Source of the DNA: Candidatus Thorarchaeota archaeon | Lineage (GTDB): Archaea; Asgardarchaeota; Lokiarchaeia; Sigyniarchaeales; SOKP01 | Assembly: GCA_048882645.1 (NCBI GenBank) | Contig: JBHLRJ010000003.1 | Coordinates: 2,409-66,408, forward strand | DNA: 64,000 nt | Reading direction: 5' to 3' | Part shown: in pieces, positions 1-64,000 of the stretch | How the letters are laid out: the number at the start of each line of letters is the position of its first letter | How positions within the stretch are numbered: the first letter of the stretch is position 1 | Program-made: the position numbers and the translations under genes | Notes under the pieces: generated by a model | Database searches by the model: none | What the model saw: only the letters and a program-made list of their open reading frames with translations | Told to the model about the DNA's origin: nothing

Positions 1-2
1 AG

Positions 3-257
3 CTGATCCTAAGAAGAGCAAAGGAACTCCATAATCTCCTCATTAGCTCTGGAAAAGTCTTTATAGTTGAGGAAGGGAAAGAATTCGTTAGAAAAATCGA
101 TAAGGAAGGAAAACAAATTACCTATTATCCTCCAACTGAAGAAGAATTCTTTTCAAAAGAAAAATTTAGAGAAATTAAAATAATTTTATGGCTAATTTAT
201 TATTTCTTTGGAGGTTTTATTAGTAAAATCATTATAACCGCCATTACTGACATATAA
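3..257 (+). CDS. partial ORF entering from the left edge (C-terminal part, unknown function)
   Basis: The frame is open from base 3 to TAA at 255-257, with no start in the window. The tail overlaps the convergent MFS gene, so the true end is uncertain. Confidence 0.2.
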   Translation: MILRRAKELHNLLISSGKVFIVEEGKEFVRKIDKEGKQITYYPPTEEEFFSKEKFREIKIILWLIYYFFGGFISKIIITAITDI

Positions 258-1483
258 CCCATAAGGATAAATAGTACTAAATAGCTCCCTAAAGCTGTAA
301 CAAATAAATTTACCCCAACAGCTCCAATAAATCCCGCAATCCCATACGCCGTAAAAACTATTCCATAGTTTGGCCCTAAATTTTTTGATCCGAAAAGATC
401 AGCTGTTGCGGTTGGAAAAAGACTAAAGTTCCCCCCAAAATTAAAATAAATCGCACATGTCATAATCAAAAAGTATATTTCATTGAAATTAGTGGTGAAG
501 TAGAATAATAACAGAATTGCTTGGAAAGAAAACATCAATAGCATAGCTTTTTGATATGTTATTAAATCAGCCATCTTACCCCACACTATACGACCTAAAC
601 CATTAAAAAGTGCTGCTAAGCTCCCTATTAGGACAAAATCGGATGTACCAATAATGTAAATGTAATTTTCAGATGCATCAACGGTTTTAGCAAACGCAGC
701 ATAAGACCCAATTACCATCAATCCAGAAATCGCACTTAATATAAAAGTTATCCATAGCATCCAAAATTGTGGTAATTTTATCATCTTATTACGTTCAAAT
801 TCTATACCTGAGATTCCACTTTCCTCAGAAGGAGGTGGCGGTATCCAACCTTCAGGTTTCCAGCCTTCAGGCGGATTACTTAACGTAAAGGCACCTACTA
901 TTACCAAAACGAGATAAATAACTCCTAAAACAATGAACATTGGTGGAATATTAGGAGCGATAGTTGCTCTAAAATTAACCGCATCAGTTTCTAGTCCTGT
1001 AGGATTCGCAAGAGCTTTAATTACAAAATTGAAAATAAACGAGCCAGCTCCGAAACCTGCCACAGCAATACCATTTATTAAACCTTTCTTGTCTGGAAAC
1101 CATTTACCTGCAGAAGCTATAGGGCACACATATCCAAAACCAATTCCTGCCCCGAAAATAACACCATAAGTTATCAACAATCCTATGAAAGTTGTCATAA
1201 ATGCTGATAATATGACGCCGCTTCCTATTAAAATACCTCCAAGTATAGCGATATTTCGAGGTCCATATTTTTGTTGTAATTTTCCTGCGAAAATCATAGT
1301 GACGGCAAACGATAACAATCCTATACCAAATATGTAAACTGTCAATTCTCTCACTTCATATAAGTATGGGCTGATAAAAATAGTAAGTGTACCCCATGAA
1401 TAAATAGTACCCAAGGCTAACTGAATCATTATCGCACCAATAACAACAATCCAACGGTTTCTAACTTTATTCTCTACAGACAT
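200..1483 (-). CDS. MFS transporter, oxalate/formate antiporter (OFA)-like
   Basis: Multiple hydrophobic segments. The N-terminal RWIVVIGAIMIQLALGTIYSWG pattern is typical of OFA-type MFS. ATG at 1483 (MSVENK) is preferred over the TTG at 1522 used by the ORF track. Confidence 0.7.
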   Translation of the reverse strand: MSVENKVRNRWIVVIGAIMIQLALGTIYSWGTLTIFISPYLYEVRELTVYIFGIGLLSFAVTMIFAGKLQQKYGPRNIAILGGILIGSGVILSAFMTTFIGLLITYGVIFGAGIGFGYVCPIASAGKWFPDKKGLINGIAVAGFGAGSFIFNFVIKALANPTGLETDAVNFRATIAPNIPPMFIVLGVIYLVLVIVGAFTLSNPPEGWKPEGWIPPPPSEESGISGIEFERNKMIKLPQFWMLWITFILSAISGLMVIGSYAAFAKTVDASENYIYIIGTSDFVLIGSLAALFNGLGRIVWGKMADLITYQKAMLLMFSFQAILLLFYFTTNFNEIYFLIMTCAIYFNFGGNFSLFPTATADLFGSKNLGPNYGIVFTAYGIAGFIGAVGVNLFVTALGSYLVLFILMGYMSVMAVIMILLIKPPKK

Positions 1484-1651
1484 TATTATATCAATCTTAC
1501 GTATTACTAGTATTTTATTCAAATTATTTGAAGGTTAAAAAATTACTATTAATAATTTAGAAAAAAAAAGCTAATTTGTATACCTTCTTAATAATTGCTT
1601 TATATGGTTTATTTATTTTTTCTTAAAAAAATCCTAGCTGAGGAAAATATT

Positions 1652-2653
1652 CTATTTCTCTTCAAATTTTTTCATAATCTCTTGTCTTCGCTTCTCTAAT
1701 CGTTGCATTCTGTTAATCTCTTGCTCACGAAGTTCTGGTTTTAAATATTTCAAGTCATCCATAACTTTCATGGCACCTTCTTGCATTCTCGAAAGCACTT
1801 TTTGTTTCTCTTCTGGATCTAGTTGATATAACATTTTATAATATCTTTCCATACTCTCTTCAGGATCTTGAGGGATTCTTCCAGACAATAATCCTCCTTC
1901 TACTTTAAGAGTTATACCAGTAATAAAACTGCTTGCATCTTCAGCTAGAAACAATGCTGCTTGGGCTATATCTTCTGGTAATCCTGCACGCCTAATAGGT
2001 TGCAAGTTTGCTAGATTTTCTTCCATTAGTTCCCCAAATTTTACAGCTGCTTTGGGTGATAAACCATAAGCTTGACCAAAGATACCTGTCATAATACCTC
2101 CAGGCGCAATTGCATTTGCTCTTATTCCGAAAGCTCCCAATTCTACAGCAGCGATTCTCGTAAGCTGGACAATTCCTGCTTTAGAAAGTGAATAAGGTAA
2201 TGTACCCATCCCATGTTGAAAAGCCGCGACTGAACTAGTAGTTATGAAACACCCTGAACCTTGTTCTTTCATGATTGGAATCGAGTATTTCATACATAAG
2301 AAAGCGGCACGTAGATGGATAGCTACAGTATGATCAAACTCCTCAGTGGGAACCTCCTCAATTGCACCAACAGGACCAGGATTACCAGCATTTGAAAAGA
2401 CTATATCAAGTCGTCCAAATTTTTTAATAACAAGATCAATAGCTTTTTTTATATCAACCTCTTGAGATACATCTGTATGAATGTAAACTGCGTTAGGACC
2501 AAGTTCACTCGCAATTTTTTTTCCCATTTCATCCCATATGTCGGCTAATATGACCCCTTTACATCCTTCTTCAATGAACAGCTTCGATGTTGCTCTTCCT
2601 ATTCCACCAGCTGCTCCTGTTATTAAGGCTACTTTATTATCTAATTTTCCCAT
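1652..2653 (-). CDS. short-chain dehydrogenase/reductase (SDR) with a ~75-aa helical C-terminal extension
   Basis: TGAAGGIGRAT Rossmann motif, NAG motif and YSLSKAG (YxxxK) catalytic motif. Tandem paralogue of 2736-3731. Confidence 0.85.
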   Translation of the reverse strand: MGKLDNKVALITGAAGGIGRATSKLFIEEGCKGVILADIWDEMGKKIASELGPNAVYIHTDVSQEVDIKKAIDLVIKKFGRLDIVFSNAGNPGPVGAIEEVPTEEFDHTVAIHLRAAFLCMKYSIPIMKEQGSGCFITTSSVAAFQHGMGTLPYSLSKAGIVQLTRIAAVELGAFGIRANAIAPGGIMTGIFGQAYGLSPKAAVKFGELMEENLANLQPIRRAGLPEDIAQAALFLAEDASSFITGITLKVEGGLLSGRIPQDPEESMERYYKMLYQLDPEEKQKVLSRMQEGAMKVMDDLKYLKPELREQEINRMQRLEKRRQEIMKKFEEK

Positions 2654-2735
2654 AGTTCAACAAAATGAATGATTTTTTAATACTTTGATGATTAAAAAGA
2701 AGGTTGAATAGAATTCTAGATCGATTTATCTCAAT

Positions 2736-3731
2736 TTATTTTTCTAGATTCAAGACTCTATTCCTTATTTTAGCTAATTTCATCATTCTTTTTATTTCCT
2801 TATCCCGAATTTTTGGCTTTAAATATTTCATTCTTTCCAGTGTTTTCTGAGCTCCTTCCTCTGCCATGTCTGCTATTATCTTTTGATCTTCCGAATCCAA
2901 CTGACTAATCATATTAAACCATCTTTCTGTAGATTCTTCAGGATCTTGAGGGATTCTTCCAGATAACAGTCCTCCATCTACTTTAAGAGTTATTCCAGTA
3001 ATAAAACTACTAGAATTACTTGCTAAAAATAAAGCCGCTTGAGCAATATCTACTGGCAAACCGGAACGCCTAATTGCTTGATCTCCAGAAATAGAATCTT
3101 TCATTAATTTACCCAGTTTTTCAGCTCCTTCACGAGATAACCCCATGCCCTGTCCAAAGATTCCAGTAGCTATAAAACCCGGTGCAATTGCATTGGCTCT
3201 AATTCCATAAGCTCCTAATTCCACAGCGGCAAGACGTGCAAGATGGATTAATCCTGCTTTCGAAATTGAATAGGCTAATCCTCCCATTCCCTGTTGAAAA
3301 CCCGCCACAGAACTTGTAAATATAAAGCATCCTGAACCTTGTTTTTTCATGATTAGTATTGAATGTTTCATAAATAAAAATGCAGCTCGAAGATGGATAG
3401 CAATTGTTTGATCAAATTCATCTGTAGGGATTTCTTCAATTACTCCTCCAGGGCCAGGATTTCCTGCATTTGAAAATACAATGTCAAGCCTTCCAAACTT
3501 TTCAACAGTTATCTCAATAACTTTTATGATGTCATTTTCCTGAGACACATCTGCATGGATATATAATGCATTTGGACCAAGTTCTTTAGCAGTTTTTTCA
3601 CCCATCTCATCCCAAATATCTACCATTACAACACCCTTAGCTCCTTCTTGAATAAAAAGTTTTGATGTTGCTCTACCTATACCGCCAGCAGCACCTGTTA
3701 TAAGTGCCACTTTCCCATCTAATTTTCCCAT
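2736..3731 (-). CDS. short-chain dehydrogenase/reductase (SDR), tandem paralogue
   Basis: TGAAGGIGRAT, NAG and YSISKAG motifs. Roughly two thirds of residues are identical to 1652-2653 by eye, including the C-terminal extension (PQDPEES.ER ... KYLKP). Confidence 0.85.
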   Translation of the reverse strand: MGKLDGKVALITGAAGGIGRATSKLFIQEGAKGVVMVDIWDEMGEKTAKELGPNALYIHADVSQENDIIKVIEITVEKFGRLDIVFSNAGNPGPGGVIEEIPTDEFDQTIAIHLRAAFLFMKHSILIMKKQGSGCFIFTSSVAGFQQGMGGLAYSISKAGLIHLARLAAVELGAYGIRANAIAPGFIATGIFGQGMGLSREGAEKLGKLMKDSISGDQAIRRSGLPVDIAQAALFLASNSSSFITGITLKVDGGLLSGRIPQDPEESTERWFNMISQLDSEDQKIIADMAEEGAQKTLERMKYLKPKIRDKEIKRMMKLAKIRNRVLNLEK

Positions 3732-3821
3732 AGTTTACAAAAAATGAATAATCAATTAATATTTTAATCATAAGACTACATTTGTTATAAGAATATTAGA
3801 TGGCATTTATTATCAAAATAT

Positions 3822-4460
3822 ATGGATTCAGAGAATAAAGATAATTCGACTAAATTAGATAAACGAGAAAAGATTCAGTTTTTTGATCTCTTTTTTGGCA
3901 TATTTAATATATTTGTAATGGTGATCATGATACTATTAACACAAAAAAATTTATTACTCATAATTTTAGCCTATAGTTTTACCGTGTTAATGTTAATTGG
4001 ATTATTTATGACTTATAAGGTACGAAATCCGTTTTATATATATTTTGTGTACGGTCCATTGCTCTGTGGTGCTTTTTATGCATTGCCCAGGCTAATATTA
4101 ATTCCATTGGAGAATTTTAGTGCTGGAATCTTCGATTATATTATTTTCATTTGTGCTATTCTAGAAATTGGATATCTTATACAAATCACTAAAAATTCAA
4201 CCTTTCTGGAAAATTTTGGACGGATCGCAAATATTGGATATTCTTGGAGGACTGGAAGAGCACAATATGACGCTACCCTTCAATATGCTATTATGGATCC
4301 AGAAGCACTGCAGAAACAGCAAGAGCAAGCTCTCGAACAGGAATTAAGAGAGAAGCGCAAAAAAAAAGATTACAACAAGAGATTTCAAAGAAATTCTATT
4401 ATTGCAATATGTGTTATCTGTGTTATTGGATTTTACATATCTTATCTAATAGGACTTTAA
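3822..4460 (+). CDS. membrane protein, unknown function
   Basis: Several hydrophobic helices, then a charged coiled-coil-like segment (QKQQEQALEQELREKRKKK) and a final TM helix. Confidence 0.5.
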   Translation: MDSENKDNSTKLDKREKIQFFDLFFGIFNIFVMVIMILLTQKNLLLIILAYSFTVLMLIGLFMTYKVRNPFYIYFVYGPLLCGAFYALPRLILIPLENFSAGIFDYIIFICAILEIGYLIQITKNSTFLENFGRIANIGYSWRTGRAQYDATLQYAIMDPEALQKQQEQALEQELREKRKKKDYNKRFQRNSIIAICVICVIGFYISYLIGL

Positions 4461-4614
4461 GAAACAATTGATATACTTAATTCGGGATTTTTTAATTTTA
4501 GCTCATTTGGCTTCCATCTCTTTAAAAATGTAAGTTTATAATTACTACCATATTACTGTATTAAATTATCAAATTTATAACCCATTACTTTTCATTTCAC
4601 AAGTTGCTAACATA

Positions 4615-4797
4615 ATGAAATATAAATTTACGATAAATTATCTAACGTTTGTAGTAAGCACCGCTCTGTATGTTTTAACGAGTTATATCGCAGCTGATTC
4701 TAAAGAAATGTTTTACTCTCTTTTAACTTTTGGATTGATGATAATAATGTTCATATTTTTATGTGTTCTTGTATTCTTTTTTGATGCTAGAAAATAA
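4615..4797 (+). CDS. small membrane protein (hypothetical)
   Basis: 60-aa ORF with two hydrophobic helices; no homology recognised. Confidence 0.3.
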   Translation: MKYKFTINYLTFVVSTALYVLTSYIAADSKEMFYSLLTFGLMIIMFIFLCVLVFFFDARK

Positions 4798-5125
4798 TGA
4801 ATGAATAATCGTTAGTGTCATCACTTTTTCCGAGTACTTCGTGCTAATTTTTTTAAAAATTTATATGATTCTGGCGTAAGTATATTCTTTTTTATCTTTT
4901 TATGATACACCTTGAACCGAGAAAGTGAGAAAGAAGTATATCATTATTTCTTGTATTCCCACCATAATCTTTATATTCTTTAATTTTCTTGTCATAATGG
5001 ATTAAATTTGGAAATCCAGTTTAATTAAATCATATCACTTTGGTAAAATATAATAGCAAAATAATTAATATAAAGCAAAAATGAATTAATAGTAAATATA
5101 CAATAATAAATCAATTTGGTGTAAA

Positions 5126-7051
5126 ATGCCCGATTTTAAAAATTGGTTCAAAAAAATCAACCTTCCAATAACCTATGATTCTACGGTTGAAGATGTGATT
5201 GAAACAAATTCTCAGCTGATAGATTTTAAAGTATTTGATGAATTTTTCCTCAGAGATGAAGGAATTACCATTAATAATTTTTTTAAGCTCCTCATTGAAG
5301 AAATTCTCAAATCGAGCCCCGACACTTTAGCATTGTTTAAAGATTTAAGTGTAATAAATCCTGAATTACTCACTAATATTAACAGAAAATGTGTTATTGC
5401 TAGCTATGACGTGGTAGATATAGAAACCGCGTTTGATGAGTTAGTCAATACAAAATTATTGGAAAAAAAAGCAGAAAGTGAATCGGAATATGAATATTTC
5501 ATTGACAGGGTTCAATTAGAGTATGCAATAATAGCAGAAAAAAAAACTCATGAAAAAGCGCTAAAATACTATGAAACTAAGAAAAAAGTACTTGGTGAGG
5601 ATAGAAATGATCTGGTTGAAGTTCTATTTCATAAGGCGGTAATTAACCCTAATGAAGAGTTAGTTTCTGAGTTTATTCAAATTATGGGTAAACTTAGCAT
5701 AATGGATTATGGATATGGAAATTTAGTCAATGTGGGGAAACTTTTACTTACTCTCGATGATAAATACAGTGCTCCAATTCAAGTTAGAATGGGAAATATT
5801 TATTCCGATTTAGGATACTTTAGAGAAGGAGAAAAGCAATATAAGGATGCTTTAGAGTCTTATAATAGGTTAGCAAAAAAATATTATAAGATCTATTTAC
5901 CTTATATTGCTGCTACTCAGAAAGCCCTTGGTAAACTTTATGTCGATCTAAAAAGATTTGAGGAAGCTGAAAAGGTTTTTCTCGAGATACTGGAGGTTTA
6001 TAAAGAATTAGAAGAAAAGTTTTATGATGTCCATTCAACTGATATTGATCCTGAAGGTGAAGTCCCCGAGGCCGACTTCCATACCAAAGCTATCGAAATC
6101 GATGATTTTGAGGATCCTGAGAGTTTATGTCAAGATGCGTTAAATGCCTACAATGAAGTAGCTCAAAAATATTATGACGTGTACTTACCTGATGTAACAA
6201 GAACCCAATCTTATTTTGGAAACATATGGTTTGATACAAAACTTTTAGAAGAAACTGGAAAGAAATCTCCTGAGTCTTTAAACTATCCCAAATTATTAGC
6301 AAAATTGAGTTATGATTCACATTTAGCTGACATTGCCACAACTCAAAATAATCTTGCGTTGATTTATCGTGAAATGGGGAGATTTGCTGAAGCAGAAAAA
6401 AGGCATCTTGAAGCCTTAAAAATTAGAAAAAAATTATTTGAGCAATACATCCAGAAAGAATCTCCAAATCTTGCTTTAACAATGATTGATCTTGGGGATC
6501 TCTATGTGATGTCATTTAGGTATGATGAGGCTGAGCCATTGTACCGAGATGCTTTACAAATCGCAAAGAATTTAGCCCTCCAAAATCCTGAGATGTATTT
6601 AGTTCCTGTGGCTAATCTTCAGAACAAAATTGGCAATGTAAATGTAAATACGCAAGATTATGAAGAAGCAGAACCTATGTATCTAGACGCCCTCGAAGTC
6701 TATAAGAAATTAGCGAAAAGATTTCCTAAAATTTATTTAGCTCATGTTGCAATAATCCAAAATAACCTTGGTAATCTGTATATACATTCAAGAGAATTAG
6801 ATAAAGCTCAAGAATACCTTAATGCCGCACTAAAGTCTGATCCTAACAATGATGATGTTTTATATAGCCATGCATGCCTTGAATCCCTTAAAAATAACAA
6901 GGAAAAAGCATTAGAATTTTTATCTAAAGCAATAGAAGTTAATAAAAAAGTAGCTGAATGGGCTCTGATGGATAATTATTTCGAAAGTATTAAGGATTTA
7001 AAAGAATTTAAGGAATTAACTGGTCAAGAGATTAAAACTACACAGGAATAA
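5126..7051 (+). CDS. TPR repeat protein (kinesin-light-chain-like TPR units) with an unknown N-terminal domain
   Basis: Repeated units of the type NLALIYREMGRFAEAEKRHLEALKIRKKL and LGNLYIHSRELDKAQEYLNAALK. Confidence 0.75.
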   Translation: MPDFKNWFKKINLPITYDSTVEDVIETNSQLIDFKVFDEFFLRDEGITINNFFKLLIEEILKSSPDTLALFKDLSVINPELLTNINRKCVIASYDVVDIETAFDELVNTKLLEKKAESESEYEYFIDRVQLEYAIIAEKKTHEKALKYYETKKKVLGEDRNDLVEVLFHKAVINPNEELVSEFIQIMGKLSIMDYGYGNLVNVGKLLLTLDDKYSAPIQVRMGNIYSDLGYFREGEKQYKDALESYNRLAKKYYKIYLPYIAATQKALGKLYVDLKRFEEAEKVFLEILEVYKELEEKFYDVHSTDIDPEGEVPEADFHTKAIEIDDFEDPESLCQDALNAYNEVAQKYYDVYLPDVTRTQSYFGNIWFDTKLLEETGKKSPESLNYPKLLAKLSYDSHLADIATTQNNLALIYREMGRFAEAEKRHLEALKIRKKLFEQYIQKESPNLALTMIDLGDLYVMSFRYDEAEPLYRDALQIAKNLALQNPEMYLVPVANLQNKIGNVNVNTQDYEEAEPMYLDALEVYKKLAKRFPKIYLAHVAIIQNNLGNLYIHSRELDKAQEYLNAALKSDPNNDDVLYSHACLESLKNNKEKALEFLSKAIEVNKKVAEWALMDNYFESIKDLKEFKELTGQEIKTTQE

Positions 7052-7091
7052 GAATAAAAAGTATATAACATTAATATTTGAGCGAAAAAAG

Positions 7092-7817
7092 ATGCAAGAT
7101 TTAAAAAAATGGTTTACGAAAGCAAAACTACTTTTGAAATTAGAAAGAAAACCTTTAACATGGGCTGGAAATTCAGATATTTTTCAATTATCAATTGCTA
7201 CAAAAGGATCGAAAAATAAACGAGAGATTTTTCGATTGTTTCCTGGAGATGAAGAAAATGAAGTGAGAGTAGTCGATGTTGATCCTGAAAAGCAACAGTT
7301 AATATTACTGGTAAATGAACCTTCCCGTGAATTTGTTACTGAAGAATGGAATTTCACAACTAAAAGGATGGAAGAGGTTAAACATAGAACTCCCGGTTTC
7401 ACCAGAAGATATTTATTAGGAATGGACGAAGCTCATTTATTCATTGCTGAGTTACCGCAAGAAGGAGCTATTAATAAAATAAAAGAGGCACATGAAATTC
7501 TCAAACCGGAATATGTAATTAAAAGTGAAAAAGAAACTAAAAGAATTAAAAGACAAGGGGAATGGTTTTTTATCCCTGTTACTACAAAAGAACAGAATTT
7601 AATCGAAGAAAATGAAAATTTCATTAAGAAAAAACAACCAATCGGGGGAGCAAATCCTCATATTGCTGATCTACTAATAAGAATTGATGATGAGATATAT
7701 GTAAAAGGAAAAGTTAAACACGTCGAACATCGAACGTTGAAATTAAATGGTTGGTTTAGAGTTCTAAGGAACACTGAAGTAACAAGTCGAACTAGAGTCC
7801 TTGGTTGGATAGATTAA
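7092..7817 (+). CDS. hypothetical protein
   Basis: 241-aa ORF lying 40 bp after the TPR gene; no family recognised. It shares the N-terminal M-x-D-x-K-x-W-F-x-K motif with 5126-7051. Confidence 0.5.
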   Translation: MQDLKKWFTKAKLLLKLERKPLTWAGNSDIFQLSIATKGSKNKREIFRLFPGDEENEVRVVDVDPEKQQLILLVNEPSREFVTEEWNFTTKRMEEVKHRTPGFTRRYLLGMDEAHLFIAELPQEGAINKIKEAHEILKPEYVIKSEKETKRIKRQGEWFFIPVTTKEQNLIEENENFIKKKQPIGGANPHIADLLIRIDDEIYVKGKVKHVEHRTLKLNGWFRVLRNTEVTSRTRVLGWID

Positions 7818-7843
7818 ATATATAACAGTACCCTGACTTTAGG

Positions 7844-8275
7844 ATGAAAAAAATCATTAAAGAATTCAAAAATAAATATTTCTTTCTCTCAAACTTTTTT
7901 CCCGTTAAAATTAAGATAGATGGAGTAGAATATAGATCTTCAGAACATTATTTTCAAGCAATGAAATTTACCGATCCCATAATTCAAAAACATATAATTA
8001 ATGCCCCTAGTGCTTCAGTTGCCAAAAAAATGGCTAAGAAGTATAATCGACGAGAAGATTGGTATGAAATCAGTTTGGATGTAATGGAGAAAGCATTAAG
8101 AACAAAGTTTGCCATACCCGAATTGCGCGATAAATTACTTGCTACAGATAATATGTATCTCCAAGAGGGTAATCGATGGAACGATACTTTTTGGGGTGTT
8201 GATTTACGTACAAGGAGAGGAAAAAATCATTTGGGTAGATTGTTAATTAAAATCAGGTCTGAATTAAAGAAATAA
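7844..8275 (+). CDS. NADAR (YbiA/DUF1768) family protein
   Basis: F..FS.F.P...IDG..Y.S.EHYFQAMKF motif and the C-terminal W..D.FWG......G.N.LG.LL pattern characteristic of NADAR domains (recalled, not searched). Confidence 0.75.
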   Translation: MKKIIKEFKNKYFFLSNFFPVKIKIDGVEYRSSEHYFQAMKFTDPIIQKHIINAPSASVAKKMAKKYNRREDWYEISLDVMEKALRTKFAIPELRDKLLATDNMYLQEGNRWNDTFWGVDLRTRRGKNHLGRLLIKIRSELKK

Positions 8276-8281
8276 AGATCA

Positions 8282-9178
8282 TTAATGCAGAGGTGGCTTC
8301 TTATTAAAAAAAGTTCGATAACAGTTACAACATGGGATCCCAAGAACAATCTTATTGGAATAATATTTATCGAAATCTTCGGAAATTAATTCTATTAATT
8401 GATTTTTAAGTTTAATATCTTTCTTCTTTTTGCTAAAATAAAAATTTAGAAGATAGTTAGTGTGGTTGTTTATTTTACAAAAAGGGCATCTTGAAAAATA
8501 CTCGATAAATCTATCACATAACCTTTTGGCTTTGCCATTAAGTGATTGGTATCGCTGGTCTAACACCTCTACGGGATAACGATTATTCCCTAACAATTGG
8601 CTAACGATATCTTCCACACTTTCTCTAATTGGTTCAACTTGCTCATAACTCACTCTTTTTGATGTACGAGAATATAATATGTTAGTAACTAATTGTTTAA
8701 TAATACAATCCTTTTTACTTTCTTCATAGATATTTGTTGAGTAATATGTAATGATTCCCTTATTCCTCACAAATTCGTTAATCTCCTCTGAATTTACTTC
8801 TGGTTCAAGATCACTTTTAGTGCCGATTAAGATTGTAGGGATATTCCCATTAATTTTTCTTATCAATTTTATCCATGCATCAAGATCTTCAAAAGTCTGG
8901 TGACGAGAAAGGTCAAAAAATAACAATGTTCCTGCAGAACCCTTAAAAAACGAAGGATAAAACAATGGTATTCGAACTCGTTGACCTATTTCCCAAGTAG
9001 CACACCTGCATAGATCACCATTATCTAAAAAACTGTCTACTACATCAAAATCTATCCCAAAATGCCGCATTGTATTAAATCCTCCACTTCTAGTATCTAT
9101 AGTACCTCTGATAAAGGTTGTTTTTCCCACATAGGACGATCCCACCACTGTAATTTTGATCCGCCAACTTGCAGACAT
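8282..9178 (-). CDS. Ras/Rab-like small GTPase with a C-terminal Cys-rich (zinc-ribbon-like) domain
   Basis: G1 GSSYVGKT, G3 WEIGQ, G4 TKSD. C-terminal SRCPFC..NH...GIPCCNC. GGAGAGG SD-like run before the ATG. Confidence 0.75.
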   Translation of the reverse strand: MSASWRIKITVVGSSYVGKTTFIRGTIDTRSGGFNTMRHFGIDFDVVDSFLDNGDLCRCATWEIGQRVRIPLFYPSFFKGSAGTLLFFDLSRHQTFEDLDAWIKLIRKINGNIPTILIGTKSDLEPEVNSEEINEFVRNKGIITYYSTNIYEESKKDCIIKQLVTNILYSRTSKRVSYEQVEPIRESVEDIVSQLLGNNRYPVEVLDQRYQSLNGKAKRLCDRFIEYFSRCPFCKINNHTNYLLNFYFSKKKKDIKLKNQLIELISEDFDKYYSNKIVLGIPCCNCYRTFFNKKPPLH

Positions 9179-9272
9179 GTCCTTACCTCTCCTTCAATAG
9201 TGATTAGAATTAGTTAAATAATGAATAAAAAAATATATTTCTAGAAATTGATTCAGTTCTAGAGTTCTCATT

Positions 9273-10361
9273 TTAAAATAAACTCATGTGAGCCAAATCT
9301 TCTGAAGCATCCTCTATAAATCCGCAATTGGGGCATATTTTTTTTCGCTGTTTCGGTTGTTTGCATGAAGGACAGTTAACAGAATAGAATGCTGTTATAT
9401 AAGCTTCTCCTTTGAGATTATGAGATTGTATTATCACACCATCAATTTCGATCTGGTTTAAACTGCTTTTATTCTCTTCTAATTCTGAAATCTCTTTAAA
9501 CATTTTCCTTGTCTTTTCAATTGCTTTCTTATAGGGTCCTTTCCCCTTCACTTCCCATGAGATATTCGATTCTATAGATTCAAATAATCCCTCTTGACGA
9601 ACTTGGAAATTACGTGGTGAACGATAAATTTCTACACCCTTAATTTCTCCTTCATTATTGATCACGACTACACCAACTGTATTTTTTGGAAACTTGACTT
9701 TCTTTGCCCTTTTTTTGATTCTTCCTCTTCTAGCTGATATTCCTAATGTATATTGTGAATGATCTGAAATTCCTTTTTCACTTGCCATTTCCTCACTGAC
9801 TTTATTCCACACTTTATATTGGCTAATATGGGAAGCTCCTATAAATCCAGAAGCACTAGAATATTTCATCGATCTCATTTCATTGAGCATTCCTCGACTG
9901 GCTTTTCCTCCGTACCCAAATGAAGCACCTGATGATAAACGATGAGGAGCATGTACACATTTAACACTGATGACTTGAGATATGCCTGCTTCAACCATTA
10001 CAGTGCCAATACAAATTCGATCTTGTGTTCCCTGCCCTAGAAAAATTTCTCCTTCCTCAATAAGAATTGGCATGTTTCCTAAGTTTTCAAAAACAATATG
10101 AGCTACTTCAGTCCCTTTATCAATGATATTACAAACTCCCGTCTCAATTGCTTCTGAAAGAGTAAGATAATCACGTTCTTCTTTTGGAATCTCATGCTTA
10201 AGAATCGGTACAAACGAAATTTCGTCTAAAATAACAGGAGTTCCTATTTCGAACCCATCCATTTCTAGCACACGCATTGCGAATTTTTTAATTGTTTCGG
10301 TCTTTGACATTTTCAAATTCAACTTATTTTTGTTATGTAGATTTTGAACTAAAGCCTTCAA
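9273..10361 (-). CDS. ARPP-1/DUF6569-like protein with a C-terminal zinc ribbon
   Basis: The motifs YLTLSEAIETG, EEGEIFLGQGTQDR, VKCVH, QYKVW and GVVVINNEGEIKGVEIY resemble the DUF6569/ARPP-1 pattern (from memory). C-terminal CPSC-x10-CPNC. The track start is TTG at 10361; the first ATG is at 10310. Confidence 0.5.
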   Translation of the reverse strand: MKALVQNLHNKNKLNLKMSKTETIKKFAMRVLEMDGFEIGTPVILDEISFVPILKHEIPKEERDYLTLSEAIETGVCNIIDKGTEVAHIVFENLGNMPILIEEGEIFLGQGTQDRICIGTVMVEAGISQVISVKCVHAPHRLSSGASFGYGGKASRGMLNEMRSMKYSSASGFIGASHISQYKVWNKVSEEMASEKGISDHSQYTLGISARRGRIKKRAKKVKFPKNTVGVVVINNEGEIKGVEIYRSPRNFQVRQEGLFESIESNISWEVKGKGPYKKAIEKTRKMFKEISELEENKSSLNQIEIDGVIIQSHNLKGEAYITAFYSVNCPSCKQPKQRKKICPNCGFIEDASEDLAHMSLF

Positions 10362-10505
10362 TTGTTATTTTTATAAACTAATTGAATTTTCGCTTTAAAT
10401 CTTGTATACCAAGAAAAAAAACTTATATAAACTTATGGATCACTAAATTTCATGGATCCTAGCTCAACCCTCCACATATATTAAAAAATAAAAAAAAATT
10501 AAAAA

Positions 10506-11405
10506 TTAAAATTTAAAAATTTCCCTAAATTTATCCTCCTTTAAAACATTAACTCCTAAGACATATTCCATATAGTTCAAACCATTCTTATGCCCTGCTT
10601 GGCTGAAACTAGCGCTTAAATCCTCACATAGGTATACATTTTTAAAATTGTGGATAACTTTTAATTCGAAAGTCAATAATTTCAATTTTACATCTGTTAC
10701 TACTCCAAAAACTCCAATAATTGCTTTCTCTGTTGAGCTATTATGATTATTAATGATAGAATCTAGTATAAAATCAAGTTTGGTTTCAGTAAAAGAGCTA
10801 AGACTGTTAGAATTGATTACTTGCGTAAAAGTGTTATAAGGAGGTGTTTCTACGTATTTTGCCAAGGATTCGATAAATTTTGCTCCATGCGATCCTTTTA
10901 TACAATGATATCCAAAGTTCGTCATTTCTTCTACCTGACTAGGATCAATTGGATCATGCCAATCTCTTAAATGTATAAAATAGTAGCGATCTTTATTATC
11001 AGCTTTATTTGTATCAGAAGCTTTTTTCATAAGATCGTCTATAAATTTTACTAACCTATCATTATCCCATAATCGATTTGATTGATCGATATTGATGTGG
11101 ACTCTGTGTTTATATTTTTTAATAAATTGATGGTAAGAATACTTTAACTCGTTTGCCCTAGGGTCATCAAAATTTTTTATCATTTCAATGAAATTATCAA
11201 TATCTTTCTCGCCTGGTGGTATTGTTTTATTTTTAAAATACCTTATCCATTGTTCTCTACACACTTCATAGCTTACTTTCCAAGGATCACTAATATCATT
11301 TTTAATTTCAGCTAGATATTCTCTTTCAATGAAATCATTCTGCATCGAATTTGTTATAATTATATATAAATTGCCAGATTCGTTATTTTCTATATACTTA
11401 GACAT
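10506..11405 (-). CDS. isochorismatase/nicotinamidase-fold protein with the catalytic Cys and Lys positions substituted
   Basis: IIITNSMQNDF, DWHDPID, YHCIKGSHGAKF and GVFGVVTDVKL align with the PncA motifs (vvD.QNDF, DWHP.H.SF, HCV.GT.GA.F, G.A.D.CV). ATG is preceded by GAGGGG, 12 bp after the WD40 gene stop. Confidence 0.6.
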   Translation of the reverse strand: MSKYIENNESGNLYIIITNSMQNDFIEREYLAEIKNDISDPWKVSYEVCREQWIRYFKNKTIPPGEKDIDNFIEMIKNFDDPRANELKYSYHQFIKKYKHRVHINIDQSNRLWDNDRLVKFIDDLMKKASDTNKADNKDRYYFIHLRDWHDPIDPSQVEEMTNFGYHCIKGSHGAKFIESLAKYVETPPYNTFTQVINSNSLSSFTETKLDFILDSIINNHNSSTEKAIIGVFGVVTDVKLKLLTFELKVIHNFKNVYLCEDLSASFSQAGHKNGLNYMEYVLGVNVLKEDKFREIFKF

Positions 11406-11417
11406 ATTTAGCCCCTC

Positions 11418-14159
11418 TTAATTTGTTTTTATTCCCCCTGTTCCTAATCTTCTTCTTGCTAGGACAGTTTTAATTGGTTTTTTAATCAAAATTAATATAA
11501 AAACAGTGATAAACAAGACACTTACAAATGCATTTAGACTTAATAGAATTATCCAAATAGGTTCTATAAAACGTCCAGGTTCCTCAAAAATATCTTTATA
11601 AAGAATTAAAACACTTATTATAGTGAAAAGAAAATCGAGCATTACCAATCCCGCAAGATATTTGTCTAGAATTTTCCCTCCTCTTGACCATGAACCTTTC
11701 CCAATTTTAATTATAGCATGTGGATTTGGAGGAGAGTGAAAATTATTTCTAAATGCTTCAAATAATTCAATGTCCCCTTTTACCTCCTTTCTAGATTCTA
11801 AAGGGTTTAAACTTTCAGTTAATTCAACGGAAATCTTTCTTATTTTAATTTTTGCATAATCTTCCACACTGTATCTCTCGTTTAATTTAAAGATACAATC
11901 AGAATAATAGAATTTATCAGGAATACCCTCCTTTGTATTATTGTAGGCCTTTTCATACGGTTCAGAATGCTTATCCTTTATTGATTTATACGGTTTTTTT
12001 AATATATATAATGGCACATATCGTTGATCATTTTCCTTTTCATTGTTTTCTTTTTTATCCTTTTGTTTTTTCTTCTCACTTTGTTCAGCCTTTGGCTTAA
12101 TTGATAGTTTAAAATCTGTAAATATTAACTTATCTTTGTCGCCACGATCGTCTTCAATATCTAGATTAACTGCTTTTAATAATGGTATGAATGTGGTTGG
12201 AACCCTATCTAAAACCATTAAGAACCTTAATTGTGATTGGGTTCGATCCCTGAGAATTATAAAGGGTTCTTGTTCATTTTTCCTATTTGAAAAACTATTA
12301 AAATTGGTAATTTCAATAAAACGTGCGTATTCGATTGGTTTTTCTATGTCTGTGGTTAAAAACAGTTTAAATTTCCATTGTAAATGGGGAACTTCATGAA
12401 ACATCTTTGTCGTACTGAACCAATAACTCTCATAATTTGTCCTTACACTATCGATATATATTCTCTGATCCTTGTCAACTCCCTCGAACTTTATAAATGA
12501 TGGTACAAAGAGAGCACCTAACTTTCTTGGATTATACCCTTCAATTGGATCTTTTAACCTTGTTTTAATCTCAGTATAGATCTTCTTTAATGATTCTTCA
12601 TCTTCATCCAAAGTTTTTACAATTTGTTTTAAATTAGGACCATATATTTTTTTATAGAGATCCTTATGCTTAAGCTCTAAAAGTTTAAGCTGCTGATAAA
12701 AATGCCATATTCGACCATAATTTCTGAGAATTAAGACTTTATTTTTCTTTATTGCAAAAATATATTGATCTCTAGGAGAAAGTAAGATCTGTCTCAAAAA
12801 ATCTAAACCCAAACCGTAATCTTTTAATTTTAACTCTTCGTGGTTCATTTGATGTTCTTTCTCTTTGCTTTTTTTCTGGAGCTTAATTTCATTATATATG
12901 TCGATTTCGTCATCAAGATTTATGTTTCTTACTAAAACTTTATCAGTTATATTCCATACCTTTATTGTGTTATCTTTTGAAGCAGAAAAAAGATATTTAT
13001 CGTCATCCTGGACAACTAATGATACAATCTCTTTAGTATGGTCAAACTTCTCGAAAATTTTCTTTCTTTTTTCGATATCCCATACCCTAACTACATTATC
13101 AAGGCAACCTGAAGCTACTTTAGTTCCATCTTTAAAGATTTTTACACAAGTTATACCATTTTCATGGGATCCGATTACTGATTCCTTCCTATCATTGTCT
13201 AAATCAAATTTATATATGTTATTATCATTGGAACCACTGATTAAAAATTTCTGATCCTTTCCATTATATAAATCAAATGTTAGAATCCACTCACCTTTTG
13301 TGCTTAGATTAGAATCACGTTGTATTGGTTGCTCACTAGAAGGTATTAGATGCAACTCTCCAATGAAATTTTCTCCAGTCTTATCTTTAGAATATATTCC
13401 GATAGTGTTAGCAGAAAAAAATATTCTAAATCCCTCTTTTAGATTTCCATCTAATTTATCTGCTAGTTTATCTGGTAAAATTTTGATATCAAAAATAGCT
13501 TTCTGAGTTTTACTCTCTTCTGAAAATTTTTGATAAAATTTAGGTTTTAAATTCCATTCTTTCTGTTTTTCATCAACATCACCAATCCAAACATATATTT
13601 CTCCGTTGATACTCCCCGCACATACAATCCATATTTCCTTATTATTTATTTCGGTTGTTAAAGCGTCAACACATAGCAACCAATTAGTTTTTTTTACTTC
13701 TCCTACACCCTCTCCTCTCTCTTCTGCTCTTATAGATCCTTCTAAAATAAATTCTTCTTTCCCTACCTTTTGCAAGATTTTATCTATTGACCATACACAT
13801 ACTCTTGGAATTTCACCTTCCTCAAGTTCAGAGCAAATTATTAAATATTCACCATTTGGAGTTATTACCATGCTTCTAACATCAAGATCTTTGCTTAAAC
13901 CTGTTTCTCGATAACATTTTAGCACTTGTCTTATGACTGGTTTTTGAGCTTTTTCTTCAATTTTGACCTTTTTCTTTACATCTTGCATTTCTATAGTTAA
14001 ATCATCTAATTTACTTGCATCAATAATAATTTCATTTTTACCTTGCCTAAGAACTATCTTTTTATCCTCTGTCTTAGCTTTCAATATATTAGTTATCTTC
14101 TGAGATGGGTCATCATATTTAGTTTCATTATGAGTATTACTTGTCAAATTATTCGCCAT
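11418..14159 (-). CDS. WD40 beta-propeller protein with a large middle region and a C-terminal two-helix membrane anchor
   Basis: Canonical WD units (GHENGITCVKIFKDGTKVASGCLDNVVRVWDI; DHTKEIVSLVVQDDDKYLFSASKDNTIKVWNI). C-terminal hydrophobic helices LVMLDFLFTIISVLILY and IWIILLSLNAFVSVLFITVFILILI. Confidence 0.8.
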   Translation of the reverse strand: MANNLTSNTHNETKYDDPSQKITNILKAKTEDKKIVLRQGKNEIIIDASKLDDLTIEMQDVKKKVKIEEKAQKPVIRQVLKCYRETGLSKDLDVRSMVITPNGEYLIICSELEEGEIPRVCVWSIDKILQKVGKEEFILEGSIRAEERGEGVGEVKKTNWLLCVDALTTEINNKEIWIVCAGSINGEIYVWIGDVDEKQKEWNLKPKFYQKFSEESKTQKAIFDIKILPDKLADKLDGNLKEGFRIFFSANTIGIYSKDKTGENFIGELHLIPSSEQPIQRDSNLSTKGEWILTFDLYNGKDQKFLISGSNDNNIYKFDLDNDRKESVIGSHENGITCVKIFKDGTKVASGCLDNVVRVWDIEKRKKIFEKFDHTKEIVSLVVQDDDKYLFSASKDNTIKVWNITDKVLVRNINLDDEIDIYNEIKLQKKSKEKEHQMNHEELKLKDYGLGLDFLRQILLSPRDQYIFAIKKNKVLILRNYGRIWHFYQQLKLLELKHKDLYKKIYGPNLKQIVKTLDEDEESLKKIYTEIKTRLKDPIEGYNPRKLGALFVPSFIKFEGVDKDQRIYIDSVRTNYESYWFSTTKMFHEVPHLQWKFKLFLTTDIEKPIEYARFIEITNFNSFSNRKNEQEPFIILRDRTQSQLRFLMVLDRVPTTFIPLLKAVNLDIEDDRGDKDKLIFTDFKLSIKPKAEQSEKKKQKDKKENNEKENDQRYVPLYILKKPYKSIKDKHSEPYEKAYNNTKEGIPDKFYYSDCIFKLNERYSVEDYAKIKIRKISVELTESLNPLESRKEVKGDIELFEAFRNNFHSPPNPHAIIKIGKGSWSRGGKILDKYLAGLVMLDFLFTIISVLILYKDIFEEPGRFIEPIWIILLSLNAFVSVLFITVFILILIKKPIKTVLARRRLGTGGIKTN

Positions 14160-14272
14160 TTTTTTAAGAATTAAAATATAGATTAATTGAAGTGACGTTT
14201 TAATTTAAGATTTTTTATAATCATCTTATAGAAATTAAAAAGAGATACTAACAGATTTTTTACAATGTACGT

Positions 14273-15070
14273 CTATGACTCTTTCGAAAACACTTTTTTG
14301 AAGCAGTTACAACACGGGATTCCAATCTTAATTTTACCTACTAAAAACTTATCAAAAAACTCAGAATCTTCCATAAGTTCAATAAGATTTTCCTTTAATC
14401 GCTTTGTAAAAGGATCATTAGAGAAGAAAACTCTATTTAAATTACTATGATGATTTTTTCCCAAACAAATGGGACATCGGGAAAAATACAAAAGGAATGT
14501 CTGATAGATATGTTTTTCTTGATCAGATAATTTTAGGTTTTCAGGTCTATAATAAACAATGTGTTCAAAAATACGGGAGACTATATTATCGAAAATCTGG
14601 GGAGTTTTCAGTTTGTCATGAGTAGAAATAAGATAAAATCTTGAAATTTCATTTGTTTCTACAAATTCACTAATCTCTTCCAAATTTATTTTGTCCTTTA
14701 TAGCTGATTTGAAAGCGATTAAAAAAATTGGAATTTGTCCAGAATATGATCTTATCTGTTCTAACCAATAATTTAAATCCTCAAAACTCTGTAAAACTGA
14801 AATATCATAGAATAGAAGACACGCTACAGCACCCCTAAAAAAGGTAGAACTCATAAATCGAAATCTTTGAGCACTATTAATATCCCAAATGCTTATAGTC
14901 AGACTGTCGCCATATTCGTTTGAACAAGATGTAGTTTTGATGTCAGTTCCTACAGTAATAAATGAATTCTTAAAAAAACTATTTATATTTTGCTCACACC
15001 CTTTAAAAAAAGCACTCTTAGCAGGATTCCATCCAACAGCCACAACCTTTACTTTAAATGAGCTAGACAT
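14273..15070 (-). CDS. small-GTPase-like protein with degenerate nucleotide-binding motifs and a C-terminal Cys-rich domain
   Basis: Ras-like fold pattern, but G1 is GWNPAKS, G3 is WDINSAQ and G4 is FKSA. The C-terminal SRCPIC..NHH...GIPCCNC is paralogous to 8282-9178. GGGGAG precedes the ATG. Confidence 0.6.
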   Translation of the reverse strand: MSSSFKVKVVAVGWNPAKSAFFKGCEQNINSFFKNSFITVGTDIKTTSCSNEYGDSLTISIWDINSAQRFRFMSSTFFRGAVACLLFYDISVLQSFEDLNYWLEQIRSYSGQIPIFLIAFKSAIKDKINLEEISEFVETNEISRFYLISTHDKLKTPQIFDNIVSRIFEHIVYYRPENLKLSDQEKHIYQTFLLYFSRCPICLGKNHHSNLNRVFFSNDPFTKRLKENLIELMEDSEFFDKFLVGKIKIGIPCCNCFKKVFSKES

Positions 15071-15231
15071 TATTATCTCCCCAAGAGAATTTAAAGGATG
15101 AAAAAGAAAATCCCATATTGAAATAGAAAATTCATGTATAAAAATTTTCAGTCTAATAAAAGAAAAATATTAAATTTTAGAATTAAAAGTAACGATTAAA
15201 GATTTATAATTCATTATTACTAATTGTAACT

Positions 15232-15666
15232 ATGAGATCCAATCCTATAGTGATTCGCATAATTAAGAGAAAAAAAGAGGTCTATTACCCTCTATTTACA
15301 CTCTCCATAACTTTTCTAATCTATTGGATCCTAATTATTTTCATTAATTTTATTGACAGCCAAGTTGTTTTACCATTTCTAGTATGGAATTTAACCATAT
15401 TAGTCTTCAGGTACTCCTTCGACTTGTATTATGAAAAAAAAAATGAAATTGAATCCCGTTCAAATCAAATATTAATTTTCTTATTTGTAATGACGATTTT
15501 TACAACTTCCATTATTGTATTAAGATTGGTTGTACTGATATTATTTAATATATATTATGTTATTCCAATCTCAATCGATTTGTTTCTCTCACTTTTAATT
15601 TATTTTGTTTTACGAAAAGAAATAAAGAAATATTATTCTGCTAAAGATAAAGAGATTCCTAAATAA
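15232..15666 (+). CDS. membrane protein (hypothetical)
   Basis: Four hydrophobic helices; no family recognised. Confidence 0.45.
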   Translation: MRSNPIVIRIIKRKKEVYYPLFTLSITFLIYWILIIFINFIDSQVVLPFLVWNLTILVFRYSFDLYYEKKNEIESRSNQILIFLFVMTIFTTSIIVLRLVVLILFNIYYVIPISIDLFLSLLIYFVLRKEIKKYYSAKDKEIPK

Positions 15667-15707
15667 TATCTATCTCTTACTCAATAAAAGAGATTTTAAA
15701 AGTAATT

Positions 15708-16658
15708 ATGAAGTCCGCTGAATCGGAGTATGACAAAGAACAACAAGAGTCGCATCTCTTAATTTACATACTCTTCATAATCATGATCACAGCAGTTTTA
15801 ATTTCTCTTCGGATTATCTTTATTTACATGCAAGGAAAACCATCTACATCCTTTTTTTTTGATTTATTAATACATAACAGAGATTTAAACTTTAAAACCA
15901 ATTACGAATTAATGCAAAACGGAATTATCCACTACTATGACGAACAAGCTCTAATAGATGAAAGAGCAATTTACATCTACTTTTGGTATTTTATCTTTTA
16001 CCCTTTCTACCTTATGCCTCTCAATATATCACTTTATATTTGGGATCTTTTTAGAATCATTTCTACAATATACATCGCTATTAAAATAAGTAAAATAATT
16101 AAATTAAAAAGAGATTTGCTTTTTTACTTCTTGCTTTCCGGTATTGGATACATCGCAGACATGTATTTAAATAATACAAATTGGATAATTCAATTTTTCA
16201 TATATGAGTCCTATATTCAACTAGATAGGAATAAGAAAATCTTGTCTGGGATTTTTTTTGCTTTATCGATGTTTAAAATAACCCTAGCTATTTTTCCACT
16301 TTTACTTCTTATTATAAAAAGAATAAAAATAAAGGATTTTCTCTATTACCTTATCCCCTTTGCCTTAATCTGCATTCCTTATCTAATTTTTCCCAATTAC
16401 CTTTTAAAGATGATTTCTAATTGGTTTCATAGTGTAGATTACGTTTCGGGTTTCTCTCTTGTAAATTTCTTTTTTGCACTCTGGCGTATTATTCAACCAG
16501 CTCATTTGATGTTTATAAGCATTATCTTAGTAGTTATTTTTCTAAATATAAAAAAGGAAGGTGTAAAACAAAAAATTGGTTCATGGATCTATTTATTTGT
16601 TTTTGTGTTGTGGGGCCTTATTTGGCTAATCCTTCTAGAATTAGCAATCTTCTTATAA
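15708..16658 (+). CDS. polytopic membrane protein (possibly GT-C/DUF2029-like glycosyltransferase)
   Basis: About 9 TM helices and aromatic-rich loops. The family call is weak. Confidence 0.4.
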   Translation: MKSAESEYDKEQQESHLLIYILFIIMITAVLISLRIIFIYMQGKPSTSFFFDLLIHNRDLNFKTNYELMQNGIIHYYDEQALIDERAIYIYFWYFIFYPFYLMPLNISLYIWDLFRIISTIYIAIKISKIIKLKRDLLFYFLLSGIGYIADMYLNNTNWIIQFFIYESYIQLDRNKKILSGIFFALSMFKITLAIFPLLLLIIKRIKIKDFLYYLIPFALICIPYLIFPNYLLKMISNWFHSVDYVSGFSLVNFFFALWRIIQPAHLMFISIILVVIFLNIKKEGVKQKIGSWIYLFVFVLWGLIWLILLELAIFL

Positions 16659-16667
16659 ACAGAGCAC

Positions 16668-17075
16668 TTAAGTATTGTCTTTATGAATAATGATTACAGC
16701 AAAGGAGATATAAATAAAAACCATAGTTGAAAAACTGAATGCTGGAACAAAACAAGCAAATCTTAATAACCGGATTAAAAAAATAAGACTCCCCAAGATT
16801 CCAAAAACAAATTTCGATATTAGTACTGCTTTATATCTTCTACTAAATTCTTTAATCCTTAAAGTGAGTATTCCTGAAAAAAACATAAGCATGAGCCTAA
16901 TGATTTCTAACATAGGTAAACATATACCTAATAATATATATACCCATTCACTTAAAAAGAGTGATTCATTTATCCCTAAAATAAGTATTAAATTAACCAT
17001 GAACAAGATAAGCGATATAAATACATTAAACACAACAAATTGAGTTAATAATTTATATCCTTCTTTGTAATTCAT
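16668..17075 (-). CDS. membrane protein (hypothetical)
   Basis: 135-aa ORF, four hydrophobic helices. Confidence 0.4.
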   Translation of the reverse strand: MNYKEGYKLLTQFVVFNVFISLILFMVNLILILGINESLFLSEWVYILLGICLPMLEIIRLMLMFFSGILTLRIKEFSRRYKAVLISKFVFGILGSLIFLIRLLRFACFVPAFSFSTMVFIYISFAVIIIHKDNT

Positions 17076-17207
17076 GAATCTTTCTAACCTTTAATAAACA
17101 TAATAGTACTTAAACATGTAAGGAGTAAATATTTTTATATTTACCATTCTTAATAAGATTATTTTACATAAAAATGAAATTCAAAAACACAAAATTCGTG
17201 AAGTTAT

Positions 17208-17870
17208 ATGTCAGAAAATGAAGTAATTTGTCCCAAATGCGGTAAAGTAAATAGAAAAGACAGTAAATATTGTATCCAATGTGGCAACTCCCTAGAAGAA
17301 ATTGAGAAGGTTTCATTTGAGGAAAAATATCGTCTCGATAAACCTGTTAGCTCCATCAGCTCCACTACACCCCCAAAAATTAGAAAGAAAATTAAACCAC
17401 TTTACAAAGTTTTGATATTCTTTGCCGTAGCTACTATTGTTAATTTCATATTCGCGGCAATAATAATGGGTGCATTTCAACTTCCAGGAAATGCTTATTT
17501 AAGCCTATTCTTTGGATTATATATTTTATCAATTATCCTCACTGCAATATTTTGGGGAGCGGGGACTTATACTCATGTCCATGGAGGTGGTGGTGAAGCA
17601 GTTGGAATAATTATAGGTGGCATCGTGGTGGCTATTATTGCAATTCCCGCTTATATTTTCACCATTTTCCAAGCAATTCTTGGAACCATTTTTGCAAGTA
17701 TAGGTGAAGTAATTAACAATGCAATTAATAATGCAATCAGCAGTTTTTTTTCAGAATTATTTTCTGGTATTGAAATTCCTGGATTTGAGCCGTTTTTGTT
17801 CGTTGGTTTATTCTTGGTTCTTTCGTTTTTTATTATCTATAGATATCATTTAAAGGTAAAAAATAAATAA
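17208..17870 (+). CDS. zinc-ribbon membrane protein with a PGF-CTERM-like C-terminal sorting signal
   Basis: N-terminal CPKCG-x12-CIQCG and three internal TM helices. The C-terminus is IPGFEPFLFVGLFLVLSFFIIYRYHLKVKNK (PGF + TM + basic tail, 17778-17867). Confidence 0.6.
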   Translation: MSENEVICPKCGKVNRKDSKYCIQCGNSLEEIEKVSFEEKYRLDKPVSSISSTTPPKIRKKIKPLYKVLIFFAVATIVNFIFAAIIMGAFQLPGNAYLSLFFGLYILSIILTAIFWGAGTYTHVHGGGGEAVGIIIGGIVVAIIAIPAYIFTIFQAILGTIFASIGEVINNAINNAISSFFSELFSGIEIPGFEPFLFVGLFLVLSFFIIYRYHLKVKNK

Positions 17871-17965
17871 TCTTTAAAATCAATACTCTTTTTATTTCTT
17901 ACTTTTTAGTATTTATAATTATTATATTAATAGGACGAACCGAACACTCTCTAGAGAATCATATC

Positions 17966-18655
17966 ATGGTAGAACTGAAAGAAAGACAAGTTGATCGAAT
18001 TAATTATGATAGACCAACCCTTCAACTTGATGGAAAAAATTATAGATTTTCTACTATCCAACTCCTCAATTTAATTATATGTGGACCGATATTAACTATT
18101 TTAATTTATTACTTCCTGAAACTTCGAATTAATTATTGGGTATATGAAATCACTGCTAGGCAGGTTGGTTTCATTTTAAATTTCATATTTAATATTAATT
18201 CAACGGTGATTATCGATCCATCCCATCGTATTTACCCTATTATCTATATGCCTGACCATCCTCTTAATGAAAACTATGCCATAACTACAAATTGCTTTGC
18301 CGCTCATATTTTTAGTATTTTAATAGGAATTATTTTGTTTATACCTAACTCAAAAGATAACTTAAACAAAAAGGATTTTATTGTCAGAAAAATTGAAATA
18401 TTAACAATTGCTGTCTTTAGTATTCATATTCTAAATATTTTAAGAATTGCTTTTCTATTATTTTTTAATTTTAATGGGGTCTCATTCGAATTTATTCATA
18501 GTTCTTTATTCTTTTTATCTGCGATAATTGGATCTTGGTTGTTTTTTATCTTAATTAAAAAATGGTTACCAGAGTTATTTATATCCATTTATTACGCATA
18601 CTTTTTATTATCTCAAAAGAAAAGAACAAAAAATGTCAGAGTTCAATCCAGTTAA
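17966..18655 (+). CDS. archaeosortase/exosortase family protein (putative)
   Basis: Polytopic protein with ordered Cys (TTNCFAAH, residue 110), Arg (NILRIAF, 160) and His (FIHSS, 178), as in the exosortase/archaeosortase catalytic triad pattern. Confidence 0.5.
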   Translation: MVELKERQVDRINYDRPTLQLDGKNYRFSTIQLLNLIICGPILTILIYYFLKLRINYWVYEITARQVGFILNFIFNINSTVIIDPSHRIYPIIYMPDHPLNENYAITTNCFAAHIFSILIGIILFIPNSKDNLNKKDFIVRKIEILTIAVFSIHILNILRIAFLLFFNFNGVSFEFIHSSLFFLSAIIGSWLFFILIKKWLPELFISIYYAYFLLSQKKRTKNVRVQSS

Positions 18656-18714
18656 CAACCAGATACATTATTTATTTATACGAATGCATGGTTATTTACT
18701 TAAAGGTTTTAATC

Positions 18715-19884
18715 ATGTATGATGTTGTAATCTCAGGAGCGGGACCGGCTGGTTCGCAGTGCGCTGAAGTTTTAGCTAAAGCGGGATATAAAGTTGCTTT
18801 AATAGAAAAGAATACAGATTGGCGGAAACCGTGTGGGGGTGCAGTCCATTCTAGCGTTGTGGATCTGTACCCAACTCTGAAAAAGTTAAACAAACCAAAA
18901 ATATCTGATGTTGTTATGCATTCAGCTGACTATCATAAATTAGAATTCAAGGGGAGTAGTAAAGAATATTCGATCATTATGGACAGACTGGAACTCGATA
19001 ATTTAATGAGAACTGCAGCAGTCGAAGCCGGAGCAGAACTATTTGATAGAAATACATCCTTTGATTTTATTAGGAAAGATCAGAAAAGAATTGGTATTAA
19101 AACAAAAACTCCTAATTATCACCTAGAATATCATGCTAAGATAATTATAGTCGCCGATGGAATGAGTTCTAAATTAGCTCTGAAATCAGGTATTAGATCT
19201 AAGTGGAAAAATTCTGAAATAGCTGTCGGAAAATGCGCTATTATGGAAGGTGATAACCATTTAGATGAGGAAACCGTTTACGTATACTTTAAACCATATC
19301 AAGGATATGGATGGATTTTTCCCCTAAGTAGAAAACAGTTTAATATTGGAATTTTTACTTTTGGGAAAGACAACCTCAACCATAACCTTCATCACATATA
19401 TAATGAATTCCTTGATAATCCAAATGTAAAAAAATACATTCCCGGTGTAAATTATAAGATTGTTTGGTCAGGAGCGTATTCTTTTCCTGCAGAAGGAGTA
19501 ATAGAGAAAGGTTTATATGATGATAACTTAATGCTTATAGGAGATGCGGGAGGGTTTGTCTCCCCCATAAGTGGCGAAGGGATTCAAACAGCTGTAATCT
19601 CCGGTAAAGTTGCTGCGGAAACAGCTATAAAAGCTTTACAAAATGAGGATTATACTAAAAATTCTTTAAAAAAATATAAGTCTAACCTTGAAATTAAAGA
19701 TATTATAAGAAATTTTAAACTTAAACGTTCTATGATCAACTACTTCTATGAAAATGAAGGGAAAAATCTCAATAACATGCTTAAATTGGCTCAAGAAGAC
19801 CCAAAATTTAGAACACAAATAGTAAACTTGTTTGCTTTCGGAGAAATTCCCTCAAAAGATTTACTTGCAAGAATAAATGATTAA
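18715..19884 (+). CDS. geranylgeranyl reductase family FAD-dependent oxidoreductase
   Basis: MYDVVISGAGPAGS dinucleotide-binding motif directly after the ATG at 18715. GDAGGFVSPISGEGI motif. The track's upstream extension from 18562 overlaps the preceding gene. Confidence 0.85.
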   Translation: MYDVVISGAGPAGSQCAEVLAKAGYKVALIEKNTDWRKPCGGAVHSSVVDLYPTLKKLNKPKISDVVMHSADYHKLEFKGSSKEYSIIMDRLELDNLMRTAAVEAGAELFDRNTSFDFIRKDQKRIGIKTKTPNYHLEYHAKIIIVADGMSSKLALKSGIRSKWKNSEIAVGKCAIMEGDNHLDEETVYVYFKPYQGYGWIFPLSRKQFNIGIFTFGKDNLNHNLHHIYNEFLDNPNVKKYIPGVNYKIVWSGAYSFPAEGVIEKGLYDDNLMLIGDAGGFVSPISGEGIQTAVISGKVAAETAIKALQNEDYTKNSLKKYKSNLEIKDIIRNFKLKRSMINYFYENEGKNLNNMLKLAQEDPKFRTQIVNLFAFGEIPSKDLLARIND

Positions 19885-19927
19885 TTGACAAAATATAGAT
19901 TAAATTATTGGTTGAAAAGTGATAAAT

Positions 19928-20788
19928 ATGAATGGTTTAATAATCTTGTTTTCCCAAACAGGTGGAACAGAAAAAATTGCGTTAAAAATCCGAGAAGGTA
20001 TCATAAATAGTGGAAATAAATGTGAAATCATTAAAATAAAGAGAGCCAAACTAGCGAATTTATCCCATTACGATTTAATTGGTATTGGCACCCCGACTTT
20101 CTATTATAGGGAACCAATAAATGTCCGAAATTTCATTCAGAATGTGGCAAAGTCGGATGGAAAACATGTTTACTTATTTTGTACACATGGAAGTGTAATT
20201 GGGAATACATTTTACTATATGGAAGAAGAATTAAAAAAGAAGGGATATACAATAATAGGGACTTTTGACTCTTATTCTGCATCTTCTTTACAATTCTATC
20301 CTGAAATCATGCATACTATTAATCACCCTGATGAAATAGAGCTTGAAGAAGCATATTCTTTTGGAAAAAGTATATGTGATACTAGTTTGAGAATAAAAAA
20401 TGGAGAAACAAGCCTAATTCCAAAATTTGAACTGATTGATGATACTTGGTGGGCCCAAGATTCCAAAAAATTAACTCCTGAACTTCTGAGGAATATCTTT
20501 CCTAAATTTAAAATTAATGCTGAGCTATGTACTAAATGCCTTGCATGTCAAGATGAATGCCCTACTGATGCCATCGATATTGAAGCACACCCTCCTGAAA
20601 TTCAAAAAGAATCTTGCATATTTTGTGGATACTGTGAAAAGTTATGCCCAGAAGGAGCAATTGAAACAGATTGGAAATTCATGAGAATTGCATCTAAAGG
20701 AAATTTAGAAAAATATGTTCAAGAGCTTAAAAAAGCAGAAGAAGAGGGAAAATTCCGACCTTATATTGATTACGAAAAAATAACTTAA
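19928..20788 (+). CDS. flavodoxin-like domain fused to a 2x[4Fe-4S] ferredoxin domain
   Basis: [15 protein letters not shown] flavodoxin-type N-terminus. [12 protein letters not shown] and [12 protein letters not shown] cluster motifs. ATG at 19928 (GTG at 19919 is possible). Confidence 0.8.
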
Positions 20789-20855
20789 ATACTAAAAATT
20801 ATTAAAGGTGCTGGAAATATGTTGTCTTTATAACATTACTTTATAATACTTCAGT

Positions 20856-21056
20856 ATGACTGAGCTCCTTTCTAAATTAAAAAGACGAAAATTTACCAAA
20901 GAACAAAAATCCTTCGCAGAAAGATATAAACAGTGTAATCGCTGTGATCTGAAATTAAACATTTATAATGATGAAGAAATTGTGTGTGCTATATGTGGAG
21001 AGACTTTTTGCATGACTTGTATAAATAGACATCAACGATTTTGCTTTCAATACTAA
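20856..21056 (+). CDS. small cross-brace zinc-finger protein (HIT/MYND-like)
   Basis: C-x2-C-x13-C-x2-C-x4-C-x2-C-x3-H-x3-C in a 66-aa ORF. Confidence 0.5.
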   Translation: MTELLSKLKRRKFTKEQKSFAERYKQCNRCDLKLNIYNDEEIVCAICGETFCMTCINRHQRFCFQY

Positions 21057-21061
21057 TAAGC

Positions 21062-21634
21062 TTACTCTATTAAACTCTTCAGATCTTGAATCAAATCCTT
21101 AACTTCTACCTTATCTAAATTCAATTTCACCTTACCTCCTCCAGGGTGCTCTACAGCCAGAAAGAAGTTATCATTGTTTTTATTAACTGACCATCTTTTA
21201 TCATCAGGCATTTTCATTGAAGAGTTAAGCCAATCTGTAGGCTTGAACTCAGCTATCTGGAGTAGAACGCCAAAAGCGTCTTTTGGATGGATAAAAAGTT
21301 CTTTCCACAACTCACTTCTCCTGTAGCCAAAATAAGGTATATTGTTTTTTTCCAAAACCTCTATTGTCATTTCAATATCTGGAGTTTGTAATACTAAGTG
21401 GTGAATACCTCCCTCCTTATTTTTAAAGAAATTTTCTAAGAAACTTCCTTCTCCAGTTGACTTTAGTAGTTCAAATCTTGAAAGATCTCCTAATGTGAAT
21501 GTTTCCCAATAATACTTTAAGCTATTATCAGTTCCACTGAATTGAGAAACGGCACCGAGAATTTTTGTATAGAAATCAAGAGCACCCTCATAATCTTTTA
21601 CTGCTAAAGAAACATGATCAATTCGCAAAATCAT
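21062..21634 (-). CDS. VOC (glyoxalase/bleomycin-resistance/dioxygenase) family protein
   Basis: IDHVSLAVKDYEGALDFYTKILG N-terminal VOC motif and a second beta-alpha-beta module with HHLVLQ. Confidence 0.75.
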   Translation of the reverse strand: MILRIDHVSLAVKDYEGALDFYTKILGAVSQFSGTDNSLKYYWETFTLGDLSRFELLKSTGEGSFLENFFKNKEGGIHHLVLQTPDIEMTIEVLEKNNIPYFGYRRSELWKELFIHPKDAFGVLLQIAEFKPTDWLNSSMKMPDDKRWSVNKNNDNFFLAVEHPGGGKVKLNLDKVEVKDLIQDLKSLIE

Positions 21635-21862
21635 ACTAGTTTGTTTTATCCAAATTTTATATTCTTTACCCTTAAAACTAGTCTTTTATAAAATTGTAAA
21701 ATTTATGGAGAAGATTTACTATGCAAAATTCAGAAAACGTAGAGGATATCATCAGAACAACAGTCTAAGATTGAGAATTTAACTCAACTCAAAACACGTC
21801 AATGAAATGAGTTATCTACTATAAGCTTAACATTTAATAAAATTTCATATTTATTTTTCATA

Positions 21863-22036
21863 ATGGATTTGTGCATTTTTTGTAATTCATTAACTTCTTT
21901 TAAGTTTGAAGGTAATGGTACGTTCAACGGAAAACCTGTTTGCCCAAAATGTCAAACTGAAAGATTCAATACAAATTTTAATACGGGTTGTGCCTCAGAT
22001 GATGAGTGCTCAATAAAAATAAAAAGAGATGATTAG
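21863..22036 (+). CDS. small zinc-ribbon protein (57 aa, below the ORF-track cutoff)
   Basis: Own translation: MDLCIFCNSLTSFKFEGNGTFNGKPVCPKCQTERFNTNFNTGCASDDECSIKIKRDD. CxxC-x20-CxxC. The TAG at 22034-22036 abuts or overlaps the DUF362 start. Confidence 0.35.
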   Translation: MDLCIFCNSLTSFKFEGNGTFNGKPVCPKCQTERFNTNFNTGCASDDECSIKIKRDD

Positions 22037-22916
22037 TATGACTAAAGTAGCTGTTATATCTACAAAAGATCGTGTGTATGGTGTAAATAAATCCCTTGAA
22101 TTGTTAGGAATCAATCCTGTTAAAGATAAAAACGTAATTTTCAAACCAAATTTCAATACTGCTGATCCTCCTCCTGCGTCAAGCTCAATAGAGACTGTTA
22201 AGCAATTTATCATTAAACTTAAGGAAATGGGAGCTAAATCTATTACAGTAGCAGAAAGAAGTGGTCCCGCAAATACTAAAAAAGTCTTTGAGGATAAAGG
22301 TTTATATGAATTAGCTAAAGAATTAGATTTTAAAATTGTGGATTTAACTCAAGTACCTGATGAGGAATATATCCTTAAAACCACTCAAGATTGCCATTGG
22401 AAAAAAGGATTCCTTTTTGCTAAAATCTATGATGAGGCGGAATGCATTGTAGAGACGTGTTGTTTAAAAACTCATATGTATGGAGGCCACTTTACTTTAT
22501 CTCTTAAAAACGCAGTAGGATTGGTTTCCAAAAAGTATATGGGAGAATTACATGGTTCGAAAGATCAAAGAAAAATGATAGCTGAAATAAATGCTGTATA
22601 TAAACCTGATTTAATCATTATAGATGGTATCATCTCTTTTATTGATCGTGGACCGATGGAAGGAACCCGAAAGAATGCTAATGTCTTTATTGCAGGAACA
22701 GATAAAATAGCTATTGATGCTGTAGGTGTAGCTCTTTTACGAATTCTTGGAACAACTCCAGAAGTAACCAAGGGACCGATTTTTGAACAAGCTCAAATTA
22801 AAAGAGCCGTAGAACTCGGTATAGGAATATCTTCACCAGAGCAAATCGAGTTTATAACTGATTCTGAAGAATCTGAAAGGTTAGTTGCCCAAATTAAAGA
22901 AAAATTAGCAGAATAA
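22029..22916 (+). CDS. DUF362 domain protein
   Basis: VIFKPNFN, ETCCLKTH and AIDAVG patterns typical of DUF362. Alternative ATG at 22038, directly after the upstream small-ORF stop. Confidence 0.6.
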   Translation: MISMTKVAVISTKDRVYGVNKSLELLGINPVKDKNVIFKPNFNTADPPPASSSIETVKQFIIKLKEMGAKSITVAERSGPANTKKVFEDKGLYELAKELDFKIVDLTQVPDEEYILKTTQDCHWKKGFLFAKIYDEAECIVETCCLKTHMYGGHFTLSLKNAVGLVSKKYMGELHGSKDQRKMIAEINAVYKPDLIIIDGIISFIDRGPMEGTRKNANVFIAGTDKIAIDAVGVALLRILGTTPEVTKGPIFEQAQIKRAVELGIGISSPEQIEFITDSEESERLVAQIKEKLAE

Positions 22917-22937
22917 ACGTTGTATAGTTCTTGATTT

Positions 22938-23732
22938 TTAATTTTGAAGTTGTTTAATATGTTTTTCAATATTTTTTATAGTTGAAGGAGGAAGTTCACT
23001 TAGCGATTTTCCTTGAAACCTATTAAAACAACTACAACAAAATCTTAATTCATTTACTCTAAATTTACCTAAGGTATGTCTTCTTCCAGGTTCTTCTAAC
23101 CATGCTCCGCAGTTAACACATTTCTTAAAAAGATTAATTCTTCTATTAAGTTGAATTCTTGTTGATAAACCCAAATCCCTTCTTACGTTATTTATATTAC
23201 ATCTGATTCTTTGCATATCAGTTTGAAAAAGAGAACAGAGAACCATATCAAACAATTCATTAACATTTCTTCCCGTTTTATGAGATACTTCAATGAATCC
23301 ATCCAAATTGAAGTCTCTTGATAGTTGAAGCCCTTCTGAATAAGAGACATCTCTACAGGTTTCCAAATCTGAGTTGGTTCCCGCTAAGATTATAGGTATA
23401 TTTCCTGCATTTTCTCTAACAACCTGTAACCACTTGGGGAAATTTTCCAGTGTAAACTTATTTGTAATATCATAGAGAAAAATTGCACTATCGGTGCCCC
23501 TACAGTATTGAGAAAGTAAGAACCTAAATCGTTCTTCGCCCCCAAAATCCCAAATTTGTATTTTTGCCTTTTTTCCTTCAAAACTAACAGTCTTGGAGTA
23601 AAAATCAACTCCGATAGTTAATCCTAATCCTTCTGTATAAAATCCTGTTATATATCGGATTGTTAAGGAGGCTTTTGGGACAGAAGAATCCCCTAACAAC
23701 ATAACCTTAAAAGTATAATCATAATCTGTCAT
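22938..23732 (-). CDS. Rab-like small GTPase with an atypical P-loop and a C-terminal CxxC...CCxC domain
   Basis: G1 GDSSVPKA (no GK[ST]), G3 WDFGGEE, G4 TNSD, G5 SHKTG. C-terminal CVNCGAW...FCCSCF. Confidence 0.7.
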   Translation of the reverse strand: MTDYDYTFKVMLLGDSSVPKASLTIRYITGFYTEGLGLTIGVDFYSKTVSFEGKKAKIQIWDFGGEERFRFLLSQYCRGTDSAIFLYDITNKFTLENFPKWLQVVRENAGNIPIILAGTNSDLETCRDVSYSEGLQLSRDFNLDGFIEVSHKTGRNVNELFDMVLCSLFQTDMQRIRCNINNVRRDLGLSTRIQLNRRINLFKKCVNCGAWLEEPGRRHTLGKFRVNELRFCCSCFNRFQGKSLSELPPSTIKNIEKHIKQLQN

Positions 23733-23963
23733 TTTAAATGAACTATTACCATAGAATTATTCTTAAAATTAATTGATACCGATCAATGACCTTAACCCAA
23801 CTAGTTGTGATGTATGAAAAAACTCTCCTTAAAATGTATGAAAAGGTCGCGATATTTGTAATTTAATATAGAAGTATTTAAACACCATGATTCCTTATGA
23901 AATCAGGTTAAAATTAAATAATAATGAGTTAAATTTATGTGTTAAAAAATATAAGAATTAAGC

Positions 23964-23991
23964 CCTCCTAGTAGTGAAAGCTACTAGGAGG
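23964..23991 (-). terminator. GC-rich hairpin followed (on the minus strand) by a T6 run
   Basis: CCTCCTAGTAG-tgaaag-CTACTAGGAGG is a perfect 11-bp stem in an AT-rich spacer. The minus-strand continuation GCTTAATTCTTATATTTTTTAAC contains the T-run. It lies ~70 nt after the 28-aa ORF stop. Confidence 0.4.
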
Positions 23992-24058
23992 TAATTCCGC
24001 CCAAGTCTTCAATATGGAAATAAAAAAGAATAAGTATGATATAATAAAATATTAAAAC

Positions 24059-24145
24059 TTATTTGACAATAAACACTGGATTGAATCCTGCGTGTTTACC
24101 AATATCATGTCTTATTTTTATTTCTTTCTTGGCTGCTTTTTTCAT
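24059..24145 (-). CDS. 28-aa basic peptide, copy 1 (MKKAAKKEIKIRHDIGKHAGFNPVFIVK)
   Basis: Own translation. ATG at 24145 and TAA at 24059-24061. Conserved paralogue at 26752-26838 with conserved upstream TATA. Confidence 0.4.
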   Translation of the reverse strand: MKKAAKKEIKIRHDIGKHAGFNPVFIVK

Positions 24146-24200
24146 TTTTTTCACTCTTTTTTAGTTTTTTTTTTTCTAATTATTATACTGATTATATTGC

Positions 24201-24208
24201 ATATATAG
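24201..24208 (-). promoter_or_regulatory. TATA-box-like element of peptide cassette copy 1
   Basis: The minus strand reads CTATATAT preceded by an A-rich BRE-like stretch, ~56 nt upstream of the ATG. Identical in copy 2. Confidence 0.4.
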
Positions 24209-24324
24209 TTTTTATTACAAAACTTTCTGTGAAGTTCGAATTAAATAAAAAGTTATAAAAGAAATTTGTAAAATTGCTCTTAAACGTTGAAGGATCCTAT
24301 TAAAACAGTTTTAAACCTAGGTCT

Positions 24325-25383
24325 CTAGACCAAAGTCTCAAAAATAGTTTTCGCTAGGTATGGGAATGATATTGTTTGATTTTTATACTCGGATAGAATT
24401 CTTTTGACTTCCTCAAATCTGTTTTTCAAGAGATTATGAAATTCATTAGATTTTAAGAAATCGTTAAACAACTCTGCGAATTCCAATTTAAACTTGTCTA
24501 TTCGCATTTCCTCTTTATCAAATAAATTGATCTCCCGTTTGAGTTCATAAATATGATTATAAAGATCCTCCCCAAAGATAGAGATATCATTTTGATAAGG
24601 TATCCCTTTTATTTCTCCTAATTGAAATGATTCACCTGTAGAGTTAATTAAAGATATTTGGTTTAAGCTCTCCCATGTTAAATTTGGTCCTAAAATGGGG
24701 ATAATTGGTATTTGATTGTCTAGTGCCAACTGTAGTTCAAATTTACATGGTTCAGAGTGTAATGAATTTTCAGTAGCAAAAAATAATAAGATATGACTTA
24801 ATGGGACGTATTTTCTCATAAATTCTATAAAGTTCATACCACCCTGAATCGCTTCTTCACTATAATATACTTTATAAATTTCTTCTCGCTCAGAAAGAAA
24901 TTTAGATGTATCCAGTATATTGATCAAATTGCTCTCAAAATCCTTTTCAGCATGACTACAAAACACAGTAATTGCATCATGTCTCCTGCAATAATCAAAT
25001 ATTTCAACTATATTGTTCTTTACAACCTGTGTCCACTCACCTTCCCATGGATTCCCATCTAAATGGATCTCATTTACACTTTTTAAATGCCACAATTTCA
25101 TAGGAAGTCCAGTTAATCTGTTACTCGTTAATCCGAGAAATTGTATCTTTTCGAGATTCATTATCGAATCTGGAAGGTTGGGTAGCTGATTATATGATAA
25201 GTTTAATATTTTTAGCGACTTCAGTTTATGAAAAGATTCTGGAAGTTTCTTAATTTTGTTGAAATATAGATTCAAATTTATCAAAAATCGTAAATTACCA
25301 AAACTTTCCGGCAACTGTTCTAATTTATTATTACTACAATCTAACTCTTCAAGTGTGATCAAATCTCCAAAACAATCTGGCAA
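24325..25383 (-). CDS. LRR + TIR-like domain protein (downstream part of an in-frame TAA-interrupted GTPase-LRR-TIR gene)
   Basis: LRR units (LxxLxLxxNxLxxLP) continue in register from the upstream ORF. TIR-like region ITVFCSHAEKDF ... ILLFFATENSLHSEPCKFELQLA. No ATG; the first codon is a TTG directly after the TAA. Confidence 0.7.
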   Translation of the reverse strand: MPDCFGDLITLEELDCSNNKLEQLPESFGNLRFLINLNLYFNKIKKLPESFHKLKSLKILNLSYNQLPNLPDSIMNLEKIQFLGLTSNRLTGLPMKLWHLKSVNEIHLDGNPWEGEWTQVVKNNIVEIFDYCRRHDAITVFCSHAEKDFESNLINILDTSKFLSEREEIYKVYYSEEAIQGGMNFIEFMRKYVPLSHILLFFATENSLHSEPCKFELQLALDNQIPIIPILGPNLTWESLNQISLINSTGESFQLGEIKGIPYQNDISIFGEDLYNHIYELKREINLFDKEEMRIDKFKLEFAELFNDFLKSNEFHNLLKNRFEEVKRILSEYKNQTISFPYLAKTIFETLV

Positions 25384-26490
25384 TTATTCTAATCGATTTT
25401 CAGCTAAGTCAAGTTGTTTTAGAGATTTTAATTGACAGACTACTTCTGGAAGATGAATAAAATGGTTTCCATTCAAGTTTAGATAATCAAGCTTCTCTAA
25501 TCTATTCAGAGAATCAGGAAGATCTGATATCCTATTTCCCCTTAAGGATAAATATTCGAGCAATTCCAACTTCCCTATTGATGAAGATAAATTCTCTAAA
25601 TTGTTTTTAGTAAGACCTAAAATTTTAAGATTTTTAATTGTAAAGACAAATTCTGGAATACTTGATATTAAATTATCATAAATCCTCAATTCTTCTAGTG
25701 AATTAAGTTTTGTTAGAATATCGGGGATTGCCTTTAATCCACATCTAAATAAGCCGAGACCTTTTACTTGATCTCCATCGATAATTACCCCAAAAGGTTC
25801 TGAAGATAATTTAGTGACTACTGGGATTTCTTGTTTTATTAATTTCTCTAGTTCTTCAAGAACTCTTGCTTGTTCTTGTTCAATTCCCCATCTATTCTGC
25901 TTAATGATTTGTTCAATTTCCATTGTAGGACGAAAACCAACTTCATCCTCGCTAATTTTATAATCAATTCCTTTACTTTTTAAAATTTGAGATATTAATT
26001 CCTGGAAAAGCATATCAACGTTTTTTCCTGTTTTTGCAGAGGTTTCAACATATGGGCAAGACAATTTATTAGCGACTGATATTGCATCCGACTCTGACAC
26101 TTTTCGATCATCTACTAAATCACTTTTGTTTCCTGCTAGAACTATTGGAATCCGACCTGTAGTTTGATATAACTCATCAAGCCAAGCAGTAACGCTTAAG
26201 TTAAAGGTATTAGCATCAGCAAGATCAAATACGACAATGGCTGCAGAAGCTCCCCTGAAAAACGTAGTTTTTGGTAATTTTAAACGTTCTTGGCCTGCCA
26301 TATCCCATAAGGTAAGATTAAGTACTAGATCTCCCACTTCTATTTGTTTGATAGAAAAATCAGCCCCGATAGTTAGAATATAGGATTCTTTGAAATGACG
26401 ATCTACATACCTCCTAATCAGACTGGTCTTCCCAACTCCAAAATCTCCTATTAACACAATTTTAAAGACTAAAGTGGTTTTTTCAGACAT
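25384..26490 (-). CDS. Ras/Rab-like (Roc-type) small GTPase fused to LRRs
   Basis: G1 GDFGVGKTS, G3 WDMAGQE, G4 NKSD, G5 SAKTG. A pre-LRR motif EQARVLEELEKLIKQEIP is followed by 5-6 LRRs. Ends at TAA 25384-25386 inside an LRR. Confidence 0.8.
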   Translation of the reverse strand: MSEKTTLVFKIVLIGDFGVGKTSLIRRYVDRHFKESYILTIGADFSIKQIEVGDLVLNLTLWDMAGQERLKLPKTTFFRGASAAIVVFDLADANTFNLSVTAWLDELYQTTGRIPIVLAGNKSDLVDDRKVSESDAISVANKLSCPYVETSAKTGKNVDMLFQELISQILKSKGIDYKISEDEVGFRPTMEIEQIIKQNRWGIEQEQARVLEELEKLIKQEIPVVTKLSSEPFGVIIDGDQVKGLGLFRCGLKAIPDILTKLNSLEELRIYDNLISSIPEFVFTIKNLKILGLTKNNLENLSSSIGKLELLEYLSLRGNRISDLPDSLNRLEKLDYLNLNGNHFIHLPEVVCQLKSLKQLDLAENRLE

Positions 26491-26751
26491 AATAATATCA
26501 ACTTAATAAATTGCTTTTCTTAAGTATTAGGATTATTATAGCATTTTTATTTTATTATCATTATCTTGTTTTTTTATATTAATAATGATTAAATAAAGCT
26601 TTAATTGATTCATTGAAAAAAATGAAGAATAATTGTTCAATTATAGTTCTAGATAGGAAAAAACAAATATTATATCATACCCATTAACATTTGAAAAGAG
26701 AAACCTTAAACATTTCTAATAAAATTAATAAAAAAAGGAGAATAAAAAAAA

Positions 26752-26838
26752 TTATTTAACAATAAACACGGGATTAAATCCTGAATAACTACCAACATCA
26801 CTTCTTATTTTAATTTCTTTCTTTACTTTTCTTTTCAT
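26752..26838 (-). CDS. 28-aa basic peptide, copy 2 (MKRKVKKEIKIRSDVGSYSGFNPVFIVK)
   Basis: Own translation. 20/28 residues are identical to copy 1, and the C-terminal GFNPVFIVK is identical. Confidence 0.4.
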   Translation of the reverse strand: MKRKVKKEIKIRSDVGSYSGFNPVFIVK

Positions 26839-26947
26839 TTTTGGCACCTTTTTTAGGTTTGTTCTAATTAATAATATTGATAGAATTTCATATATAGTTT
26901 TTATTCCAAAACTTTCTACGAAGTTTGAACAAAAGAAAAAGTTATAA
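26752..26947 (-). repeat. ~200-bp cassette (promoter + 28-aa ORF), copy 2
   Basis: See 24059-24258. The TATA-like ATATATAG is at 26890-26897. Confidence 0.7.
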
Positions 26948-26985
26948 TATTAAATTTATATTTAGGGAAAAACACCCATCATCTC

Positions 26986-27486
26986 TTAGATTTTTGAAGA
27001 GTATAACCTTTCTATATATAACTTTAATGATTCTATATCTTCAAAATAAAAAAGGTTTTTATCCTCCTTAAAAAAAGGAGTTAATAATCCTCCTCTATTT
27101 AAGACCTCAGTAATTTTAACATCCCTTAAAACAAATACTTTCGTTTTTTCATAAAATTCTTTAAAAGAAAGAATAATTCCCATTTCAATCATATGACCTC
27201 CTTTATCATGTTCTATAATCATGATGATTTCATTTGAGAATTTTGCGATAAGATCGAATTTTAAAACTAAATTTTCTAGATGCGTTCGCCTGAATTTATT
27301 TTCGAAAAATGCCAAGTTATTTTCAATTCTGTTTATGATCTTTTGTACTTCCTGAAGGTTTATAAAGGTGTCTTCATCGTATGAACCACATATAAAGATC
27401 TTGTTTTTATTCAAATCATAGACAGAAAAGATATTAATAAACTCATCTAAGAAATCATCCCATGCACTATCATGTGAAAATTGCAA
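26986..27486 (-). CDS. hypothetical protein (weak resemblance to nucleoside 2-deoxyribosyltransferase-like fold)
   Basis: KIFICGSY early strand and a later DKGGHMIEMGI motif are reminiscent of the D.G..fE.G motif of NDT-like enzymes. Weak. Confidence 0.3.
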   Translation of the reverse strand: MQFSHDSAWDDFLDEFINIFSVYDLNKNKIFICGSYDEDTFINLQEVQKIINRIENNLAFFENKFRRTHLENLVLKFDLIAKFSNEIIMIIEHDKGGHMIEMGIILSFKEFYEKTKVFVLRDVKITEVLNRGGLLTPFFKEDKNLFYFEDIESLKLYIERLYSSKI

Positions 27487-27658
27487 TTTAATCCCCTAAA
27501 ATCAATAAAATAATTTAGAGATTCATTACTCCTATAAATTATTATATATCAATAATAATTGACTCAGTCAGTTTTGAGTTAAATTTAAATATGCGGTTAT
27601 CTTTATTGAGCATGGAATTAAATGTAAAAATGAATATATAAAAGGAGAGGACAAAGAT

Positions 27659-28000
27659 TTGGATAAATTGAAAAAGCTTGAAGATAGAAGGAAAGAATTG
27701 GAAATTATTTCTGAAAAAACACGATACAAAATACTCCTTACGTTATTAGCTAGTGAGACCTCACTTTCCTTCACTAGATTAAAAGAATTATTACCCTCCA
27801 TTCAAGAAAATAATTTAAATTATCACCTTAAAATACTTAAGGAGAATGGATTCATCAAGAATGAGAAGAGAATCGATTATAAACGCTCTGAGCCTCGCTC
27901 ATTTTACTCTCTCAGTCGAAAGTCTCTTGATTTGCTTGGATCCTTAGGATTAACGGCAGTAAAAGAAGAATTCCAAGCTCTTTTTAAGCAAATGACATAA
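27659..28000 (+). CDS. ArsR-type winged-helix transcription regulator
   Basis: TRYKILLTLLASETSLSFTRLKELL...NLNYHLKILKENGFI pattern. TTG start preceded by AAAGGAGAGG. Confidence 0.65.
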   Translation: MDKLKKLEDRRKELEIISEKTRYKILLTLLASETSLSFTRLKELLPSIQENNLNYHLKILKENGFIKNEKRIDYKRSEPRSFYSLSRKSLDLLGSLGLTAVKEEFQALFKQMT

Positions 28001-28012
28001 AAAACTAAGTTT

Positions 28013-28624
28013 CTAAAGACTTTTTTTTTCTCTTTTGATAGTGTCCAATAATCGTCGTGCTTCACTGAAATCTGGTCTGAGATTTAATGCTTTTTCGGCG
28101 CACTTTTCAGCTTGTTCATAATCACCTAATTCTCTATATTTTAATGCCAAATTAAACCAGGTTTCAATTTTATCAGGTTTAAATTCTACTGCTTTTTTAT
28201 AACATTCTATTGCTTTTTCTGGTTCACCTTTGAAAGTATAAGTATTACCCATATTATTCCATGCTTCGTGATCTTTAGGATCTAATTCAACGACCCTCAT
28301 ATAAGTATCTATCGCTCTGTCGAATTCTCTATCATCCCTGTAGGCATTACCCATATTGTATAATACATCAATGTTATTTGGTTTTAATTCTAAGGCTTTA
28401 TTCCAACACTCAATTGCCTTTTCAATATTTCCTTTTCCTAAATGATATGCATTACCCAGATTATACCATCCCTCAAAATGTTCAGGATTGAGATCAACAG
28501 TTTTTTGCCAACACTCAATCGCTCCATCGGCATCACCTTCTTGTCCATAAACTAATCCCTTATCATAGAATTCTTGGGCTTCTTTAATTTTCTTCTTTTT
28601 TAAATCATCCTTTTTACCTGTCAT
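28013..28624 (-). CDS. TPR repeat protein
   Basis: Five regular 34-aa units with W.N.GN.Y.....A.E...KA.EL.P. Confidence 0.85.
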   Translation of the reverse strand: MTGKKDDLKKKKIKEAQEFYDKGLVYGQEGDADGAIECWQKTVDLNPEHFEGWYNLGNAYHLGKGNIEKAIECWNKALELKPNNIDVLYNMGNAYRDDREFDRAIDTYMRVVELDPKDHEAWNNMGNTYTFKGEPEKAIECYKKAVEFKPDKIETWFNLALKYRELGDYEQAEKCAEKALNLRPDFSEARRLLDTIKREKKSL

Positions 28625-28720
28625 ACTGTTTACTTATTGATATTCTTTAAAAAGTATTTGGAAAATAGTATGATCCAATAAATATATAGGTTTTTTATAT
28701 GAAGTAGTAATCAATATTAA

Positions 28721-29032
28721 TTGGGTCCTATGAAGATTACAGAGATGTACATGGATGAAACCATACGTGCCATAGGATATTTAACGAGAGATAATTACAA
28801 CTCTCTTATTACTGTCAAAAAAATCAGAGATTTTTATGAGATTGACCCACTTGATTATTCAAAAATAAGTTTTTATTGGAGAAGTTTACAGTCTCTCGAA
28901 AACGATGGTGTTCTAAAGAGAACTAGCTCTAAAAAGCCAAAACAATATCGGGTTCTTAATTATTTCAAATTTTTTGAACTTCTTCATGATGCTTACGTAA
29001 GTAGAGCTTTGAGAGCAAAAGGATTGAGCTAA
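28721..29032 (+). CDS. hypothetical protein (possible winged helix)
   Basis: 103-aa ORF; the ATG at 28730 is more likely than the TTG at 28721. Confidence 0.4.
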   Translation: MGPMKITEMYMDETIRAIGYLTRDNYNSLITVKKIRDFYEIDPLDYSKISFYWRSLQSLENDGVLKRTSSKKPKQYRVLNYFKFFELLHDAYVSRALRAKGLS

Positions 29033-29062
29033 AATATTGAAACTTAAATAATCTAAATTTGT

Positions 29063-30850
29063 TTAGAATAAAAGTGAAACGGCACCGACACCAACCACAT
29101 TTGAAATAACCGCAGAAAAAAATAATGAAACTATACAAAAAGAGCTTATTAATACTGCACTAAATTGCCCAGTATGTTCATAAATTATTGTATTAAATAT
29201 CGTTACTATTAATAACACAATAAATGTGAATAAAACTGATGGTAAATATGAATAACTGCGAGCTAAGAGCATTAAGTTCACATAAATTATTACAGCTGTT
29301 ATTGTAGTTATTCTCGCTTTAGATTTTTCTGATTTTAGAAAACTTAAATTTGGATAAATAAGTTTTCTAAATAAGATTTCAATTGAAAAATATACTGGAA
29401 AGAAGAAAAACGACAAAAAAATATTCATTATATTAGAAGGCCACATAAAAGCAAAGGGGTAATAAAATGAGAATAAAAGATAAACTATAATGAAATAGAC
29501 TGCACAAATCAGGGTGTATGCGAGTACGCTTTTATTAACTTCTTCTTTCATAAGAGTTATAAACGCTTTTCTCATTGACTCAACTTTTTCTTTCTTAAAA
29601 CGCCAAAAATATTTGATACCTTTGACTAATAAGAAAGCTGAGCTAAAAAGTAGTGATGCATAAAATATCCCAATTACCCCAAAGTATGTCGTAAAAAATT
29701 GCCAATTTATTATGAAAAGTGATGAGTATATCAAAATTAGTGCTACTTTACTGATTTTCTTCAATTCAACTACAATCCTTTTTTTCTTCTTTTCACCTTT
29801 ATCGATAATCTCAGGTTTTAAATGAAAGTATTTAGATGATTGGGAGATAAGGAGTGAAATAATAAATACAAGCAATACTAAATTCAAAATAATTAATATA
29901 TAATTCCAAATGAACGATATATTTATTGGTCCATTTTTCACACTGGAATTAAAAAATTTTTCTTCAAACCATCTAATGGATTGAGCAAGAACTTCATTCG
30001 AAAATAATTGGTGCCCTCCTCCGAGTAATGGCTTGGTTATATTAATTACTGTACAATTCGTCAACTCTTTAGCTTTCAATGCATTAGCTTTAAAATCCAA
30101 GACTTCGTCTTGTGTATGCATTATGATTAATAGGTTATCAGTATTGTTACTGTTTAATAAATTAACTGGAATGAAATCCTCATAATCTTGCCATTCAAGT
30201 CCAAATTGCGGAGGTATAAAATTTACAAGTGGAGCCCACGCGACAGTATATTTAAATTCAGGATTCAATGCTTGATTCATGAGAACAACTAATCCTCCTA
30301 AAGAGTGGCCAATTAATCCTATTTGAGACGAATTTACATTCGAGTAAAATGCCATAGTTTTAAGTTTTTCTAAAAGTTTCGTACAATCTTGAGCAAGAGC
30401 AGGACCAGCGCTACCTATTGGGTCTAAATGTGGATCTATATTATTAATATTACCACCACTCTCACCATGTCCTTGATAATCAAGTGCAGCAACATAAAAT
30501 CCTCTTTTTGTAAATTCAATTGGAATTCTAAGGTCAAAATCTCGCTTTGAGCCAATTCCATGACAAAAAATCAGTAACGGTCTCTTTTCTTGAAATGATA
30601 AAGTTTTCGTAGGAGTATACAAATTAGCATAAAGTGTAGCTCCTGCTGAAGTAAAACGAATCCTATCATATTTTCTATAACTTTGAGCTCTATTTAGTTG
30701 TAAAAATGTAAGAGCAAGAGCAAGGAGTACAATTAAAAAAATTAATCTTTCTAGGTTCTTTAAATCTTCAGTTTTAACATCCTCTCTAATAAAAGCTCCT
30801 AACTTTTTACTTACTTTTTTCTTAATTTCCTTCTTTTTGATTGAGACCAT
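29063..30850 (-). CDS. alpha/beta hydrolase fused to a C-terminal polytopic membrane domain
   Basis: N-terminal TM. HGIGS oxyanion region, GHSLGG nucleophile elbow, and later HTQDE and GGGHQLF (Ser-Asp-His). The C-terminal ~280 aa has about 8 hydrophobic helices. Confidence 0.75.
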   Translation of the reverse strand: MVSIKKKEIKKKVSKKLGAFIREDVKTEDLKNLERLIFLIVLLALALTFLQLNRAQSYRKYDRIRFTSAGATLYANLYTPTKTLSFQEKRPLLIFCHGIGSKRDFDLRIPIEFTKRGFYVAALDYQGHGESGGNINNIDPHLDPIGSAGPALAQDCTKLLEKLKTMAFYSNVNSSQIGLIGHSLGGLVVLMNQALNPEFKYTVAWAPLVNFIPPQFGLEWQDYEDFIPVNLLNSNNTDNLLIIMHTQDEVLDFKANALKAKELTNCTVINITKPLLGGGHQLFSNEVLAQSIRWFEEKFFNSSVKNGPINISFIWNYILIILNLVLLVFIISLLISQSSKYFHLKPEIIDKGEKKKKRIVVELKKISKVALILIYSSLFIINWQFFTTYFGVIGIFYASLLFSSAFLLVKGIKYFWRFKKEKVESMRKAFITLMKEEVNKSVLAYTLICAVYFIIVYLLFSFYYPFAFMWPSNIMNIFLSFFFFPVYFSIEILFRKLIYPNLSFLKSEKSKARITTITAVIIYVNLMLLARSYSYLPSVLFTFIVLLIVTIFNTIIYEHTGQFSAVLISSFCIVSLFFSAVISNVVGVGAVSLLF

Positions 30851-30966
30851 AAACCTTTACTAATTTTTTATACCTTAATCTTAATTGATTTCCATCTTTT
30901 TAAGTGTTTTTTCTCTTTTAAATTTCAGATAAATTGATAGTAAGCTACCTTTCTGAAAATAATTCT

Positions 30967-31440
30967 CTATTTGTTAAAAATCATATTCTCTGGAATTTTT
31001 ACAGTAATGACTTCTCCTTTAACGCATAATTCATCATTTGCAAATACCTCTACCTCTACAATGACTTTTCTCCCTTTGATATCTTTTGGTTTGCCAACTA
31101 AGACTAATTCAGCACCAATCGGTGTCGGTTTTAAAAAATTAACATGGATTGATGCAGTAACATATCGTAATTCCGGTTCAGTTCCCATTTCACGTCCTTC
31201 TGATTTATAAGCAGCAGCTGAAGCTGTTCCTGTACCATGACAGTCGATTAGTGAAGCAATCAAACCTCCATAGACGAATCCGGGAAATGCGATTTGGTAA
31301 GATTTTGGGGTGAATCTCGCAATACATTCATCATCTTTCCAAAAGCTTTTAATTTTCAGCCCCTGCTCATTTAATCTTCCACAACCATAACAATAACTCA
31401 TTTGTTTTGAATAAAAATCTTGAACTGCCTTTTTTTCCAT
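30967..31440 (-). CDS. PaaI-type hotdog-fold thioesterase
   Basis: N-terminal CYGCG and FPGFVYGGLIASLIDCHG motif. Confidence 0.65.
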   Translation of the reverse strand: MEKKAVQDFYSKQMSYCYGCGRLNEQGLKIKSFWKDDECIARFTPKSYQIAFPGFVYGGLIASLIDCHGTGTASAAAYKSEGREMGTEPELRYVTASIHVNFLKPTPIGAELVLVGKPKDIKGRKVIVEVEVFANDELCVKGEVITVKIPENMIFNK

Positions 31441-31607
31441 TATGCCTTACCTACTTATTCAACCAGAAATTTCAGATATACCTATTAATTTCTAATTTTT
31501 GAAATCTTAAAAATAAAATCTTAAATAAAGTACTATCTAAATATTAATCATTAGAATTTTATACTTTACAATATTTATTACTAAATGGGAATAAGGAGAC
31601 AGAATTT

Positions 31608-31979
31608 ATGCTATTTCAATTAGAAAATTTACTTTCCTATTTTCTATCATATTTACCGATAATTATCTATTTAGGATTCGATATAGCGCTGTTTATTATC
31701 GCCATCTTCATCTATAAAAGAAATTCATATAAATATGGGCTATATTTAATGATTTCTTCAATTATTTCTATCGCTTCAAGTATTCTCTTTATTTCTCTTA
31801 ATTATCCATTTCTAGTTTATGAACTGGTGAGTCGGGGGCTCTCTATGGTTGAAATCTCAATCATTCTAATGATACTCAATCTTGTCTCACTTATCCTCGG
31901 TACTACCAGTGCAGTATTCTTATTCCTCGCAGTGTATAAGATCTATCAAACTCATAAAAAGGATAGAATTAAGGATTAA
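31608..31979 (+). CDS. small membrane protein, paralogue of 36212-36601
   Basis: Four TM helices. Shares MLFQ...YLP.I.Y..FDIA..I...FI.K.NS.KYGLYL and the C-terminal YKIYQTHKK with 36212-36601. Confidence 0.5.
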   Translation: MLFQLENLLSYFLSYLPIIIYLGFDIALFIIAIFIYKRNSYKYGLYLMISSIISIASSILFISLNYPFLVYELVSRGLSMVEISIILMILNLVSLILGTTSAVFLFLAVYKIYQTHKKDRIKD

Positions 31980-31988
31980 AATTATAAT

Positions 31989-33638
31989 TTATGAAATATC
32001 TTCATTAATAGATTTTAATACTAATTTGAAAATACTTCCTTTTCCAAATTTACTGTTTACAGATAAATCTCCCCCAAGGAGATTCGCTAATTTCTTAGAG
32101 AGATGAAGTCCTAAACCACTTCCCTCTTTAGTTCTCCCTGGTTCAATAATCTGACTAAATGGTTTAAATAATTTATGTACATCCTCCTCTTTTATACCTA
32201 ACCCCGTATCTTTCACTAAAATCTCTGAAATCCCATTCTTTTGTTTTACTACAACAGAAATTTTTCCTTTCTCTGTAAATTTTATTGCATTTCCAATAAG
32301 ATTTGTTAAAATTTGATTTATACGCTGCTTATCATTGTAAATAATAAAAGGTTCAGGAGAATCTATAAGTAACTTAAGTCCTTTCCCATTTAATGCTACA
32401 CTAAACGTCTCCTTTAACCTTTTTAGTTCCTCTACGAGATCAAATTTATCTTTTCTTATAGTTAATTTTTTTGCATCTATTTTAGTTATATCAAGGATGT
32501 CATTTATCAAACCAAGCAACCTATTAGAATTATTTAATATAATATTAAGTTGGTTTTCTTGTTCTTCATTTAAAGCCCCAATTTTACCATTCAATAGCAT
32601 TCCTGTAAACCCAATGATTGAAGTTAGTGGTGTTTTTAATTCATGACTTATACTCGCTAAAAAAGTAACTTTTTGCGGTCTCGTGAACATCTCTAAAAAA
32701 TCAGTCTCGATATCATCATCAATATGCATTCCTTGAGTTACAGAAATTCTTTCAGTTCTTATTTCTCTTATTACAAGAAAAAACAGAATATATACATATA
32801 ATGTAGCTCCTATGAATTCCAGTATAAAAATAAAATTTAGTTCATTAAAGATATCAATAATTAGGATACTAAAAAGTAAGGGTATAGTTAAAATCGCAAA
32901 AAAAATCCAATATTTCAACGCACCAGAAAGAGCTTTAGGATTAATTATTATTGGCACTATGGTAAAACAACAACCTATAATTAAAACAAGTGGACTTAAG
33001 AATAATGGAAAAACATCAAGTAATTTATGAGCTCTCTTTGCTAAATTCAATGATATCATGAATAAAATAAACCCAAATAAAAGAAATGAAGATACGGCTT
33101 TAAACTCAAGATGAGACCATTTTGTATAGAAATATAATATAAGTGGAACAGAAAAAATTAAGCCGGGTAGTAATAAGTAATTAAATAAATTTCTTGTTAT
33201 ATTAAAAGGAAAAACAAACTCTATAACAATTATTAATAAGAAACTTATACTGAGAAGATATTTCGTGCGTTTTACGATGATCTCAAAAGCCAAAATAAAG
33301 ACTAATCCTCCGATTCCTAGTGAAATATAACTCAATCTGCCAAAAATTTCATATAGAAAACTTTCTCCATTATAAACACCGCAAAATGTCAAGGAATCGT
33401 AATTAAAATATCCTGAAATTTGAAAACTTTGAAATAAGGTAAATAAAAGAGCCAAAGCAAAACCTAAAGGCAAGCTTCCTAGTCCTAACATTATAATCTG
33501 TTCATTAAAAATTTCCCTTTTTTTCCCTATACGTAAAAAATATATTCCACATATTAGAGCTATCGCGATTGCAATCCCCCATAAAAATATTTCAAAGGGA
33601 TCCCAAATCATCACCACTGTGTCTCCAGGACATGCCAT
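31989..33638 (-). CDS. membrane-bound sensor histidine kinase
   Basis: About 10 N-terminal TM helices. H-box SISHELKTPLTSI, N-box LIGNAIKFT, G1 DTGLGI, G2 GSGLGL. Confidence 0.85.
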   Translation of the reverse strand: MACPGDTVVMIWDPFEIFLWGIAIAIALICGIYFLRIGKKREIFNEQIIMLGLGSLPLGFALALLFTLFQSFQISGYFNYDSLTFCGVYNGESFLYEIFGRLSYISLGIGGLVFILAFEIIVKRTKYLLSISFLLIIVIEFVFPFNITRNLFNYLLLPGLIFSVPLILYFYTKWSHLEFKAVSSFLLFGFILFMISLNLAKRAHKLLDVFPLFLSPLVLIIGCCFTIVPIIINPKALSGALKYWIFFAILTIPLLFSILIIDIFNELNFIFILEFIGATLYVYILFFLVIREIRTERISVTQGMHIDDDIETDFLEMFTRPQKVTFLASISHELKTPLTSIIGFTGMLLNGKIGALNEEQENQLNIILNNSNRLLGLINDILDITKIDAKKLTIRKDKFDLVEELKRLKETFSVALNGKGLKLLIDSPEPFIIYNDKQRINQILTNLIGNAIKFTEKGKISVVVKQKNGISEILVKDTGLGIKEEDVHKLFKPFSQIIEPGRTKEGSGLGLHLSKKLANLLGGDLSVNSKFGKGSIFKLVLKSINEDIS

Positions 33639-33744
33639 AGATTCTTCCTCTCTTTACTAAAGAGATCTCATTTTTTTTCCATATTTATGTTATATTTAAA
33701 TTTAATAAAAACATAAATATCAAAGTTATTCACGAGGGAGATAT

Positions 33745-34629
33745 ATGATACCCTTAATATTATTAGTTGAAGATGATCCAAACATCTTAAAATATCTAAA
33801 AATGACATTAGAACTTAACGAATGTAAAATTGTTAGTGCAATCAACGGTAAAGAGGGACTAAAAGTACTTTCGGAGTTAAAAAATTGCCCTGATCTCATT
33901 ATAAGTGATATTATGATGCCAGAAATGAATGGTTATGACTTTTTCAATGCTGTTTCCCGCAATCCAAACTATTATCATGTGCCATTCCTTTTTTTATCTG
34001 CTCTAGATTCCACTGAAGATATCCGATTTGGAAAAATGTTAGGAGTAGATGATTATATTACTAAACCCATAAATGAAAAAGATTTTCTAGCAGTGGTATT
34101 TGGGAAAATTAAACGTAGCAAAACTATTGACTCAATTAGTGAAAAGTTGAATGAGATTTATACATCATATGAAATTGAAAAAGCAACCATTCCTGAAAAA
34201 CTTAAAGACTTAATGATTTTAGTTGAGGTACACTGGAATGATATTGTAGGCCCACAAATAATAAGATACTTTCCCACTGATTTAGAATTAGATTTCCCAC
34301 TAAGTGCTGTTAGTGAACAACTTTACGATGGATCAATAGCCATGTATGGACAAGAACACATATTAAATGCCGAAGGACTTTTGATAAACATCAAGAACTT
34401 TAACATAATGGCATATGTGTTTTTTGATTCGTATCCAGACGATTATTATAGAGGTGGAAGAAAGAATTACATGTTTTCACTGATTTCTTCAAAAATAACA
34501 TATTTTCAGTCATTGAAAATAAAACAGATTTTTATGAACCTTTCATCAATCTTCAAAAAGTATGGGAAATGGGATATAAAAGAGTTTTGGATGAAATTTT
34601 CAGAGATTCTTGTAAAACCTTCAATTTAA
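33745..34629 (+). CDS. response regulator (REC) with a non-DNA-binding, longin/uDENN-like C-terminal domain
   Basis: REC motifs LLVEDDP, DLIISDIMMPEMNG, LSALD and DDYITKP. The C-terminal ~145 aa (34192-34629) contains VGPQIIRYFP ... YMFSLISSKITYFQSLKIKQIF, with no HTH. Confidence 0.8.
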   Translation: MIPLILLVEDDPNILKYLKMTLELNECKIVSAINGKEGLKVLSELKNCPDLIISDIMMPEMNGYDFFNAVSRNPNYYHVPFLFLSALDSTEDIRFGKMLGVDDYITKPINEKDFLAVVFGKIKRSKTIDSISEKLNEIYTSYEIEKATIPEKLKDLMILVEVHWNDIVGPQIIRYFPTDLELDFPLSAVSEQLYDGSIAMYGQEHILNAEGLLINIKNFNIMAYVFFDSYPDDYYRGGRKNYMFSLISSKITYFQSLKIKQIFMNLSSIFKKYGKWDIKEFWMKFSEILVKPSI

Positions 34630-34697
34630 ATAAAATCATTACTTCCATACAATAAATATATAGAAAATTCAAGTAGAAAAAAGAGATGAAATAATTA

Positions 34698-35249
34698 ATG
34701 GGTGCGGAAAATGAAGATTTACCTATAAAACTTGTAATTATGGGTATGGAGAATGCTGGAAAAACCACAATTTTAGATGTACTTACAGGAAAAATTAAAG
34801 AGCCACTCCGTAAACCACCAAGTATGAATCCAACTAAAAATGTTGAAAGAAGTACCATTTTATTTTTTCAGAAGGAAACGAAGGTTTGGGATTTTGGTGG
34901 ACAGGAGGTATATCGTAATGAATACATAGCACATCCTGAGAAATATTTTCACTCAATTTCGTTTTTCTATTACGTTGTCGATATCCAAGATTACTACAGA
35001 CTCTTCCCTTCCGTTATGTATTTTAAAGGAATATTTAATAAGATCAAAAACTATAGCCCTGAAGCTAAAATCATTTTCCTTTTCCATAAATCAGACCCTG
35101 ATTATGCTGCGGATGAAAGAGACTTAAAGGGACAGTTCTTAGAAAAGATTATACCTGAATTAAACTTGACAAATACACCATATATAATATATGATACTAC
35201 AATTTTTGATATAAAGAGTATAAAAATTGCCTTTGGTTTGGAATCATAG
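34698..35249 (+). CDS. Arf/Arl-like small GTPase
   Basis: G1 GMENAGKTT, G3 WDFGGQ (Arf-family hallmark), G4 HKSD. Confidence 0.75.
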   Translation: MGAENEDLPIKLVIMGMENAGKTTILDVLTGKIKEPLRKPPSMNPTKNVERSTILFFQKETKVWDFGGQEVYRNEYIAHPEKYFHSISFFYYVVDIQDYYRLFPSVMYFKGIFNKIKNYSPEAKIIFLFHKSDPDYAADERDLKGQFLEKIIPELNLTNTPYIIYDTTIFDIKSIKIAFGLES

Positions 35250-35307
35250 CTATTAAACAAAGAAATTTATAATTATCATTAGATAGCAGAAATTTCTGTT
35301 ATTGAAG

Positions 35308-35976
35308 TTAATTTAAAGGAGTATTACAGTTTGGACATCTTTTTAAATCAGCGTTAATTTTATTTCCGCAATACTGGCAAAACACTACGCCTTCTTTTTC
35401 TACTCTTTTTATTGAGGTAGGTGTTCGTGGCTTTTTAATATAGTCATGCGATTTTCGTCTAGCTTTCAGTAATAGGATTATTAAACCAAAAATTAAGATC
35501 AATACTGTAGGTACTATTAGAACTAATAGATATGTACCATTAAAGAATTCAATATTTGGACCTGTCGCAGGACTTGTTATTCCTGTATTTACACCAATAT
35601 CAAAAAATCCTGAACCAGAATTAACCCCAATTTGAACATAATAATCCCTAGTTCGAGGTGCAGTAAAATGCATAGTTTCTCCAGAGTAAGACGAAACATC
35701 AACTTCTGTGCCCGTTATCATATAAGGCGTTTCACTTATTTTTATTGCCAGGTCCATATCCCAAAAAGAATCTACATTAATATAAATCGTGTATTGTTGA
35801 CCTCCCTCCAAACTTATAACATATTTTTTTGGTAATTCAAAACCCCACGCATGTTCCGCTATTTCAAGAGTATTAAGTGATAACCTTTTAGGAAACACAT
35901 ATGGCATCGTAGTTGTAAATGCCAAAGGAATCAGGGAAATAATTATTATTAATAAAATTGATTTGTACTTTTTCAT
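35308..35976 (-). CDS. secreted/membrane-anchored protein with a cytoplasmic C-terminal zinc ribbon
   Basis: N-terminal signal-like helix, beta-rich ectodomain, TM (LLVLIVPTVLILIFGLIILLL), then CQYCG-x10-CPNC. Confidence 0.55.
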   Translation of the reverse strand: MKKYKSILLIIIISLIPLAFTTTMPYVFPKRLSLNTLEIAEHAWGFELPKKYVISLEGGQQYTIYINVDSFWDMDLAIKISETPYMITGTEVDVSSYSGETMHFTAPRTRDYYVQIGVNSGSGFFDIGVNTGITSPATGPNIEFFNGTYLLVLIVPTVLILIFGLIILLLKARRKSHDYIKKPRTPTSIKRVEKEGVVFCQYCGNKINADLKRCPNCNTPLN

Positions 35977-36211
35977 TGATCTAAGATTTTACGAACTAAT
36001 GCATATGGAATTAAATTTAGTATGATTAGTATGATTATTTTCAAATAAAAATATTGATATCAATTCTTTTAATATCTTCGAAAAAAAAGGAGAATATCCA
36101 TTCTTAATTCTGAATAATAGAAATGAATTTTGATAACAAAATTTAAAATAAAATGATCACAAGATAAGATATTGTATTCAACCATTAATCCAGACTATTC
36201 AAAATATAAAA

Positions 36212-36601
36212 ATGCTCTTTCAGACTTTTGATTTTTTATTGTATATTATGACATATCTCCCAGCGATAATGTATTCTAGCTTCGATATAGCCATACTCAT
36301 TTTCGGAGTCTTCATTAAAAAGAAAAATTCGTTTAAATATGGACTTTATTTAATAATCGCATCGATAGTTTCATTACTATCAACTATTATATATTATTCG
36401 ATCTACTATCCACTCTTAGTCTCTGATATAAGTAATAATCCCTTTCAGCCACCGGCTCCTCAAGATATTATGATACAATTAATTCTCTTAATCTGTAATC
36501 TCCTCTTTTTAGGTCTAGGAATTAGTAATGAAATTCTGTTGGTCCTCGCTTTTTATAAGATATATCAAACTCATAAAAAAATCAAAAAAACACGTGAATG
36601 A
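36212..36601 (+). CDS. small membrane protein, paralogue of 31608-31979
   Basis: See 31608-31979. Confidence 0.5.
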   Translation: MLFQTFDFLLYIMTYLPAIMYSSFDIAILIFGVFIKKKNSFKYGLYLIIASIVSLLSTIIYYSIYYPLLVSDISNNPFQPPAPQDIMIQLILLICNLLFLGLGISNEILLVLAFYKIYQTHKKIKKTRE

Positions 36602-36636
36602 AAAAAAATAAAAAGTGGTAATATAGATAACAGAGC

Positions 36637-36861
36637 TTATTCGCGCTTGATTAAGTGGTAAAACATCAAATTATCCCCATACACGTTAATAATATCGAAT
36701 CCATTTTTAGTTATGTAATCTTCGATATATGCTAAAATATTAGTTGAAAAACTTTTTTTCTCATACTTTGTTGTTTCAACTCCTGTAGATTTCGCATGAG
36801 TCATAGTACGGGCAAGTAAGTTTACCGCGATATATTCAACTTTCATTTTAATTCTCCTCAA
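36637..36861 (-). CDS. hypothetical protein
   Basis: 74-aa ORF; no family recognised. Confidence 0.35.
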   Translation of the reverse strand: MRRIKMKVEYIAVNLLARTMTHAKSTGVETTKYEKKSFSTNILAYIEDYITKNGFDIINVYGDNLMFYHLIKRE

Positions 36862-37007
36862 AATTATTCATTTTAGATGTAAGATAGTAGTAAATTAATT
36901 GCTTTTATTTTTTTTAGATAATGATTATTAACTCTACAATGAAAAGGTATTTTTGTAAAAAAAAGAAATTAGTTATTAAAATAATTATTATTGTTAATAG
37001 CTTTCCC

Positions 37008-37391
37008 TCATTCTTTATCAACAACTGCACGTGCTTTTTCTATATCATCAACACCAATCACTATTCTGTTATTCTCGGCTAAATAAATAAGATCAATATT
37101 TACTTTTGCATTGCCGATTTTTCTAGCAAGTTTCCCACCTGTGCCTGGCTTACCTGCAATATGTCCAATATCAAGAACCATTACCTCACGAACTGCGCGT
37201 ACTTCAAAATCAGCTTCTTCAAGAGCCCAACGTGCTGTCGTTTCATCTTCGACTAAAATATGGATAATAGCTTCTTCTTTTAAGGGAAATCCACATAATC
37301 CCTCCATATTGATGCCCATTTTACCTAAAGTCTCTCCCATGTCAGCTAACGCACCGGGTCTATTTTTTAAAATAACTGTTAGATCTTTCAA
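37008..37391 (-). CDS. ACT domain protein
   Basis: LKNRPGALADMGETLGKMGINMEG ACT-type motif and a second half-domain. Visibly more GC-rich than its surroundings. Confidence 0.65.
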   Translation of the reverse strand: MKDLTVILKNRPGALADMGETLGKMGINMEGLCGFPLKEEAIIHILVEDETTARWALEEADFEVRAVREVMVLDIGHIAGKPGTGGKLARKIGNAKVNIDLIYLAENNRIVIGVDDIEKARAVVDKE

Positions 37392-37601
37392 ATTTTTATT
37401 CCACCACTCTCTTTCTACTTTGTATTATTATTGTTAGATTCCTTTCCAATTTTTAATTAGGTCTTTACCCTATTTAAGTTTTTTTTAGTAAATTTTACCA
37501 ATGATTAGAAAAATCTCTATATATCACACTTTAAGGCAAAAATAAAGGATTTAATAAAACAAAATAGATCTGTTATTAGAACAAAAGACTTGAGGCTTTA
37601 T

Positions 37602-38432
37602 TTAACACCAGTTTTTATAAATCTTTTCAATTTTCGTTGCGATATTGTTCGCAGTAATTTCACACATTCCTAATGGAACCGTGGCAGAATAAAGAAGGAT
37701 TAAGAATTCTTGGTTGACAATTTCTTTTGTAACAACCTTATCACCATTTTTTAGCACATATATCATAAGAGGAAGATCCAAATATCCTAATTGAAGTCTA
37801 ATGTCCAATTCTTTTAATGTACGTGATAATAATTTCTCTGATAATGTAGAGTATATACTAGTTCCTGTGACAGATAATAACGCCGCTCCTAAAAATTCAT
37901 CTTCATGGATTAAATCATCAAGCAAGTTTTCAACTTGTTTATAGTAGTCTTTATAACTATCGATTTCCCAATTACCTAATATAATTGAATCAATTATAGT
38001 GTCTAGTTCATCACTATGGAACACGGCCGTATCCAATGAGGTTAAATTATCTTTATAAACATTACAAAAATGTGTCATTATCATAAGTAAACTGTCTTTC
38101 AAGAAAACATTATTTTCATCAATATCTGCTATAGTAGCAAAAATGAGATTTTCCTTAATATCGTCTAAATCTTTACTAGAAATAAATACTAATTTCACAT
38201 TTGCCATCTCAAGCACTTCTATTTTTTCTGAAGTTACCTCTTCCGCAAATGAAGAAAACGCTGCGAAAAAATTAGTTACTAAATCAATATCCAATTTTTC
38301 AAATTTACTGGAAAAATTCCTATTGTAAATACAAGTACCATTCTCTTTTAGAATGAAAAAAGAATGGATTTTCCGTTTAACAATTTTTAAGATTTCATTC
38401 ACTTTTTTAAACCTACTTTTCTTGAAATTCAA
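37602..38432 (-). CDS. longin-like + roadblock/LC7-like two-domain protein (putative GTPase regulator)
   Basis: N-terminal half FFILKENGTCIYNRNF...LVTNFFAAFSSFAEEV (longin/SNARE-like pattern). C-terminal half GAALLSVTGTSIYSTL...LLYSATVPLGM (roadblock/MglB-like pattern). Motif-level only. Confidence 0.4.
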   Translation of the reverse strand: MNFKKSRFKKVNEILKIVKRKIHSFFILKENGTCIYNRNFSSKFEKLDIDLVTNFFAAFSSFAEEVTSEKIEVLEMANVKLVFISSKDLDDIKENLIFATIADIDENNVFLKDSLLMIMTHFCNVYKDNLTSLDTAVFHSDELDTIIDSIILGNWEIDSYKDYYKQVENLLDDLIHEDEFLGAALLSVTGTSIYSTLSEKLLSRTLKELDIRLQLGYLDLPLMIYVLKNGDKVVTKEIVNQEFLILLYSATVPLGMCEITANNIATKIEKIYKNWC

Positions 38433-38756
38433 TAATTGGGTTATAGCTTTTTTGAACTCAATTCTATAAGACTAGGTAAAAAACTATCACCTTTCATTAA
38501 AAAGTTTTTTAAAAACTCTTCTCATTTCTGAAAATCAAAAACCCACACTCATATTTTTTAAGAAATGTATCTTTAGTTATACTAATAAAAATAAAAATCC
38601 ACAAGATTAGTAAATATCTAATTTTGGGTGTTTCATCATTTAATGTAATTGAGAATTCCATTTAAAATTGCAATTTCACCCAAGAAAACCAAATATCATC
38701 AATAAATTTATCTCTAATAAGAATTTATATAAAATCAAAGAGAAGAGGTTGGAATT

Positions 38757-38996
38757 ATGGGAAAAAAATTGGAAGGAATGAGTTTTTGTTTTACAGGAAA
38801 ACTTGAAACCATGAAAAGAGCAGAAGCAGAACAGCTAGTTCGAGATCATGGTGGTGAAGCGAAGAGCAGTGTGGTTAAAAATTTATCCTATCTGGTAACA
38901 AACTCAGATGAGCCAACGACGAAATATAAGAAAGCTCAAGCCCAAGGAACTAAAATTATTACCGAAGAAGAATTTCTCAAAATGATAAACGAATAA
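38757..38996 (+). CDS. stand-alone BRCT domain protein
   Basis: LEGMSFCFTGKLETMKRAEAEQLVRDHGGEAKSSVVKNLSYLVT...KYKKAQAQGTKIITEEEFLKMI matches the LigA-type BRCT pattern. Confidence 0.75.
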   Translation: MGKKLEGMSFCFTGKLETMKRAEAEQLVRDHGGEAKSSVVKNLSYLVTNSDEPTTKYKKAQAQGTKIITEEEFLKMINE

Positions 38997-40234
38997 TGAA
39001 CGAAAAAGCTAAAATTATTCTTCGGAATGAGTCATTTGGGGGAATCTATTTCAACCAAGCTAATGGGAGGATGGTAATGGTAGATGCCCAAGGTTTTAAT
39101 ACACTCCTGAAAAATCTTGGAAAAAAAAGGCTTAATGAAAAAGAGAAAAAATTCAGTAATTTCTTTTTTAATTCCAAATTCCCTAAAGAAGTGGAATTGC
39201 GTATTGATCCCACTATAAAATATTCAAATAATTATTCAATTCCAATAACTAAAACACCTATTTTAGTTGATCTGTCTTTAAGTAATTACTGTAATTTAAA
39301 TTGTGATTATTGTTATATGTCATCAACTTCTATTAAAGAAGGAACAAACTTGTTAATGGAAAATTTTGAATCTCTCCTCTCAAAAATGGTTAAAACTAGA
39401 GTTCTTCAAATTGCCTTAGGAGGCGGGGAACCGACTTTATATCCACATTTTCCTCTCATTCTTAAAAAATTGCGTGTTGATGCAAACATAGTTCCAAATT
39501 ATACCACAAATGGTTCAAACCTCACTAATGAGATATTAAAGGCCTCAGAACAGTATTGTGGGGCTATAGCTGTAAGTTATTCTGAAGAACGATTTGATGA
39601 AACTATTAACGCTACGAAAAAGTTAATTTCTCATGGTATTCAGACAAATATGCATTTAGTATTATTAAAATCGAGAATACCTCGACTTTCTGAAATTACT
39701 GAACAATTTGCGAAGATAGGAATCTCGAATGTTGTACTGTTACTATTTAAACCTATGGGTAGAGGAATTAATTTGACTCATGAAATTCTCGACTCAACAG
39801 ATAGAAAAATACTTTCATTAGAGCTTCTAAAAATTCTGGCTCTTCGCAAAAAATATGGAGTACGGCTAAGTATTGATGCATGTTCTTCATTTATTCTAAA
39901 AGATTTTCCTTTCCTTCCCCAATCAATTGAAGGATGTACAGGAGGCACGTATTCTGCTTATATTGATTGGGATCTGAATATGAAGCCTTGTTCGTTTATG
40001 CAAATCGACCAAGGATATAATATAAAACAAAAAAGTATTCTAAGTGCGTGGGAATCAGATTTGTTTGAAAACTTTAGAAAAAGGTTAATATCACCTCGTT
40101 ATGAAGGTTGTCAAGCCTGTGATCATTTCCTTAGTTGTTTGAGTGGATGTCCAATAAGTCCTGATATTGTGTTCTGTGAACTAAAGGGAGATAAAATTGA
40201 CAAATCTTATATCTTTGAGGAGGATCTTCTTTGA
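38996..40234 (+). CDS. radical SAM / SPASM-domain protein
   Basis: CNLNCDYC (Cx3Cx2C), GGGEPTL, and C-terminal Cys clusters CTGG...PCSF and CQACDHFLSCLSGCP. Its start overlaps the BRCT stop (TAATG). Confidence 0.85.
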   Translation: MNEKAKIILRNESFGGIYFNQANGRMVMVDAQGFNTLLKNLGKKRLNEKEKKFSNFFFNSKFPKEVELRIDPTIKYSNNYSIPITKTPILVDLSLSNYCNLNCDYCYMSSTSIKEGTNLLMENFESLLSKMVKTRVLQIALGGGEPTLYPHFPLILKKLRVDANIVPNYTTNGSNLTNEILKASEQYCGAIAVSYSEERFDETINATKKLISHGIQTNMHLVLLKSRIPRLSEITEQFAKIGISNVVLLLFKPMGRGINLTHEILDSTDRKILSLELLKILALRKKYGVRLSIDACSSFILKDFPFLPQSIEGCTGGTYSAYIDWDLNMKPCSFMQIDQGYNIKQKSILSAWESDLFENFRKRLISPRYEGCQACDHFLSCLSGCPISPDIVFCELKGDKIDKSYIFEEDLL

Positions 40235-40533
40235 AAGAATTTTAATTAAACAAGCATCTCTCCTTATGTTTAGAAAATGGGAAATTCTACAAAGGATAAA
40301 GTAAAAATTTTTTATGAATAAGACCTATGGTTTTTAGATAATTCAAATTACTATATCAGAATAGTTTAATTTAATCTCTTTTATTATCATTGAAATCGAC
40401 ACTTCTTCATTAAGTTCTAAATATCTTAAAGTACTATTCTTTGGGTTTTGTTTTTACTATCAATTACAATCTGAATAACAACAGAATTATTTCCACTTTT
40501 TTAATCGTTTCTCTAAATACAAAATAGGAGTTG

Positions 40534-40992
40534 TTATTTTGTCCTAGCTCTTCCTATGAAAAATGCAATAACAACGATAACAAAAGTACTTATTCCGACA
40601 ATATAAAATATGAAAATCCCATCAACACCTAACAGGAAATTTACAATTAAAGTTTTTAGCCCCCACATGAAGAGACCACCAAGGAACACAAATAAGACGT
40701 CCCAAAATGCGTTCTTAGGTGAATCGCGTCTCCCCTCAAACTTGAAACCTTTATCATATAAAACTGTATTTTCCAATATTTCCCATATAATTGCCACCCC
40801 CACTGTTAAAACTATTGAAAACCAGAAAGGGACAATATACATTATGGTTTTTTCAAATGCACTGGGAAGTAAATTAATTAAGGACCACAATAGAAACACC
40901 GCTATCCCTATATCAATATGACCCCAACTAAAAAAATCTATTGCAACTCTTCCAACCTTTTCCTTAGATTCTGCTACTACTTCATCGTTCAT
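40534..40992 (-). CDS. membrane protein (hypothetical)
   Basis: Four hydrophobic helices. Confidence 0.5.
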   Translation of the reverse strand: MNDEVVAESKEKVGRVAIDFFSWGHIDIGIAVFLLWSLINLLPSAFEKTIMYIVPFWFSIVLTVGVAIIWEILENTVLYDKGFKFEGRRDSPKNAFWDVLFVFLGGLFMWGLKTLIVNFLLGVDGIFIFYIVGISTFVIVVIAFFIGRARTK

Positions 40993-41206
40993 TAAATTTC
41001 ACTTTTTAGATTTGTTAATATTTTTGATAATAATTTTGATAATTATAATAAATTAAAAGTAGATTACTTTCAAATAAATCTTTATTTATCTAGAAACTCT
41101 ATAAAAAAATTTGGAAATAAATAAATTTAAAAAATTCAAATATTATTATTTTACTGTATTTATCTAATACTGATCTATGGTATAGGAATCAATAGAAAAG
41201 AGTAGA

Positions 41207-41662
41207 ATGAAAGTTAATAAGATATCGATTAGGCCTAATAAAGTAGGAATAGATTTAGTGCTTTGTCCAAAAACTAACTTGTACCTCCAAGATTTGTATT
41301 GTCGAAGATGTTCTTACTATAAATTAGATACTGAAAAACATGTTCAGTGTGAGTTTGTTGGACATAGATATAATCAATCAGATCCAATCAAAGATAAATT
41401 ATTTGAAGATTTGTCGAAATCTTTTATCACAGAACTTCCTCAAGAAGATATAAATAACACTCCTATAGAGATAGAAGAAACAATTTCCAAAGAGCAGAAT
41501 AGTGAAATAACCGCAACTAATCACTTTACCCAAACCTTAGAAAAAGCTAAAAACCAAAAAATTAAAAAAGAATTAGAAAAAACTCATCTTTCTAAATATA
41601 TTCAGAAGACAAATCTTTCTACTCGATTAGAGAATATTAAAAAGACTCCTAACAACGAATAA
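41207..41662 (+). CDS. hypothetical protein
   Basis: 151-aa ORF with a Cys/His-containing N-terminus and a low-complexity charged C-terminus. Confidence 0.4.
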   Translation: MKVNKISIRPNKVGIDLVLCPKTNLYLQDLYCRRCSYYKLDTEKHVQCEFVGHRYNQSDPIKDKLFEDLSKSFITELPQEDINNTPIEIEETISKEQNSEITATNHFTQTLEKAKNQKIKKELEKTHLSKYIQKTNLSTRLENIKKTPNNE

Positions 41663-41679
41663 ACGTATAATTTCCTTTT

Positions 41680-42540
41680 TTATGCTAAACTTTTTTCAAA
41701 CAATATAACACAGACACGTGGATCGTTATAAGGTTTAAATCCCATTCTTTTAAGAAGATCCGCAATTTCTGGGCTGCAAAAAACCTGAAAGACTGCATTA
41801 AGCTGTACTTCTTCTTGAATTGTGTCAAGAATTAAATCAAGAGCTGCTTTTGCATTTCCATATGAAATTAACCATATCTCATTTTTTAATGGAACCTCCG
41901 AACCATGAGAAATAATATGTTCAATTTTGAGTAAAATTGAGTCTTCATTATATTTCCATGAGCCATGCGTATCAGTTATAAAATTTAATGGTATATAAGA
42001 CCATCCGATACAGATTTCAGTTCCGGGACCAATATCAAACTCCGTATAGTACTTTTTTGCTTCTTTCGCTGACATCTTCTCGAACGTTGAGATTTTCCTT
42101 TTGGTTAAATTGATATTTTGAGAGCTGAATTCTATAAGCTCCATGTATTTCTTTCGCTTAAAACCATAATATTTAGCAAGTGAAATTGAGGCAAAATTGT
42201 TAGAACTAGTGTCGTATTGGGCTACTTTCGCCCCTATTTTTCTAGCATATTCTATAGCATAATATAATTGGAGTTTACCAATTCCTTTTCCTTGATAAGA
42301 AACTTTTATTCTTCCACCTTCTAACCATGCAATATCCTTATTATATAGCTTAACCCTACCAAATCCTATCAAATTTGTTTTAGTTTCATCTGTAAAAGTT
42401 CCATAATTCATACAGTTCTCATCTTGGAGCCATCCTTGGATAACATGAGGGATATAATCCTCTCCTTCCCAGATATCTTTACTTATATCATTGATTGCCG
42501 GAATATCCTCTATCGTTAATTCTCGAAAATATACGTTCAT
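41680..42540 (-). CDS. GNAT family N-acetyltransferase (two-domain)
   Basis: YQGKGIGKLQLYYAIEYARKIG acetyl-CoA-binding motif and NFASISLAKYYGF. Confidence 0.7.
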   Translation of the reverse strand: MNVYFRELTIEDIPAINDISKDIWEGEDYIPHVIQGWLQDENCMNYGTFTDETKTNLIGFGRVKLYNKDIAWLEGGRIKVSYQGKGIGKLQLYYAIEYARKIGAKVAQYDTSSNNFASISLAKYYGFKRKKYMELIEFSSQNINLTKRKISTFEKMSAKEAKKYYTEFDIGPGTEICIGWSYIPLNFITDTHGSWKYNEDSILLKIEHIISHGSEVPLKNEIWLISYGNAKAALDLILDTIQEEVQLNAVFQVFCSPEIADLLKRMGFKPYNDPRVCVILFEKSLA

Positions 42541-42634
42541 AATAAATCAGTAAAAAGGACTGTGTTAAGAAGATTATTAAATTATAAAATTAGAATAAAT
42601 ATAACTTTTTATTTAACGTAAAAACGATTCTAAT

Positions 42635-42847
42635 CTAATCTAATGCTTCGCTTAATTTGAACATATATCCTTCGTCTTTGACTATTAACAAAATTCCATT
42701 TTTTCTAAACTTATTCAATAAAGGCTTAATTTCTTTAAGAGGAATATTGTACTTCTCAGCCATTATTTCTATCATAAATTTAGGGAACTTCTTGTATGAA
42801 CGCTGAAGAAATTGGAGCATTTCATAAAATGCATTTGAATAATCCAT
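42635..42847 (-). CDS. hypothetical small protein
   Basis: 70-aa ORF, possibly wHTH-like. Confidence 0.4.
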   Translation of the reverse strand: MDYSNAFYEMLQFLQRSYKKFPKFMIEIMAEKYNIPLKEIKPLLNKFRKNGILLIVKDEGYMFKLSEALD

Positions 42848-43019
42848 TGTATGACTTTCACCTCAGTACTCCTAATTCTATTATGATTTTAAATCTTATT
42901 TAAATGAGTGTATAAACGAGAAGATACCGTCGTAATATAGTTGATATGTCCTATTAATAGGACAAATAGAAAATTAAGAAAAAGGAGTAAATAAAAAAAA
43001 TTGGCAAAAAGGGTTAAAT

Positions 43020-43226
43020 TCAAGAATCACTTGTAGATGGCTCAGTTTCTACTCTATTCTGATTAAATAGATCTATCATAATATTTCCGAAGAGTGCTCT
43101 TCGTTGCCTAAAATGAAGTCCTTGTTCATACTTATTCTTGATTAGTGTAAGTTTCCACTTAATCAACCTATATCTACCCTTTTTATCTAATAATACTCCA
43201 CCTATTCTTTTTTTATATGTACCCAT
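43020..43226 (-). CDS. hypothetical protein (possibly the 3' part of a frameshifted ORF)
   Basis: Overlaps ORF 43202-43303 in the -1 frame at an A7 run. Confidence 0.3.
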   Translation of the reverse strand: MGTYKKRIGGVLLDKKGRYRLIKWKLTLIKNKYEQGLHFRQRRALFGNIMIDLFNQNRVETEPSTSDS

Positions 43227-43682
43227 ATTTGACCAGGTTTTACAGGTATTATATTGGCTATATCATACCATCTTACCCATTTGCTTTTACCACTTTTTGT
43301 CATATATGAGATCCCTATAATATCAACGCCAAAATATGGATCTACTTATAGATATGTTAGTAAAAATTCAAAAAGAATTAATTAGCGAACACGAACTTCA
43401 AGAGAATTGTCCAAAATGTTCATTATCACGTAAGATTAGACTTTCAAGGTGTTCATGATGTGGAAAAGTTTTTTAACAAAAATAAAGATTTAGATTTTTT
43501 TCTAACTCTAGGTTAAATTACACAAATATTTACTTAACAATAGCTCACATAGAAGAAGGTCTATCAATAGTAGTTCTTTACTAGGTTTTCCTTAGTTAAG
43601 TTTTATATAGGATGGGAAGTTACCAGCCTTTGATTCCAATTATCATATTTTATAAAAAAATCATAAAGAGAGATGAAACCGT

Positions 43683-44021
43683 ATGGTTGTTGTTATTCAA
43701 CGAATGGTCCAAACACTTTATCCTGGAAAATGGGATGAACTTGAAAAAATTGATGAAAAATTTAATGAAATTGAAAAAAAATATGGCTTTCCACAGAATA
43801 AAAAGAGACTTAGGTGCTTATTTTGGGCTGTAGGATTCAATTCTATTATTATTGAATTTGAATGGCCAAGTTTGAGCAAAATGGAAAAAACTATGACAAA
43901 AGCATACCTTGATCCAGAATATCAAAAACTTACTGAAAAGTTAAATTCCATTATAATGGAACAAACTACGGAACTTTATACTCCAGTTATTAATATAAAG
44001 GATTTACAAGAACAAGAATAG
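43683..44021 (+). CDS. hypothetical protein
   Basis: 112-aa ORF. The overlapping 43612-43833 ORF is judged spurious. Confidence 0.45.
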   Translation: MVVVIQRMVQTLYPGKWDELEKIDEKFNEIEKKYGFPQNKKRLRCLFWAVGFNSIIIEFEWPSLSKMEKTMTKAYLDPEYQKLTEKLNSIIMEQTTELYTPVINIKDLQEQE

Positions 44022-44088
44022 AATTAATAATTTTTCAATTATATTTTTATTTTTATCTATCTATATTTTTTATAAAGCTGAGAGAGAG

Positions 44089-45912
44089 ATGGTAAATTCA
44101 ATTTTTCACAATGAATTAACACAAGCAAAAAAGCTTAAAAAAAGTGGCAAATATCAAAAAGCTCTCCAAATTGTGAATGATTTAGAGAATAAAGGTGAAT
44201 ATTCTAAAGAAGATTTGCTTTCCTTACTCCTTGTAAAAAGTTCTATACTTCTAGAGATTCGTCAATTACATGACGCTTATGATCTAGCCAAAAAAGTGTT
44301 AGACCAGAGTGAGGAATTAAAAAGTTACGAAAAAATTTTTGACGCTTTATATATTATTGCATGGGTTCATCGAAGACTTGGTAAATTAGAAGAAAGTATT
44401 GAGACTATTGATAAAGCTGAAAGAATAATCAACTCATATTTCCCTGAACCTGACAAACAAATTAAGAAAAAATATGCTGAACTATTCTTATTAAAAGGAA
44501 GTATATCATTTGCACGAGGAAACCTAAACTTAATTAAAGAATATCTCACCCAAGGTTTGGAGATCGCGAAAGAAGTAATTGATAAAAAATTAATTATGCA
44601 ATTTACCATCAACTTTGGAACATATTATGGAATAAAAGGTAACTTAGAGTATGCGATTAATTTTAATAACCAGGGATTAGCAATTGCTGAGGAAATTAAC
44701 GATACTCAAAATATCATTATTGCTTTAAATAATTTAGGGTGGATTTATCGAGAACAGGGTAAATTAGATGATGCATATGATAGAATAAATCAGAGTTATA
44801 TCCTTTGTAAGGAAGTAAAAAGTCCCACAATACCAATTGTCCTTGATTCACTATTTCATTTAGCTCTTGATAAAGAAAACCTCGAATTAGCCCAAAAATA
44901 TCTAAACGAAATAGCTGAACTTAAAGATAAAGAAGAATACAAAATCATTGAACAAAATTATTTAATAAATAAAGCTTTATTACTAAAAGCAAATCCCCGA
45001 ACACGAAATCTCTATGAAGCAGAAAAAATTCTACGAAAAGCTGTAGAGAAAGAAATCATTTTATATGAAGCGCATATTGATGCACTACTTAATCTATGTG
45101 ACATATTAATATTTGATCTTCGCAATTCTAATGATTTCCAAATAATAGAAGAAATACAACCCTTAATATCCCATCTGATTAATATAGCTCAACAAAATAA
45201 CTCTTATCCTTTGCTTGTTGAGATATATCTTCTGCAATCCAGATTAGCATTATTAACCTTTGATATAAAAGGCGCAAGGCGATTATTATCAGAAGCTCAA
45301 AATGTTTCCGAAAAATATGGACTTAATCGGTTAACAATAAAAATATCAAATGAGCATGATGAATTATTAAAACAACTGGACCTTTGGCAGGATCTTAAAC
45401 TTAAAGATTCATCCTTAAGTGAACGGTTACAGTTAACTCATATTCAAGAACAATTAACTCGAATGATAAAAAAGCGCACTTCTGAACTTCCAAAATTGGT
45501 CGAAGAAGATCCTTTGTTGCTTTTATTTATAGCTGAAGGGGGCACACCAATATTTTCGCACGCATTTTCAAAAGATTGGAAATTTTCAAACGAACTTCTA
45601 AGTGGTTTCTTAACTGCATTTGACTCGATTAGTAAAGAAGTCTTCTCAGAAGGTTTGGATCGAGCAAAATTTGGAAATCATACTATTCTAATAAATACTA
45701 TTGAAGACCTCTCAATTTGCTATTTATTTAAAGGGCAATCTTATTATGCAAAACAAAAGATAATGGATTTTATAGATAGGATACAAAACTCTTCTACTTT
45801 ATGGCAAACTTTAACCAAATCTATTAGTAGTAATCAAATCCTTAGATTAAAAGATCATCCTTCACTCGAATCTCTTATTGAGGAAATTTTTCCTATAAAC
45901 ACCGTTAATTAA
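44089..45912 (+). CDS. TPR-rich protein with a C-terminal longin-like domain
   Basis: TPR-like helical repeats over ~450 aa. The C-terminus LLLFIAEGGTPIFSHAFSKDW...LLSGFLTAFDSISKEVF resembles the N-terminal half of 37602-38432. Confidence 0.65.
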   Translation: MVNSIFHNELTQAKKLKKSGKYQKALQIVNDLENKGEYSKEDLLSLLLVKSSILLEIRQLHDAYDLAKKVLDQSEELKSYEKIFDALYIIAWVHRRLGKLEESIETIDKAERIINSYFPEPDKQIKKKYAELFLLKGSISFARGNLNLIKEYLTQGLEIAKEVIDKKLIMQFTINFGTYYGIKGNLEYAINFNNQGLAIAEEINDTQNIIIALNNLGWIYREQGKLDDAYDRINQSYILCKEVKSPTIPIVLDSLFHLALDKENLELAQKYLNEIAELKDKEEYKIIEQNYLINKALLLKANPRTRNLYEAEKILRKAVEKEIILYEAHIDALLNLCDILIFDLRNSNDFQIIEEIQPLISHLINIAQQNNSYPLLVEIYLLQSRLALLTFDIKGARRLLSEAQNVSEKYGLNRLTIKISNEHDELLKQLDLWQDLKLKDSSLSERLQLTHIQEQLTRMIKKRTSELPKLVEEDPLLLLFIAEGGTPIFSHAFSKDWKFSNELLSGFLTAFDSISKEVFSEGLDRAKFGNHTILINTIEDLSICYLFKGQSYYAKQKIMDFIDRIQNSSTLWQTLTKSISSNQILRLKDHPSLESLIEEIFPINTVN

Positions 45913-46029
45913 TAACAGTAGATTTCCCTACTATTTAGATTGAAATAAAAAAAGTAATTTAAATTGAATACAACAGCGTGAAAGAGAGAAAAAAAGAAGA
46001 TTATTAAACAAGGTGATTTAAGGAAAAAT

Positions 46030-49000
46030 TTAAATATCTTGATACCCACGCTTTTTAGCTTCAGAATATGCTTTTTCGGCTTCTTTCTTTTTACCCATTT
46101 CTTCATTAGCAGCTCCTATATTTGCCCAATATACTGCTTCATCTGGATTATTTTCAGCTGCCTCCTTGAAACATGACACAGCATCTTTAAATTTACGTTG
46201 ATTGAAGTGTAATAATCCAATAGCATTCCAAATTCCTGCATTCTTAGGGTTAAGATCCAAGGCTTTTTTAAAATATTCAATCGCTTTTTTGTACTCAGCC
46301 AAATTCTCATAAGCCCTTCCTATGTTCTCAAGATAAATGTCATCTGTAGATTTAAGTTGATGAGCTTTTTCATATTGTTTAATTGCATCTTCATATCTTT
46401 CCATGTGAAAATATACATTTCCGAACATATTCCAAGTGGATGATTCATTGGGATTTACTTCCAACGCTTTATTATAATATTCAATCGCTTTATCATATTC
46501 TTCTAACTGATCATAAACACCCCCCATAATCGAAAGATAGAATTCATTTGGGGGTTCTAATTCAATGGCTTTTTCATAATATGTAATCGCTTCATTATAG
46601 TTTTCTAAACGTAAATAAAGATCTCCTAATTTATACCATGTGGACGCATCATCTGGATTAACATCCAAAGCTTTATTGAAATATTCTATTGCTTTATCAA
46701 ATTCCCCTAATTCACTATATGATCCTCCTATATTCTCAAGATAGACTCCCTTTGTTTCAAGCTCTACGGCTTTTTCATAGTTAGTGATTGATTTATGGTA
46801 CTCTCCCATCGCATAATAAACATTACCTAACCTATTCCAATTAGACGAACTTTCTGGATTGATATCCAGAGCTTTATTTAAGTACTCAATCGCTTTATCA
46901 TATTGGTTTAAAAGATTATATGATATGCCTATAACCGAAAGATACAATTCACTCTTTGGTTCAAGTTCTAAAGCCTTTTCATATTTTGTAATCGCTTCTT
47001 GGTATTTTTGCATGTAATAAAAAACATTTCCGAATTTATACCAAACCGACGGATCATCTTGTTTAATTTCCAAAGCCTTATTATAATATTCAATCGCATT
47101 ATCGTATTCTTTTAACTCGGTATAAGATCCTCCTATATTTTCATAATAGACTTCATCATCAGGCTCTAGTTCTACAGCTTTTTTATAATTAGCAATCGAC
47201 TCATGAAATTTCTCCATACTATAATACACATTTCCTAATTTATTCCAAGTAGATGCCATCTTTGGGTTAAGTTCCAACGTCTTTTCAAAATATTCAATGG
47301 CTTTTTCATGTTGTCCTAATTTTTCATAAGCTCCCCCCAAATTTTCATGGTAAACATCGTTCTTAGGATCTACCTCGATAGCTTTCTCATATTCTTTAAT
47401 CGCCTCTTCGTAATTTTTTAGGTAATAATAAACATTTCCTATTTTATTATGGCTTGAAGACCTTTCTGGATTAATTTCCAAAGCTTTCTTATAATAATCA
47501 ATCGCTTTCTCGTGTTGATCCATATCTTCATAAGTTCCCCCTATATTCTCATGGTAAACTTCAATCAAAGGATCAAGCTCAACAGCCATTTCATATTGTT
47601 TAAGTGCTTCCTCATAATCTTCCATATGATAATACACATTGCCTAATCTATTCCAAATAGACGATTGTTTCGGATTAACTTCCAAAGCTTTTTTAAAATA
47701 TTCAATTGCCTTATCATATTTTTTTAATTGATCGTACACTCTTGCAATATCTGAAATAAAGAATTCATTACTCTTGAAAATCTCATGGGCTTTTTGATAA
47801 TACTCTAATGCTTCCTCGTACTTTTCTTGTTCATAACTCAGATTCCCAAGTCCCGACCAAACTTGAGGATTTGTAGCATTAATTTCCAATGCCTTTTTAA
47901 GAGTTTCTGTAGCTTTATCGAATTTTTTAAGTCTTGTGTAAGCACCTGCTAAATTTATATAGGCAATTGCATCATTGGGGACAATTTCGATTGCTTTTTT
48001 ATACATTTTAATTGATTCTTCATATTCCTCTTTCTCATAATAAATATGTCCAAGTCCCGTCCACCCCCAACTTGATCTGATATTAGATTCTTTACGAAGA
48101 TCAAGAAAATCACTGACTTCATCTGTAGGGCTTAGTTTTGTTGTTTTTTCATAACATTCTCGAGCCTTTTCATAATCTTTTTGAAATCTATAGATATCTC
48201 CAAGTCCTGACATCGCATCAGTATTCAGATTATCTAATTCAAGAGCTTTCTCGAAACATTTCCTTGATCGATCATAATCTTTTATTCTATAATATGAATA
48301 TCCCATATTAGACCAGAGATAGGATTCAGAACTATTCAATTTCAACAATTTTTGATAGGTATCAATCGCTTCTTGATCTTTTCCCAATTTTGAATATACT
48401 AAAGCTAAGGTGTTTAATACAGATCCACTATTTTCATTGATAGCGAGAGCTCGGTTAATGTATTCCATCGCTTTATCCATATCAAATAAACAATAACTAA
48501 TATATGCAATATCATCAAGTGCATATTCATTATTAGGATCATATTGCAGTACTTCTTCTGCCAGTTTTAATCCTTCGTCATATTGCAGCTTATAATAATA
48601 AATTCCGGCTAAAAGCAATAGTAAATATTCATTTTTTGGATGATCTTTTTGTAAATCTTTAAGGATTTTAAATGCCTCATCATGTTTCTTTTGACCAATT
48701 AAAAGTTCACTTCTTAACAAAAGGCATTCAAATGAATCGGGCTTACGTGCATGGATATAATTAACATACTTCTCCGCAGATTCATAATCTTTAATTTCAA
48801 TATTAAGGCGTCCGAGCGCTATGGCTCGATTATTACTTGGTTCAACTGCTTCTATTTCATTTATTAAAGTCTCAACATAGTTTTTTCCTAAGCCTGGTTT
48901 CCATAACCATTTTGAGATAATAAAAGGATCCTCGGCAATTTGATCAATTATCCCTTGAATTTCATCTACCTCAAGATCAGGTTCTGTAGATTCATCTTTT

Positions 49001-49431
49001 TCTTTTATATCTAAATCAGGGAATTTCTCCAAAATCTTAGGGATATTATCTTTTATTTTTGTGTAAATTGCATTTAAAGTCTCCTCAATATCTGTGAAAT
49101 CAAACTCAACACCTCTATATTGTTTAATTATTGTAGGGATGTGGTCTAATTTATGGTATACGGGTATTATGACTTTGTCAAGTAATAACGCAGGACTCCA
49201 TTCCTTTTGTTGTCCTTTCGATGTTTCTGTCTTTTTAGAACAAATCAATAACATGATATGACAGTCCTTAAGACTTTGATCCATAAATTGGATCATATCA
49301 CCCGTTGCATCTCTATACCAATACATAACTTCTTCAATCTCAGGCATTTCACTCAATCTGTCCGCCATTTGTTCAATTTTAAAATTATCTAAATCGCCCA
49401 ATGAATAACTAATAAACACTTTAAGTTTCAT
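46030..49431 (-). CDS. TIR-like domain fused to a very long TPR array (1133 aa)
   Basis: N-terminus KVFISYSLGD ... IMLLICSKKTETSKGQQKEW (TIR-like), then more than 25 TPR units. Confidence 0.8.
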   Translation of the reverse strand: MKLKVFISYSLGDLDNFKIEQMADRLSEMPEIEEVMYWYRDATGDMIQFMDQSLKDCHIMLLICSKKTETSKGQQKEWSPALLLDKVIIPVYHKLDHIPTIIKQYRGVEFDFTDIEETLNAIYTKIKDNIPKILEKFPDLDIKEKDESTEPDLEVDEIQGIIDQIAEDPFIISKWLWKPGLGKNYVETLINEIEAVEPSNNRAIALGRLNIEIKDYESAEKYVNYIHARKPDSFECLLLRSELLIGQKKHDEAFKILKDLQKDHPKNEYLLLLLAGIYYYKLQYDEGLKLAEEVLQYDPNNEYALDDIAYISYCLFDMDKAMEYINRALAINENSGSVLNTLALVYSKLGKDQEAIDTYQKLLKLNSSESYLWSNMGYSYYRIKDYDRSRKCFEKALELDNLNTDAMSGLGDIYRFQKDYEKARECYEKTTKLSPTDEVSDFLDLRKESNIRSSWGWTGLGHIYYEKEEYEESIKMYKKAIEIVPNDAIAYINLAGAYTRLKKFDKATETLKKALEINATNPQVWSGLGNLSYEQEKYEEALEYYQKAHEIFKSNEFFISDIARVYDQLKKYDKAIEYFKKALEVNPKQSSIWNRLGNVYYHMEDYEEALKQYEMAVELDPLIEVYHENIGGTYEDMDQHEKAIDYYKKALEINPERSSSHNKIGNVYYYLKNYEEAIKEYEKAIEVDPKNDVYHENLGGAYEKLGQHEKAIEYFEKTLELNPKMASTWNKLGNVYYSMEKFHESIANYKKAVELEPDDEVYYENIGGSYTELKEYDNAIEYYNKALEIKQDDPSVWYKFGNVFYYMQKYQEAITKYEKALELEPKSELYLSVIGISYNLLNQYDKAIEYLNKALDINPESSSNWNRLGNVYYAMGEYHKSITNYEKAVELETKGVYLENIGGSYSELGEFDKAIEYFNKALDVNPDDASTWYKLGDLYLRLENYNEAITYYEKAIELEPPNEFYLSIMGGVYDQLEEYDKAIEYYNKALEVNPNESSTWNMFGNVYFHMERYEDAIKQYEKAHQLKSTDDIYLENIGRAYENLAEYKKAIEYFKKALDLNPKNAGIWNAIGLLHFNQRKFKDAVSCFKEAAENNPDEAVYWANIGAANEEMGKKKEAEKAYSEAKKRGYQDI
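46081..47709 (-). repeat. eight tandem 204-bp (68-aa, two-TPR) super-repeats inside the TIR-TPR gene
   Basis: Units start AIEY[FY].KAL..NP and contain W..LGNVYY ... YE.A.EL.P....Y.ENIGG.Y. One unit is 67 aa. Confidence 0.7.
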
Positions 49432-49948
49432 TTTAATCGTTCTTTAGATCTGTGATTTAAAGGATTAATCTTATTGATGTTTCCTATCTATATTAATTTT
49501 TTTCATAGATTTCATTTATGTAGAGATTATTGAGTTCAAGGGTTATATATAGATTTCTCAACCATACTAAGAAATACTACACAAATTTAGTCCGAATTTC
49601 GAACCGGATTTAATAAGAAATAACCCATCTTCAAGTTTCTCATAGGTTAACATACAATTTTAATAAAATAATGATTTGGATTTACTTTTATTGATTTTTA
49701 AAGATGTCGAATATGCTAAAGTATGATAGATCTTAGCTTAAATGGAAGTTTAGAAAAAGAAGAATAAGAATAGGGATGTAAGACTTACCATAAATAGGTC
49801 ATAAGTATTAGTCTGTATGGGTCTATAATCCCTATTCAACTAAGTTGTGTGTGTGTTAAATTAAGTCTAGACTTTCACATATTTAAAGTCTTCTCAGATA
49901 GATTATTAGTGTACCCTAGGTATGATAGTATGAATTATTAATAAAGGT

Positions 49949-50015
49949 TAGGGTGGGAAGGATTTGAACCTTCGATATCCACGTCCCAAACATGGAATAT
50001 TAACCAACATATATT
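49949..50015 (-). tRNA. tRNA-Pro(UGG)-like sequence covering positions ~10-73; no matching 5' acceptor strand
   Basis: Hand fold: D arm ATAT-atgttggtta-ATAT; anticodon arm CCATG-tttggga-CGTGG; variable ATATC; T arm GAAGG-ttcaaat-CCTTC; 3' acceptor CCACCCT + A. The 9 nt upstream (GAAAAAGTC) cannot pair with CCACCCT. Confidence 0.4.
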
Positions 50016-50024
50016 GACTTTTTC

Positions 50025-50107
50025 ACGGGAATGGCTGTGTATTAAATGTAATAGATTCAAAATCTATCCTTCATAAGAGGTTCTACGGTTCGAATCTACA
50101 TTCCTGT
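50025..50107 (+). other. structured tRNA-like element (long closing helix, internal hairpin, GGTTCGAATC motif)
   Basis: ACGGGAATG (50025-50033) pairs with CATTCCTGT (50099-50107). Internal hairpin ATAGATT-caa-AATCTAT (50051-50067). T-loop-like GGTTCGAATC, but no foldable T or D stems. Confidence 0.25.
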
Positions 50108-50178
50108 AACACATCTTAGGAAGATTATTTAGCAGCGGACTCCGATTAATTTTTATTAAATGAGATTAAAACGATCCT

Positions 50179-50799
50179 ATGGTATCAAAAGAAAGTATTA
50201 TAACGTTAAATAAAAATCAAATTAAGACCGCTGGAGAAGTTTTAGGGCGTGCCTTGAAGGATGATCCAGTTTCGGTATATGCTGTTCCCGATAAAGAGAA
50301 ACGGCATGCTGAAATAAAACATGTATTCCAAGTAACAAGCTGTTTAGGTGTTAAATATGGGGAGACACATGCAACTTCTCCTAACTTTGAAGGAATAGCC
50401 GTCTGGATACCATATGTCAATAAGCAATATAAAATGATAATGGATATCGGATGTATCATTAAAGCAAAAATCTATAAATTGGGATTGAAAGCCTCTAAAC
50501 GTATTAAACCCATTGAAGAACATAATGCCAATGTGCATCGAGAGTTTGCTACAGGTGATCACTGGTATTTACAGAATCTTGGTGTCGAACCTGAGCATCA
50601 AGGAAAAGGATATGGGAGTTTATTAATGGAATATATGCTTGAGAAAATTGATACAATGAATCCTTTGCCTATATTTCTTGAGACATCTACCGAAAGAAAC
50701 GTGAAATTCTATGAGAGATTCGGATTTCAGGTAATGCGAGATGAGGTTATACCTAATACTGGAGTTTATCAGTGGTATCTCCTTCGGGATATAAAATAA
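50179..50799 (+). CDS. GNAT family N-acetyltransferase
   Basis: LGVEPEHQGKGYGSLLMEYML and NVKFYERFGF motifs. Confidence 0.75.
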   Translation: MVSKESIITLNKNQIKTAGEVLGRALKDDPVSVYAVPDKEKRHAEIKHVFQVTSCLGVKYGETHATSPNFEGIAVWIPYVNKQYKMIMDIGCIIKAKIYKLGLKASKRIKPIEEHNANVHREFATGDHWYLQNLGVEPEHQGKGYGSLLMEYMLEKIDTMNPLPIFLETSTERNVKFYERFGFQVMRDEVIPNTGVYQWYLLRDIK

Positions 50800-51116
50800 C
50801 TCAGAAATCAAGAGAATGGTTTAGTTGGAAAAATGGCAGCATATTTACTTATATTATTAGATTAAAATCATTAAGTCTTGATTTCATGGTTGAATGTTCC
50901 CTTATATTTATTAACATTATCATCAAATCTAATTATAATTCCTCTAGGAGAACCATATCTAAACCCTAGATTTTACATAACAACTATTGCTTTTTTAATA
51001 GCTGAAAAATGAGGAATCTAAAGTGAATCCAAGAGTCCAAGCAAGGTTCCATATATCAAACTATAAATTGAACCAAGTTTTAATATAAGTAACAAACAAA
51101 AAAAAGTGAAAAAAAA

Positions 51117-51326
51117 ATGACCCAAGCTTATGAAGAAATGATGAAAACGAAAAGTATTGAAATTGAAGAAGTTGAAGTTCAAATTCCTGAAGAAAATGAA
51201 ATTGATGAACTACTTGGAGATTTAAATCCAAGATACTTCGAGGAAAGAATTACTCTAAAAGAAACAAAACAGAGAGCTTATGCTTCAACTATTAGCCAAA
51301 ATTTCAATCCCTTTAATCCATTTTAA
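51117..51326 (+). CDS. small acidic hypothetical protein
   Basis: 69-aa ORF; no family recognised. Confidence 0.3.
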   Translation: MTQAYEEMMKTKSIEIEEVEVQIPEENEIDELLGDLNPRYFEERITLKETKQRAYASTISQNFNPFNPF

Positions 51327-51914
51327 ACTATTAAAATTTTTTTTATCTAATTTTATTGTTATGAATTTTGTGTAGAGTATTTATTCTTAGTTCTATGTCT
51401 TTTTCTAGTTATAATTTTAACCTTTACTTGATTCATTATAACTGAGAAAAGAGTCTATGTAATAGTTTATAACACAATTTTAATTAAATAACACAAAATA
51501 ATGTATTACATTATACTTCAATAATATAAAAAACATCATTCCTCTTATCACGGGACATAAAGAACGAAATATTATCATCGGAGTAATCTCATCTATTACT
51601 AGTATAATGTTATTAATGTTCCTCATACCGTTAAACAAGCTGGGTATGGTGGAGGATTAGTTTCAGCAGATAGTAAAATAGAAAATGAACTTAAAAAAAG
51701 TGAGAAAAAAATTAGAAAAGCTATGAGTAAAAATCAAGGATATGCTAAGCGGCTATTCTAATCAATATCTATTCAATTGATCCGAACGACGGATTAGGTT
51801 TCATGAAACATTATAATAAGCAGTGGATTTTGAATTTCTATTCCAGTTATCTACTTTGAAGAGTTCTAAATTACTTCTGGAAACCTAAATTAGAAAAAAA
51901 AGATTTTATATTGT

Positions 51915-52811
51915 TTACCCTTCTATAAGACCACTTATTTTTAGGCCGTTTATCATCATACCCACTATGAAGGTAAAAACCATTTCATTCCAATTTTTTG
52001 AGTTTGGCATTAAGTTTCTACAATATTTACTTGTTATGCTTTCTATTGAAGGATCTTCAGTATACCATTCCATTAAGGAGTTCTTTACTTTAAAATAAAG
52101 ATCCTCCATTTCATTTAAAATTTGATCACAATGGGTATCTTTCCATACTCCAAAATGGGCTAAAGAAATGGAACTTAACCTATCCTTCATAGCTCGTAAC
52201 TTAGTAAAAGATTTTAGAAGCTTCTCTTCGTCAAAGTTAGGGGGCATGAGAGGACAAAAGAATGCATTTTCATCCAATCTCATACAAACCGCATCTCCAA
52301 CAAAAATATTTCTGTTTAATTTGTCGAATAATGCAATAGAATCCATGGTATGTCCAAAAAATTTCACTACGTCTAATTCTAACCCATTTATATCAATTAT
52401 ATCACCTTCTTTCAAAGGGGTAATCTCACCTTCATAAGGAATAGTATTAATACCCTCAAAGCCCTCAATCATTCTCTCGGGATGTCTTAGATTTTCAATA
52501 GCATTCTCAGAAGCTAGAACTTCCACTTCAGAATCTTTCATTAGATTTTTGATTTTTGAAAGTCCCTGAGCATGATCCCAATGAGAATGTGTTAGCAATA
52601 TTTTATGAATAGGGTAGAGATCAAATTCTTTGAGCTTCTTTATAATTGAGCGAGCTTTTGTGGCTTCACCAACGTCTATCATTAATCGTATGTCTTCATT
52701 TTCGACAATATAAATTGAAAGAAACTTGGGTACTCCCAAAACCATTCCATCTATGTGAAAATAATTATCATCAAACTTGCCTTCAGAATTTATTATTACT
52801 ATTTCCATCAC
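51915..52811 (-). CDS. MBL-fold metallo-hydrolase
   Basis: LLTHSHWDHAQG (HxHxDH) motif and a later GH and D. Confidence 0.8.
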   Translation of the reverse strand: MMEIVIINSEGKFDDNYFHIDGMVLGVPKFLSIYIVENEDIRLMIDVGEATKARSIIKKLKEFDLYPIHKILLTHSHWDHAQGLSKIKNLMKDSEVEVLASENAIENLRHPERMIEGFEGINTIPYEGEITPLKEGDIIDINGLELDVVKFFGHTMDSIALFDKLNRNIFVGDAVCMRLDENAFFCPLMPPNFDEEKLLKSFTKLRAMKDRLSSISLAHFGVWKDTHCDQILNEMEDLYFKVKNSLMEWYTEDPSIESITSKYCRNLMPNSKNWNEMVFTFIVGMMINGLKISGLIEG

Positions 52812-52832
52812 CTCTTTATACTCTGAGATATA

Positions 52833-53141
52833 TTAAATTTTAAATTCAGGGGGATTTCCAAAAGCTTTTAGAACCAATGCTGTTAAAATAGGTCCAGCAA
52901 CGTCTGTAACAGAAGCTTCATAAAGAGTAAAATTATCTAAGATTCCTTGAACCGCTATCGCCTTCCCTTCATACTGAGTTAAATCCACTTGTCGAGCTTC
53001 AGGAGGTATAACTTCTACTCTGCTAATCTCAGTTAAGCGGCTTGGGGCACTTATCGTAGGTTCTGGTAACAAAGGATGAAACTTTCCATCTCTAACAATT
53101 CCAATATATATTTCTTTTTCAGTCATGGATAACTCTCCCAT
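52833..53141 (-). CDS. hypothetical protein
   Basis: 102-aa ORF, 21 bp upstream of the MBL gene on the same strand. Confidence 0.45.
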   Translation of the reverse strand: MGELSMTEKEIYIGIVRDGKFHPLLPEPTISAPSRLTEISRVEVIPPEARQVDLTQYEGKAIAVQGILDNFTLYEASVTDVAGPILTALVLKAFGNPPEFKI

Positions 53142-53321
53142 TGAATTTATATATATAAGAATGACACTCTGTTATAAAAACCTTTACAAAGAAGTAAAAT
53201 CCATAGTCTAAGATTTCTTTCTTTGGGAGATTTTACCCCATTAGATATAATTTAAAATTAGTGTTCCCTACTAGACATAAGGATTAAAAAATCTTTCAGT
53301 TTTATTAGTGTTGGTGAAATA

Positions 53322-53738
53322 ATGATATACCAAATTGGAAAATTAGTTATTGGGGACGATTGGAAACAAATGCGCAGTTGGTGGGGAAGATATATAAGCA
53401 AATCTAAAAAATGGCTAACTGGTGTATTAACCTATAATTCGGAAGAGAGATGTTTATATTTTTTTGAGAGTAGATTAACTGGTGAAGAAGAAATTTTCGC
53501 TTTTGATATTGATACAACCCAATTTGAATTAGTAAGAAGAGGAAAGATGACTTATCATTTTTTCGTGCAAATAAAAGATAAAAATAACAAAGAATTTCTC
53601 TTTGATTCAGATATATCGTTCTATGGTCGTAGTCAAGCTGACTTAGCATATGCTCAAGCGAAACAAATTGTTTATAACCAGAATATTATTAACATAATTA
53701 ATCACTTAAAAAAGAAATCTAATCTATCATTCAAATAG
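53322..53738 (+). CDS. hypothetical protein
   Basis: 138-aa ORF; no family recognised. Confidence 0.45.
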   Translation: MIYQIGKLVIGDDWKQMRSWWGRYISKSKKWLTGVLTYNSEERCLYFFESRLTGEEEIFAFDIDTTQFELVRRGKMTYHFFVQIKDKNNKEFLFDSDISFYGRSQADLAYAQAKQIVYNQNIINIINHLKKKSNLSFK

Positions 53739-53851
53739 AAAAGATAATCACTACTTGTATACTTATAGATTTATAGCTTATTACAGAATTCCCTCCCGAA
53801 AGCTACTCTCCTTCCAATTCAGAATCGCCATAAATTATCGTTTGCTGTTTC

Positions 53852-55264
53852 CTATTTATTTTCTTTTAGAAGTTGGGCACATTTGGAAAAATATTCAACT
53901 GAATTAATTCGACCGCTACTTAAATCTTGAAATAATTCAGCAAACTGATCCCAAACTTCTTCAAACTGTTCTTTAAAACCTTCAGAATCTATATAGTTAT
54001 TTACCGACGTCTTAAAATTTACCCGTTCTCTATCAATTTTTGCTTGCTCTGGTTCAAATAAATGAATCTCCCGTTTCAATTTCAGGATATAATCATAAAG
54101 TTTCTGACAGAATGCTACGAAATCTTCTTGCTCAAATTCATAACCTAATTCTCTGCTTAAATTCAATTCTTTTAACTCTTTCCAATCTATATCTGGTCCT
54201 TTTATTGGTAAAATCTGAATATTATGTTTTCGAGCAAGCTCGAGTTCATGTTTACAATCCTCTGAATTATATATTGATTTGTTGGAAGCGAAAAACAATA
54301 CAAGCTGACACTTTGGTAATTTTTCATCCATGAAATCATCGATATTTCCAGCTAAATCTTCTTCACAGTAGAAAACTTTATAGATTTCATCCTGTTTTTG
54401 TAAATATTCTGAAATCTCTTTAATGTGAGAAATTTCAAAATCAACAACTGCATGACTTAGAAAAACGTTGATTGAAGCTCTCTGCCTACAATAATCAAGG
54501 ATAGTAAGAATATCTCTATCAGCAATTTCTTTCCATTCACCTTCCCATGGATTATGCCATAAAAAAAGAGTCTCTAAATTTTTTAATTTCCATAGTGTAT
54601 TTGGGAGTGATGTTAAAAGATTTTCTTCTATTAACAATTTTTTAAGAGATGTTAGGGTAGTTATTGCGTCTGGAAGGGAGGTAAATTGATTACTACCCAA
54701 ATCTAACTCTACGAGTGGAGTGAGATTGCCTAATGAATTAGGAATAGATTTTAATTCATTATGATTTAAGTTTAAGCTTTCAAGTGACTTTAGATTACCT
54801 ATTGACTCAGGGAGGGACCGTAACCGATTTTGCCTTAGGAATAACGCGTGGAGCGATTTTAATTGGCGTATAGAATTTGAGAGTGAAACTAATTGATTGT
54901 CATTCATGAAAAGTACTTGAAGGGATAACAATTTTGTTACTGGCTCCGGGAAAACAGAAAATTGATTTTCTGATAAATCTAGAAATTGGAGTGATTGCAG
55001 ATTCGCCAAAGATTCAGGAAGATTCGTCAGTTTGTTCCTAATTAAAAATAGTTTTTGAAGGGAATACAGATTCCCAATTTCTTCTGGAATGAATGTTAAT
55101 TTACAATCATATAAACTTAATGTTTTAACCATATCATCTTCGATTTTTACACCAATCCACAATGCACTTAAATCTTCTAACTTTGGAATCTGTCTGCCAA
55201 TCAATTCCTCTAATGCCATTAAAACTTGTGCTTGTTCAGGCTTTATCCCCCATTTATTACTCAT
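53852..55264 (-). CDS. LRR + TIR-like domain protein (uninterrupted paralogue of 24325-26490 minus the GTPase)
   Basis: Pre-LRR motif EQAQVLMALEELIGRQIP and about 9 LRRs. TIR-like INVFLSHAVVDF ... LVLFFASNKSIYNSEDCKHELELA. Confidence 0.8.
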   Translation of the reverse strand: MSNKWGIKPEQAQVLMALEELIGRQIPKLEDLSALWIGVKIEDDMVKTLSLYDCKLTFIPEEIGNLYSLQKLFLIRNKLTNLPESLANLQSLQFLDLSENQFSVFPEPVTKLLSLQVLFMNDNQLVSLSNSIRQLKSLHALFLRQNRLRSLPESIGNLKSLESLNLNHNELKSIPNSLGNLTPLVELDLGSNQFTSLPDAITTLTSLKKLLIEENLLTSLPNTLWKLKNLETLFLWHNPWEGEWKEIADRDILTILDYCRQRASINVFLSHAVVDFEISHIKEISEYLQKQDEIYKVFYCEEDLAGNIDDFMDEKLPKCQLVLFFASNKSIYNSEDCKHELELARKHNIQILPIKGPDIDWKELKELNLSRELGYEFEQEDFVAFCQKLYDYILKLKREIHLFEPEQAKIDRERVNFKTSVNNYIDSEGFKEQFEEVWDQFAELFQDLSSGRINSVEYFSKCAQLLKENK

Positions 55265-55560
55265 ATAACCACATCTAGCCTATTTTATTTACCTTAGCAT
55301 AGTCAAATACAATTAATATATCTATTTCTTTTAAAATATCAAAATCCACTAATCATCGAAACCATAGAAAAATAGATAACAATAACTCAAATGCTCTTAT
55401 AAAGTTAAAAAAGAAGATGGAAAAAAAAAATGCCCCCACATTTCCCTTGAGTTATAATGAACTAAAGGATTTCATTTATCACCCTAGCAGCTTAAAACCT
55501 CTCTTTATGAAGAATGGAGATTAAACCTTTAGTTACAAGAATCCAAAGTTAAGAAAGAAC

Positions 55561-55845
55561 CTAGAAATTCTCAATAACCTTTCCACCAGGAAGAATCTTG
55601 TATACGATTTTATCTTCCATATCTTCTTTTTCAACGCAAAAAGTCTGCAGTAAGAAGTCCATGTGGTATTTAAAAACATCTTTGCTCTCAATGGTTCCAT
55701 TTTCCTTCAATTTATCTATTAGGGCATCTTCTGAGATTTTCTCTTCCTCATTTACAAATTTCAGTATTTCTCTTCTAATGGGATGATTAACTGCTTTTAG
55801 ATGTTGAGCATGTCCAACTTTTTTCTGTTCAGACATATTATTCAC
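55561..55845 (-). CDS. ArsR-like winged-helix protein
   Basis: LKAVNHPIRREILKFV pattern. Confidence 0.55.
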   Translation of the reverse strand: MNNMSEQKKVGHAQHLKAVNHPIRREILKFVNEEEKISEDALIDKLKENGTIESKDVFKYHMDFLLQTFCVEKEDMEDKIVYKILPGGKVIENF

Positions 55846-56102
55846 ACAATTGTAGATAATTTAAACTACAAACAGGATTATTTTATGATAACATTGATTA
55901 GAGTAAACTAAAATTTTGAGTTTTTAGATTATAAACAAGCTTAAGAAAGAGCTTTAGAATTATCATAAGACTACAAAGATAGGTTTTGAAATATTAATTT
56001 CTAACTTTTTCCCTTATTAATGAGATTGCTCTACCTTTTAAATAGAATGGTTAACTATATTCCAGATATTCAATAAATAAAATAATTAAGACGTGATTTT
56101 AA

Positions 56103-56417
56103 GTGCCAAAATGCCCATATTGTCAAGGAGAACTCAAATTAAACCTCGAAATAAACCCAACACCTATCAATGAAAAATTTAAAGATGATCTAATAAAAGC
56201 TTACGAGAGTTTCATAGAAATTCAAGCTGAGGTTGTCCCATTTGGAGGGAAGATGATGAAAAGTATGGCTAAATATAGTCTCAAATTTGTTGACCGATAT
56301 TTAGATCATATTGGAGCTATACCTCTAGTAATGCACTCTTGTTCGAATTGTAATGCTGTAATAACAACCGAATCCTTATTTGATTTGGTAGGCTCAAGAA
56401 GCTCAAGCTCATCATAA
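56103..56417 (+). CDS. zinc-ribbon protein (hypothetical)
   Basis: CPYC near the N-terminus and CSNC near the C-terminus; GTG start. Confidence 0.4.
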   Translation: MPKCPYCQGELKLNLEINPTPINEKFKDDLIKAYESFIEIQAEVVPFGGKMMKSMAKYSLKFVDRYLDHIGAIPLVMHSCSNCNAVITTESLFDLVGSRSSSSS

Positions 56418-56538
56418 AAAATAACACTTTGTTTTCTACAAAGTGGAATTAAGAATTTTTTTTTCATTATTTTATTTTCGTATTCAACTGTCATTTCTTA
56501 TAACAATTAGATTTTTTCTCAGATAAAACCAATTTTTT

Positions 56539-59500
56539 TTACATTGCATCTTTAAATATCTCATTAGACATTAAATTTCCCATTAATAAACTTTCAAATC
56601 CTATTCTAACCTCCAGATTTTTTAACGGTTTCACTAAAGCCCTGAGTTTTGGCATGTCATGCAAAAGATGGTTGGAAACTTGAATGAATTTTAGGTTTTT
56701 TAGATTTTTCATTGAACTAGGCAGAGTCTCTATTTTGGTTTCTGCCATACGCAAGTATGCAAGACTGGTTAAATTCCCTATGGATTCAGGAAGCGTTTTA
56801 AGTGGACATGCTTCAATAGATAATTGATTAAGATGTATTAAATTTCCAATGGTATCTGGAAGAGATGTCAAGGGATTCCAGCTTAAACTTAAATTTTCAA
56901 GAGATTTTAAGTTCCCTATTGAATTAGGAAGCTGAGTTATCTGGTTTATACTGTTAATGTAGAGCTTTTTCAGTGAAGTTAAATTGCCTATAGAATTTGG
57001 AAGTGCCGTTAAATGATTATAATTTATTTCTAATTGTTCTAGAGATGTTAGTTCCCCTATTGAATCAGGTAATGAAGTGATCCCAGCATAAGCTAAACCG
57101 ATAGCTTCCAAATTTTTAAAAATTCCTATCTCTTCTGGAAGAGTCTGAAAATTGTTATGATTCAAGCATAATCTGATTATCAATGGGAAATCCAAGATTA
57201 TATCAAAAATCTTTCTCACTTGCTCATCTTTTAATTTACAATATGCTCCACTAAAAAATATTAACTGATCGTCTTTCAGTGAAAAGGATAATCTCTTTCC
57301 ACTCGTCAACGATTTTACATATTTATGGGACATATATGAAAAGGAATGGTGTGAAATATCCTCAATTTCTCTCAATCTAAGGATTTCTTTGGGAAATAAA
57401 TTCCAAAATTTCTCTCTGTCCAAATGTTTTAACTGATCTTTCTCCGCAAGGATTTCTCTCATTTTTTGTTTACCTTCATAATCCGTTTCTATAATAATTG
57501 GTATGGATGCTAGATCCTCGATTTCCTTTAAAAACTTTATATATCCTTCCCTATACTGCTTATTTTTAAATACAGGTAATATTTGTAAAACAGAGGAAGA
57601 AAAGTTTAAACTGGGGTTTTTGAATAACGGAATTAATCTACTTGGACCCATCTTCTTAAGCAATTCTGACCCAATAGCGTTTCGAAATGCAAACATGTCT
57701 TTTTCAGTAAGAATGGCTTCCAATCCCGCTTCAGGGATGTTAGAACATTTGCTAATCTCCTCAACAGTATCCCACTTTCTTCTATCTAAACCACTTTCTC
57801 CTTCGACTCTATACCATTTATAAAAGAATACAACATCTTCAACACTTGGCTCAGTAATATGGAGCTTTAGTACAAGGTTCCAAAATTGAGGTGAAGGAAG
57901 TCCTTCAAGGAAATTATTCTCCAAAAATGTTAAAAAATGCTGGATTTTTTGAGGACTTAGTTTTCCTTTAAGATTTCGTAAAAATATACACAGATTTTCT
58001 ATATAAAAAGGATACCAATCCATAAATGGCACATTTGAAGCAAACTTATTTTTCGTGTGATCATATTCTATCTTATTTGCGATTGCCGTAAATGCGTTCT
58101 TCATTGTAAGAGTAAGGTTTATATTATTCGCGATAAATACACATTCTTCGGCAGTAAGATATTCGAATAACCTTAGAGCAAATATAATATCTAATAATTC
58201 AACATTGTACTGTCGCAAAATAGAAAAGACACCTTCCCCTAATTCAATTGCATGAAATTCCCCCACATATCTACATATCCCCATTGCATTTCCGAAAAGG
58301 GTTCTATTACCTTTCTCTCTAGAGAGCTGGTATACAATGTTTTCTACTAATATTTTTCCAGTATCTTCTGGAATTAATACATTAATTTCTTTAACATTGA
58401 GAATCTTTAAAGTTTCAATTTCAATTTTTTGGGAGATTTCCCGTTCATTCTTATCTTCTTCACTAAATTCTACTTCAATTATTAGTAGACTTTTGTCCGC
58501 AATTTCCTTTAACTCTGCTATACCTTGAGTTCTTAATAAGTCTATTCCTTTACGCGCTGGATTCCCAAAGTCGGCAAAAAATACCGAATAAGCTACAAGA
58601 TGAAGTTTGTAATTAAAAAGCTCAGAATCGTAAAATTTCAGTAAATTCTCTGCAACATTATATACAAATTCCTCATAGTTCTTTTCGCTCAAATGATTCT
58701 TTACTCGAATTCCCCCCTTTCTTTTGTATTCTTGATAATCTATACTCCGTCTATGCCATTTAGTAAATCTTATATAGGAGTAAAACACCAATGCTTCCAA
58801 AGAAAAGCTAAAGATATACTTGTCTTTATGTTCTAATCCTGAAATAAGGATATTGGTAATTCTTTCCCTGAAATCCAGATCATTCTGAATATAATAGTCA
58901 TTAAAACCCTGCTCTAAATAAAGATAAATAAGCGAGTAGATATCACTTCCCATGAAAATACCCTCAATCAATTTTGGATTCCGAAATTTTGCTAATTTTT
59001 TTACAGTTGTCATTACGGGAATAGCTTGTTCGTTTTTTTTCAAAAATTGAATTTTTCTCCCTTGGCTTCTTAATGCTTCTAAATATGCGAGGAATTCGTT
59101 ATGTAATAATTCTATAAAACTCTCTATTAGCCATTTACTTGGAGTTTCAAATAATGATTCTAATTCATATTCATTTAATAAAGGGACATAACCCTCCAAT
59201 ATAAGAAATTTGATTACAGTTGGATGTCTACTCTCGAGTCTTTTCGCAATCTCTTCCTTGAAAACAGCTCTGGCCACCGGGTCTCCTGCTTGTGTAAGTT
59301 CCTTCAGTAGCACAAATGCTAAATTTCTATGGAGTATTCTAGTATCGTAATTATTTTCTGCCCATGCCTGCATATTAGAACAATGTCCCCAAAATTCAGT
59401 TTCAGGAGGAATGTCATATGTGTATACATCTTGTCCCTCTAAAGAATGATCCAATGTTTCGGCAGCTTCATCGATAGAATCAATCTCTTCATAATCTTCT

Positions 59501-59628
59501 AACACCTCCGTTGGAATTTCTAAAAGTAAATATTTACATTGTCTGAAAAACTTTCCATTCACATAGATATTCGTCTCATATCCTTCTAATTTGAGGGTAA
59601 GATATTCATTAATCTTAAATTCCGCCAT
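56539..59628 (-). CDS. large protein (~1029 aa) with a C-terminal LRR domain
   Basis: C-terminal ~200 aa has regular LxxLxxLxLxxNxLxxLPxSIGNL repeats; the N-terminal ~800 aa is unrecognised. ATG at 59628 is preferred over GTG at 59637. Confidence 0.75.
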   Translation of the reverse strand: MAEFKINEYLTLKLEGYETNIYVNGKFFRQCKYLLLEIPTEVLEDYEEIDSIDEAAETLDHSLEGQDVYTYDIPPETEFWGHCSNMQAWAENNYDTRILHRNLAFVLLKELTQAGDPVARAVFKEEIAKRLESRHPTVIKFLILEGYVPLLNEYELESLFETPSKWLIESFIELLHNEFLAYLEALRSQGRKIQFLKKNEQAIPVMTTVKKLAKFRNPKLIEGIFMGSDIYSLIYLYLEQGFNDYYIQNDLDFRERITNILISGLEHKDKYIFSFSLEALVFYSYIRFTKWHRRSIDYQEYKRKGGIRVKNHLSEKNYEEFVYNVAENLLKFYDSELFNYKLHLVAYSVFFADFGNPARKGIDLLRTQGIAELKEIADKSLLIIEVEFSEEDKNEREISQKIEIETLKILNVKEINVLIPEDTGKILVENIVYQLSREKGNRTLFGNAMGICRYVGEFHAIELGEGVFSILRQYNVELLDIIFALRLFEYLTAEECVFIANNINLTLTMKNAFTAIANKIEYDHTKNKFASNVPFMDWYPFYIENLCIFLRNLKGKLSPQKIQHFLTFLENNFLEGLPSPQFWNLVLKLHITEPSVEDVVFFYKWYRVEGESGLDRRKWDTVEEISKCSNIPEAGLEAILTEKDMFAFRNAIGSELLKKMGPSRLIPLFKNPSLNFSSSVLQILPVFKNKQYREGYIKFLKEIEDLASIPIIIETDYEGKQKMREILAEKDQLKHLDREKFWNLFPKEILRLREIEDISHHSFSYMSHKYVKSLTSGKRLSFSLKDDQLIFFSGAYCKLKDEQVRKIFDIILDFPLIIRLCLNHNNFQTLPEEIGIFKNLEAIGLAYAGITSLPDSIGELTSLEQLEINYNHLTALPNSIGNLTSLKKLYINSINQITQLPNSIGNLKSLENLSLSWNPLTSLPDTIGNLIHLNQLSIEACPLKTLPESIGNLTSLAYLRMAETKIETLPSSMKNLKNLKFIQVSNHLLHDMPKLRALVKPLKNLEVRIGFESLLMGNLMSNEIFKDAM

Positions 59629-59866
59629 TAAGAACACTCGTGATTATAGTCAAAAAATAATTTTTGCCTTTATTATAAAAACACAAGATATATCGTTTAA
59701 AAACTTTTATCCCCTCTGTTCCTTACCTTGTTTACAAGATGATTAATTTCAGGTTTCTAATTGTTGAATTTTTATTGGTATGCATGATCTCTTTTAAAGG
59801 AATAAACTTTTAAAAATAAATGGAATCTTAATAACATAAGACAAGACTTTTATAGGAAGAATATCC

Positions 59867-59950
59867 ATGACTAAATGTGCCTTCTGTGGTGAAAATGTAG
59901 GCTTTTTACCTTTCAAGTGCCGTTATTGCGGGAAAAATTTTTGTGCTTAA
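59867..59950 (+). CDS. 27-aa ORF encoding the first five Cys ligands of an AN1-type zinc finger, ending at an in-frame TAA
   Basis: Own translation: MTKCAFCGENVGFLPFKCRYCGKNFCA*. Same frame as 59957-62278. Confidence 0.5.
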   Translation: MTKCAFCGENVGFLPFKCRYCGKNFCA

Positions 59951-59956
59951 CATAGA

Positions 59957-62278
59957 ATGCCCGAAAATCATGATTGTTCCCAGGATTTAGCACTTGAAAA
60001 AATAAAAGATGAGGTAATTAAGAAAGTTTTAGATGAAGAAGATTTTCCGGAATTAATTAAAGGAGTAAAATTAGTGGAAAAAACAGTCAGCTTTCAAGGT
60101 ACTTTCTCAGGAGAGACTTTAATGTTAAAGGTGATAAAGGGGCATTCCTATGAAATACATTACCACATTAATCGACCATATTTTCAAAAGTTTGGTATTT
60201 TGATAAGTGATGAGAAAGTTTCGATGCAAGGAACAAGTCCAGTCTCTCAAGATGGTAAATTTTTATATAGTGCTTTAAGCACGGGAATGATAGGGGTTAA
60301 TACAAGGTACTTAGCTTCCCTTAATGATTTTCCACAGTTATTTGTGGATATTATCATATACGATCTAGGATCAAAAACAGAACTTACAGATAGATTTAAG
60401 AATATTCCAATTATACCGGAAGAAAAGCAAATTATCATTGAATTAGAGAGTTATCTAAATGAAACAATCCCAGTTGTTGAGAAATTGGGAGAAAATACGT
60501 TTGGAATTATAATTAAAAATAACCATGTAAAACATATAGATTTACACAGTAAGGGTTTGGAAGAGATACCTAGTTCAATTTGGGAATTAAAACAATTGAA
60601 AACACTTGATTTAAGTTCTAATCGTTTTAAATCTTTACCAGAGATTCCTAAATGGCATGATTCACTTCAAGAACTAAACTTAAGTCATAATCTATATCTA
60701 CAAGAGTTACCTAAAACAATAGATTCTTTAAAAGCACTCAAAAAATTAAATTTGAGTCATCGTAAATCTTTAAGTAGATTACCTTTAAAATTCAAGGATA
60801 TAGGCAAACCTTTTGGGTTAGACAGTGTGGATTTGAGCCACTGTAATATCTCTATAATCGTCGATTTAGAAAACTCGACAAATATTTTTACCAAATCACT
60901 AGATTTTAGAGGTAATCCAATTAGCCTTAAAGAAAGAAAAAGAATTTACCAATGGGACTTTCCAAAGTTATTCATTGAACCAATCTTATTTTTTATAGAA
61001 AAAGAGAGCAAATTGATTGAAGATACTCCAGTTGCTACATTACGAGATATCATTAAAAATGATCTTGAGGAGGATAATAGAGTTGTTGCTCTTTATATTA
61101 TTATCAATAATTATTTCAGTGAAGAGATACCACTCATTAGAGATATAATTATACAAGACGAATCAACATTAGTAATTACAACTATGTTTAAACTGCTGAA
61201 GAAAATTAATAATAAGAAAAGTGATGTCCTCATAGAGGAGATCCTTATGAGATATTCAAGAGTGTATCATATTAGTGAAGATGAGGTTCAATTCTTCATT
61301 GATTTAGAGGCAGAGTTAGTTGAGGAAGGGGATTATGAAATTATAAAAATTGGACATTATACGGATTATATATATTACGGACCTCTTCAGCCCTCAATTC
61401 AGGATCTAGGGATTGAATATGATCAAATCATGGAGTATTTTGGAAACTCAGACATTTTTAGGAATCTTTTTTGGGTTGATGATGGAAATGTAAAACTTCT
61501 TGTCGTTGGAGGATTTTTAAATAAATTTCTGCCTGATTCAATTGGACATCTTAAAAATTTAGAATTTCTTGACTTGAGGGGAAGTAGGGTAAAGTTTTTA
61601 CCTAAATCCTTTAAAAATTTGAAAAAGCTTCGAAAATTTTTTGTTGATTGCGGTTTTGACTTCCAAAATTTAGATGAGACGGTAAAAAAATCCATTTTAA
61701 ACAATATTTCCCATAAATTCCATCAACTTGGTATTAGTGATGAGGAAACAAAAGCGTTGGCGTGTTTTGAAATAATTTATGGCCAATTCCTTCAAGTTGA
61801 CCAGATAAATGAAGAATATGCAAATGAATTCGTGTTAAATGATCATAATCAAGTTATTGCTATTAGTATATTTGGTGATATTGAGGATCCTTCTTTAACC
61901 ATCGACAGAAAGATCCCCGATGAAATAATTCTATTCAAGAATCTTGAAGAATTTTTGGTCAACTACAGCATAGTTGAAATTCCAGATTCAATAGGAACTC
62001 TAAAGAATTTAAAGAAGTTGAATCTTGTAGGAAATAAAATTAAATTGCTTCCATATTCACTGAATTCTTTAAAAAATCTTGAAGAATTATATCTTAGTTC
62101 AAATAAACTTAAAACAGTACCAAACAAATTCACGAATCTCCAAAACCTGAAGCGCTTAGAGATAAGCTATAACAAATTGAAATCTGTCCCAGATTTTATA
62201 TTAAGCCTCAAGAAGCTCGAGATTCTTGATCTGAGTAATAATAGAATAGAAGAAATTCCCAATGAAATTATTTATTAG
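59957..62278 (+). CDS. large LRR protein (two LRR blocks); its N-terminus completes the AN1 zinc-finger motif
   Basis: Starts MPENHDC (the H-x5-H-x-C end of AN1, counting the H two codons upstream). Pre-LRR motif EEKQIIIELESYLNETIP. LRR blocks at ~residues 195-330 and ~520-773. Confidence 0.8.
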   Translation: MPENHDCSQDLALEKIKDEVIKKVLDEEDFPELIKGVKLVEKTVSFQGTFSGETLMLKVIKGHSYEIHYHINRPYFQKFGILISDEKVSMQGTSPVSQDGKFLYSALSTGMIGVNTRYLASLNDFPQLFVDIIIYDLGSKTELTDRFKNIPIIPEEKQIIIELESYLNETIPVVEKLGENTFGIIIKNNHVKHIDLHSKGLEEIPSSIWELKQLKTLDLSSNRFKSLPEIPKWHDSLQELNLSHNLYLQELPKTIDSLKALKKLNLSHRKSLSRLPLKFKDIGKPFGLDSVDLSHCNISIIVDLENSTNIFTKSLDFRGNPISLKERKRIYQWDFPKLFIEPILFFIEKESKLIEDTPVATLRDIIKNDLEEDNRVVALYIIINNYFSEEIPLIRDIIIQDESTLVITTMFKLLKKINNKKSDVLIEEILMRYSRVYHISEDEVQFFIDLEAELVEEGDYEIIKIGHYTDYIYYGPLQPSIQDLGIEYDQIMEYFGNSDIFRNLFWVDDGNVKLLVVGGFLNKFLPDSIGHLKNLEFLDLRGSRVKFLPKSFKNLKKLRKFFVDCGFDFQNLDETVKKSILNNISHKFHQLGISDEETKALACFEIIYGQFLQVDQINEEYANEFVLNDHNQVIAISIFGDIEDPSLTIDRKIPDEIILFKNLEEFLVNYSIVEIPDSIGTLKNLKKLNLVGNKIKLLPYSLNSLKNLEELYLSSNKLKTVPNKFTNLQNLKRLEISYNKLKSVPDFILSLKKLEILDLSNNRIEEIPNEIIY

Positions 62279-62358
62279 TTAAAACTATGAATAAATCCCA
62301 ATTGGAGTTTAAAACGAGAATACTTTTATCTTATACAAGTACAGTATTATATTTTTAA

Positions 62359-63216
62359 ATGATACAGAGATCTAAAATTACGACGTTTCGTAAGATATTA
62401 ATAATAATTACTCTTAATTATAACTTAATTCAATTAAATTGCTTTTCAAGTGATCTCAAAATTCTAGGTTGGATTGTACTTTTTAGTGTTTTAGGAAGTG
62501 TAGGTGCTATTTTAGCCGCGGCAAGTTTCATTTTATTAAATCAAAAATTCCAAAAGATATTAATATCCATATTGATTTCTTATGCAATTGGTATATTGCT
62601 CACAGCATCTCTTTTTGGATTAATACCTGAAGCAATAGAAGGTTCAGGTGGAGAACCCCATTTCATAATGTTATTTGTTTTAGGTGGTATATTATTTTTT
62701 TTTATCATTGAAAAAATAATTATATGGCGGAACTGTCAAAATGAAGGATGTGAAGTACACAGTGCTGCTGGACCTTTAGTTTTAGTAGGAGATGCATTTC
62801 ATAATTTTACTGATGGAGTTGTTATCGCAGCAGCATTTTTAACTAATTTTTCAATTGGTATTGTTGCGGGAATATCTGTTTTGATACATGAAATCCCTCA
62901 AGAAACTGGAGATTTTGGAATATTATTACATCAAGGATATTCAAGAAAGAAGGCATTGCTTTTTAATATTCTTTCTAGCTTATCAACAATTCCTGCCGCA
63001 ATTATTAGTTTTTACGTATTGGATATTTTTTCTGTATTTGTGCCGTATTTATTAGCCATTTCTGCAGCTAGTTTTATATATATTGCATTAACAGATTTAA
63101 CCCCAGAACTTCACCAAAAAGCTGATGCTAAACACAGTATTCGTCAAATTCTTTTAATTTTTGTGGGCATTTTGACAATGGCAATGGTTATTTTATCTGT
63201 TGGGCATCAACATTAA
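62359..63216 (+). CDS. ZIP family metal (zinc/iron) transporter
   Basis: HNFTDG and HEIPQETGDFGILL signature motifs; about 8 TM helices. Confidence 0.8.
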   Translation: MIQRSKITTFRKILIIITLNYNLIQLNCFSSDLKILGWIVLFSVLGSVGAILAAASFILLNQKFQKILISILISYAIGILLTASLFGLIPEAIEGSGGEPHFIMLFVLGGILFFFIIEKIIIWRNCQNEGCEVHSAAGPLVLVGDAFHNFTDGVVIAAAFLTNFSIGIVAGISVLIHEIPQETGDFGILLHQGYSRKKALLFNILSSLSTIPAAIISFYVLDIFSVFVPYLLAISAASFIYIALTDLTPELHQKADAKHSIRQILLIFVGILTMAMVILSVGHQH

Positions 63217-63244
63217 TGAGAAATACTTTATGAGGAATTAAAAT

Positions 63245-63670
63245 ATGCTAGATATTGATTATAAAATAGTGCGCTACCTAAATAAGAATAAGAAACGAAA
63301 AGTGGGAGAGATTGCTAGACATTTTATGTTAGCCCATTCTACAGTTGGAAGCTCGGTTAAAAGGTTGGAAGAAGAGGATCTAGTTATCTATAAAAGATAT
63401 CAATGGGTTGAACTCACCATAAAAGGTAATAGCATTGCAATTGAATTGTCTCGTCATGCCCATTTGCTTGAATTATTGCTTCATAAGGAATTAGGACTAA
63501 CAGTTGAACAAGCACATCAGGAAAGTGAGAAATTTAATTTACTATTTTCCTGTGATACGATAAATAAAATATGTGAAAAATACAATCATCCTAAAATTTG
63601 CCCATGTGGCGTTGAAATAAATAGTACTCCTAATTGCTTATGTGAAGAAGATTTAAAAGGGCATCTATAG
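63245..63670 (+). CDS. DtxR/MntR family metal-dependent transcription regulator
   Basis: HSTVGSSVKRLEEEDLV...ELTIKGNSIAIELSRHAHLLELLL pattern. Follows the ZIP gene by 28 bp. Confidence 0.7.
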   Translation: MLDIDYKIVRYLNKNKKRKVGEIARHFMLAHSTVGSSVKRLEEEDLVIYKRYQWVELTIKGNSIAIELSRHAHLLELLLHKELGLTVEQAHQESEKFNLLFSCDTINKICEKYNHPKICPCGVEINSTPNCLCEEDLKGHL

Positions 63671-64000
63671 GATTAAGAATTTAGTTATTTGAAGTCATAA
63701 AAATAATCATAATCTTCCAAGTTTTTACCCTCATGGTAATAAATAAGCCATTTCTTAAAAAAGGCTAATCGAGCCCCTTTTAAGAAATCCAACAGAACCT
63801 CCTGCTAATGTCGGTGTTATTTTACCAGCATTCCAGAAGGCTTTCCATCTATATAAATTACAATTAAAACTATAGTAAAGCATATTAGTATGGTGCATTA
63901 TATGAACCTAATATAGTACTTCCAGAATTTAGATAATAAAGAAAGGAAAAACTAATAAAAAAAAAAGATTTTAGAATATATTTTTTATTTTGTACGAATG

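Follow-up and report, generated by a model that had tools for sequence, protein, structure and literature searches.

The five-gene cluster within the window, i.e. the whole analysed stretch of 64,000 nucleotides from a Candidatus Thorarchaeota archaeon, is real, but it is probably (at about 0.6) a lineage-specific neighbourhood of separable modules with a coupled gene pair as conserved core, and not one five-gene machine. This pair, encoding a membrane-anchored WD40 protein (WD40-TM) and a nicotinamidase-like protein, is tightly coupled, undescribed and the only unit conserved across Asgard archaea. The attractive but over-extended five-gene model of an earlier note, made from the sequence alone, is corrected here; new are a hyperdivergent cassette formed by the pair and a promoter/operator element common to the genes of ARPP-1 and GTPase-B. 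The earlier note had described five co-directional minus-strand genes, and the open reading frames were confirmed at 14273-15070 (GTPase-A), 11418-14159 (WD40-TM), 10506-11405 (nicotinamidase-like protein), 9273-10361 (ARPP-1) and 8282-9178 (GTPase-B). Its domain assignments were likewise all upheld by Pfam and, for the nicotinamidase fold, by an AF2 model with Foldseek. Elsewhere, the five-gene order was found only in a near-identical relative (loci L130/L131), whose flanks are also syntenic and 89-97% identical to the window at the DNA level, indicating ordinary synteny. The expected conservation of the gene order holds for L130/L131 and does not extend outside this near-identical relative; as at least 22 other pair loci lack the remaining genes, the idea of a single five-gene system was not retained.

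The ATG of the nicotinamidase-like gene had been placed 12 bp past the WD40-TM stop codon and behind a GAGGGG motif, and this junction (11406-11417, minus strand) indeed reads TAA-GAGGGGCTAAAT-ATG; its ribosome-binding motif GAGGGG indicates that translation of the two genes is coupled. In 24 of 24 genome loci and 29 of 29 loci overall, the nicotinamidase-like gene directly follows WD40-TM on one strand; across the 29 loci the gap between them has a median of -11 bp and is accompanied by an upstream AGGAGG-type motif. The genomic contexts of the pair vary among loci. ARPP-1, GTPase-B and NADAR are missing at all 24 genome loci with the pair, and GTPase-A was present at just one of them (L001), in inverted orientation. 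The gene nadA follows directly downstream of the pair in 14 of the 24 loci, which count as roughly one observation because they stem from one syntenic lineage. At 18 loci the pair has LRR proteins as neighbours; this was left uncounted as evidence, since such genes abound in these genomes and the sequence clustering behind the count was driven by their repeats.

WD40-TM (913 aa; 11418-14159, minus strand) is matched by Pfam WD40, and its AF2 model (pLDDT 72.8) shows a disordered N-terminus, a beta-propeller (approximately aa 76-480), a helical domain (483-586), a beta-rich domain without detectable relatives (595-820) and a C-terminal two-helix membrane hairpin (823-892), in agreement with the WD40 protein with membrane hairpin described before. 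Homologs were found in Asgard archaea only and have an identical architecture. A Foldseek search with the full model led to generic propeller matches only, and the C-terminal half (aa 450-913) gave no Pfam match even at E <= 5 and no PDB match by sequence or family profile. Weak PDB matches of this half to RGS8 (E about 0.8) were lost with the family profile and were thus regarded as chance matches. The protein is presumably comparable to membrane-anchored beta-propeller regulators of small GTPases such as eukaryotic Sec12, which likewise have a propeller in the cytoplasm and a membrane anchor at the C-terminus, and it has small-GTPase neighbours in the clade of the window. However, GTPases are absent from most pair loci, and no sequence or structure match to such regulators beyond the generic propeller was detected.

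For the nicotinamidase-like protein (299 aa; 10506-11405, minus strand), the proposed nicotinamidase fold was supported by a marginal match to Pfam Isochorismatase PF00857 (28.8 bits; cut-off 27), an AF2 model with a pLDDT of 86 and the nicotinamidases 3O93, 3S2S and 5ZN8 as top Foldseek PDB matches (E about 1e-9; TM (target) 0.65-0.76). Alignments also bore out that it is catalytically altered: the Asp-Lys-Cys catalytic triad with its Cys nucleophile is absent, the Cys position being taken by an invariant Lys240 (K240; TDVK compared to TDxC), the Asp position by S20 and the Lys position by N/S. A Lys at the nucleophile position is not known from solved isochorismatase-fold enzymes. Judged from the sequence, a putative metal/pyridine site is kept with D148-W-H150 and H167; all 28 Asgard sequences compared have D148, H150 and H167, which bacterial members conserve as well, and DWH, HC.KG..GA.F and the Lys at the Cys position are invariant in Asgard and bacterial members of this Lys-variant clade alike. 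The protein therefore has the fold and the motifs D-W-H and H-C-x-x-G-x-x-G-A-x-F in common with the nicotinamidase/pyrazinamidase PncA, but differs in the three triad positions, in a helical insertion of about 100 aa after strand 1, in the obligate pairing of its gene with that of a WD40 membrane protein, and in belonging to a distinct and rare clade (350 clusters at E <= 1e-3 in 1.84 billion). Fusions of the Lys-variant domain to TIR (P0018, P0020 and P0021), which adjoin SIR2-TPR and VapBC genes, bacterial fusions to a TCAD9 kinase-like domain with a DSP-phosphatase or NUDIX domain, and the nadA adjacency support a NAD-related role, as suggested by the earlier note. The bacterial proteins (isochorismatase-like with TCAD9 and DSP-PTPase, the 'Swiss Army Knife' phosphatase, or NUDIX) show identical motif changes with all domains fused in cis, and adjoin cNMP-channel and partner-switching genes, whereas the Asgard domain is either a separate protein with WD40-TM as partner or a TIR fusion. 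We found no literature linking Asgard archaea with the Lys-variant isochorismatase-like family, and no description of TCAD9 or 'Swiss Army Knife'.

The pair behaves as one exchangeable unit: on at least two occasions both genes together were replaced by deeply diverged alleles. Comparison of the window with L130/L131 showed a DNA identity of 67-72% inside a minus-strand cassette of the WD40-TM and nicotinamidase-like genes (approximate limits 10446-14180, as delimited in alignments A6 and A8) and 89-97% outside, with a dS of about 1.8-2.0 in the cassette compared to about 0.1-0.4 (0.11-0.37) in the flanks and a dN/dS of 0.12-0.15. A second, independent whole-pair replacement was observed at L019. 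As the replacement hits only the WD40-TM and nicotinamidase-like genes, the pair represents a unit apart from the GTPases and ARPP-1. Assembly chimerism is an unlikely cause, because L130 (NCBI) and L131 (Logan), which were assembled independently, carry the beta allele with identical junctions, the window alone being the source of the alpha-allele junctions. L134, which carries a beta-group allele, was uninformative as a same-background comparison because its flanks have no counterpart in the window. Neither mobile-element genes nor boundary repeats were found at the cassette, candidate repeats being AT-rich chance matches.

ARPP-1 (345 aa; 9273-10310, minus strand) most likely starts with the ATG at 10310 and not at the ORF end at 10361, as its length then equals that of all ARPP-1 orthologs. 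In line with its description as an ARPP-1/DUF6569-like zinc-ribbon protein, it matches PF20208/DUF6569 with 108 bits, carries a C-terminal zinc ribbon and retains the hallmark residues of this family (PMC9503650), C118 (VKCVHAPH) and Q96 (GTQDR), both invariant in 15 orthologs. The protein evolves slowly (55-72% identity across Asgard classes), and in five of seven more distant contexts (L043, L045-L048) its gene has housekeeping neighbours. Upstream, at 10362-10441 on the minus strand, a promoter/operator element was detected with a BRE/TATA motif CCATAAGTTTATATAA at 10423-10438 and the inverted repeat TCTTG-GTATA-CAAGA at 10400-10414. It occurs as a single copy in the window, in which GTPase-B lies 94 bp downstream of ARPP-1, and upstream of both ARPP-1 and GTPase-B in relatives, indicating that the two genes are probably co-regulated. 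Evidence for an RNA structure was weak (a 6-bp hairpin of -2.8 kcal/mol with one independent compensatory change), which favours an operator. Rfam gave no match at E <= 1 for positions 7800-15400, and a sigma-70 promoter scan was without enrichment (42 compared to 38 expected), the sigma-70 model being inapplicable to archaea.

GTPase-A (14273-15070, minus strand) and GTPase-B (8282-9178, minus strand) both pass Pfam Ras (68 and 54 bits), and their proposed paralogy was confirmed by 32% identity (E = 1e-44) and a common Cys4 tail (CPxC...GIPCCxC). While GTPase-B has canonical G1 and G4 motifs and an altered G3 (WEIGQ, ExxG), GTPase-A is without G1, G3 and G4 (VGWNPAKS at G1, FKSA at G4), consistent with a Ras-fold pseudo-GTPase and with the suggested GTPase/pseudo-GTPase pair. 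The other cluster genes are missing from the wider family of Cys-tail GTPases (L055-L129). Ras-family genes are dense in the window, with at least four in about 52 genes, and cause a high background for GTPase flanking. Gating by the GTPases was not supported. The NADAR gene (PF08719, 91.2 bits; cut-off 35.1) converges on the cluster with its stop codon 6 bp from that of GTPase-B, as noted before. It closes, however, its own plus-strand operon (5126-8275), in which the genes for a TPR protein (5126-7051), an unknown 241-aa protein (7092-7817) and NADAR (7844-8275) are spaced by 40 and 26 bp; this speaks against its membership in a cluster system. From three TIR-like proteins claimed for the window, two (24325-25383 and 53852-55264) passed Pfam and the third did not.

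A single defence or signalling system of the five genes and NADAR that senses NAD/ADP-ribose, with the GTPase/pseudo-GTPase pair as its gate, is distinctly unlikely, given the restriction of the exact order to nearly identical flanks, the independence of the modules in most genomes, the intergenic distances of 94-195 bp and the dedicated promoter element in front of ARPP-1, the separate NADAR operon, the slow evolution of ARPP-1, a cassette replacement whose limits coincide exactly with those of the pair, and the density of Ras genes. In addition, the five proteins had no match in PADLOC-DB v2 except a generic repeat match, NADAR matched only the candidate PDC-M42C, and the flanks consist of metabolic and membrane genes instead of a defence island, all arguing against the defence role that had been proposed. 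Nevertheless, the family-level clade of the window keeps the GTPases, ARPP-1 and the pair near each other in at least five different arrangements (compared: window/L130-131, L041/42/50/52, L001, L051, L053 and L070), and one more distant genome has ARPP-1 at 14 kb from the pair, so some functional linkage between the modules may exist. TIR fusions of the nicotinamidase-like family would also suit a single system, as would the link of ARPP and NADAR to ADPr processing from comparative genomics (PMC9503650). The ARG-centred ADP-ribose-processing conflict systems (Iyer, Burroughs, Anantharaman, Aravind, 2022; PMC9503650) resemble the window in ARPP-1 and the adjacent NADAR. In contrast to these, no ADP-ribosylglycohydrolase domain was found by Pfam in about 48 window ORFs, and the cluster with its flanks was likewise free of a coupled phosphatase (Rhodanese-phosphatase, calcineurin-like, HD or HAD) and of a Nudix or WYL regulator; an R-P phosphatase occurs only in bacterial relatives of the nicotinamidase-like domain, and Asgard ARPP-1 is slowly evolving and mostly stand-alone.

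The pair by itself might be a conflict or self/non-self module with allelic diversity maintained by selection, in which the propeller would sense, the nicotinamidase-like subunit would read a NAD-derived signal (e.g. a TIR product) and the hairpin would be the effector. Two independent cases in which deeply diverged alleles took over the whole pair within conserved slots, discrete allele groups, several different chromosomal slots, the SIR2-TPR and VapBC genes next to the TIR fusions and common LRR-TIR genes nearby point in this direction. We nevertheless regard it as unlikely, given that the main lineage keeps the pair in a stable setting of housekeeping genes (LSm, roadblock and nadA), where the pair diverges no faster than its flanks, the nicotinamidase-like protein often being more conserved than these, and given the low dN/dS, the lack of a PADLOC match, of mobile-element genes and of boundary repeats, and a hairpin without known effector activity. 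Stable context, strong purifying selection and nadA downstream in 14 loci would suit a housekeeping device for NAD salvage or homeostasis, with the nicotinamidase-like protein as an active metal-dependent amidase/hydrolase using Lys and other residues in place of Cys and WD40-TM localising it to the membrane. The kept metal-site motifs would agree with this, and the invariant polar residues H103, H145, R147, E160, K240 and C260 could equally reflect an active enzyme rather than a sensor. Such a device is very unlikely, however, because all three canonical catalytic residues are changed, no solved isochorismatase-fold enzyme is known to have Lys at the nucleophile position, the TIR and kinase/phosphatase fusions point to signalling, and whole-pair replacement would be unusual for a housekeeping enzyme. 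A new Asgard recognition/immune module formed by the pair that reads a TIR-type NAD-derived signal and acts at the membrane, with its allelic diversity upheld by repeated exchange of the whole cassette and with wiring in the clade of the window to the GTPase/pseudo-GTPase switch and ARPP-1, is unlikely.

In the preferred reading of separable modules, Module 1 would be the translationally coupled operon of WD40-TM followed by the nicotinamidase-like gene. The WD40 propeller would face the cytoplasm, tethered to the membrane through its C-terminal helical hairpin, and the cytosolic nicotinamidase-like protein, with metal/pyridine motifs kept, would be incapable of the canonical Asp-Lys-Cys amidase mechanism. 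We infer that this subunit may bind nicotinamide or a NAD-derived nucleotide, or process it by non-canonical chemistry, and may dock on the propeller, the pair then being a membrane-associated complex responsive to NAD metabolites. If true, a rare branch of the nicotinamidase fold gave up cysteine chemistry while keeping the pyridine-site motifs, and its domain, repeatedly joined to TIR, NUDIX, and kinase and phosphatase domains, would be a candidate sensor or enzyme for NAD-derived molecules. Its invariant Asgard partnership with a membrane-anchored WD40 protein, the C-terminal half of which has no detectable relatives, would make the pair a concrete target among the closest relatives of eukaryotes. 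Replacement of the entire pair in genomes that otherwise hardly differ would be an unusual population-genetic signature for archaea and would point to selection on allelic diversity. Module 2 would consist of ARPP-1 and GTPase-B, probably co-regulated via their common promoter/operator element, and GTPase-A may be the pseudo-GTPase partner of GTPase-B; adjacent G1+/G1- pairs recur in the Cys-tail GTPase family. NADAR would belong to the separate convergent operon, and together with the gene of the 241-aa protein or the TPR gene it is kept beside ARPP-1 in L041 and L050.

The window is AT-rich (~30% G+C), with its nearest protein matches in Promethearchaeota (Lokiarchaeota-type Asgard archaea), and the five minus-strand ORFs of the earlier note were found where it had placed them. 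Pfam backed all of its domain assignments there: Ras/Roc for both flanking genes, GTPase-A (14273-15070) and GTPase-B (8282-9178), a WD40 domain for the WD40-TM protein (11418-14159), a marginal Isochorismatase match (28.8 bits, cut-off 27) for the nicotinamidase-like protein (10506-11405), and ARPP-1 (9273-10310; 108 bits), which carries a zinc ribbon at its C-terminus; NADAR of the convergent plus-strand gene (7844-8275) reached 91 bits. The sequence details were also exact, with GAGGGGCTAAAT between the WD40-TM stop and the nicotinamidase-like ATG and 6 bp between the NADAR and GTPase-B stops. The ARPP-1 start is almost certainly the ATG at 10310, as the resulting 345 aa match the ortholog length.

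A family-profile scan of one genome per species led to 40 loci, 24 of them Asgard, and in 24/24 of the latter the WD40-TM gene directly precedes the nicotinamidase-like gene and shares its strand. None of these 24 Asgard loci holds ARPP-1, GTPase-B or NADAR, and GTPase-A adjoined the pair only in locus L001, where it is inverted. Among all fetched loci the pair shared a strand in 29 of 29, with a median gap of -11 bp and usually an AGGAGG-type motif upstream. As the genes around the pair vary by lineage, the conserved unit is the operon of the WD40-TM and nicotinamidase-like genes. Related genomes hold the pair in different chromosomal slots; in L001 (11564-14313) and L132 (5455-8498) it adjoins an ortholog of a TPR gene (1133 aa) that is 32 kb from the pair in the window (46030-49431).

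AlphaFold modelling of the nicotinamidase-like protein with 28 homologs as input gave a confident model (pLDDT 86, pTM 0.86), whose top PDB matches were genuine nicotinamidases (3O93, 3S2S and 5ZN8). The PncA-type motifs D148-W-H150 and H167-C-x-K-G-x-x-G-A-x-F are invariant in the family, whereas the position of the Cys nucleophile is an invariant Lys (K240) and the triad Asp and Lys positions are also substituted. The fold had been described as "catalytically altered", which the alignment confirmed for all three triad positions. Because ~16 bacterial relatives carry identical changes, the Lys-variant proteins are, judged by sequence, a distinct conserved clade and no decayed enzyme. The clade is also rare (350 representative clusters of 1.84 billion at E <= 0.001). 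Three contexts tie this clade to NAD, in line with the NAD-related theme proposed before: an N-terminal TIR domain on three Asgard homologs; bacterial fusions to a TCAD9 kinase-like domain and a DSP-type phosphatase, with a tandem paralog in L032 ending in NUDIX; and quinolinate synthase NadA directly downstream in 14/24 Asgard loci, which form one syntenic lineage and hence count as about one observation. Genes next to the TCAD9/DSP-phosphatase versions (L026, L028, L030 and L032) encode a cNMP-gated ion channel, partner-switching proteins (SpoIIE/STAS) and a glutaminase that carries ankyrin and EF-hand domains. One TIR-fused homolog (L049, 8001-9329) has no WD40-TM neighbour and is divergent from a SIR2_2-TPR gene, with a VapBC toxin-antitoxin pair nearby.

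The model of the WD40-TM protein has five parts: after a disordered N-terminus come a propeller, one helical and one beta-rich domain, and a two-helix hairpin at the C-terminus, which is followed by basic residues. Its homologs are confined to Asgard, and searches by Pfam, PDB sequence, PDB profile and fold led to no relative of its C-terminal half. The two proteins, for which interaction and ligand binding are presumed, probably form a membrane-associated complex responding to NAD metabolites.

Two near-identical relatives of the window, L130 (NCBI) and L131 (Logan), match it in gene order and flanks, with DNA identities of 89-97% for all flanking genes and intergenic regions (among them GTPase-A with 93%, ARPP-1 with 96.6% and GTPase-B with 94%), but just 67-72% for the pair. 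Nei-Gojobori analysis gave dS of 0.11-0.37 in the background versus 1.8 and 2.0 (saturated) in the pair. As dN/dS was similar everywhere (0.12-0.25), positive selection in place was ruled out as the source of this divergence; either an allele of deep divergence has taken the place of the whole pair, or two ancient alleles have persisted. The cassette limits lie ~20 nt before the WD40-TM start and ~60 nt past the nicotinamidase-like stop, with neither boundary repeats nor mobile-element genes found, and the nicotinamidase-like alleles fall into discrete groups. A second, independent case was observed in another chromosomal slot (L019), where identity to the main lineage was 55-89% for the flanks, 41-44% for WD40-TM and 45-49% for the nicotinamidase-like protein, compared with 85-91% for the latter in control pairs of similar flank divergence. 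The best-supported picture of the pair is an Asgard-wide two-gene module, exchangeable as a cassette. Window and L130, otherwise 90-97% identical, also differ by an indel polymorphism, a flavodoxin/4Fe-4S gene (19919-20788, plus strand) missing from L130 (838 gap columns).

Asgard ARPP-1 orthologs show strong conservation (55-72% identity) across Promethearchaeota, Helarchaeota and Hermodarchaeota and keep the hallmark Cys and Gln of the family (PMC9503650). Upstream of ARPP-1 lies a ~60-nt element, single-copy in the 64-kb window, composed of BRE/TATA CCATAAGTTTATATAA, a spacer, the inverted repeat TCTTG-GTATA-CAAGA and a conserved leader. In relatives it precedes both GTPase-B and ARPP-1, and a related core is kept at more distant ARPP-1 genes. 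Since Rfam gave no match and the RNA structure signal was weak, the element is read as a putative promoter plus operator, and on this reading ARPP-1 and GTPase-B would be co-regulated and transcribed apart from the WD40/nicotinamidase-like operon.

GTPase-A and GTPase-B are paralogs (32% identity, E = 1e-44) with a common CPxC...GIPCCxC tail. G1 and G4 are degenerate in A and canonical in B, where DxxG is replaced by ExxG. At the level of motifs, the GTPase/pseudo-GTPase reading of the earlier note holds. Adjacent G1+/G1- pairs are frequent in this multi-copy family (three copies in the window), and 4/4 strictly detected pairs (L041, L052, L059 and L091), like that of the window, combine one canonical P-loop with one member lacking it, which suggests that such pairing recurs. 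GTPase-A is best pictured as the putative pseudo-GTPase partner of GTPase-B. With at least four Ras-family genes among ~52 in the window, the chance of a GTPase adjacency is raised, and ~75 further metagenome loci of Cys-tailed GTPases revealed no linkage to WD40-TM, the nicotinamidase-like gene, ARPP-1 or NADAR. The third paralog (22938-23732, minus strand) ends in CxxC...CCxC.

Family-level relatives keep these gene families close in differing order. L041, L042, L050 and L052 have A in reverse, B and ARPP-1 forward and NADAR in reverse; L001 has A in reverse and WD40-TM and the nicotinamidase-like gene forward; L051 has the nicotinamidase-like gene and WD40-TM in reverse and B forward; L053 and L070 show variant arrangements, and L130 and L131 the exact order of the window. 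ARPP-1 is located 14 kb from the pair on the same contig in one more distant genome. These arrangements are suggestive of a linkage, within one clade only. In five other more distant genomes ARPP-1 stands among housekeeping genes. NADAR itself closes a plus-strand operon from 5126 (TPR, unknown, NADAR; gaps 40 and 26 bp). Genes flanking the cluster are membrane and metabolic, and PADLOC detected nothing relevant on the cluster. The NAD theme and the GTPase/pseudo-GTPase pair proposed earlier stand, but a single five-gene defence/signalling system does not; the best-supported picture also includes a co-regulated ARPP-1/GTPase-B module, as the shared element would imply, adjoining the pair in the window's clade, and an unrelated convergent NADAR operon.

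The middle protein of the NADAR operon (7092-7817, 241 aa) has no Pfam match; it stands beside NADAR in L050 (69% aa identity) and is missing from L041. Three TIR-like proteins had been claimed for the window, two of which were supported by Pfam; neither large LRR protein (56539-59637, 59957-62278) gave a significant TIR match. One LRR-TIR_2 protein lies at 53852-55264 (minus strand). The other (24325-25383) shares a single minus-strand reading frame (24325-26490) with a Ras-LRR ORF (25384-26490), split by one in-frame TAA at 25384-25386. The frame could be a ROCO-like Ras-LRR-TIR gene that has been split or pseudogenised, or the stop could be an error of the assembly.

Follow-up and report, generated by a model that had tools for sequence, protein, structure and literature searches.

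The window analysed here, a 64,000-nucleotide stretch of Asgard archaeal DNA, encodes a 299-aa nicotinamidase-derived protein in which the catalytic Cys and Lys positions are occupied by other residues and the motifs of the metal-binding pocket are kept. Judged from the aligned sequences, this replacement is a family signature and not decay, and the protein is a member of a widespread family for which we use the working name Iso(K), denoting a nicotinamidase-derived domain with a small residue at position 199, Lys at 240, and Cys or Ser at 260. The informative facts about Iso(K) are the family itself, with its TCAD9 kinase and TIR fusions, and the obligate WD40-membrane partner. We propose, with a confidence that stops a little short of even, that Iso(K) would provide a non-amidase metal pocket for a pyridine or NAD-breakdown ligand and be the subunit through which a membrane WD40 module senses it.

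RESULTS

Fold and motifs of the protein

The earlier note on this DNA had described a real open reading frame with PncA landmarks, and every motif was found at the residues given there: MQNDF at 21-25 (with Asp24), DWHDPID at 148-154, YHCIKGSHGAKF at 166-177, VINSNS at 196-201, and GVVTDVKL at 234-241 (with Lys240). The gene and the positions discussed below are as follows.

10506 to 11405, minus strand: Iso(K) gene for the 299-aa nicotinamidase-derived protein, stop codon at 10506-10508 (open reading frame, Pfam, AF2, Foldseek)
11334 to 11336, minus strand: codon of Asp24 in QNDF, the one triad residue kept from the ancestral enzyme, its catalytic Asp (invariant in alignments)
11112 to 11330, minus strand: residues 26-98, helical insertion after QNDF, Asgard sub-clade only (AF2 helices, spacing)
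10905 to 10973, minus strand: residues 145-167, IHLRDWHDP...E160...FGYH, with the metal ligands, His145, and Arg147 (alignment to PDB nicotinamidases)
10809 to 10811, minus strand: codon of Ser199, which stands where the ancestral enzyme has its catalytic Lys (HMMER alignments)
10686 to 10688, minus strand: codon of Lys240, which replaces the nucleophilic Cys of the ancestor (alignments)
10626 to 10628, minus strand: codon of Cys260, a newly conserved Cys/Ser that closes the next beta-strand (alignments)

The isochorismatase-like fold suggested earlier was borne out by four lines of evidence. Pfam model PF00857 (Isochorismatase) matched the protein with 28.8 bits (E value, 1.5e-6), a borderline pass of the gathering threshold of 27 bits, and the same model ranked it third among the matches in the host genome. 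The Iso(K) family profile matched PDB nicotinamidases with a best E value of 3.3e-6. The AF2 model (pLDDT, 86.2; pTM, 0.86) retrieved the nicotinamidases of S. pneumoniae, B. subtilis, and S. mutans as the top Foldseek matches (E value, ~1e-9; target TM, ~0.7), and the model and the search agree on the three-layer alpha/beta architecture of PncA, so that a predicted nicotinamidase-like fold is supported. Examples of solved PncA structures are those of S. pneumoniae (3O90-3O94), B. subtilis (5ZN8/6A8L), S. mutans (3S2S), S. aureus (6KUA), and P. horikoshii (1ILW/1IM5).

Metal site and catalytic positions

The claim that the metal and substrate-pocket motifs are retained held for both the metal ligands and the aromatic pocket motifs. 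Aligned to the D-x-H...H motifs of the solved enzymes, the protein keeps Asp148, His150, Glu160, and His167, which would reproduce the Asp/His/His set of PncA with Glu or His as the fourth ligand, and the aromatic pyridine cage persists as Phe25 and Trp149. Among 231 domain matches, Asp148 was counted 195 times, His150 196 times, and His167 201 times, with Glu (111) or His (83) at position 160. New conserved basic residues, His103, His145, and Arg147, accompany this site, the latter two being family specific (168 and 174 of the same 231 matches, respectively). Cys168 is the "HC" residue that is also present in the canonical PncA of the host; it is ancestral and non-catalytic. The small residue that carries the cis-peptide of the oxyanion hole in solved nicotinamidases is another point of change: the residue preceding the conserved Thr in Iso(K) is bulky (Ile, Val, or Trp), from which we infer an altered oxyanion hole.

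The catalytic Asp that ends strand 1 is present in the QNDF motif as Asp24, invariant in 27/27 aligned sequences and in all 72 relatives aligned at that position. The other two members of the triad are missing from their canonical sites, as had been claimed, and four HMMER alignments to solved nicotinamidases (3s2s, 6a8l, 5zn8, and 6kua) agree on what has taken their place. The Lys of "mdKrhySaF", which precedes the S-A-F motif in PncA, pairs with the first Ser of "iNSNSLSSF" (Ser199), and TD-x-C-V, from the nucleophile motif G-x-A-x-D-x-C-V, pairs with TN-v-K-l, which places Lys240 on the Cys. One comparison, an hhalign alignment of the family profile with the single canonical PncA of the host, was correct over the metal-site half and out of register over the C-terminal half, where "VCGLALDYCC" was paired with "VYLCEDLSASF"; it was set aside because the four HMMER alignments agree with each other.

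These substitutions extend across the family. Position 199 is Ser in 127 members, Ala in 37, Thr in 8, Gly in 6, and Lys in 2; position 240 is Lys in 177 of ~188 aligned members and Cys in only 2, both of them canonical-type outliers. A few members carry Gln, Met, or Arg at 240 and keep the whole metal site, which suggests that the metal pocket matters more than Lys240. Position 260 is Cys in 150 members and Ser in 27, and Cys260 is invariant in the Asgard alignment. The equivalent residue is Val in the canonical isochorismatase-family protein of the host on contig C9 (sequences compared by eye), and the printed alignments give Val for 3s2s and His for the enzyme of B. subtilis.

Lys240 conservation and the conserved Cys/Ser260 are points absent from the earlier note. 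That note had named a Cys or Lys supplied from a shifted position as a finding against its interpretation: a Lys is indeed supplied at the old Cys site, and Cys/Ser260 lies at the end of a neighboring strand, so that this counter-finding applies in part and a rearranged catalytic set is possible.

The extra sequence reported between QNDF and DWH is real but shorter than the ~110 aa claimed, amounting to ~85 aa relative to the canonical PncA of the host. The spacing from Asp24 to Asp148 is 124 in the window protein, 57 between the corresponding residues of the bacterial relatives, and 38 in that PncA; given the spacing of 57 in bacteria, ~65 aa of the insertion are specific to an Asgard sub-clade. 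In the AF2 model the insertion forms helices at residues 28-36, 46-57, 69-76, and 92-98.

Spread and domain fusions of the family

The signature of Ser, Ala, Gly, or Thr at 199, Lys240, and Cys/Ser260 was found in ~170 of ~175 complete relatives, and the window protein carries it in full (S199, K240, C260, H103, H145, and R147) together with the metal site. Its 59 close homologues are all from Asgard archaea where the source is named. A quick tree separates Iso(K) from canonical PncA-type sequences with an SH-aLRT value of 98. The Asgard and bacterial domains align over 190 columns (hhalign probability, 100%; E value, 7.8e-40), with archaeal and bacterial members being ~30% identical overall.

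The Asgard relatives are standalone proteins, apart from three TIR fusions (P0018, P0020, and P0021). In P0021, the one fusion checked, the TIR domain can be aligned with the Cat1 TIR NADase and shares its Glu motif W-C-x-D-E-L, and a gene for a SIR2-TPR protein adjoins a TIR-Iso(K) fusion. The bacterial relatives form the N-terminal domain of fusions with TCAD9 (PF19974, an APH-like kinase), a family that reportedly has its source in work on ternary conflict systems by Kaur and colleagues; further domains in these fusions are a DSP-phosphatase, Nudix, HD, or Ser/Thr kinase. This recurrence of one module beside different output domains is the usual pattern of sensor or regulatory domains and points to such a role for Iso(K).

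Around 16 bacterial fusion genes (98 ORFs), no shared neighbor family occurred in more than 4 ORFs, and the 25 commonest families included none of NAD salvage. Pfam scans detected no TCAD9 kinase domain in the target or the neighboring genes, and NCBIfam gave nothing useful. PADLOC-DB 2.0 had no match for the target, ARPP-1, both GTPases, a TIR fusion, and two bacterial fusions, its sole match being a weak one of the repeat-type HEAT-ARM_XIII on the WD40 region. No description of the Iso(K) family was found in the literature, including the full texts of Kaur et al. 2020, which mentions no isochorismatase or nicotinamidase domain, and Iyer et al. 2022.

Partner gene and genomic neighborhood

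The Iso(K) gene is flanked by the following features.

11406 to 11417, minus strand: 12-nt spacer from the WD40-TM stop to the Iso(K) start, with GAGGGG (sequence TAAGAGGGGCTAAATATG)
11418 to 14159, minus strand: WD40-TM partner, 913 aa (WD40 propeller, helical region, novel beta-rich domain, and C-terminal two-helix membrane hairpin)
14273 to 15070, minus strand: Ras-family paralogue upstream of WD40-TM, 265 aa (PF00071; E value, 7.7e-19)
10481 to 10505, minus strand: T-rich tract abutting the Iso(K) stop codon (sequence)
9273 to 10361, minus strand: ARPP-1 domain protein ending in a zinc ribbon (PF20208; E value, 6.8e-31; Zn_ribbon_3)
8282 to 9178, minus strand: Ras/Roc-family small GTPase, 298 aa (PF00071; E value, 1.6e-14)
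7844 to 8275, plus strand: NADAR domain protein (ADP-ribose processing), convergent with the GTPase gene (PF08719; E value, 1.1e-25)

The WD40-TM gene lies immediately upstream of the Iso(K) gene in all 29 Asgard loci, which represent 26 distinct contigs, and the adjacency holds down to 33% identity; in relatives, the two genes overlap or sit a few tens of bases apart. In the genome sample they also co-occur, adjacent to each other, and the pair is sporadic (4/151 sampled genomes of the phylum and 0/4 congeners). Pfam WD40 matches fall at residues ~290 to 420 of the partner, and the C-terminal 460 aa have no Pfam match. Its AF2 model (pLDDT, 73.9) places helices at 824-858 and 865-892, and a Foldseek search with the full model returned beta-propellers only, with no fold match for the C-terminal domain. 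The idea that this domain hides a TCAD9-like kinase was ruled out, since comparison with the fusion profile gave a probability of 0.04% and Pfam had no match. The four congeneric genomes compared with the window DNA are too divergent to define an island boundary.

On the downstream side, the T-rich tract may possibly be an archaeal oligo-T terminator that would split the WD40/Iso(K) bicistron from the ARPP-1 gene, and ARPP-1 is probably on a separate transcript from Iso(K); it adjoins Iso(K) only in the window and in the close relative L007. The two GTPases are 32% identical over 297 aligned positions, and a homologue of the one at 14273-15070 adjoins the WD40-TM gene in L007 (same strand) and in L011 (opposite strand). 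A NadA gene is adjacent in 15 of 26 Asgard contigs; as a functional link, this was down-weighted, the adjacency belonging to a longer stretch of synteny (LRR genes, cluster 4) in one clade. NAD-related evidence from the neighborhood is weak, because NadA reflects clade synteny and ARPP-1 and NADAR are confined to close kin. The host genome encodes a canonical D/K/C nicotinamidase, PncA, on another contig, C103, and NAD salvage can therefore do without the Iso(K) gene.

DISCUSSION

Compared with PncA, Iso(K) shares the alpha/beta fold, the Asp of QNDF, the D-x-H...E/H...H metal motif, the "HC-x-x-G-x-x-GA" loop, and the C-terminal "GH" helix motif, and differs from it in having Lys240 for Cys, Ser199 for Lys, a bulky in place of a small oxyanion-hole residue, new His103, His145, Arg147, and Cys260, and ~85 extra residues after QNDF, as well as in occurring sporadically and in having a WD40-TM partner where PncA has an NAD-salvage context. 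Two isochorismatases of the superfamily, EntB and PhzD, work without a Cys and use the conserved Asp; they have the canonical Lys but not the metal site of nicotinamidases, and Iso(K) shows the reverse. The bacterial TCAD9 fusions share with the window protein the homologous domain, the S/A199-K240-C/S260 signature, and the metal site, and it is set apart from them by being standalone, by its Asgard-specific ~65-aa helical insert, and by its WD40-TM gene partner.

The proposed sensor role is as follows. Iso(K) descends from metal-dependent nicotinamidases and, as its residues suggest, would no longer hydrolyze nicotinamide; the retained pocket, if occupied by metal, could then bind a free pyridine-type product of NAD turnover. 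This ligand might be nicotinamide; given the basic residues that have been added, nicotinate, quinolinate, or another acidic relative would be likelier. Iso(K) would thus serve as the small-molecule-sensing subunit of a partner, which in Asgard archaea may be the co-translated, membrane-anchored WD40/novel-domain protein encoded upstream, presumably in a physical complex, and which in other lineages is fused to it as a TIR NADase-type domain or as a small-molecule-type kinase plus phosphatase, Nudix, or HD. The earlier note, which looked at the protein by itself, had already framed it as a sensor or neofunctionalised derivative rather than an amidase; this frame was right, the triad Cys and Lys being lost family-wide. 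An ordinary amidase role is unlikely, because the substitutions are fixed across the family and a canonical PncA is encoded elsewhere in the genome.

The rival that deserves the most attention, and that we regard as nearly as likely as the sensor reading, is a neofunctionalised enzyme whose triad has been rewired and not lost. Asp24 would pair with Lys240, the positive charge having shifted from 199 to 240, and Lys240 would act either as the general base for Cys/Ser260 or as a Schiff-base nucleophile, on a metal-bound pyridine compound or an open-chain ribose (e.g., of ADP-ribose) rather than in simple nicotinamide deamidation; WD40-TM would localize the enzyme to the membrane, and in bacteria the enzyme, the fused kinase, and the phosphatase or Nudix domain would act one after another. 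The very strong conservation of Asp24, His103, His145, Arg147, Lys240, and Cys/Ser260 suits an active site no less than a binding site. These residues are near-invariant from archaea to bacteria, as are the metal ligands, and the exchange of Cys for Ser at 260 is typical of nucleophiles. Every other domain in the bacterial fusions is catalytic and acts on phospho or nucleotide substrates, the neighboring ARPP-1 has itself been proposed to form covalent sugar adducts, and EntB and PhzD provide cases of Cys-less catalysis in the superfamily. The bulky residue before the conserved Thr, with its presumed effect on the oxyanion hole, argues in the other direction, as do the several members that have Gln, Met, or Arg for Lys240 and an intact metal site; moreover, no substrate can be named, and the proximity of Cys260 to Lys240 follows from strand order alone.

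Two further explanations are far less likely. It is most improbable that the protein is a second PncA isozyme, that is, a nicotinamidase or related amidase with Cys260, Cys168, or a metal-activated water as the nucleophile. The metal site, Asp24, and the aromatic cage are intact, a conserved Cys is near in sequence, NCBI and JGI names of the relatives point the same way, and the NadA adjacency hints at NAD metabolism; yet ~170 of ~175 members lack the triad Cys as well as the triad Lys, Cys168 is the ancestral "HC" residue, the genome already has a canonical PncA, and the scattered occurrence of the gene pair is unlike that of a salvage enzyme. A further point against an isozyme is that in the S. 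pneumoniae nicotinamidase structures the metal is bound to the ring nitrogen, well away from the amide that is cleaved. Very improbable, too, is a ligand-free pseudoenzyme, an adaptor of purely structural function for WD40-TM and the small GTPases in which the old pocket is irrelevant. Obligate pairing with a scaffold-type WD40 protein, the Ras-family genes flanking the pair in the window and its close kin, and the loss of two of the three triad residues would be consistent with an adaptor, but it leaves unexplained why metal ligands, aromatic cage, Asp24, and new polar residues are fixed across ~30%-identical members, and why the domain is fused to TIR, kinase, and Nudix domains without a WD40 partner.

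Two further kinds of known system invite comparison. Thoeris ThsA joins a SLOG sensor to a SIR2 NADase, and a TIR-Iso(K) fusion beside a SIR2-TPR gene resembles this type by functional analogy only, as a ligand domain combined with TIR/SIR2; the folds are unrelated. A defense role for the Iso(K) cluster or the fusions is putative at most, the PADLOC models having shown no match other than HEAT-ARM_XIII. The ARG-centered ADP-ribose systems (PMC9503650) share with the window the ARPP-1 and NADAR genes, which lie within 3 kb of Iso(K), and the bacterial relatives of Iso(K) carry DSP-PTPase-type phosphatase domains. ADP-ribose-derived sugars are the predicted substrates of ARPP (PMC9503650), and the partner class named for it is the rhodanese-phosphatase superfamily (Iyer et al. 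2022, PMC9503650). In contrast to those systems, the scanned ORFs of the window include no ARG, Nudix/WYL regulator, or phosphatase gene; specifically, Pfam scans of the ORFs between 3822 and 17075 that reach 90 aa found ARPP-1 and NADAR and no ARG domain.

In its widest form the idea becomes speculative, and taken as a whole we consider it rather doubtful: Iso(K) would be a new receptor or enzyme domain for the free pyridine products of NAD cleavage (nicotinamide, nicotinate, or quinolinate), made by moving the catalytic Lys onto the nucleophile site, and would couple TIR/SIR2-type NAD consumption to WD40/small-GTPase modules in Asgard archaea or to kinase/phosphatase modules in bacteria. In bacteria, plants, and animals, TIR and SIR2 enzymes that cleave NAD hold a central place in immunity, and to our knowledge the downstream sensors all read the ADP-ribose-derived half of NAD; we know of none for the nicotinamide half. 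Iso(K) is a candidate reader of that half, since it has kept the metal pocket, probably dropped the amidase chemistry, and been wired repeatedly to TIR, kinase, phosphatase, Nudix, and WD40 modules; otherwise it may represent new enzyme chemistry on an old fold. If the proposal is true, Iso(K) would be the first dedicated "nicotinamide-side" sensor of NAD-based signaling, complementing the ADP-ribose-side sensors. In Asgard archaea, it accompanies a membrane-anchored WD40 protein and Ras-family GTPases, eukaryote-like signaling parts with very few known inputs.

The relatives are annotated by NCBI and JGI as "cysteine hydrolase" or "nicotinamidase-related amidase," names that are assigned automatically; for Iso(K), "cysteine hydrolase family protein" is the wrong name, because the cysteine is absent.

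Fold and active site

The 299-codon open reading frame at window 10506-11405 (minus strand), hereafter the target, is single-copy in its own assembly and lies in a window of about 30% G+C. The gene is real: when 5.8 billion proteins were searched, 59 relatives turned up at E <= 1e-47, of which the closest is 97% identical and the source-named ones are all Asgard archaea (Promethearchaeota/Lokiarchaeota, Odinarchaeota). The nicotinamidase-like fold proposed in an earlier note was borne out in several ways: (i) the target narrowly passed the Pfam Isochorismatase model (28.8 bits versus a cut-off of 27); (ii) as a single-sequence query it matched the S. mutans nicotinamidase 3S2S, and a 27-sequence profile matched six solved superfamily members (best E 3.3e-6); (iii) the AlphaFold2 model built from the 27-sequence alignment was confident (pLDDT 86.2, pTM 0.86), and its best PDB Foldseek matches were the nicotinamidases of S. 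pneumoniae, B. subtilis, and S. mutans (target-normalised TM about 0.7).

The motifs quoted in that note were each found at the residue numbers assigned to them. Their mapping rests on four printed profile alignments to solved nicotinamidases, which are mutually concordant: Asp148, His150, and His167 align with the D-x-H...H-C-x-x-G-x-x-GA metal/loop motifs, the conserved triad Asp is Asp24 of QNDF, Ser199 pairs with the catalytic Lys of 'mdKrhySaF', and Lys240 pairs with the nucleophilic Cys of 'TD-x-C-V'. The catalytic Cys and Lys are thus absent while the metal motifs are kept, as had been claimed. Glu160 sits between Asp148/His150 and His167, at the spacing of the Glu ligand in S. pneumoniae and of the His in M. 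tuberculosis.

We use Iso(K) for the family defined by a small residue at 199, Lys240, Cys or Ser at 260, and the metal site. Extra sequence after QNDF is present, but it amounts to about 85 residues rather than the ~110 first estimated, since the Asp-to-Asp spacing is 124 residues in the target versus 38 in its own genome's canonical PncA and 57 in bacterial Iso(K) relatives; ~65 of these residues form a helical insert (AlphaFold2 helices) specific to an Asgard sub-clade.

The canonical enzyme is encoded elsewhere in the genome:

C103:12176-12853 (outside the window), minus strand: canonical nicotinamidase, intact Asp/Lys/Cys triad, DWH/HC metal motifs

Its motifs read QNDF, QDWH, HC, K...SGF, and LDYCC, and with this textbook nicotinamidase on another contig, NAD salvage is independent of the target. 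The genome has one more ordinary isochorismatase-family gene, at C9:6321-7049 (minus strand).

The replacements in Iso(K) are a family signature, not decay. Gln22, Asp24, Phe25, His103, His145, Arg147, Asp148, His150, Glu160, His167, Ser203, Lys240, and Cys260 are invariant in the Asgard alignment. Among 1.84 billion cluster representatives, scanned exhaustively with HMMER, 163 clusters matched. When all scan matches were aligned to the family model, position 240 was Lys in 177 sequences and Cys in only 2; both of the latter also carry Lys at 199 and are therefore ordinary outliers of the nicotinamidase type. A small residue (Ser, Ala, Thr, or Gly) occupies position 199, and position 260 holds Cys in 150 sequences and Ser in 27. 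The conserved Thr is preceded by Ile, Val, or Trp. The metal ligands are near-invariant, with Glu (111) or His (83) at position 160. The family splits from canonical sequences with an SH-aLRT of 98 in a quick maximum-likelihood tree.

Partner gene and distribution

The genes bordering the target are as follows (window coordinates):

8282-9178, minus strand: Ras-family paralogue
9273-10361, minus strand: ARPP-1 domain protein with a C-terminal CxxC...CxxC zinc ribbon
11418-14159, minus strand: WD40-TM gene
11418-12797, minus strand: WD40-TM C-terminal 460 aa, well conserved, no Pfam match
14273-15070, minus strand: Ras-family paralogue

The target ATG lies 12 nt past the stop of the 913-codon WD40-TM gene, with GAGGGG in the spacer. 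The WD40-TM protein comprises a WD40 propeller, a helical region, a conserved beta-rich domain lacking a Pfam match, and two C-terminal hydrophobic helices (AF2, pLDDT 73.9). In Asgard archaea this WD40-membrane protein is an obligate partner of Iso(K): across 29 compared loci, representing 26 distinct contigs (L003=L004=L030; L005=L014), the WD40-TM gene directly precedes Iso(K) in 26 of 26, even where the relative is as little as 33% identical to the target, and no other neighbour is universal among these contigs. The stop codon of Iso(K) is followed by a T-rich tract, so the two genes are probably a bicistronic unit separate from ARPP-1.

The pair is accessory and sporadically distributed, not core metabolism. 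Of 151 sampled genomes of the phylum, 4 carried the Iso(K) gene, as did none of four nearly complete congeners; within the same sample, the WD40-TM C-terminal domain lay beside Iso(K) in those four genomes and occurred once more, at a contig end. No component matched PADLOC defence models except for one weak repeat-type match on the WD40 region. NadA (quinolinate synthase) follows Iso(K) in 15 of the 26 contigs, within a wider syntenic block with LRR genes, and the NadA of the target's own genome is located elsewhere. Around the target lie the two Ras-family paralogues bracketing the cluster (32% identity, 297 aligned positions), ARPP-1, and NADAR, whose gene is convergent. As neighbours of the pair, ARPP-1 and a Ras-family gene are confined to the window's close kin. 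ARPP is predicted to act on ADP-ribose-derived sugars, and NADAR is listed as an ADP-ribose-processing accessory (Iyer et al. 2022, PMC9503650).

Relatives and domain fusions

Asgard and bacterial Iso(K) domains are homologous by profile-profile comparison (probability 100%, E 7.8e-40). The remoter matches are mostly proteins of 570-940 residues with Iso(K) as the N-terminal domain, followed by Pfam TCAD9 (an APH-like small-molecule-type kinase) and then a DSP-PTPase (dual-specificity phosphatase) or Nudix domain; other members have an N-terminal HD, CH, AMPK-CBM, or Ser/Thr kinase domain. By genome loci, the hosts are Bacteroidota (Eudoraea, Urechidicola), Acidobacteriota, Verrucomicrobia, Sericytochromatia, and others, and no neighbours of the fusion genes were conserved across 16 loci. 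TCAD9 reportedly stems from Kaur et al. 2020, the text of which nowhere mentions isochorismatase or nicotinamidase, and a literature search found no paper describing the Iso(K) domain.

In three Asgard proteins, Iso(K) is instead fused to a TIR domain at the N terminus. In one of them (P0021), the TIR can be aligned with that of Cat1, a CRISPR-associated TIR NADase, and the match extends to the Glu of the W-C-x-D-E-L motif. At locus L001 (6280-9329), the TIR-Iso(K) fusion gene is divergently oriented and has a SIR2_2-TPR gene and an 87-aa ORF as neighbours; a toxin-antitoxin pair (VapB/PIN) comes just downstream, and the stretch looks like a defence island.

Possible function

Iso(K) is a family derived from nicotinamidases in which the active site is rewired in a fixed way. 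In solved nicotinamidases, a small residue carries the cis-peptide of the oxyanion hole; in Iso(K) the amidase machinery has been lost, since there is no thiol, no canonical Lys, and Ile/Val/Trp instead of that small residue, and a residual amidase is unlikely. In the nicotinamidase structures from S. pneumoniae and P. horikoshii, the metal serves to hold free nicotinamide by its ring nitrogen. That Iso(K) strictly retains all four metal ligands together with the Phe/Trp cage suggests that it still binds a pyridine-type base able to coordinate the metal; a ligand-free scaffold is unlikely. The positive charge has shifted from residue 199 to 240, so that an Asp24-Lys pair may persist, and three further basic residues (His103, His145, and Arg147) have been gained, which may hint at an acidic ligand, e.g., nicotinate or quinolinate.

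We tentatively favour, at not quite an even chance, a role as a sensor or regulatory subunit whose ligand would be a pyridine product of NAD turnover, because the module recurs beside interchangeable outputs (TIR, kinase plus phosphatase/Nudix/HD, or the separate WD40-TM protein) and because a few members drop Lys240 yet keep the metal site. A serious, if lesser, possibility is that the enzyme has been rewired: either Lys240 would now work with Cys/Ser260 as a catalytic pair, or it would form a Schiff base. Both how strongly these residues are conserved and the switching between Cys and Ser at 260 fit this reading well. The proposal in the earlier note of a sensor or neofunctionalised derivative rather than an amidase is partly supported: the loss of Cys and Lys is fixed family-wide and a canonical PncA is present elsewhere, but Lys240 and Cys/Ser260 may form a rearranged catalytic set.

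Further features of the neighbourhood

The similarity of the two Ras-family paralogues extends to the tail past the GTPase domain, and the upstream one accompanies the WD40-TM gene in L007 and L011. The listed TTG start of the ARPP-1 gene may be too far upstream, an ATG lying 17 codons in. In 17 of the 26 distinct contigs, the WD40-TM/Iso(K) pair is flanked, on one side or on both, by paralogous LRR proteins (about 680-800 aa), often as tandem copies (L003, L005, L012-L033); they could be a further component or simply a local LRR gene expansion. Within window 2000-21000, DNA-level matches in four congeneric genomes are clear for one gene only (about 18.7-19.9 kb), which has several paralogous copies in them; the remainder of this 19-kb stretch is poorly conserved within the genus.

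The WD40-TM C-terminal domain has motifs such as DIEDDRGDKD-L-F-DF and W-H-F-QQLK, and a portion of it, roughly profile positions 97-313, recurs within open frames of 1035-1061 aa, free of internal stops, in other Asgard families without an Iso(K) gene. A WD40-TM orthologue in a related genome (G019:C266:12387-13640) has an in-frame TAG inside this domain, which could mean that the gene is a pseudogene, that the sequence contains an error, or that the codon is recoded. In one lineage (L006, 4622-6970), two separate genes take the place of WD40-TM, one encoding a 406-aa propeller and the other the C-terminal domain (264 aa); they too lie immediately upstream of Iso(K) and NadA.

Follow-up and report, generated by a model that had tools for sequence, protein, structure and literature searches.

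A duplicated cassette of candidate promoter and 28-codon reading frame, putatively encoding paired micro-proteins beside Ras-family GTPase genes in a narrow lineage of Promethearchaeota

The window analysed here (a stretch of 64 kb, the proteins of which have homologs named as Promethearchaeota or Lokiarchaeota) carries a Ras/Roc GTPase-LRR-TIR gene that is set between two copies of a short intergenic cassette (Table 1). Beyond copy 1 lies the gene of a Rab-like GTPase with a Cys-rich C-terminal extension, and beyond copy 2 a DUF8170 gene that is highly conserved across Asgard archaea. The GTPase-LRR-TIR gene is interrupted in the window by an in-frame TAA (25384-25386), at the position of which the near-identical contig L001 reads GAA; the gene is intact in the related contig L043 (721 aa), and a further one (L048) also reads through this position. 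The P-loop of the Rab-like protein was observed to be altered. The Pfam annotations of ten neighbours (DUF362, Ras GTPases, LRR-TIR, HTH, TPR, hydrolase and glyoxalase) comprise no RiPP maturation enzymes, and the proposal that the short frames of the cassettes might encode modified-peptide precursors loses its footing with the absence of modifying enzymes nearby. In PADLOC, the peptides, the 264-aa GTPase and the DUF8170 protein had no match, the GTPase-LRR-TIR protein had only a marginal one (LeoA, E = 0.007), and the neighbouring HTH protein, encoded at 27659-28000, matched Csa3-like wHTH models only.

Table 1. Coordinates (window numbering) of the cassettes, their candidate elements and the adjoining genes.
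Feature	Position	Strand	Remarks
Cassette copy 1, full repeat unit	24042-24268	minus	nhmmer limits; repeat-family detection
Cassette copy 2, full repeat unit	26734-26959	minus	~78% identical to copy 1
Copy-1 ORF with stop, encodes MKKAAKKEIKIRHDIGKHAGFNPVFIVK	24059-24145	minus	ATG 24145 -> TAA 24059
Copy-2 ORF with stop, encodes MKRKVKKEIKIRSDVGSYSGFNPVFIVK	26752-26838	minus	ATG 26838 -> TAA 26752
Invariant 17-mer AATAAAAACTATATATG, putative BRE/TATA, copy 1	24200-24216	minus	identical in 5/5 aligned cassettes
Invariant 17-mer AATAAAAACTATATATG, copy 2	26889-26905	minus	five-cassette alignment, exact 28-mer match
Palindrome AACTT-N6-AAGTT, copy 1	24221-24236	.	just upstream of TATA-like box; candidate transcription-factor site
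Palindrome AACTT-N6-AAGTT, copy 2	26910-26925	.	candidate transcription-factor site
Shine-Dalgarno-like GAGTG, copy 1	24152-24156	minus	6 nt before ATG
Shine-Dalgarno-like AGGTG, copy 2	26845-26849	minus	6 nt before ATG
Ras/Roc GTPase-LRR-TIR (TIR_2) gene, between cassettes	24325-26490	minus	Pfam
264-aa Rab-like GTPase, Cys-rich C-terminal extension	22938-23732	minus	326 nt downstream of copy 1
70-nt element, 3' of copy 1 and 5' of Rab-like gene	23964-24033	minus	conserved in four loci
166-aa DUF8170 gene	26986-27486	minus	ends 26 nt before copy 2

The two cassettes are direct repeats of ~225 nt each, 22% diverged and spaced 2.7 kb apart around a segment of 2.4 kb, and both carry a minus-strand ORF of 28 codons. 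Their presence on either side of the GTPase-LRR-TIR gene had been claimed in the original prediction and was confirmed, the nhmmer limits being slightly wider than the coordinates given there. Across loci, copy 1 and copy 2 share 79% identity over ~205 nt (blastn, E ~1e-44), and the similarity extends, as had also been claimed, upstream of each ORF through a TATA-like sequence and further blocks, reaching ~115 nt 5' of each ATG (and spanning TTATAACTTTTT, AGAAAGTTTTG and CTATATAT); on the other side it ends ~10-15 nt past the stop codon, the borders being sharp. Both units contain the conserved blocks, a TATA-like box, a leader with its Shine-Dalgarno-like motif, the 28-codon ORF and the first T-runs, which agrees with the view that whole putative expression units were duplicated. 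The duplication is confined to the cassette, the DNA flanking copies 1 and 2 being unalignable, and a segmental duplication of cassette plus GTPase gene was rejected on the grounds of these flanks and of GTPase domains that are 34% identical. No third copy was detected in the window by nhmmer or by exact search with the 28-mer GAAAGTTTTGNAATAAAAACTATATATG (2 occurrences, 0 expected), a scarcity that sets the repeat apart from a common intergenic element.

The peptides of the two copies are identical at 20 of 28 residues. Their C-terminal GFNPVFIVK had been regarded as invariant, which holds between the window's two copies and fails in a 78% identical relative (L045), where the copy-1 peptide ends in GFNPHFIIK (V->H, V->I) and the motif is thus not absolutely fixed. 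All six ORF sequences have 28 codons, the ATG, the TAA and not a single indel across 87 nt, unlike the adjacent leader, which carries indels (five-sequence alignment). Within the ORF frame, pN/pS ranged from 0.06 to 0.49 across copies and orthologs (Fisher p 0.004 to 0.09 per pair, for six sequences of about four lineages, the pairs of which are not independent and in two cases have p > 0.05), and in the two shifted frames from ~0.7 to 2.2. The copy-2 ORF yielded 0.06-0.12 against its orthologs in L043 and L048, the copy-1 ORF 0.29-0.33 against that of L045, and between the copy-1 ORFs of the window and L043 there are just 2 changes, both of them synonymous. Purifying selection, the lack of which was to count against the original prediction, was therefore found, and found to be frame-specific. 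Longer ORFs of 31 aa begin at an upstream GTG that reads GTA in copy 2 of L043; as this codon is not conserved, we take the 28-aa reading from the ATG as the right one (an exact sequence look-up had neither of the 31-aa versions on record). ORFs on the plus strand over the cassettes were rejected as not conserved, the one of copy 1 being broken in copy 2. Gene callers passed over the 28-codon ORF in all contigs but L048, in which that of copy 2 was called, wrongly extended, as a 55-aa protein (P0121). The two frames look like real, selected and unannotated micro-protein genes. With 9-10 Lys/Arg in 28 residues, the product would be a cationic micro-protein whose Lys/Arg-rich N-terminal half is probably helical (in the AlphaFold2 model, of low to moderate confidence with a pLDDT averaging 68, the N-terminus forms a charged helix), and which would end in a hydrophobic tail, GFNP(V/H)FI(V/I)K, the hydrophobic stretch being only ~8 residues long.

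Identity to L045 amounts to 98% over the promoter part of copy 1 (24242-24200), to 79% in the ORF and to 77% in the neighbouring CDS, and since conservation is higher in the promoter part than in the reading frame, regulatory DNA or RNA could be the main selected feature. Moreover, the GFNP codons form a palindrome (GGATTnAATCC), so that a part of what appears as peptide conservation could be situated at the nucleic-acid level. The units might accordingly be conceived as a non-coding duplicated regulatory module or a small-RNA gene, in which the frame is incidental to an A-rich sequence; in keeping with this, any one frame would, by an estimate from base composition (30% G+C), stay open over 28 codons with a probability of ~10%, homologs of the peptide were found nowhere, and the ORF was skipped by the gene callers in all but one contig. 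We nevertheless consider such a module improbable, since the synonymous excess is specific to the ORF frame, indels are absent from the 87 nt and present in the adjacent leader, the ATG, TAA and Shine-Dalgarno-like motif are conserved, and a match in Rfam is missing.

Archaeal promoters consist of an A/T-rich TATA box that follows a purine-rich BRE and is located ~25 nt upstream of the transcription start. In the light of this architecture, the invariant AATAAAAACTATATATG is a putative BRE/TATA, and its distance to the ATG (55-59 nt) is compatible with a leader of ~30 nt, even if TATA-like strings are frequent in DNA of 30% G+C. Transcription is predicted to start ~25 nt after the TATA-like TATATATG, and the leader would present GAGTG or AGGTG as a Shine-Dalgarno-like motif (AGGTA occupies this position in copy 2 of L043); GGTG, GAGTG and GGAG motifs occur at equal spacing ahead of many of the window's long ORFs. 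The palindrome AACTT-N6-AAGTT, with arms that are invariant and a spacer that is variable among the five aligned cassettes, may constitute the operator of a dimeric transcription factor: it has 3 matches in the window (0.4 expected), two of which are those of the cassettes, and the third (at 43927, within a 112-aa ORF) was taken as chance. Oligo-T serves as an archaeal termination signal, and the T8 and T7 runs directly 3' of the copy-2 stop, as well as the T-runs and the subsequent hairpin with T6 that follow copy 1, are candidate terminators. A scan for sigma-70 promoters recovered 22 (20 expected), the sigma-70 model being uninformative for an archaeon. As both copies have kept the same cis elements despite a divergence that predates the split of the sampled lineages, they are probably co-regulated.

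Copy 2 is located 261 nt upstream of the start codon of the GTPase-LRR-TIR gene and copy 1 326 nt upstream of that of the Rab-like gene, in both cases on the same strand and with no gene between, and an equally valid reading of the arrangement is therefore that each cassette precedes a GTPase gene, instead of the pair bracketing a single one. This position makes a leader role a live rival, in which the cassettes would be promoters and 5' leaders of Ras-family GTPase genes, and the 28-codon ORF a uORF that tunes their expression. The resemblance to uORFs and leader peptides (a short same-strand ORF that precedes a larger gene, in both cases one for a Ras-family GTPase, by a few hundred nt) is accompanied by the lack of an obvious own Shine-Dalgarno motif at either GTPase start, and by the fact that conservation within the cassette is highest in the promoter blocks. 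On the other hand, described uORFs and leader peptides differ from an ORF that has T-runs directly after its stop (and, for copy 1, the hairpin with T6) and is separated from the next gene by 260-330 nt. Furthermore, the Rab-like gene possesses a separate conserved upstream block with a TATA-like sequence (~23879-23800), the two leaders share nothing outside the cassette, orthologs of the GTPase-LRR-TIR gene (66% and 53% identical) have no such leader, and GTPase domains of so low an identity imply that no cassette-plus-gene unit was duplicated. On balance, we regard the leader role as unlikely.

The stretch from copy 1 to the Rab-like gene contains a 70-nt element that is the same in four loci save for one T/C site, and which terminates in a perfect 11-bp hairpin (23964-23991) succeeded by a T-run. 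Copy 2 is devoid of a counterpart, and the element may represent the 3'-terminal part of the copy-1 transcript, or else stand as a non-coding element in its own right.

Both cassettes recur at the same positions in L043 (94% identical; copy 1 at 3580-3803, copy 2 at 898-1122), copy 1 is present in L045 (3-202) and copy 2 in L048 (95% identical; 2007-2252), and the two-copy arrangement is unchanged in every related contig that covers the region. More distant relatives retain the DUF8170 gene, which is there followed by other genes and lacks the cassette. When other LRR/TIR genes were inspected for flanking copies, as had been suggested, the GTPase-LRR-TIR orthologs of L052 (66%) and L053 (53%), which reside in other contexts, showed no cassette on either side, and neither the peptide motif nor the 70-nt element (contig or 10-kb flanks). 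A functional tie between cassette and LRR/TIR gene thus finds no backing in these orthologs, and the bracketing of the immune gene is positional only, a feature of one lineage that is not general to GTPase-LRR-TIR genes.

Among 1.84 billion representative proteins, a profile search returned one real match (P0121, from the 95%-identical strain, copy 2), a second one being low-complexity and false. The back-translated C-terminal motif had 38 matches in GTDB genomes, all unrelated (RpoC 'GFNPIFMMKDSGARGS' and chance), and the motif with stop three in JGI metagenomes, likewise all unrelated, a negative that is weaker than it appears since this pattern would miss the GFNPHFIIK of L045. Low-complexity N-terminal peptide patterns gave 599 matches in a genome scan and no relatives among them, IMG/VR viral contigs held nothing related by relaxed peptide motif, promoter 28-mer or hairpin, and no match to peptides or cassette was obtained from Pfam, PADLOC, PDB sequence search and Rfam. 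A literature search listed general reviews and catalogs of small proteins (for example PMC11364881 and PMC7261190), but brought up nothing about peptides of this kind or about small ORFs beside Asgard TIR or GTPase genes. Across these collections, the cassettes appear to occur in no more than a narrow lineage within the Promethearchaeota (Asgard archaea of the Lokiarchaeota type).

These distributions bear on the possibility that the repeats are a mobile or recombinogenic element of the MITE type, or substrates for the excision or gain of a TIR gene cassette. Like MITE-like elements with outward promoters, the repeats are short (~225 nt), intergenic, direct and sharply bordered around the 2.4-kb segment; moreover, the GTPase-LRR-TIR gene is found in differing contexts in other lineages, and in more distant relatives other genes come after the DUF8170 gene. 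Unlike such elements, they number just two in 64 kb (with none in the other loci examined), display neither terminal inverted repeats nor target duplications in the alignments, and hold stable positions with a selected ORF inside. The copies are 22% diverged and identically arranged in all covering contigs, relatives of the C-terminal motif are absent from GTDB, JGI and IMG/VR (scans that would miss diverged tails), and a deletion variant was not seen among the few contigs able to show one. With an arrangement that is stable in related contigs, no further copies and no viral or mobile matches, the cassette gain and loss by recombination that had been put forward finds no support, and we deem a mobile origin very improbable indeed.

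Independently encoded small proteins (<=50 aa) are known from Methanosarcina mazei and Haloferax, and among the stress-induced proteins of E. coli. The present frames are like them in being tiny, missed by annotation, lineage-restricted and under purifying selection, with a putative promoter and ribosome-binding site of their own, and unlike them in having no sequence relationship to those described, and in occurring as a diverged paralogous pair, spaced by 2.7 kb, the putative promoter of which is unusually conserved. A size of ~30 aa and the vicinity of a TIR-domain protein also recall the toxins of type I toxin-antitoxin systems and small antitoxin peptides, and as some TIR proteins are NADases, the one encoded here could be toxic. 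In contrast to type I toxins, the peptides are cationic and, with ~8 hydrophobic residues, have no transmembrane stretch that could span a membrane; furthermore, neither an antisense RNA nor an overlapping gene is visible, PADLOC has no match, and other TIR orthologs lack the cassette.

Considering the sequence evidence as a whole, we think it reasonably probable that the repeats represent two paralogous, co-regulated micro-protein genes, each transcribed independently and both confined to a narrow Promethearchaeota lineage. As to what such micro-proteins would do, our most likely guess is that the peptide is a small trans-acting binding or regulatory protein, which possibly acts on the neighbouring Ras-family GTPase proteins; an antitoxin-like or regulatory peptide role is pure conjecture. 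The fuller scheme, in which both peptides are dedicated trans-acting partners of the neighbouring Ras-family/immune proteins under a shared palindromic operator (with the 70-nt hairpin element in the same regulatory RNA or peptide unit), for instance by braking the GTPase-LRR-TIR effector and the Rab-like protein or by serving them as co-factors, strikes us as a long shot.

Research into how eukaryotic signalling and immunity originated (small GTPases, LRR and TIR proteins) draws on Asgard genomes, the genes of which are invisible to standard annotation when they have fewer than 30 codons. The cassettes indicate that such mini-genes may be recognised by sequence alone, through paralogy, orthologous retention and frame-specific selection, and they offer a candidate promoter and a candidate operator, both sharply defined, for a lineage in which hardly any promoters are mapped. 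Should the peptides not act on the GTPase/TIR proteins, they would be another lineage-specific small protein. If, on the other hand, they do act on the adjacent GTPase/TIR proteins, these eukaryote-like systems would gain a further level of regulation and, were the partnership with both neighbours true, Asgard small-GTPase/TIR signalling would have a micro-protein layer that has not been described before.

The original prediction of two similar short peptide cassettes holds for this window (G+C 30.5%), as both ORFs are present on the minus strand and the encoded 28-aa peptides are identical in 20 residues, including all of the last nine. The DNA similarity between the copies spans from ~115 nt upstream of the ATG to ~10-15 nt past the stop, where it ends sharply (repeat families D8/D9); it covers every predicted upstream block together with the ORF, and the prediction that whole expression units are duplicated as direct repeats holds. 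A common intergenic element is not what we observed, as the two-copy profile matched exactly two places in the window and the 28-mer GAAAGTTTTGNAATAAAAACTATATATG occurs twice (0 occurrences expected). We regard a mobile or recombinogenic repeat as highly improbable: the related contig L043 (NCBI GCA_048940845.1, 94% identical) carries both cassettes at unchanged positions, and the suggested role as a recombination substrate for cassette gain and loss (cassette exchange) fails the features open to testing.

Features of the window surrounding the two cassettes, listed in transcription direction of the minus strand, followed by the remaining repeats
Feature	Coordinates	Strand	Description
wHTH gene	27659-28000		HTH_20/DUF7347
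DUF8170 gene	27486-26986	minus	166 aa; followed by copy 2
Copy 2, profile match	26734-26959	minus	followed by 261-nt spacer
Copy 2 ORF	ATG 26838, TAA 26752	minus	MKRKVKKEIKIRSDVGSYSGFNPVFIVK
Copy 2 palindrome	26768-26778		GGATTnAATCC
GTPase-LRR-TIR gene	24325-26490	minus	Ras/Roc, LRR and TIR_2 domains; followed by 56-nt spacer
In-frame TAA	25384-25386	minus	splits the gene into 368-aa and 352-aa ORFs
Copy 1, profile match	24042-24268	minus	followed by 326-nt spacer
Copy 1 upstream block	24242-24200	minus	
Copy 1 ORF	ATG 24145, TAA 24059	minus	MKKAAKKEIKIRHDIGKHAGFNPVFIVK
Copy 1 palindrome	24075-24085		GGATTnAATCC
70-nt element	24033-23964	minus	between copy 1 and Rab-like gene
Rab-like GTPase gene	23732-22938	minus	264 aa
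Tandem paralogs	1652-3731	minus	333 and 331 aa, adjacent
Periodic repeat arrays	28013-28624; 46030-49431		102/204-nt period, TPR-repeat coding sequence

Across six ORF sequences (three per paralog) the 28 codons, the ATG and the TAA are retained with zero indels, unlike in the leader directly upstream, where indels are present. As for the possibility (raised with the prediction) that the ORF is free of purifying selection, we found instead a strong synonymous excess in its frame (pN/pS 0.06-0.49, per-pair Fisher p down to 0.004, in tests that are not independent since the pairs share branches), while the same calculation in two shifted frames gave ratios of ~0.7-2.2; the signal thus appears frame-specific and consistent across pairs. 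GAGTG or AGGTG, resembling the SD-type motifs that precede many of the window's long ORFs, is located 6 nt before the ATG, which we consider to be the start because the upstream GTG of a 31-aa reading is GTA in one ortholog. A plus-strand ORF over copy 1 is interrupted in copy 2. On these sequence grounds translation of the 28-codon ORF is likely, and it seems distinctly unlikely that the units are a non-coding module (regulatory or sRNA) whose ORF is incidental; nevertheless, as the G-F-N-P codons form a palindrome in every copy, conservation of the ‘invariant’ tail could act partly at the DNA or RNA level. AlphaFold2 (mean pLDDT 68) gives weak evidence that the Lys/Arg-rich half of the peptide forms an N-terminal helix.

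Between the window and L045 (ENA, 78% identical, with copy 1 encoding MKRKAKKEIKISKDIGRHAGFNPHFIIK), the upstream block is 98% identical, as compared to 79% for the ORF and 77% for the Rab-like CDS. The 17-mer AATAAAAACTATATATG does not vary across all five aligned cassettes, and just upstream of it lies AACTT-N6-AAGTT (arms invariant, spacer variable). Homologs of the neighbouring proteins carry the names Promethearchaeota or Lokiarchaeota, indicating an Asgard archaeon, and archaeal promoter logic applies; the two motifs fit a putative BRE/TATA box and an adjacent candidate site for a dimeric regulator, a placement implying a leader of ~30 nt. Oligo-T is the usual archaeal terminator, and the T8 and T7 runs following the copy-2 stop, as well as several T-runs after copy 1, are putative terminators. 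We consider it probable that the cassettes are a paralogous pair of micro-protein genes confined to a single lineage, co-regulated but transcribed independently, each of which would form its own transcription unit (putative promoter, leader, 28-codon ORF and T-run terminator).

The 70-nt element, TTATTCTTTTT[T/C]ATTTCCATATTGAAGACTTGGGCGGAATTACCTCCTAGTAGCTTTCACTACTAGGAGG, is the same in the window and in L043, L044 and L045 save for the T/C site (in the window), within flanks that are 78-94% identical. It ends with a perfect 11-bp hairpin and a T-run, has no Rfam match, no second occurrence in the window and no counterpart after copy 2. It may belong to the copy-1 transcript as its 3’ end, or else be a non-coding element in its own right.

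Every gene from 27486 down to 22938 is on the minus strand, and by this gene order each cassette is also upstream of a Ras-family GTPase gene. That the cassettes serve as leader or uORF of these genes is nonetheless unlikely: the GTPase domains of the two genes share just 34% identity, and no alignment is obtained between the stretches following each copy, so that the duplication is confined to the cassette. The TAA splitting the GTPase-LRR-TIR gene appears to be a very recent nonsense mutation or a sequencing/assembly error, because GAA stands at this codon in the near-identical Logan contig L001 (its sole mismatch over 3266 nt) and the gene is unbroken in L043 and L048. In the Rab-like protein and its orthologs the P-loop is altered to GDSSVPK[A/T]S, with Pro at the expected second conserved Gly (related 175-aa Asgard Rabs retain GDASVGKTS); these proteins also have TNxD in place of NKxD and a Cys-rich C-terminal extension (CxxC...CCxC), and may be non-canonical or pseudo-GTPases. 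The DUF8170 protein shows unusual conservation, with 75-88% identity among Promethearchaeota and Thor-, Odin-, Hermod- and Hodarchaeota-labelled MAGs, and in every locus seen its gene adjoins the divergently transcribed wHTH gene.

Among the other related contigs (all reached via neighbouring proteins), L048 (JGI 3300057030, 95% identical) has copy 2 and L044 (83% identical) begins just downstream of copy 1. No cassette was found after a DUF8170 ortholog at 85% identity, at two Rab-paralog loci, or on either side of the GTPase-LRR-TIR orthologs (66% and 53% identical), so that these other LRR/TIR genes are not flanked by it; the proposed functional tie to the immune-receptor-like gene has positional support only. 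C-terminal motif scans of GTDB genomes, JGI metagenomes and IMG/VR, which diverged tails (e.g. GFNPHFIIK) would escape, revealed no cassette, and a profile run against 1.84 billion representative proteins gave one true match, a 55-aa protein predicted from copy 2 of L048 and extended too far. This protein (P0121, L048 2065-2232), the only database protein over the cassette, reads through the promoter, and its IMG label (‘Trk-type K+ transport system membrane component’) is evidently spurious. The cassette thus appears confined to one small clade, being absent in every outside place examined.

Elsewhere in the window, the tandem paralogs (D5/D6) share ~74-77% DNA identity over ~500 nt at a spacing of 1078 nt, and families D1-D4 are common to two proteins, one of 1133 aa and a TPR protein of 203 aa.

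Family, protein, structure and defence-model searches yielded no homology of the 28-aa peptides to any described small protein, and neither the suggested modified-peptide (RiPP) precursor nor a type I toxin agrees with the features open to testing; they come closest to the unannotated small proteins of prokaryotes, a class that keeps growing. Within the limits set by a narrow distribution and the lack of a functional handle, we argue that the pair represents clean, well-supported real small genes of an Asgard archaeon, whose candidate promoter and operator are well defined.

Follow-up and report, generated by a model that had tools for sequence, protein, structure and literature searches.

A private in-frame TAA interrupts a GTPase-LRR-TIR gene in a Candidatus Thorarchaeota assembly

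In plant TIR-NLRs and in bacterial STAND and NLR-like TIR proteins, an NTPase serves as the switch, LRRs as the sensor and a TIR domain as the effector. Toll-like receptors have the same N-to-C order of LRR then TIR, and ROCO proteins (LRR-Roc-COR, for example LRRK2 and bacterial Roco) fuse a Ras-superfamily G domain to LRRs. Some cyanobacterial ROCO proteins also carry TIR_2 (Nostoc P0022, P0042, P0043 and P0059) and thus combine a G domain, LRRs and a TIR domain in one chain. When a gene of this kind contains an in-frame stop codon, two further classes of known systems come into consideration. One is archaeal stop-codon recoding, in which selenocysteine is read at TGA or pyrrolysine at TAG inside a conserved gene. 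The other comprises the nonsense pseudogenes and segregating null alleles of expanded LRR and immune-type families, where a sense codon is changed in a single step, the orthologues are intact and the stop is not conserved.

We analysed a window of 64,000 nucleotides (GCA_048882645.1, JBHLRJ010000003.1:2409-66408) from a Candidatus Thorarchaeota MAG, with a G+C content of about 30% throughout. On its minus strand, an interrupted gene occupies positions 24325-26490, with 721 sense-codon positions and a terminal TAG. An ATG at 26490 opens 368 codons that run as far as a TAA at 25386-25384 (codon 369), after which 352 codons follow in the same frame and end at the TAG at 24327-24325. The strand reads GCT GAA AAT CGA TTA GAA TAA TTG CCA GAT TGT around the stop, which translates as LKQLDLAENRLE, then the stop, then LPDCFG. 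The TAA takes the place of the second x of L-x-x-L-P within the repeat LxxLxLxxNxLxxLP, and the repeat register continues unbroken through it. Ras/Roc and LRR matches fall in the upstream half and LRR and TIR matches in the downstream half, while the longest ORF in other frames of this region does not exceed 59 aa. The original prediction of a TAA splitting an LRR unit is thus borne out by direct reading of the minus strand, and its view of the locus as one gene with one stop holds as well.

All six frames of the window were scanned for same-frame ORF pairs parted by a single stop. This pair is the sole long/long one in which the second ORF has no nearby ATG or GTG of its own; the same-frame neighbours at 52833 and 11418 were rejected as ordinary adjacent genes, since each has an ATG of its own only a few codons away and their domains are unrelated. 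The NCBI annotation treats the halves separately, as MFW9864690.1 (368 aa, 'GTP-binding protein') and MFW9864689.1 (352 aa, 'TIR domain-containing protein'). The deposited MAG therefore holds two proteins where the organism's lineage has one, and surveys of Asgard small GTPases and of TIR domain architectures would miscount this locus.

The joined product is a Rab/Ras-like GTPase followed by a pre-LRR cap, about ten LRRs, a TIR domain and a helical tail. Its predicted composition of small GTPase, LRR and TIR is supported by Pfam, by the G1-G5 motifs and by a model of the TIR domain. The GTPase domain covers residues 10-170 (25981-26463, minus strand; Pfam Ras 9.7e-48, Roc 2.1e-28) and has all five motifs intact: GDFGVGKT (G1), T40 (G2), DMAGQE (G3), NKSD (G4) and SAK (G5). 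Pfam scores for the upstream ORF are 162 bits for Ras (cut-off 21.6), 99 bits for Roc and 73 bits for LRR_8, and the orthologue P0001 reaches 87.6 bits for TIGR00231 small_GTP (cut-off 42.5). On these motifs and above-threshold profiles, the N-terminal domain is a Ras-superfamily small GTPase. A linker of only about 80 residues leads from the G domain to the LRR region (25045-25893, minus strand), which consists of the pre-LRR cap (..LEELEKLIKQEIPVV..GV.IDGD.V..L.L) and about ten LxxLxLxxNxLxxLP units; the unit that bears the stop reads LKQLDLAENRLE, stop, LP.

A G domain that matches Roc and is fused to LRRs and TIR recalls the ROCO proteins, above all the cyanobacterial ones. However, the gene has no Pfam match to a COR domain at E <= 0.01, PF16095 and PF25497 are absent from the domains of P0001-P0008, and the linker is too short for COR. 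We therefore conclude that this is not a ROCO protein. The cyanobacterial matches have COR, whereas here the order is G domain, LRR, TIR, and the Ras/Rab score exceeds that for Roc.

The TIR domain lies at about residues 505-635 of the joined protein (24586-24978, minus strand). Pfam matches in the downstream ORF are LRR_8 (52 bits) and TIR_2 (33.3 bits, cut-off 28). The last 232 residues, modelled with AlphaFold2 from a 22-sequence alignment, reach a mean pLDDT of 91.7, and in a Foldseek comparison with the PDB all 15 matches at E <= 0.001 are TIR domains, the lowest E-value being 1.4e-4. Among them are AbTir (7uxu), with a target TM-score of 0.76, SPARTA TIR-APAZ, MyD88, BtpA and RPPT-TIR, and further plant TIRs (RPP1, RPS4, RUN1 and L7) appear at E up to about 0.01. 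Profile, predicted model and Foldseek agree in confirming a TIR fold. An all-helical region of about 85 aa, with five predicted helices and conserved in the family, forms the C-terminus (24328-24585, minus strand).

Within the TIR domain, the GAA codon of Glu585 (24736-24738, minus strand) belongs to an S-x-P-C-K-F-E-L stretch and is invariant in the nine aligned orthologues and in the paralogue at 53852-55264. The family profile aligns S-L-x-S-x-P-C-K-F-E-L-Q-L-A with the (W)C-x-x-E-L of Cat1 and TLR2 at weak E-values of 0.016-0.1, the usual Trp being replaced by Pro in this family. We take the position to be that of the catalytic Glu of NAD-cleaving TIRs, as had been proposed for the Glu of CKFEL. 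The residue does sit in the conserved motif and does not vary among relatives, but non-catalytic TLR2 also has Glu there, so its presence does not establish NADase activity. The paralogue itself is an uninterrupted LRR and TIR_2 protein without the GTPase according to Pfam, in agreement with the LRR-TIR layout originally described for it.

The resemblance to TIR-NLRs extends to the fold matches with plant TIRs and to the conserved Glu of C-x-x-E-L. Unlike TIR-NLR and STAND proteins, the protein has a 170-aa small GTPase instead of an NB-ARC or STAND module, its TIR domain is C-terminal and its role in defence is putative; the original phrase of a Ras-like GTPase in place of a STAND NTPase is an analogy for a putative function. 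In contrast to Toll-like receptors, it is cytoplasmic, neither a signal peptide nor a transmembrane segment being evident, and carries a GTPase at its N-terminus, and the resemblance to them is one of domain shuffling, not orthology. By its domains, the intact protein may be a GTPase-switched LRR sensor, in which the small GTPase would act as a nucleotide-dependent switch, the LRR solenoid would sense a ligand or partner, and the TIR domain would serve as an oligomerising effector or as a scaffold.

PADLOC defence models returned no system match; the only similarities were a P-loop match of P0001 to LeoA at 14.5 bits and a match of the paralogue to ThsA at 13.7 bits. A search of the available literature library found no description of the GTPase-LRR-TIR architecture in Asgard archaea and no paper citing the accessions. 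The family, found here only in Promethearchaeota- and Hermodarchaeota-type MAGs and in metagenome contigs, is a new combination of modules that are themselves known, and cyanobacteria have related ROCO-TIR fusions. As a GTPase-LRR-TIR family without COR it is mildly interesting, and it bears on Asgard signalling and on the origin of immune-type domain combinations.

The interrupted gene is orthologous to uninterrupted proteins of 721-728 aa from Promethearchaeota and Hermodarchaeota MAGs. A search with the joined protein yielded eight full-length, uninterrupted relatives with the same domain set (633-728 aa, 46-94% identity); some belong to MAGs that bear the label Promethearchaeota or Hermodarchaeota, the others to metagenome contigs without a label. 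In the column of the stop, these relatives (P0001-P0008) have E, E, K, K, S, K, N and E. A further 721-aa member of the cluster (P0199) has E, and in two JGI metagenome contigs (L005 and L006) the gene is uninterrupted and has a Lys codon, AAA, at this position. The alignment of orthologues suggested with the original prediction thus gives a sense codon (E, K, S or N) in all 11 other orthologous proteins or loci, at 46-94% identity; the same split, which together with independent start and RBS signals had been named as the mark of a genuine two-gene arrangement, occurs in none of them.

The closest relative, P0001 (94% amino acid identity), is encoded by GCA_048940205.1 contig JBHLOT010000008.1 (L001) and by a contig of Logan SRR30758824 (L002). 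Its locus and the window are collinear for 15 kb, with about 94% nucleotide identity; over the gene they differ at 104 of 2166 nt, and the relative has GAA CTC in place of the window's TAA TTG. Downstream of the stop, the codon differences from this relative are 32 synonymous and 12 non-synonymous, as compared with 29 and 27 upstream. The downstream half therefore bears no sign of decay or relaxed constraint, and this lack of decay would fit only a very recent event, or an error.

Closer still is a Logan contig (SRR30758835_13943, L003, 3266 bp) that was found through the neighbouring Rab-like protein (22938-23732), which it encodes with exactly the same sequence. It corresponds to window positions 25404-22139, ends 18 nt from the stop site, and agrees with the window in all but one of its 3266 bases. 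The exception is the base that opens the stop codon (plus-strand coordinate 25386), where it has G for T, giving GAA TTG; Glu is thus encoded by GAA in L001, L002 and L003 alike. At this resolution, the contig is an independent assembly of the same strain with the intact allele. The 3266-bp overlap contains no further lesion relative to that allele and, the stop base being the only difference, no other substitution in these 3.3 kb is as young as the lesion.

Searches for other copies were made in a public gene-position index and in collections of genome and metagenome contigs. Exact-product look-ups of the 368-aa and 352-aa ORFs in the index returned no encoding contig, and those of other products of the window (a 773-aa AN1-LRR ORF, P0121, the 166-aa upstream gene and the 285-aa gene at 62359) returned nothing, from which it follows that the window's own MAG is absent from the index. 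Exact-pattern scans across the stop site, in which the three variable bases were set to N, gave no match in either contig collection, and a related-locus search of the genome contigs found no relative. Neither the index nor the two collections yielded another assembly that carries the T allele.

The perfect continuation of reading frame and repeat register through the stop is what would be seen if programmed readthrough or local recoding of the TAA yielded a full-length 721-aa protein, and a 121-nt segment that spans the stop and the sequence behind it has a slightly more stable predicted fold than its shuffled controls (z = -2.1). This value is unremarkable, however, as 5 of 200 shuffles do as well, and the stop is kept neither in any relative nor in the same strain, at a site where the residue is variable. 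TAA is also the main terminator of the 52 plausible genes in the window (39 TAA, 11 TAG and 2 TGA), a usage on which global reassignment of TAA was rejected. ARAGORN detected no tRNA gene in the 64-kb window, and the scan for Rfam families gave no match. The codon reassignment systems known from archaea act at TGA (Sec) and TAG (Pyl) rather than at TAA, which also counts against readthrough. The contrast with archaeal recoding is one of codon and of conservation; neither a recoding element nor a dedicated tRNA is in view in the window, and the same strain carries a sense codon. Since that strain has GAA in an independent assembly, conserved recoding is excluded. The readthrough option of the original prediction is refuted by this GAA, by the lack of a stop in any orthologue, by the variable residue and by the terminator usage, and its probability is close to nil. 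With a stop that is a private one-base difference and a codon that is the normal terminator, the locus carries no weight as a recoding candidate.

A genuine gene fission would have both halves made, the second by termination-reinitiation at the TTG (Leu370; 25381-25383, minus strand), and both at work, one as a GTPase-LRR protein and the other as an LRR-TIR protein. The TTG directly follows the TAA, is a permitted start codon and is the mechanical start of the 352-aa ORF; the NCBI pipeline annotates two proteins, and the window encodes the GTPase-less LRR-TIR paralogue. It had been held against an independent downstream gene that it has neither an ATG nor an SD-like run. TTG is indeed its first codon, and none of GGTG, GGAG, GAGG or AGGT is present in the 25 nt before it, but the argument is weak: only 11 of 42 window genes have an SD-like motif, so that the missing motif is uninformative and no obstacle to fission. 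A scan with a sigma-70 promoter and terminator model, which is not applicable to an archaeon, gave no excess.

The same-strain contig speaks against fission. TTG is already a Leu codon in its intact allele and so was not selected as a start, and on this ground we rejected the CTC-to-TTG difference beside the stop as the evolution of a new start codon. Moreover, the 11 other orthologous proteins or loci are all unsplit, the break interrupts a continuous LRR solenoid midway instead of lying at a domain boundary, and selection has had no time to act on a lesion of such youth. We regard fission as very improbable.

Our preferred reading, to which we assign a probability of roughly 0.55, is that the locus is an ordinary single 721-codon gene with a one-base change of GAA to TAA (Glu369 to stop) in this assembly, the T being a real and very young nonsense allele. 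Of the sense codons originally offered as the source of a recent nonsense mutation (CAA, GAA or AAA), GAA is the one found in the same-strain contig and in the closest relative. The T would then be an allele of the sampled population that exists beside an intact GAA allele, and the gene carrying it a nascent pseudogene. Ribosomes would stop at this TAA as at any other gene end in the genome and release the GTPase with half of an LRR solenoid, a truncated product that is probably non-functional, and the LRR-TIR half would not be made or would be made at trace level only. The lesion is an ordinary one, and the multidomain gene that bears it, although under-described, is unremarkable. A bolder version, which we consider unlikely, would have the intact 721-aa protein define an Asgard-lineage class of cytoplasmic LRR-TIR receptors, switched by a eukaryote-like Rab/Ras GTPase and not by a STAND NTPase, and the TAA a true segregating null allele. 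If true, a presence/absence-type polymorphism like that of costly plant immune receptors would have been caught in a natural archaeal population.

Besides the near-identical Logan contig, the GAA of the closest relative and the intact orthologues, a real allele is supported by the perfect agreement of the two assemblies at every other position of their overlap. The end of the Logan contig so close to the site would fit reads split between two alleles, which is only suggestive, as the break may reflect mere low coverage. Against a real allele, the T is without independent assembly support, the only independent sequence over the site reads G, and a wrong consensus base in a MAG of low coverage would be indistinguishable from it. 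Such an error, with GAA in the organism and the gene intact, had been raised in the original prediction too and is a serious possibility, though at clearly less than even odds. In its favour, the sole independent same-strain assembly has G while being otherwise identical over 3266 nt, and neither half is encoded as a separate product by any contig in the gene index. On the other side, the 3.27-kb overlap has no other discrepancy, and this assembly is not generally error-ridden. We slightly favour the nonsense allele over a consensus error, and infer that the T is a true allele. As compared with the nonsense pseudogenes of LRR and immune-type families, the GTPase-LRR-TIR gene shows no second lesion and no relaxed selection, and the allele itself is putative; what it shares with them, in addition to the points above, is the presence of related lesions nearby.

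One of these is the second in-frame TAA of the original prediction, which also proved correct. It lies at 59948-59950 (plus strand) in an AN1-LRR gene (59867-62278), whose ATG at 59867 opens MTKCAFCGENVGFLPFKCRYCGKNFCA, then the stop, then HRMPENHDC. The TAA falls in the AN1 zinc finger, within the x2 spacer that parts its fifth Cys from its first His; orthologues have FCAEHR or FCGKHR here, and the closest relative (P0195, 836 aa, locus L004) has GAA, so that the change is again GAA to TAA. In addition, the window gene is without its last 38 or so codons owing to a 349-bp 3' deletion relative to L004, with its junction at 62275/62276, the C-terminus being kept in more distant orthologues. NCBI annotates only a 773-aa remainder that starts at an internal ATG. 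This gene looks like a true decaying pseudogene, and its two lesions imply that real decay occurs in the LRR family in this genome.

The two stops also bear on a consensus error. Both are G:C to T:A changes, which are likewise the signature of oxidative-damage artefacts in short-read libraries. However, GAA is among the commonest TAA-capable codons in this AT-rich genome with its Glu- and Lys-rich proteome, and two G-to-T changes carry little weight; nor can the 349-bp deletion be explained as a base-call error. The other nearby lesion is found in the closest relative (L001), where the neighbouring Rab-like gene appears to be disrupted: about 1 kb differs from the window, and only a 57-aa Ras remnant is called.

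Three LRR proteins of the window share a pre-LRR module (..E L E x L I x x x I P V V ... F G V/I I I ... V x x L x L) and differ in the partners found at their N or C terminus. The module lies at 25893-25700 on the minus strand in the gene where its partners are a GTPase and a TIR domain, while the second protein (59867-62278, plus strand) carries an AN1 zinc finger and the third (53852-55264, minus strand) only a TIR domain. Because the same module occurs with different partners in these three proteins, their sequences suggest domain shuffling around one common LRR cassette.

The AN1-zinc-finger-LRR gene carries two lesions. The first is a TAA at 59948-59950, derived from GAA and located within the zinc finger. 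The second is a 349-bp deletion relative to the locus of its closest relative (L004), with a junction at approximately 62275/62276, which removes the final ~38 codons of the gene together with part of the intergenic region. The NCBI annotation retains only a 773-aa remainder (MFW9864725.1).

The Rab-like gene that adjoins the GTPase-LRR-TIR gene is intact in both the window (22938-23732) and a third MAG (P0201), encoding 264 aa in each, and is seemingly disrupted in the 94%-identical relative (L001, 6158-7434). There, its 5' part is replaced by ~1 kb of unlike sequence, and the gene call comprises only a 57-aa Ras remnant.

We also found two paralogous 28-codon ORFs on the minus strand (26752-26838 and 24059-24145), whose products are MKRKVKKEIKIRSDVGSYSGFNPVFIVK and MKKAAKKEIKIRHDIGKHAGFNPVFIVK. 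They lie inside a direct repeat of ~220 bp (26741-26960 and 24048-24270, 79% identical), and a Ras-family GTPase gene is located 250-330 nt downstream of each. Both copies are kept in the relative (L001 and L002), and their C-terminal GFNPVFIVK differs at synonymous sites only. Comparison with Pfam-type, NCBIfam and Rfam models returned no matches. These ORFs may represent an unannotated small protein gene that was duplicated along with the GTPase genes.

The first copy is preceded by GGTG. Among the 42 gene starts in the window, only 11 have a GGTG, GGAG, GAGG or AGGT motif in the preceding 25 nt, and judging from these upstream sequences most genes are probably leaderless or lack an SD-motif lead.

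Finally, the record bears the name "Candidatus Thorarchaeota archaeon", every close relative of the examined genes carries a Promethearchaeota or Hermodarchaeota label, and the G+C content of the window is ~30%. The MAG may have been assigned an incorrect taxonomic name.
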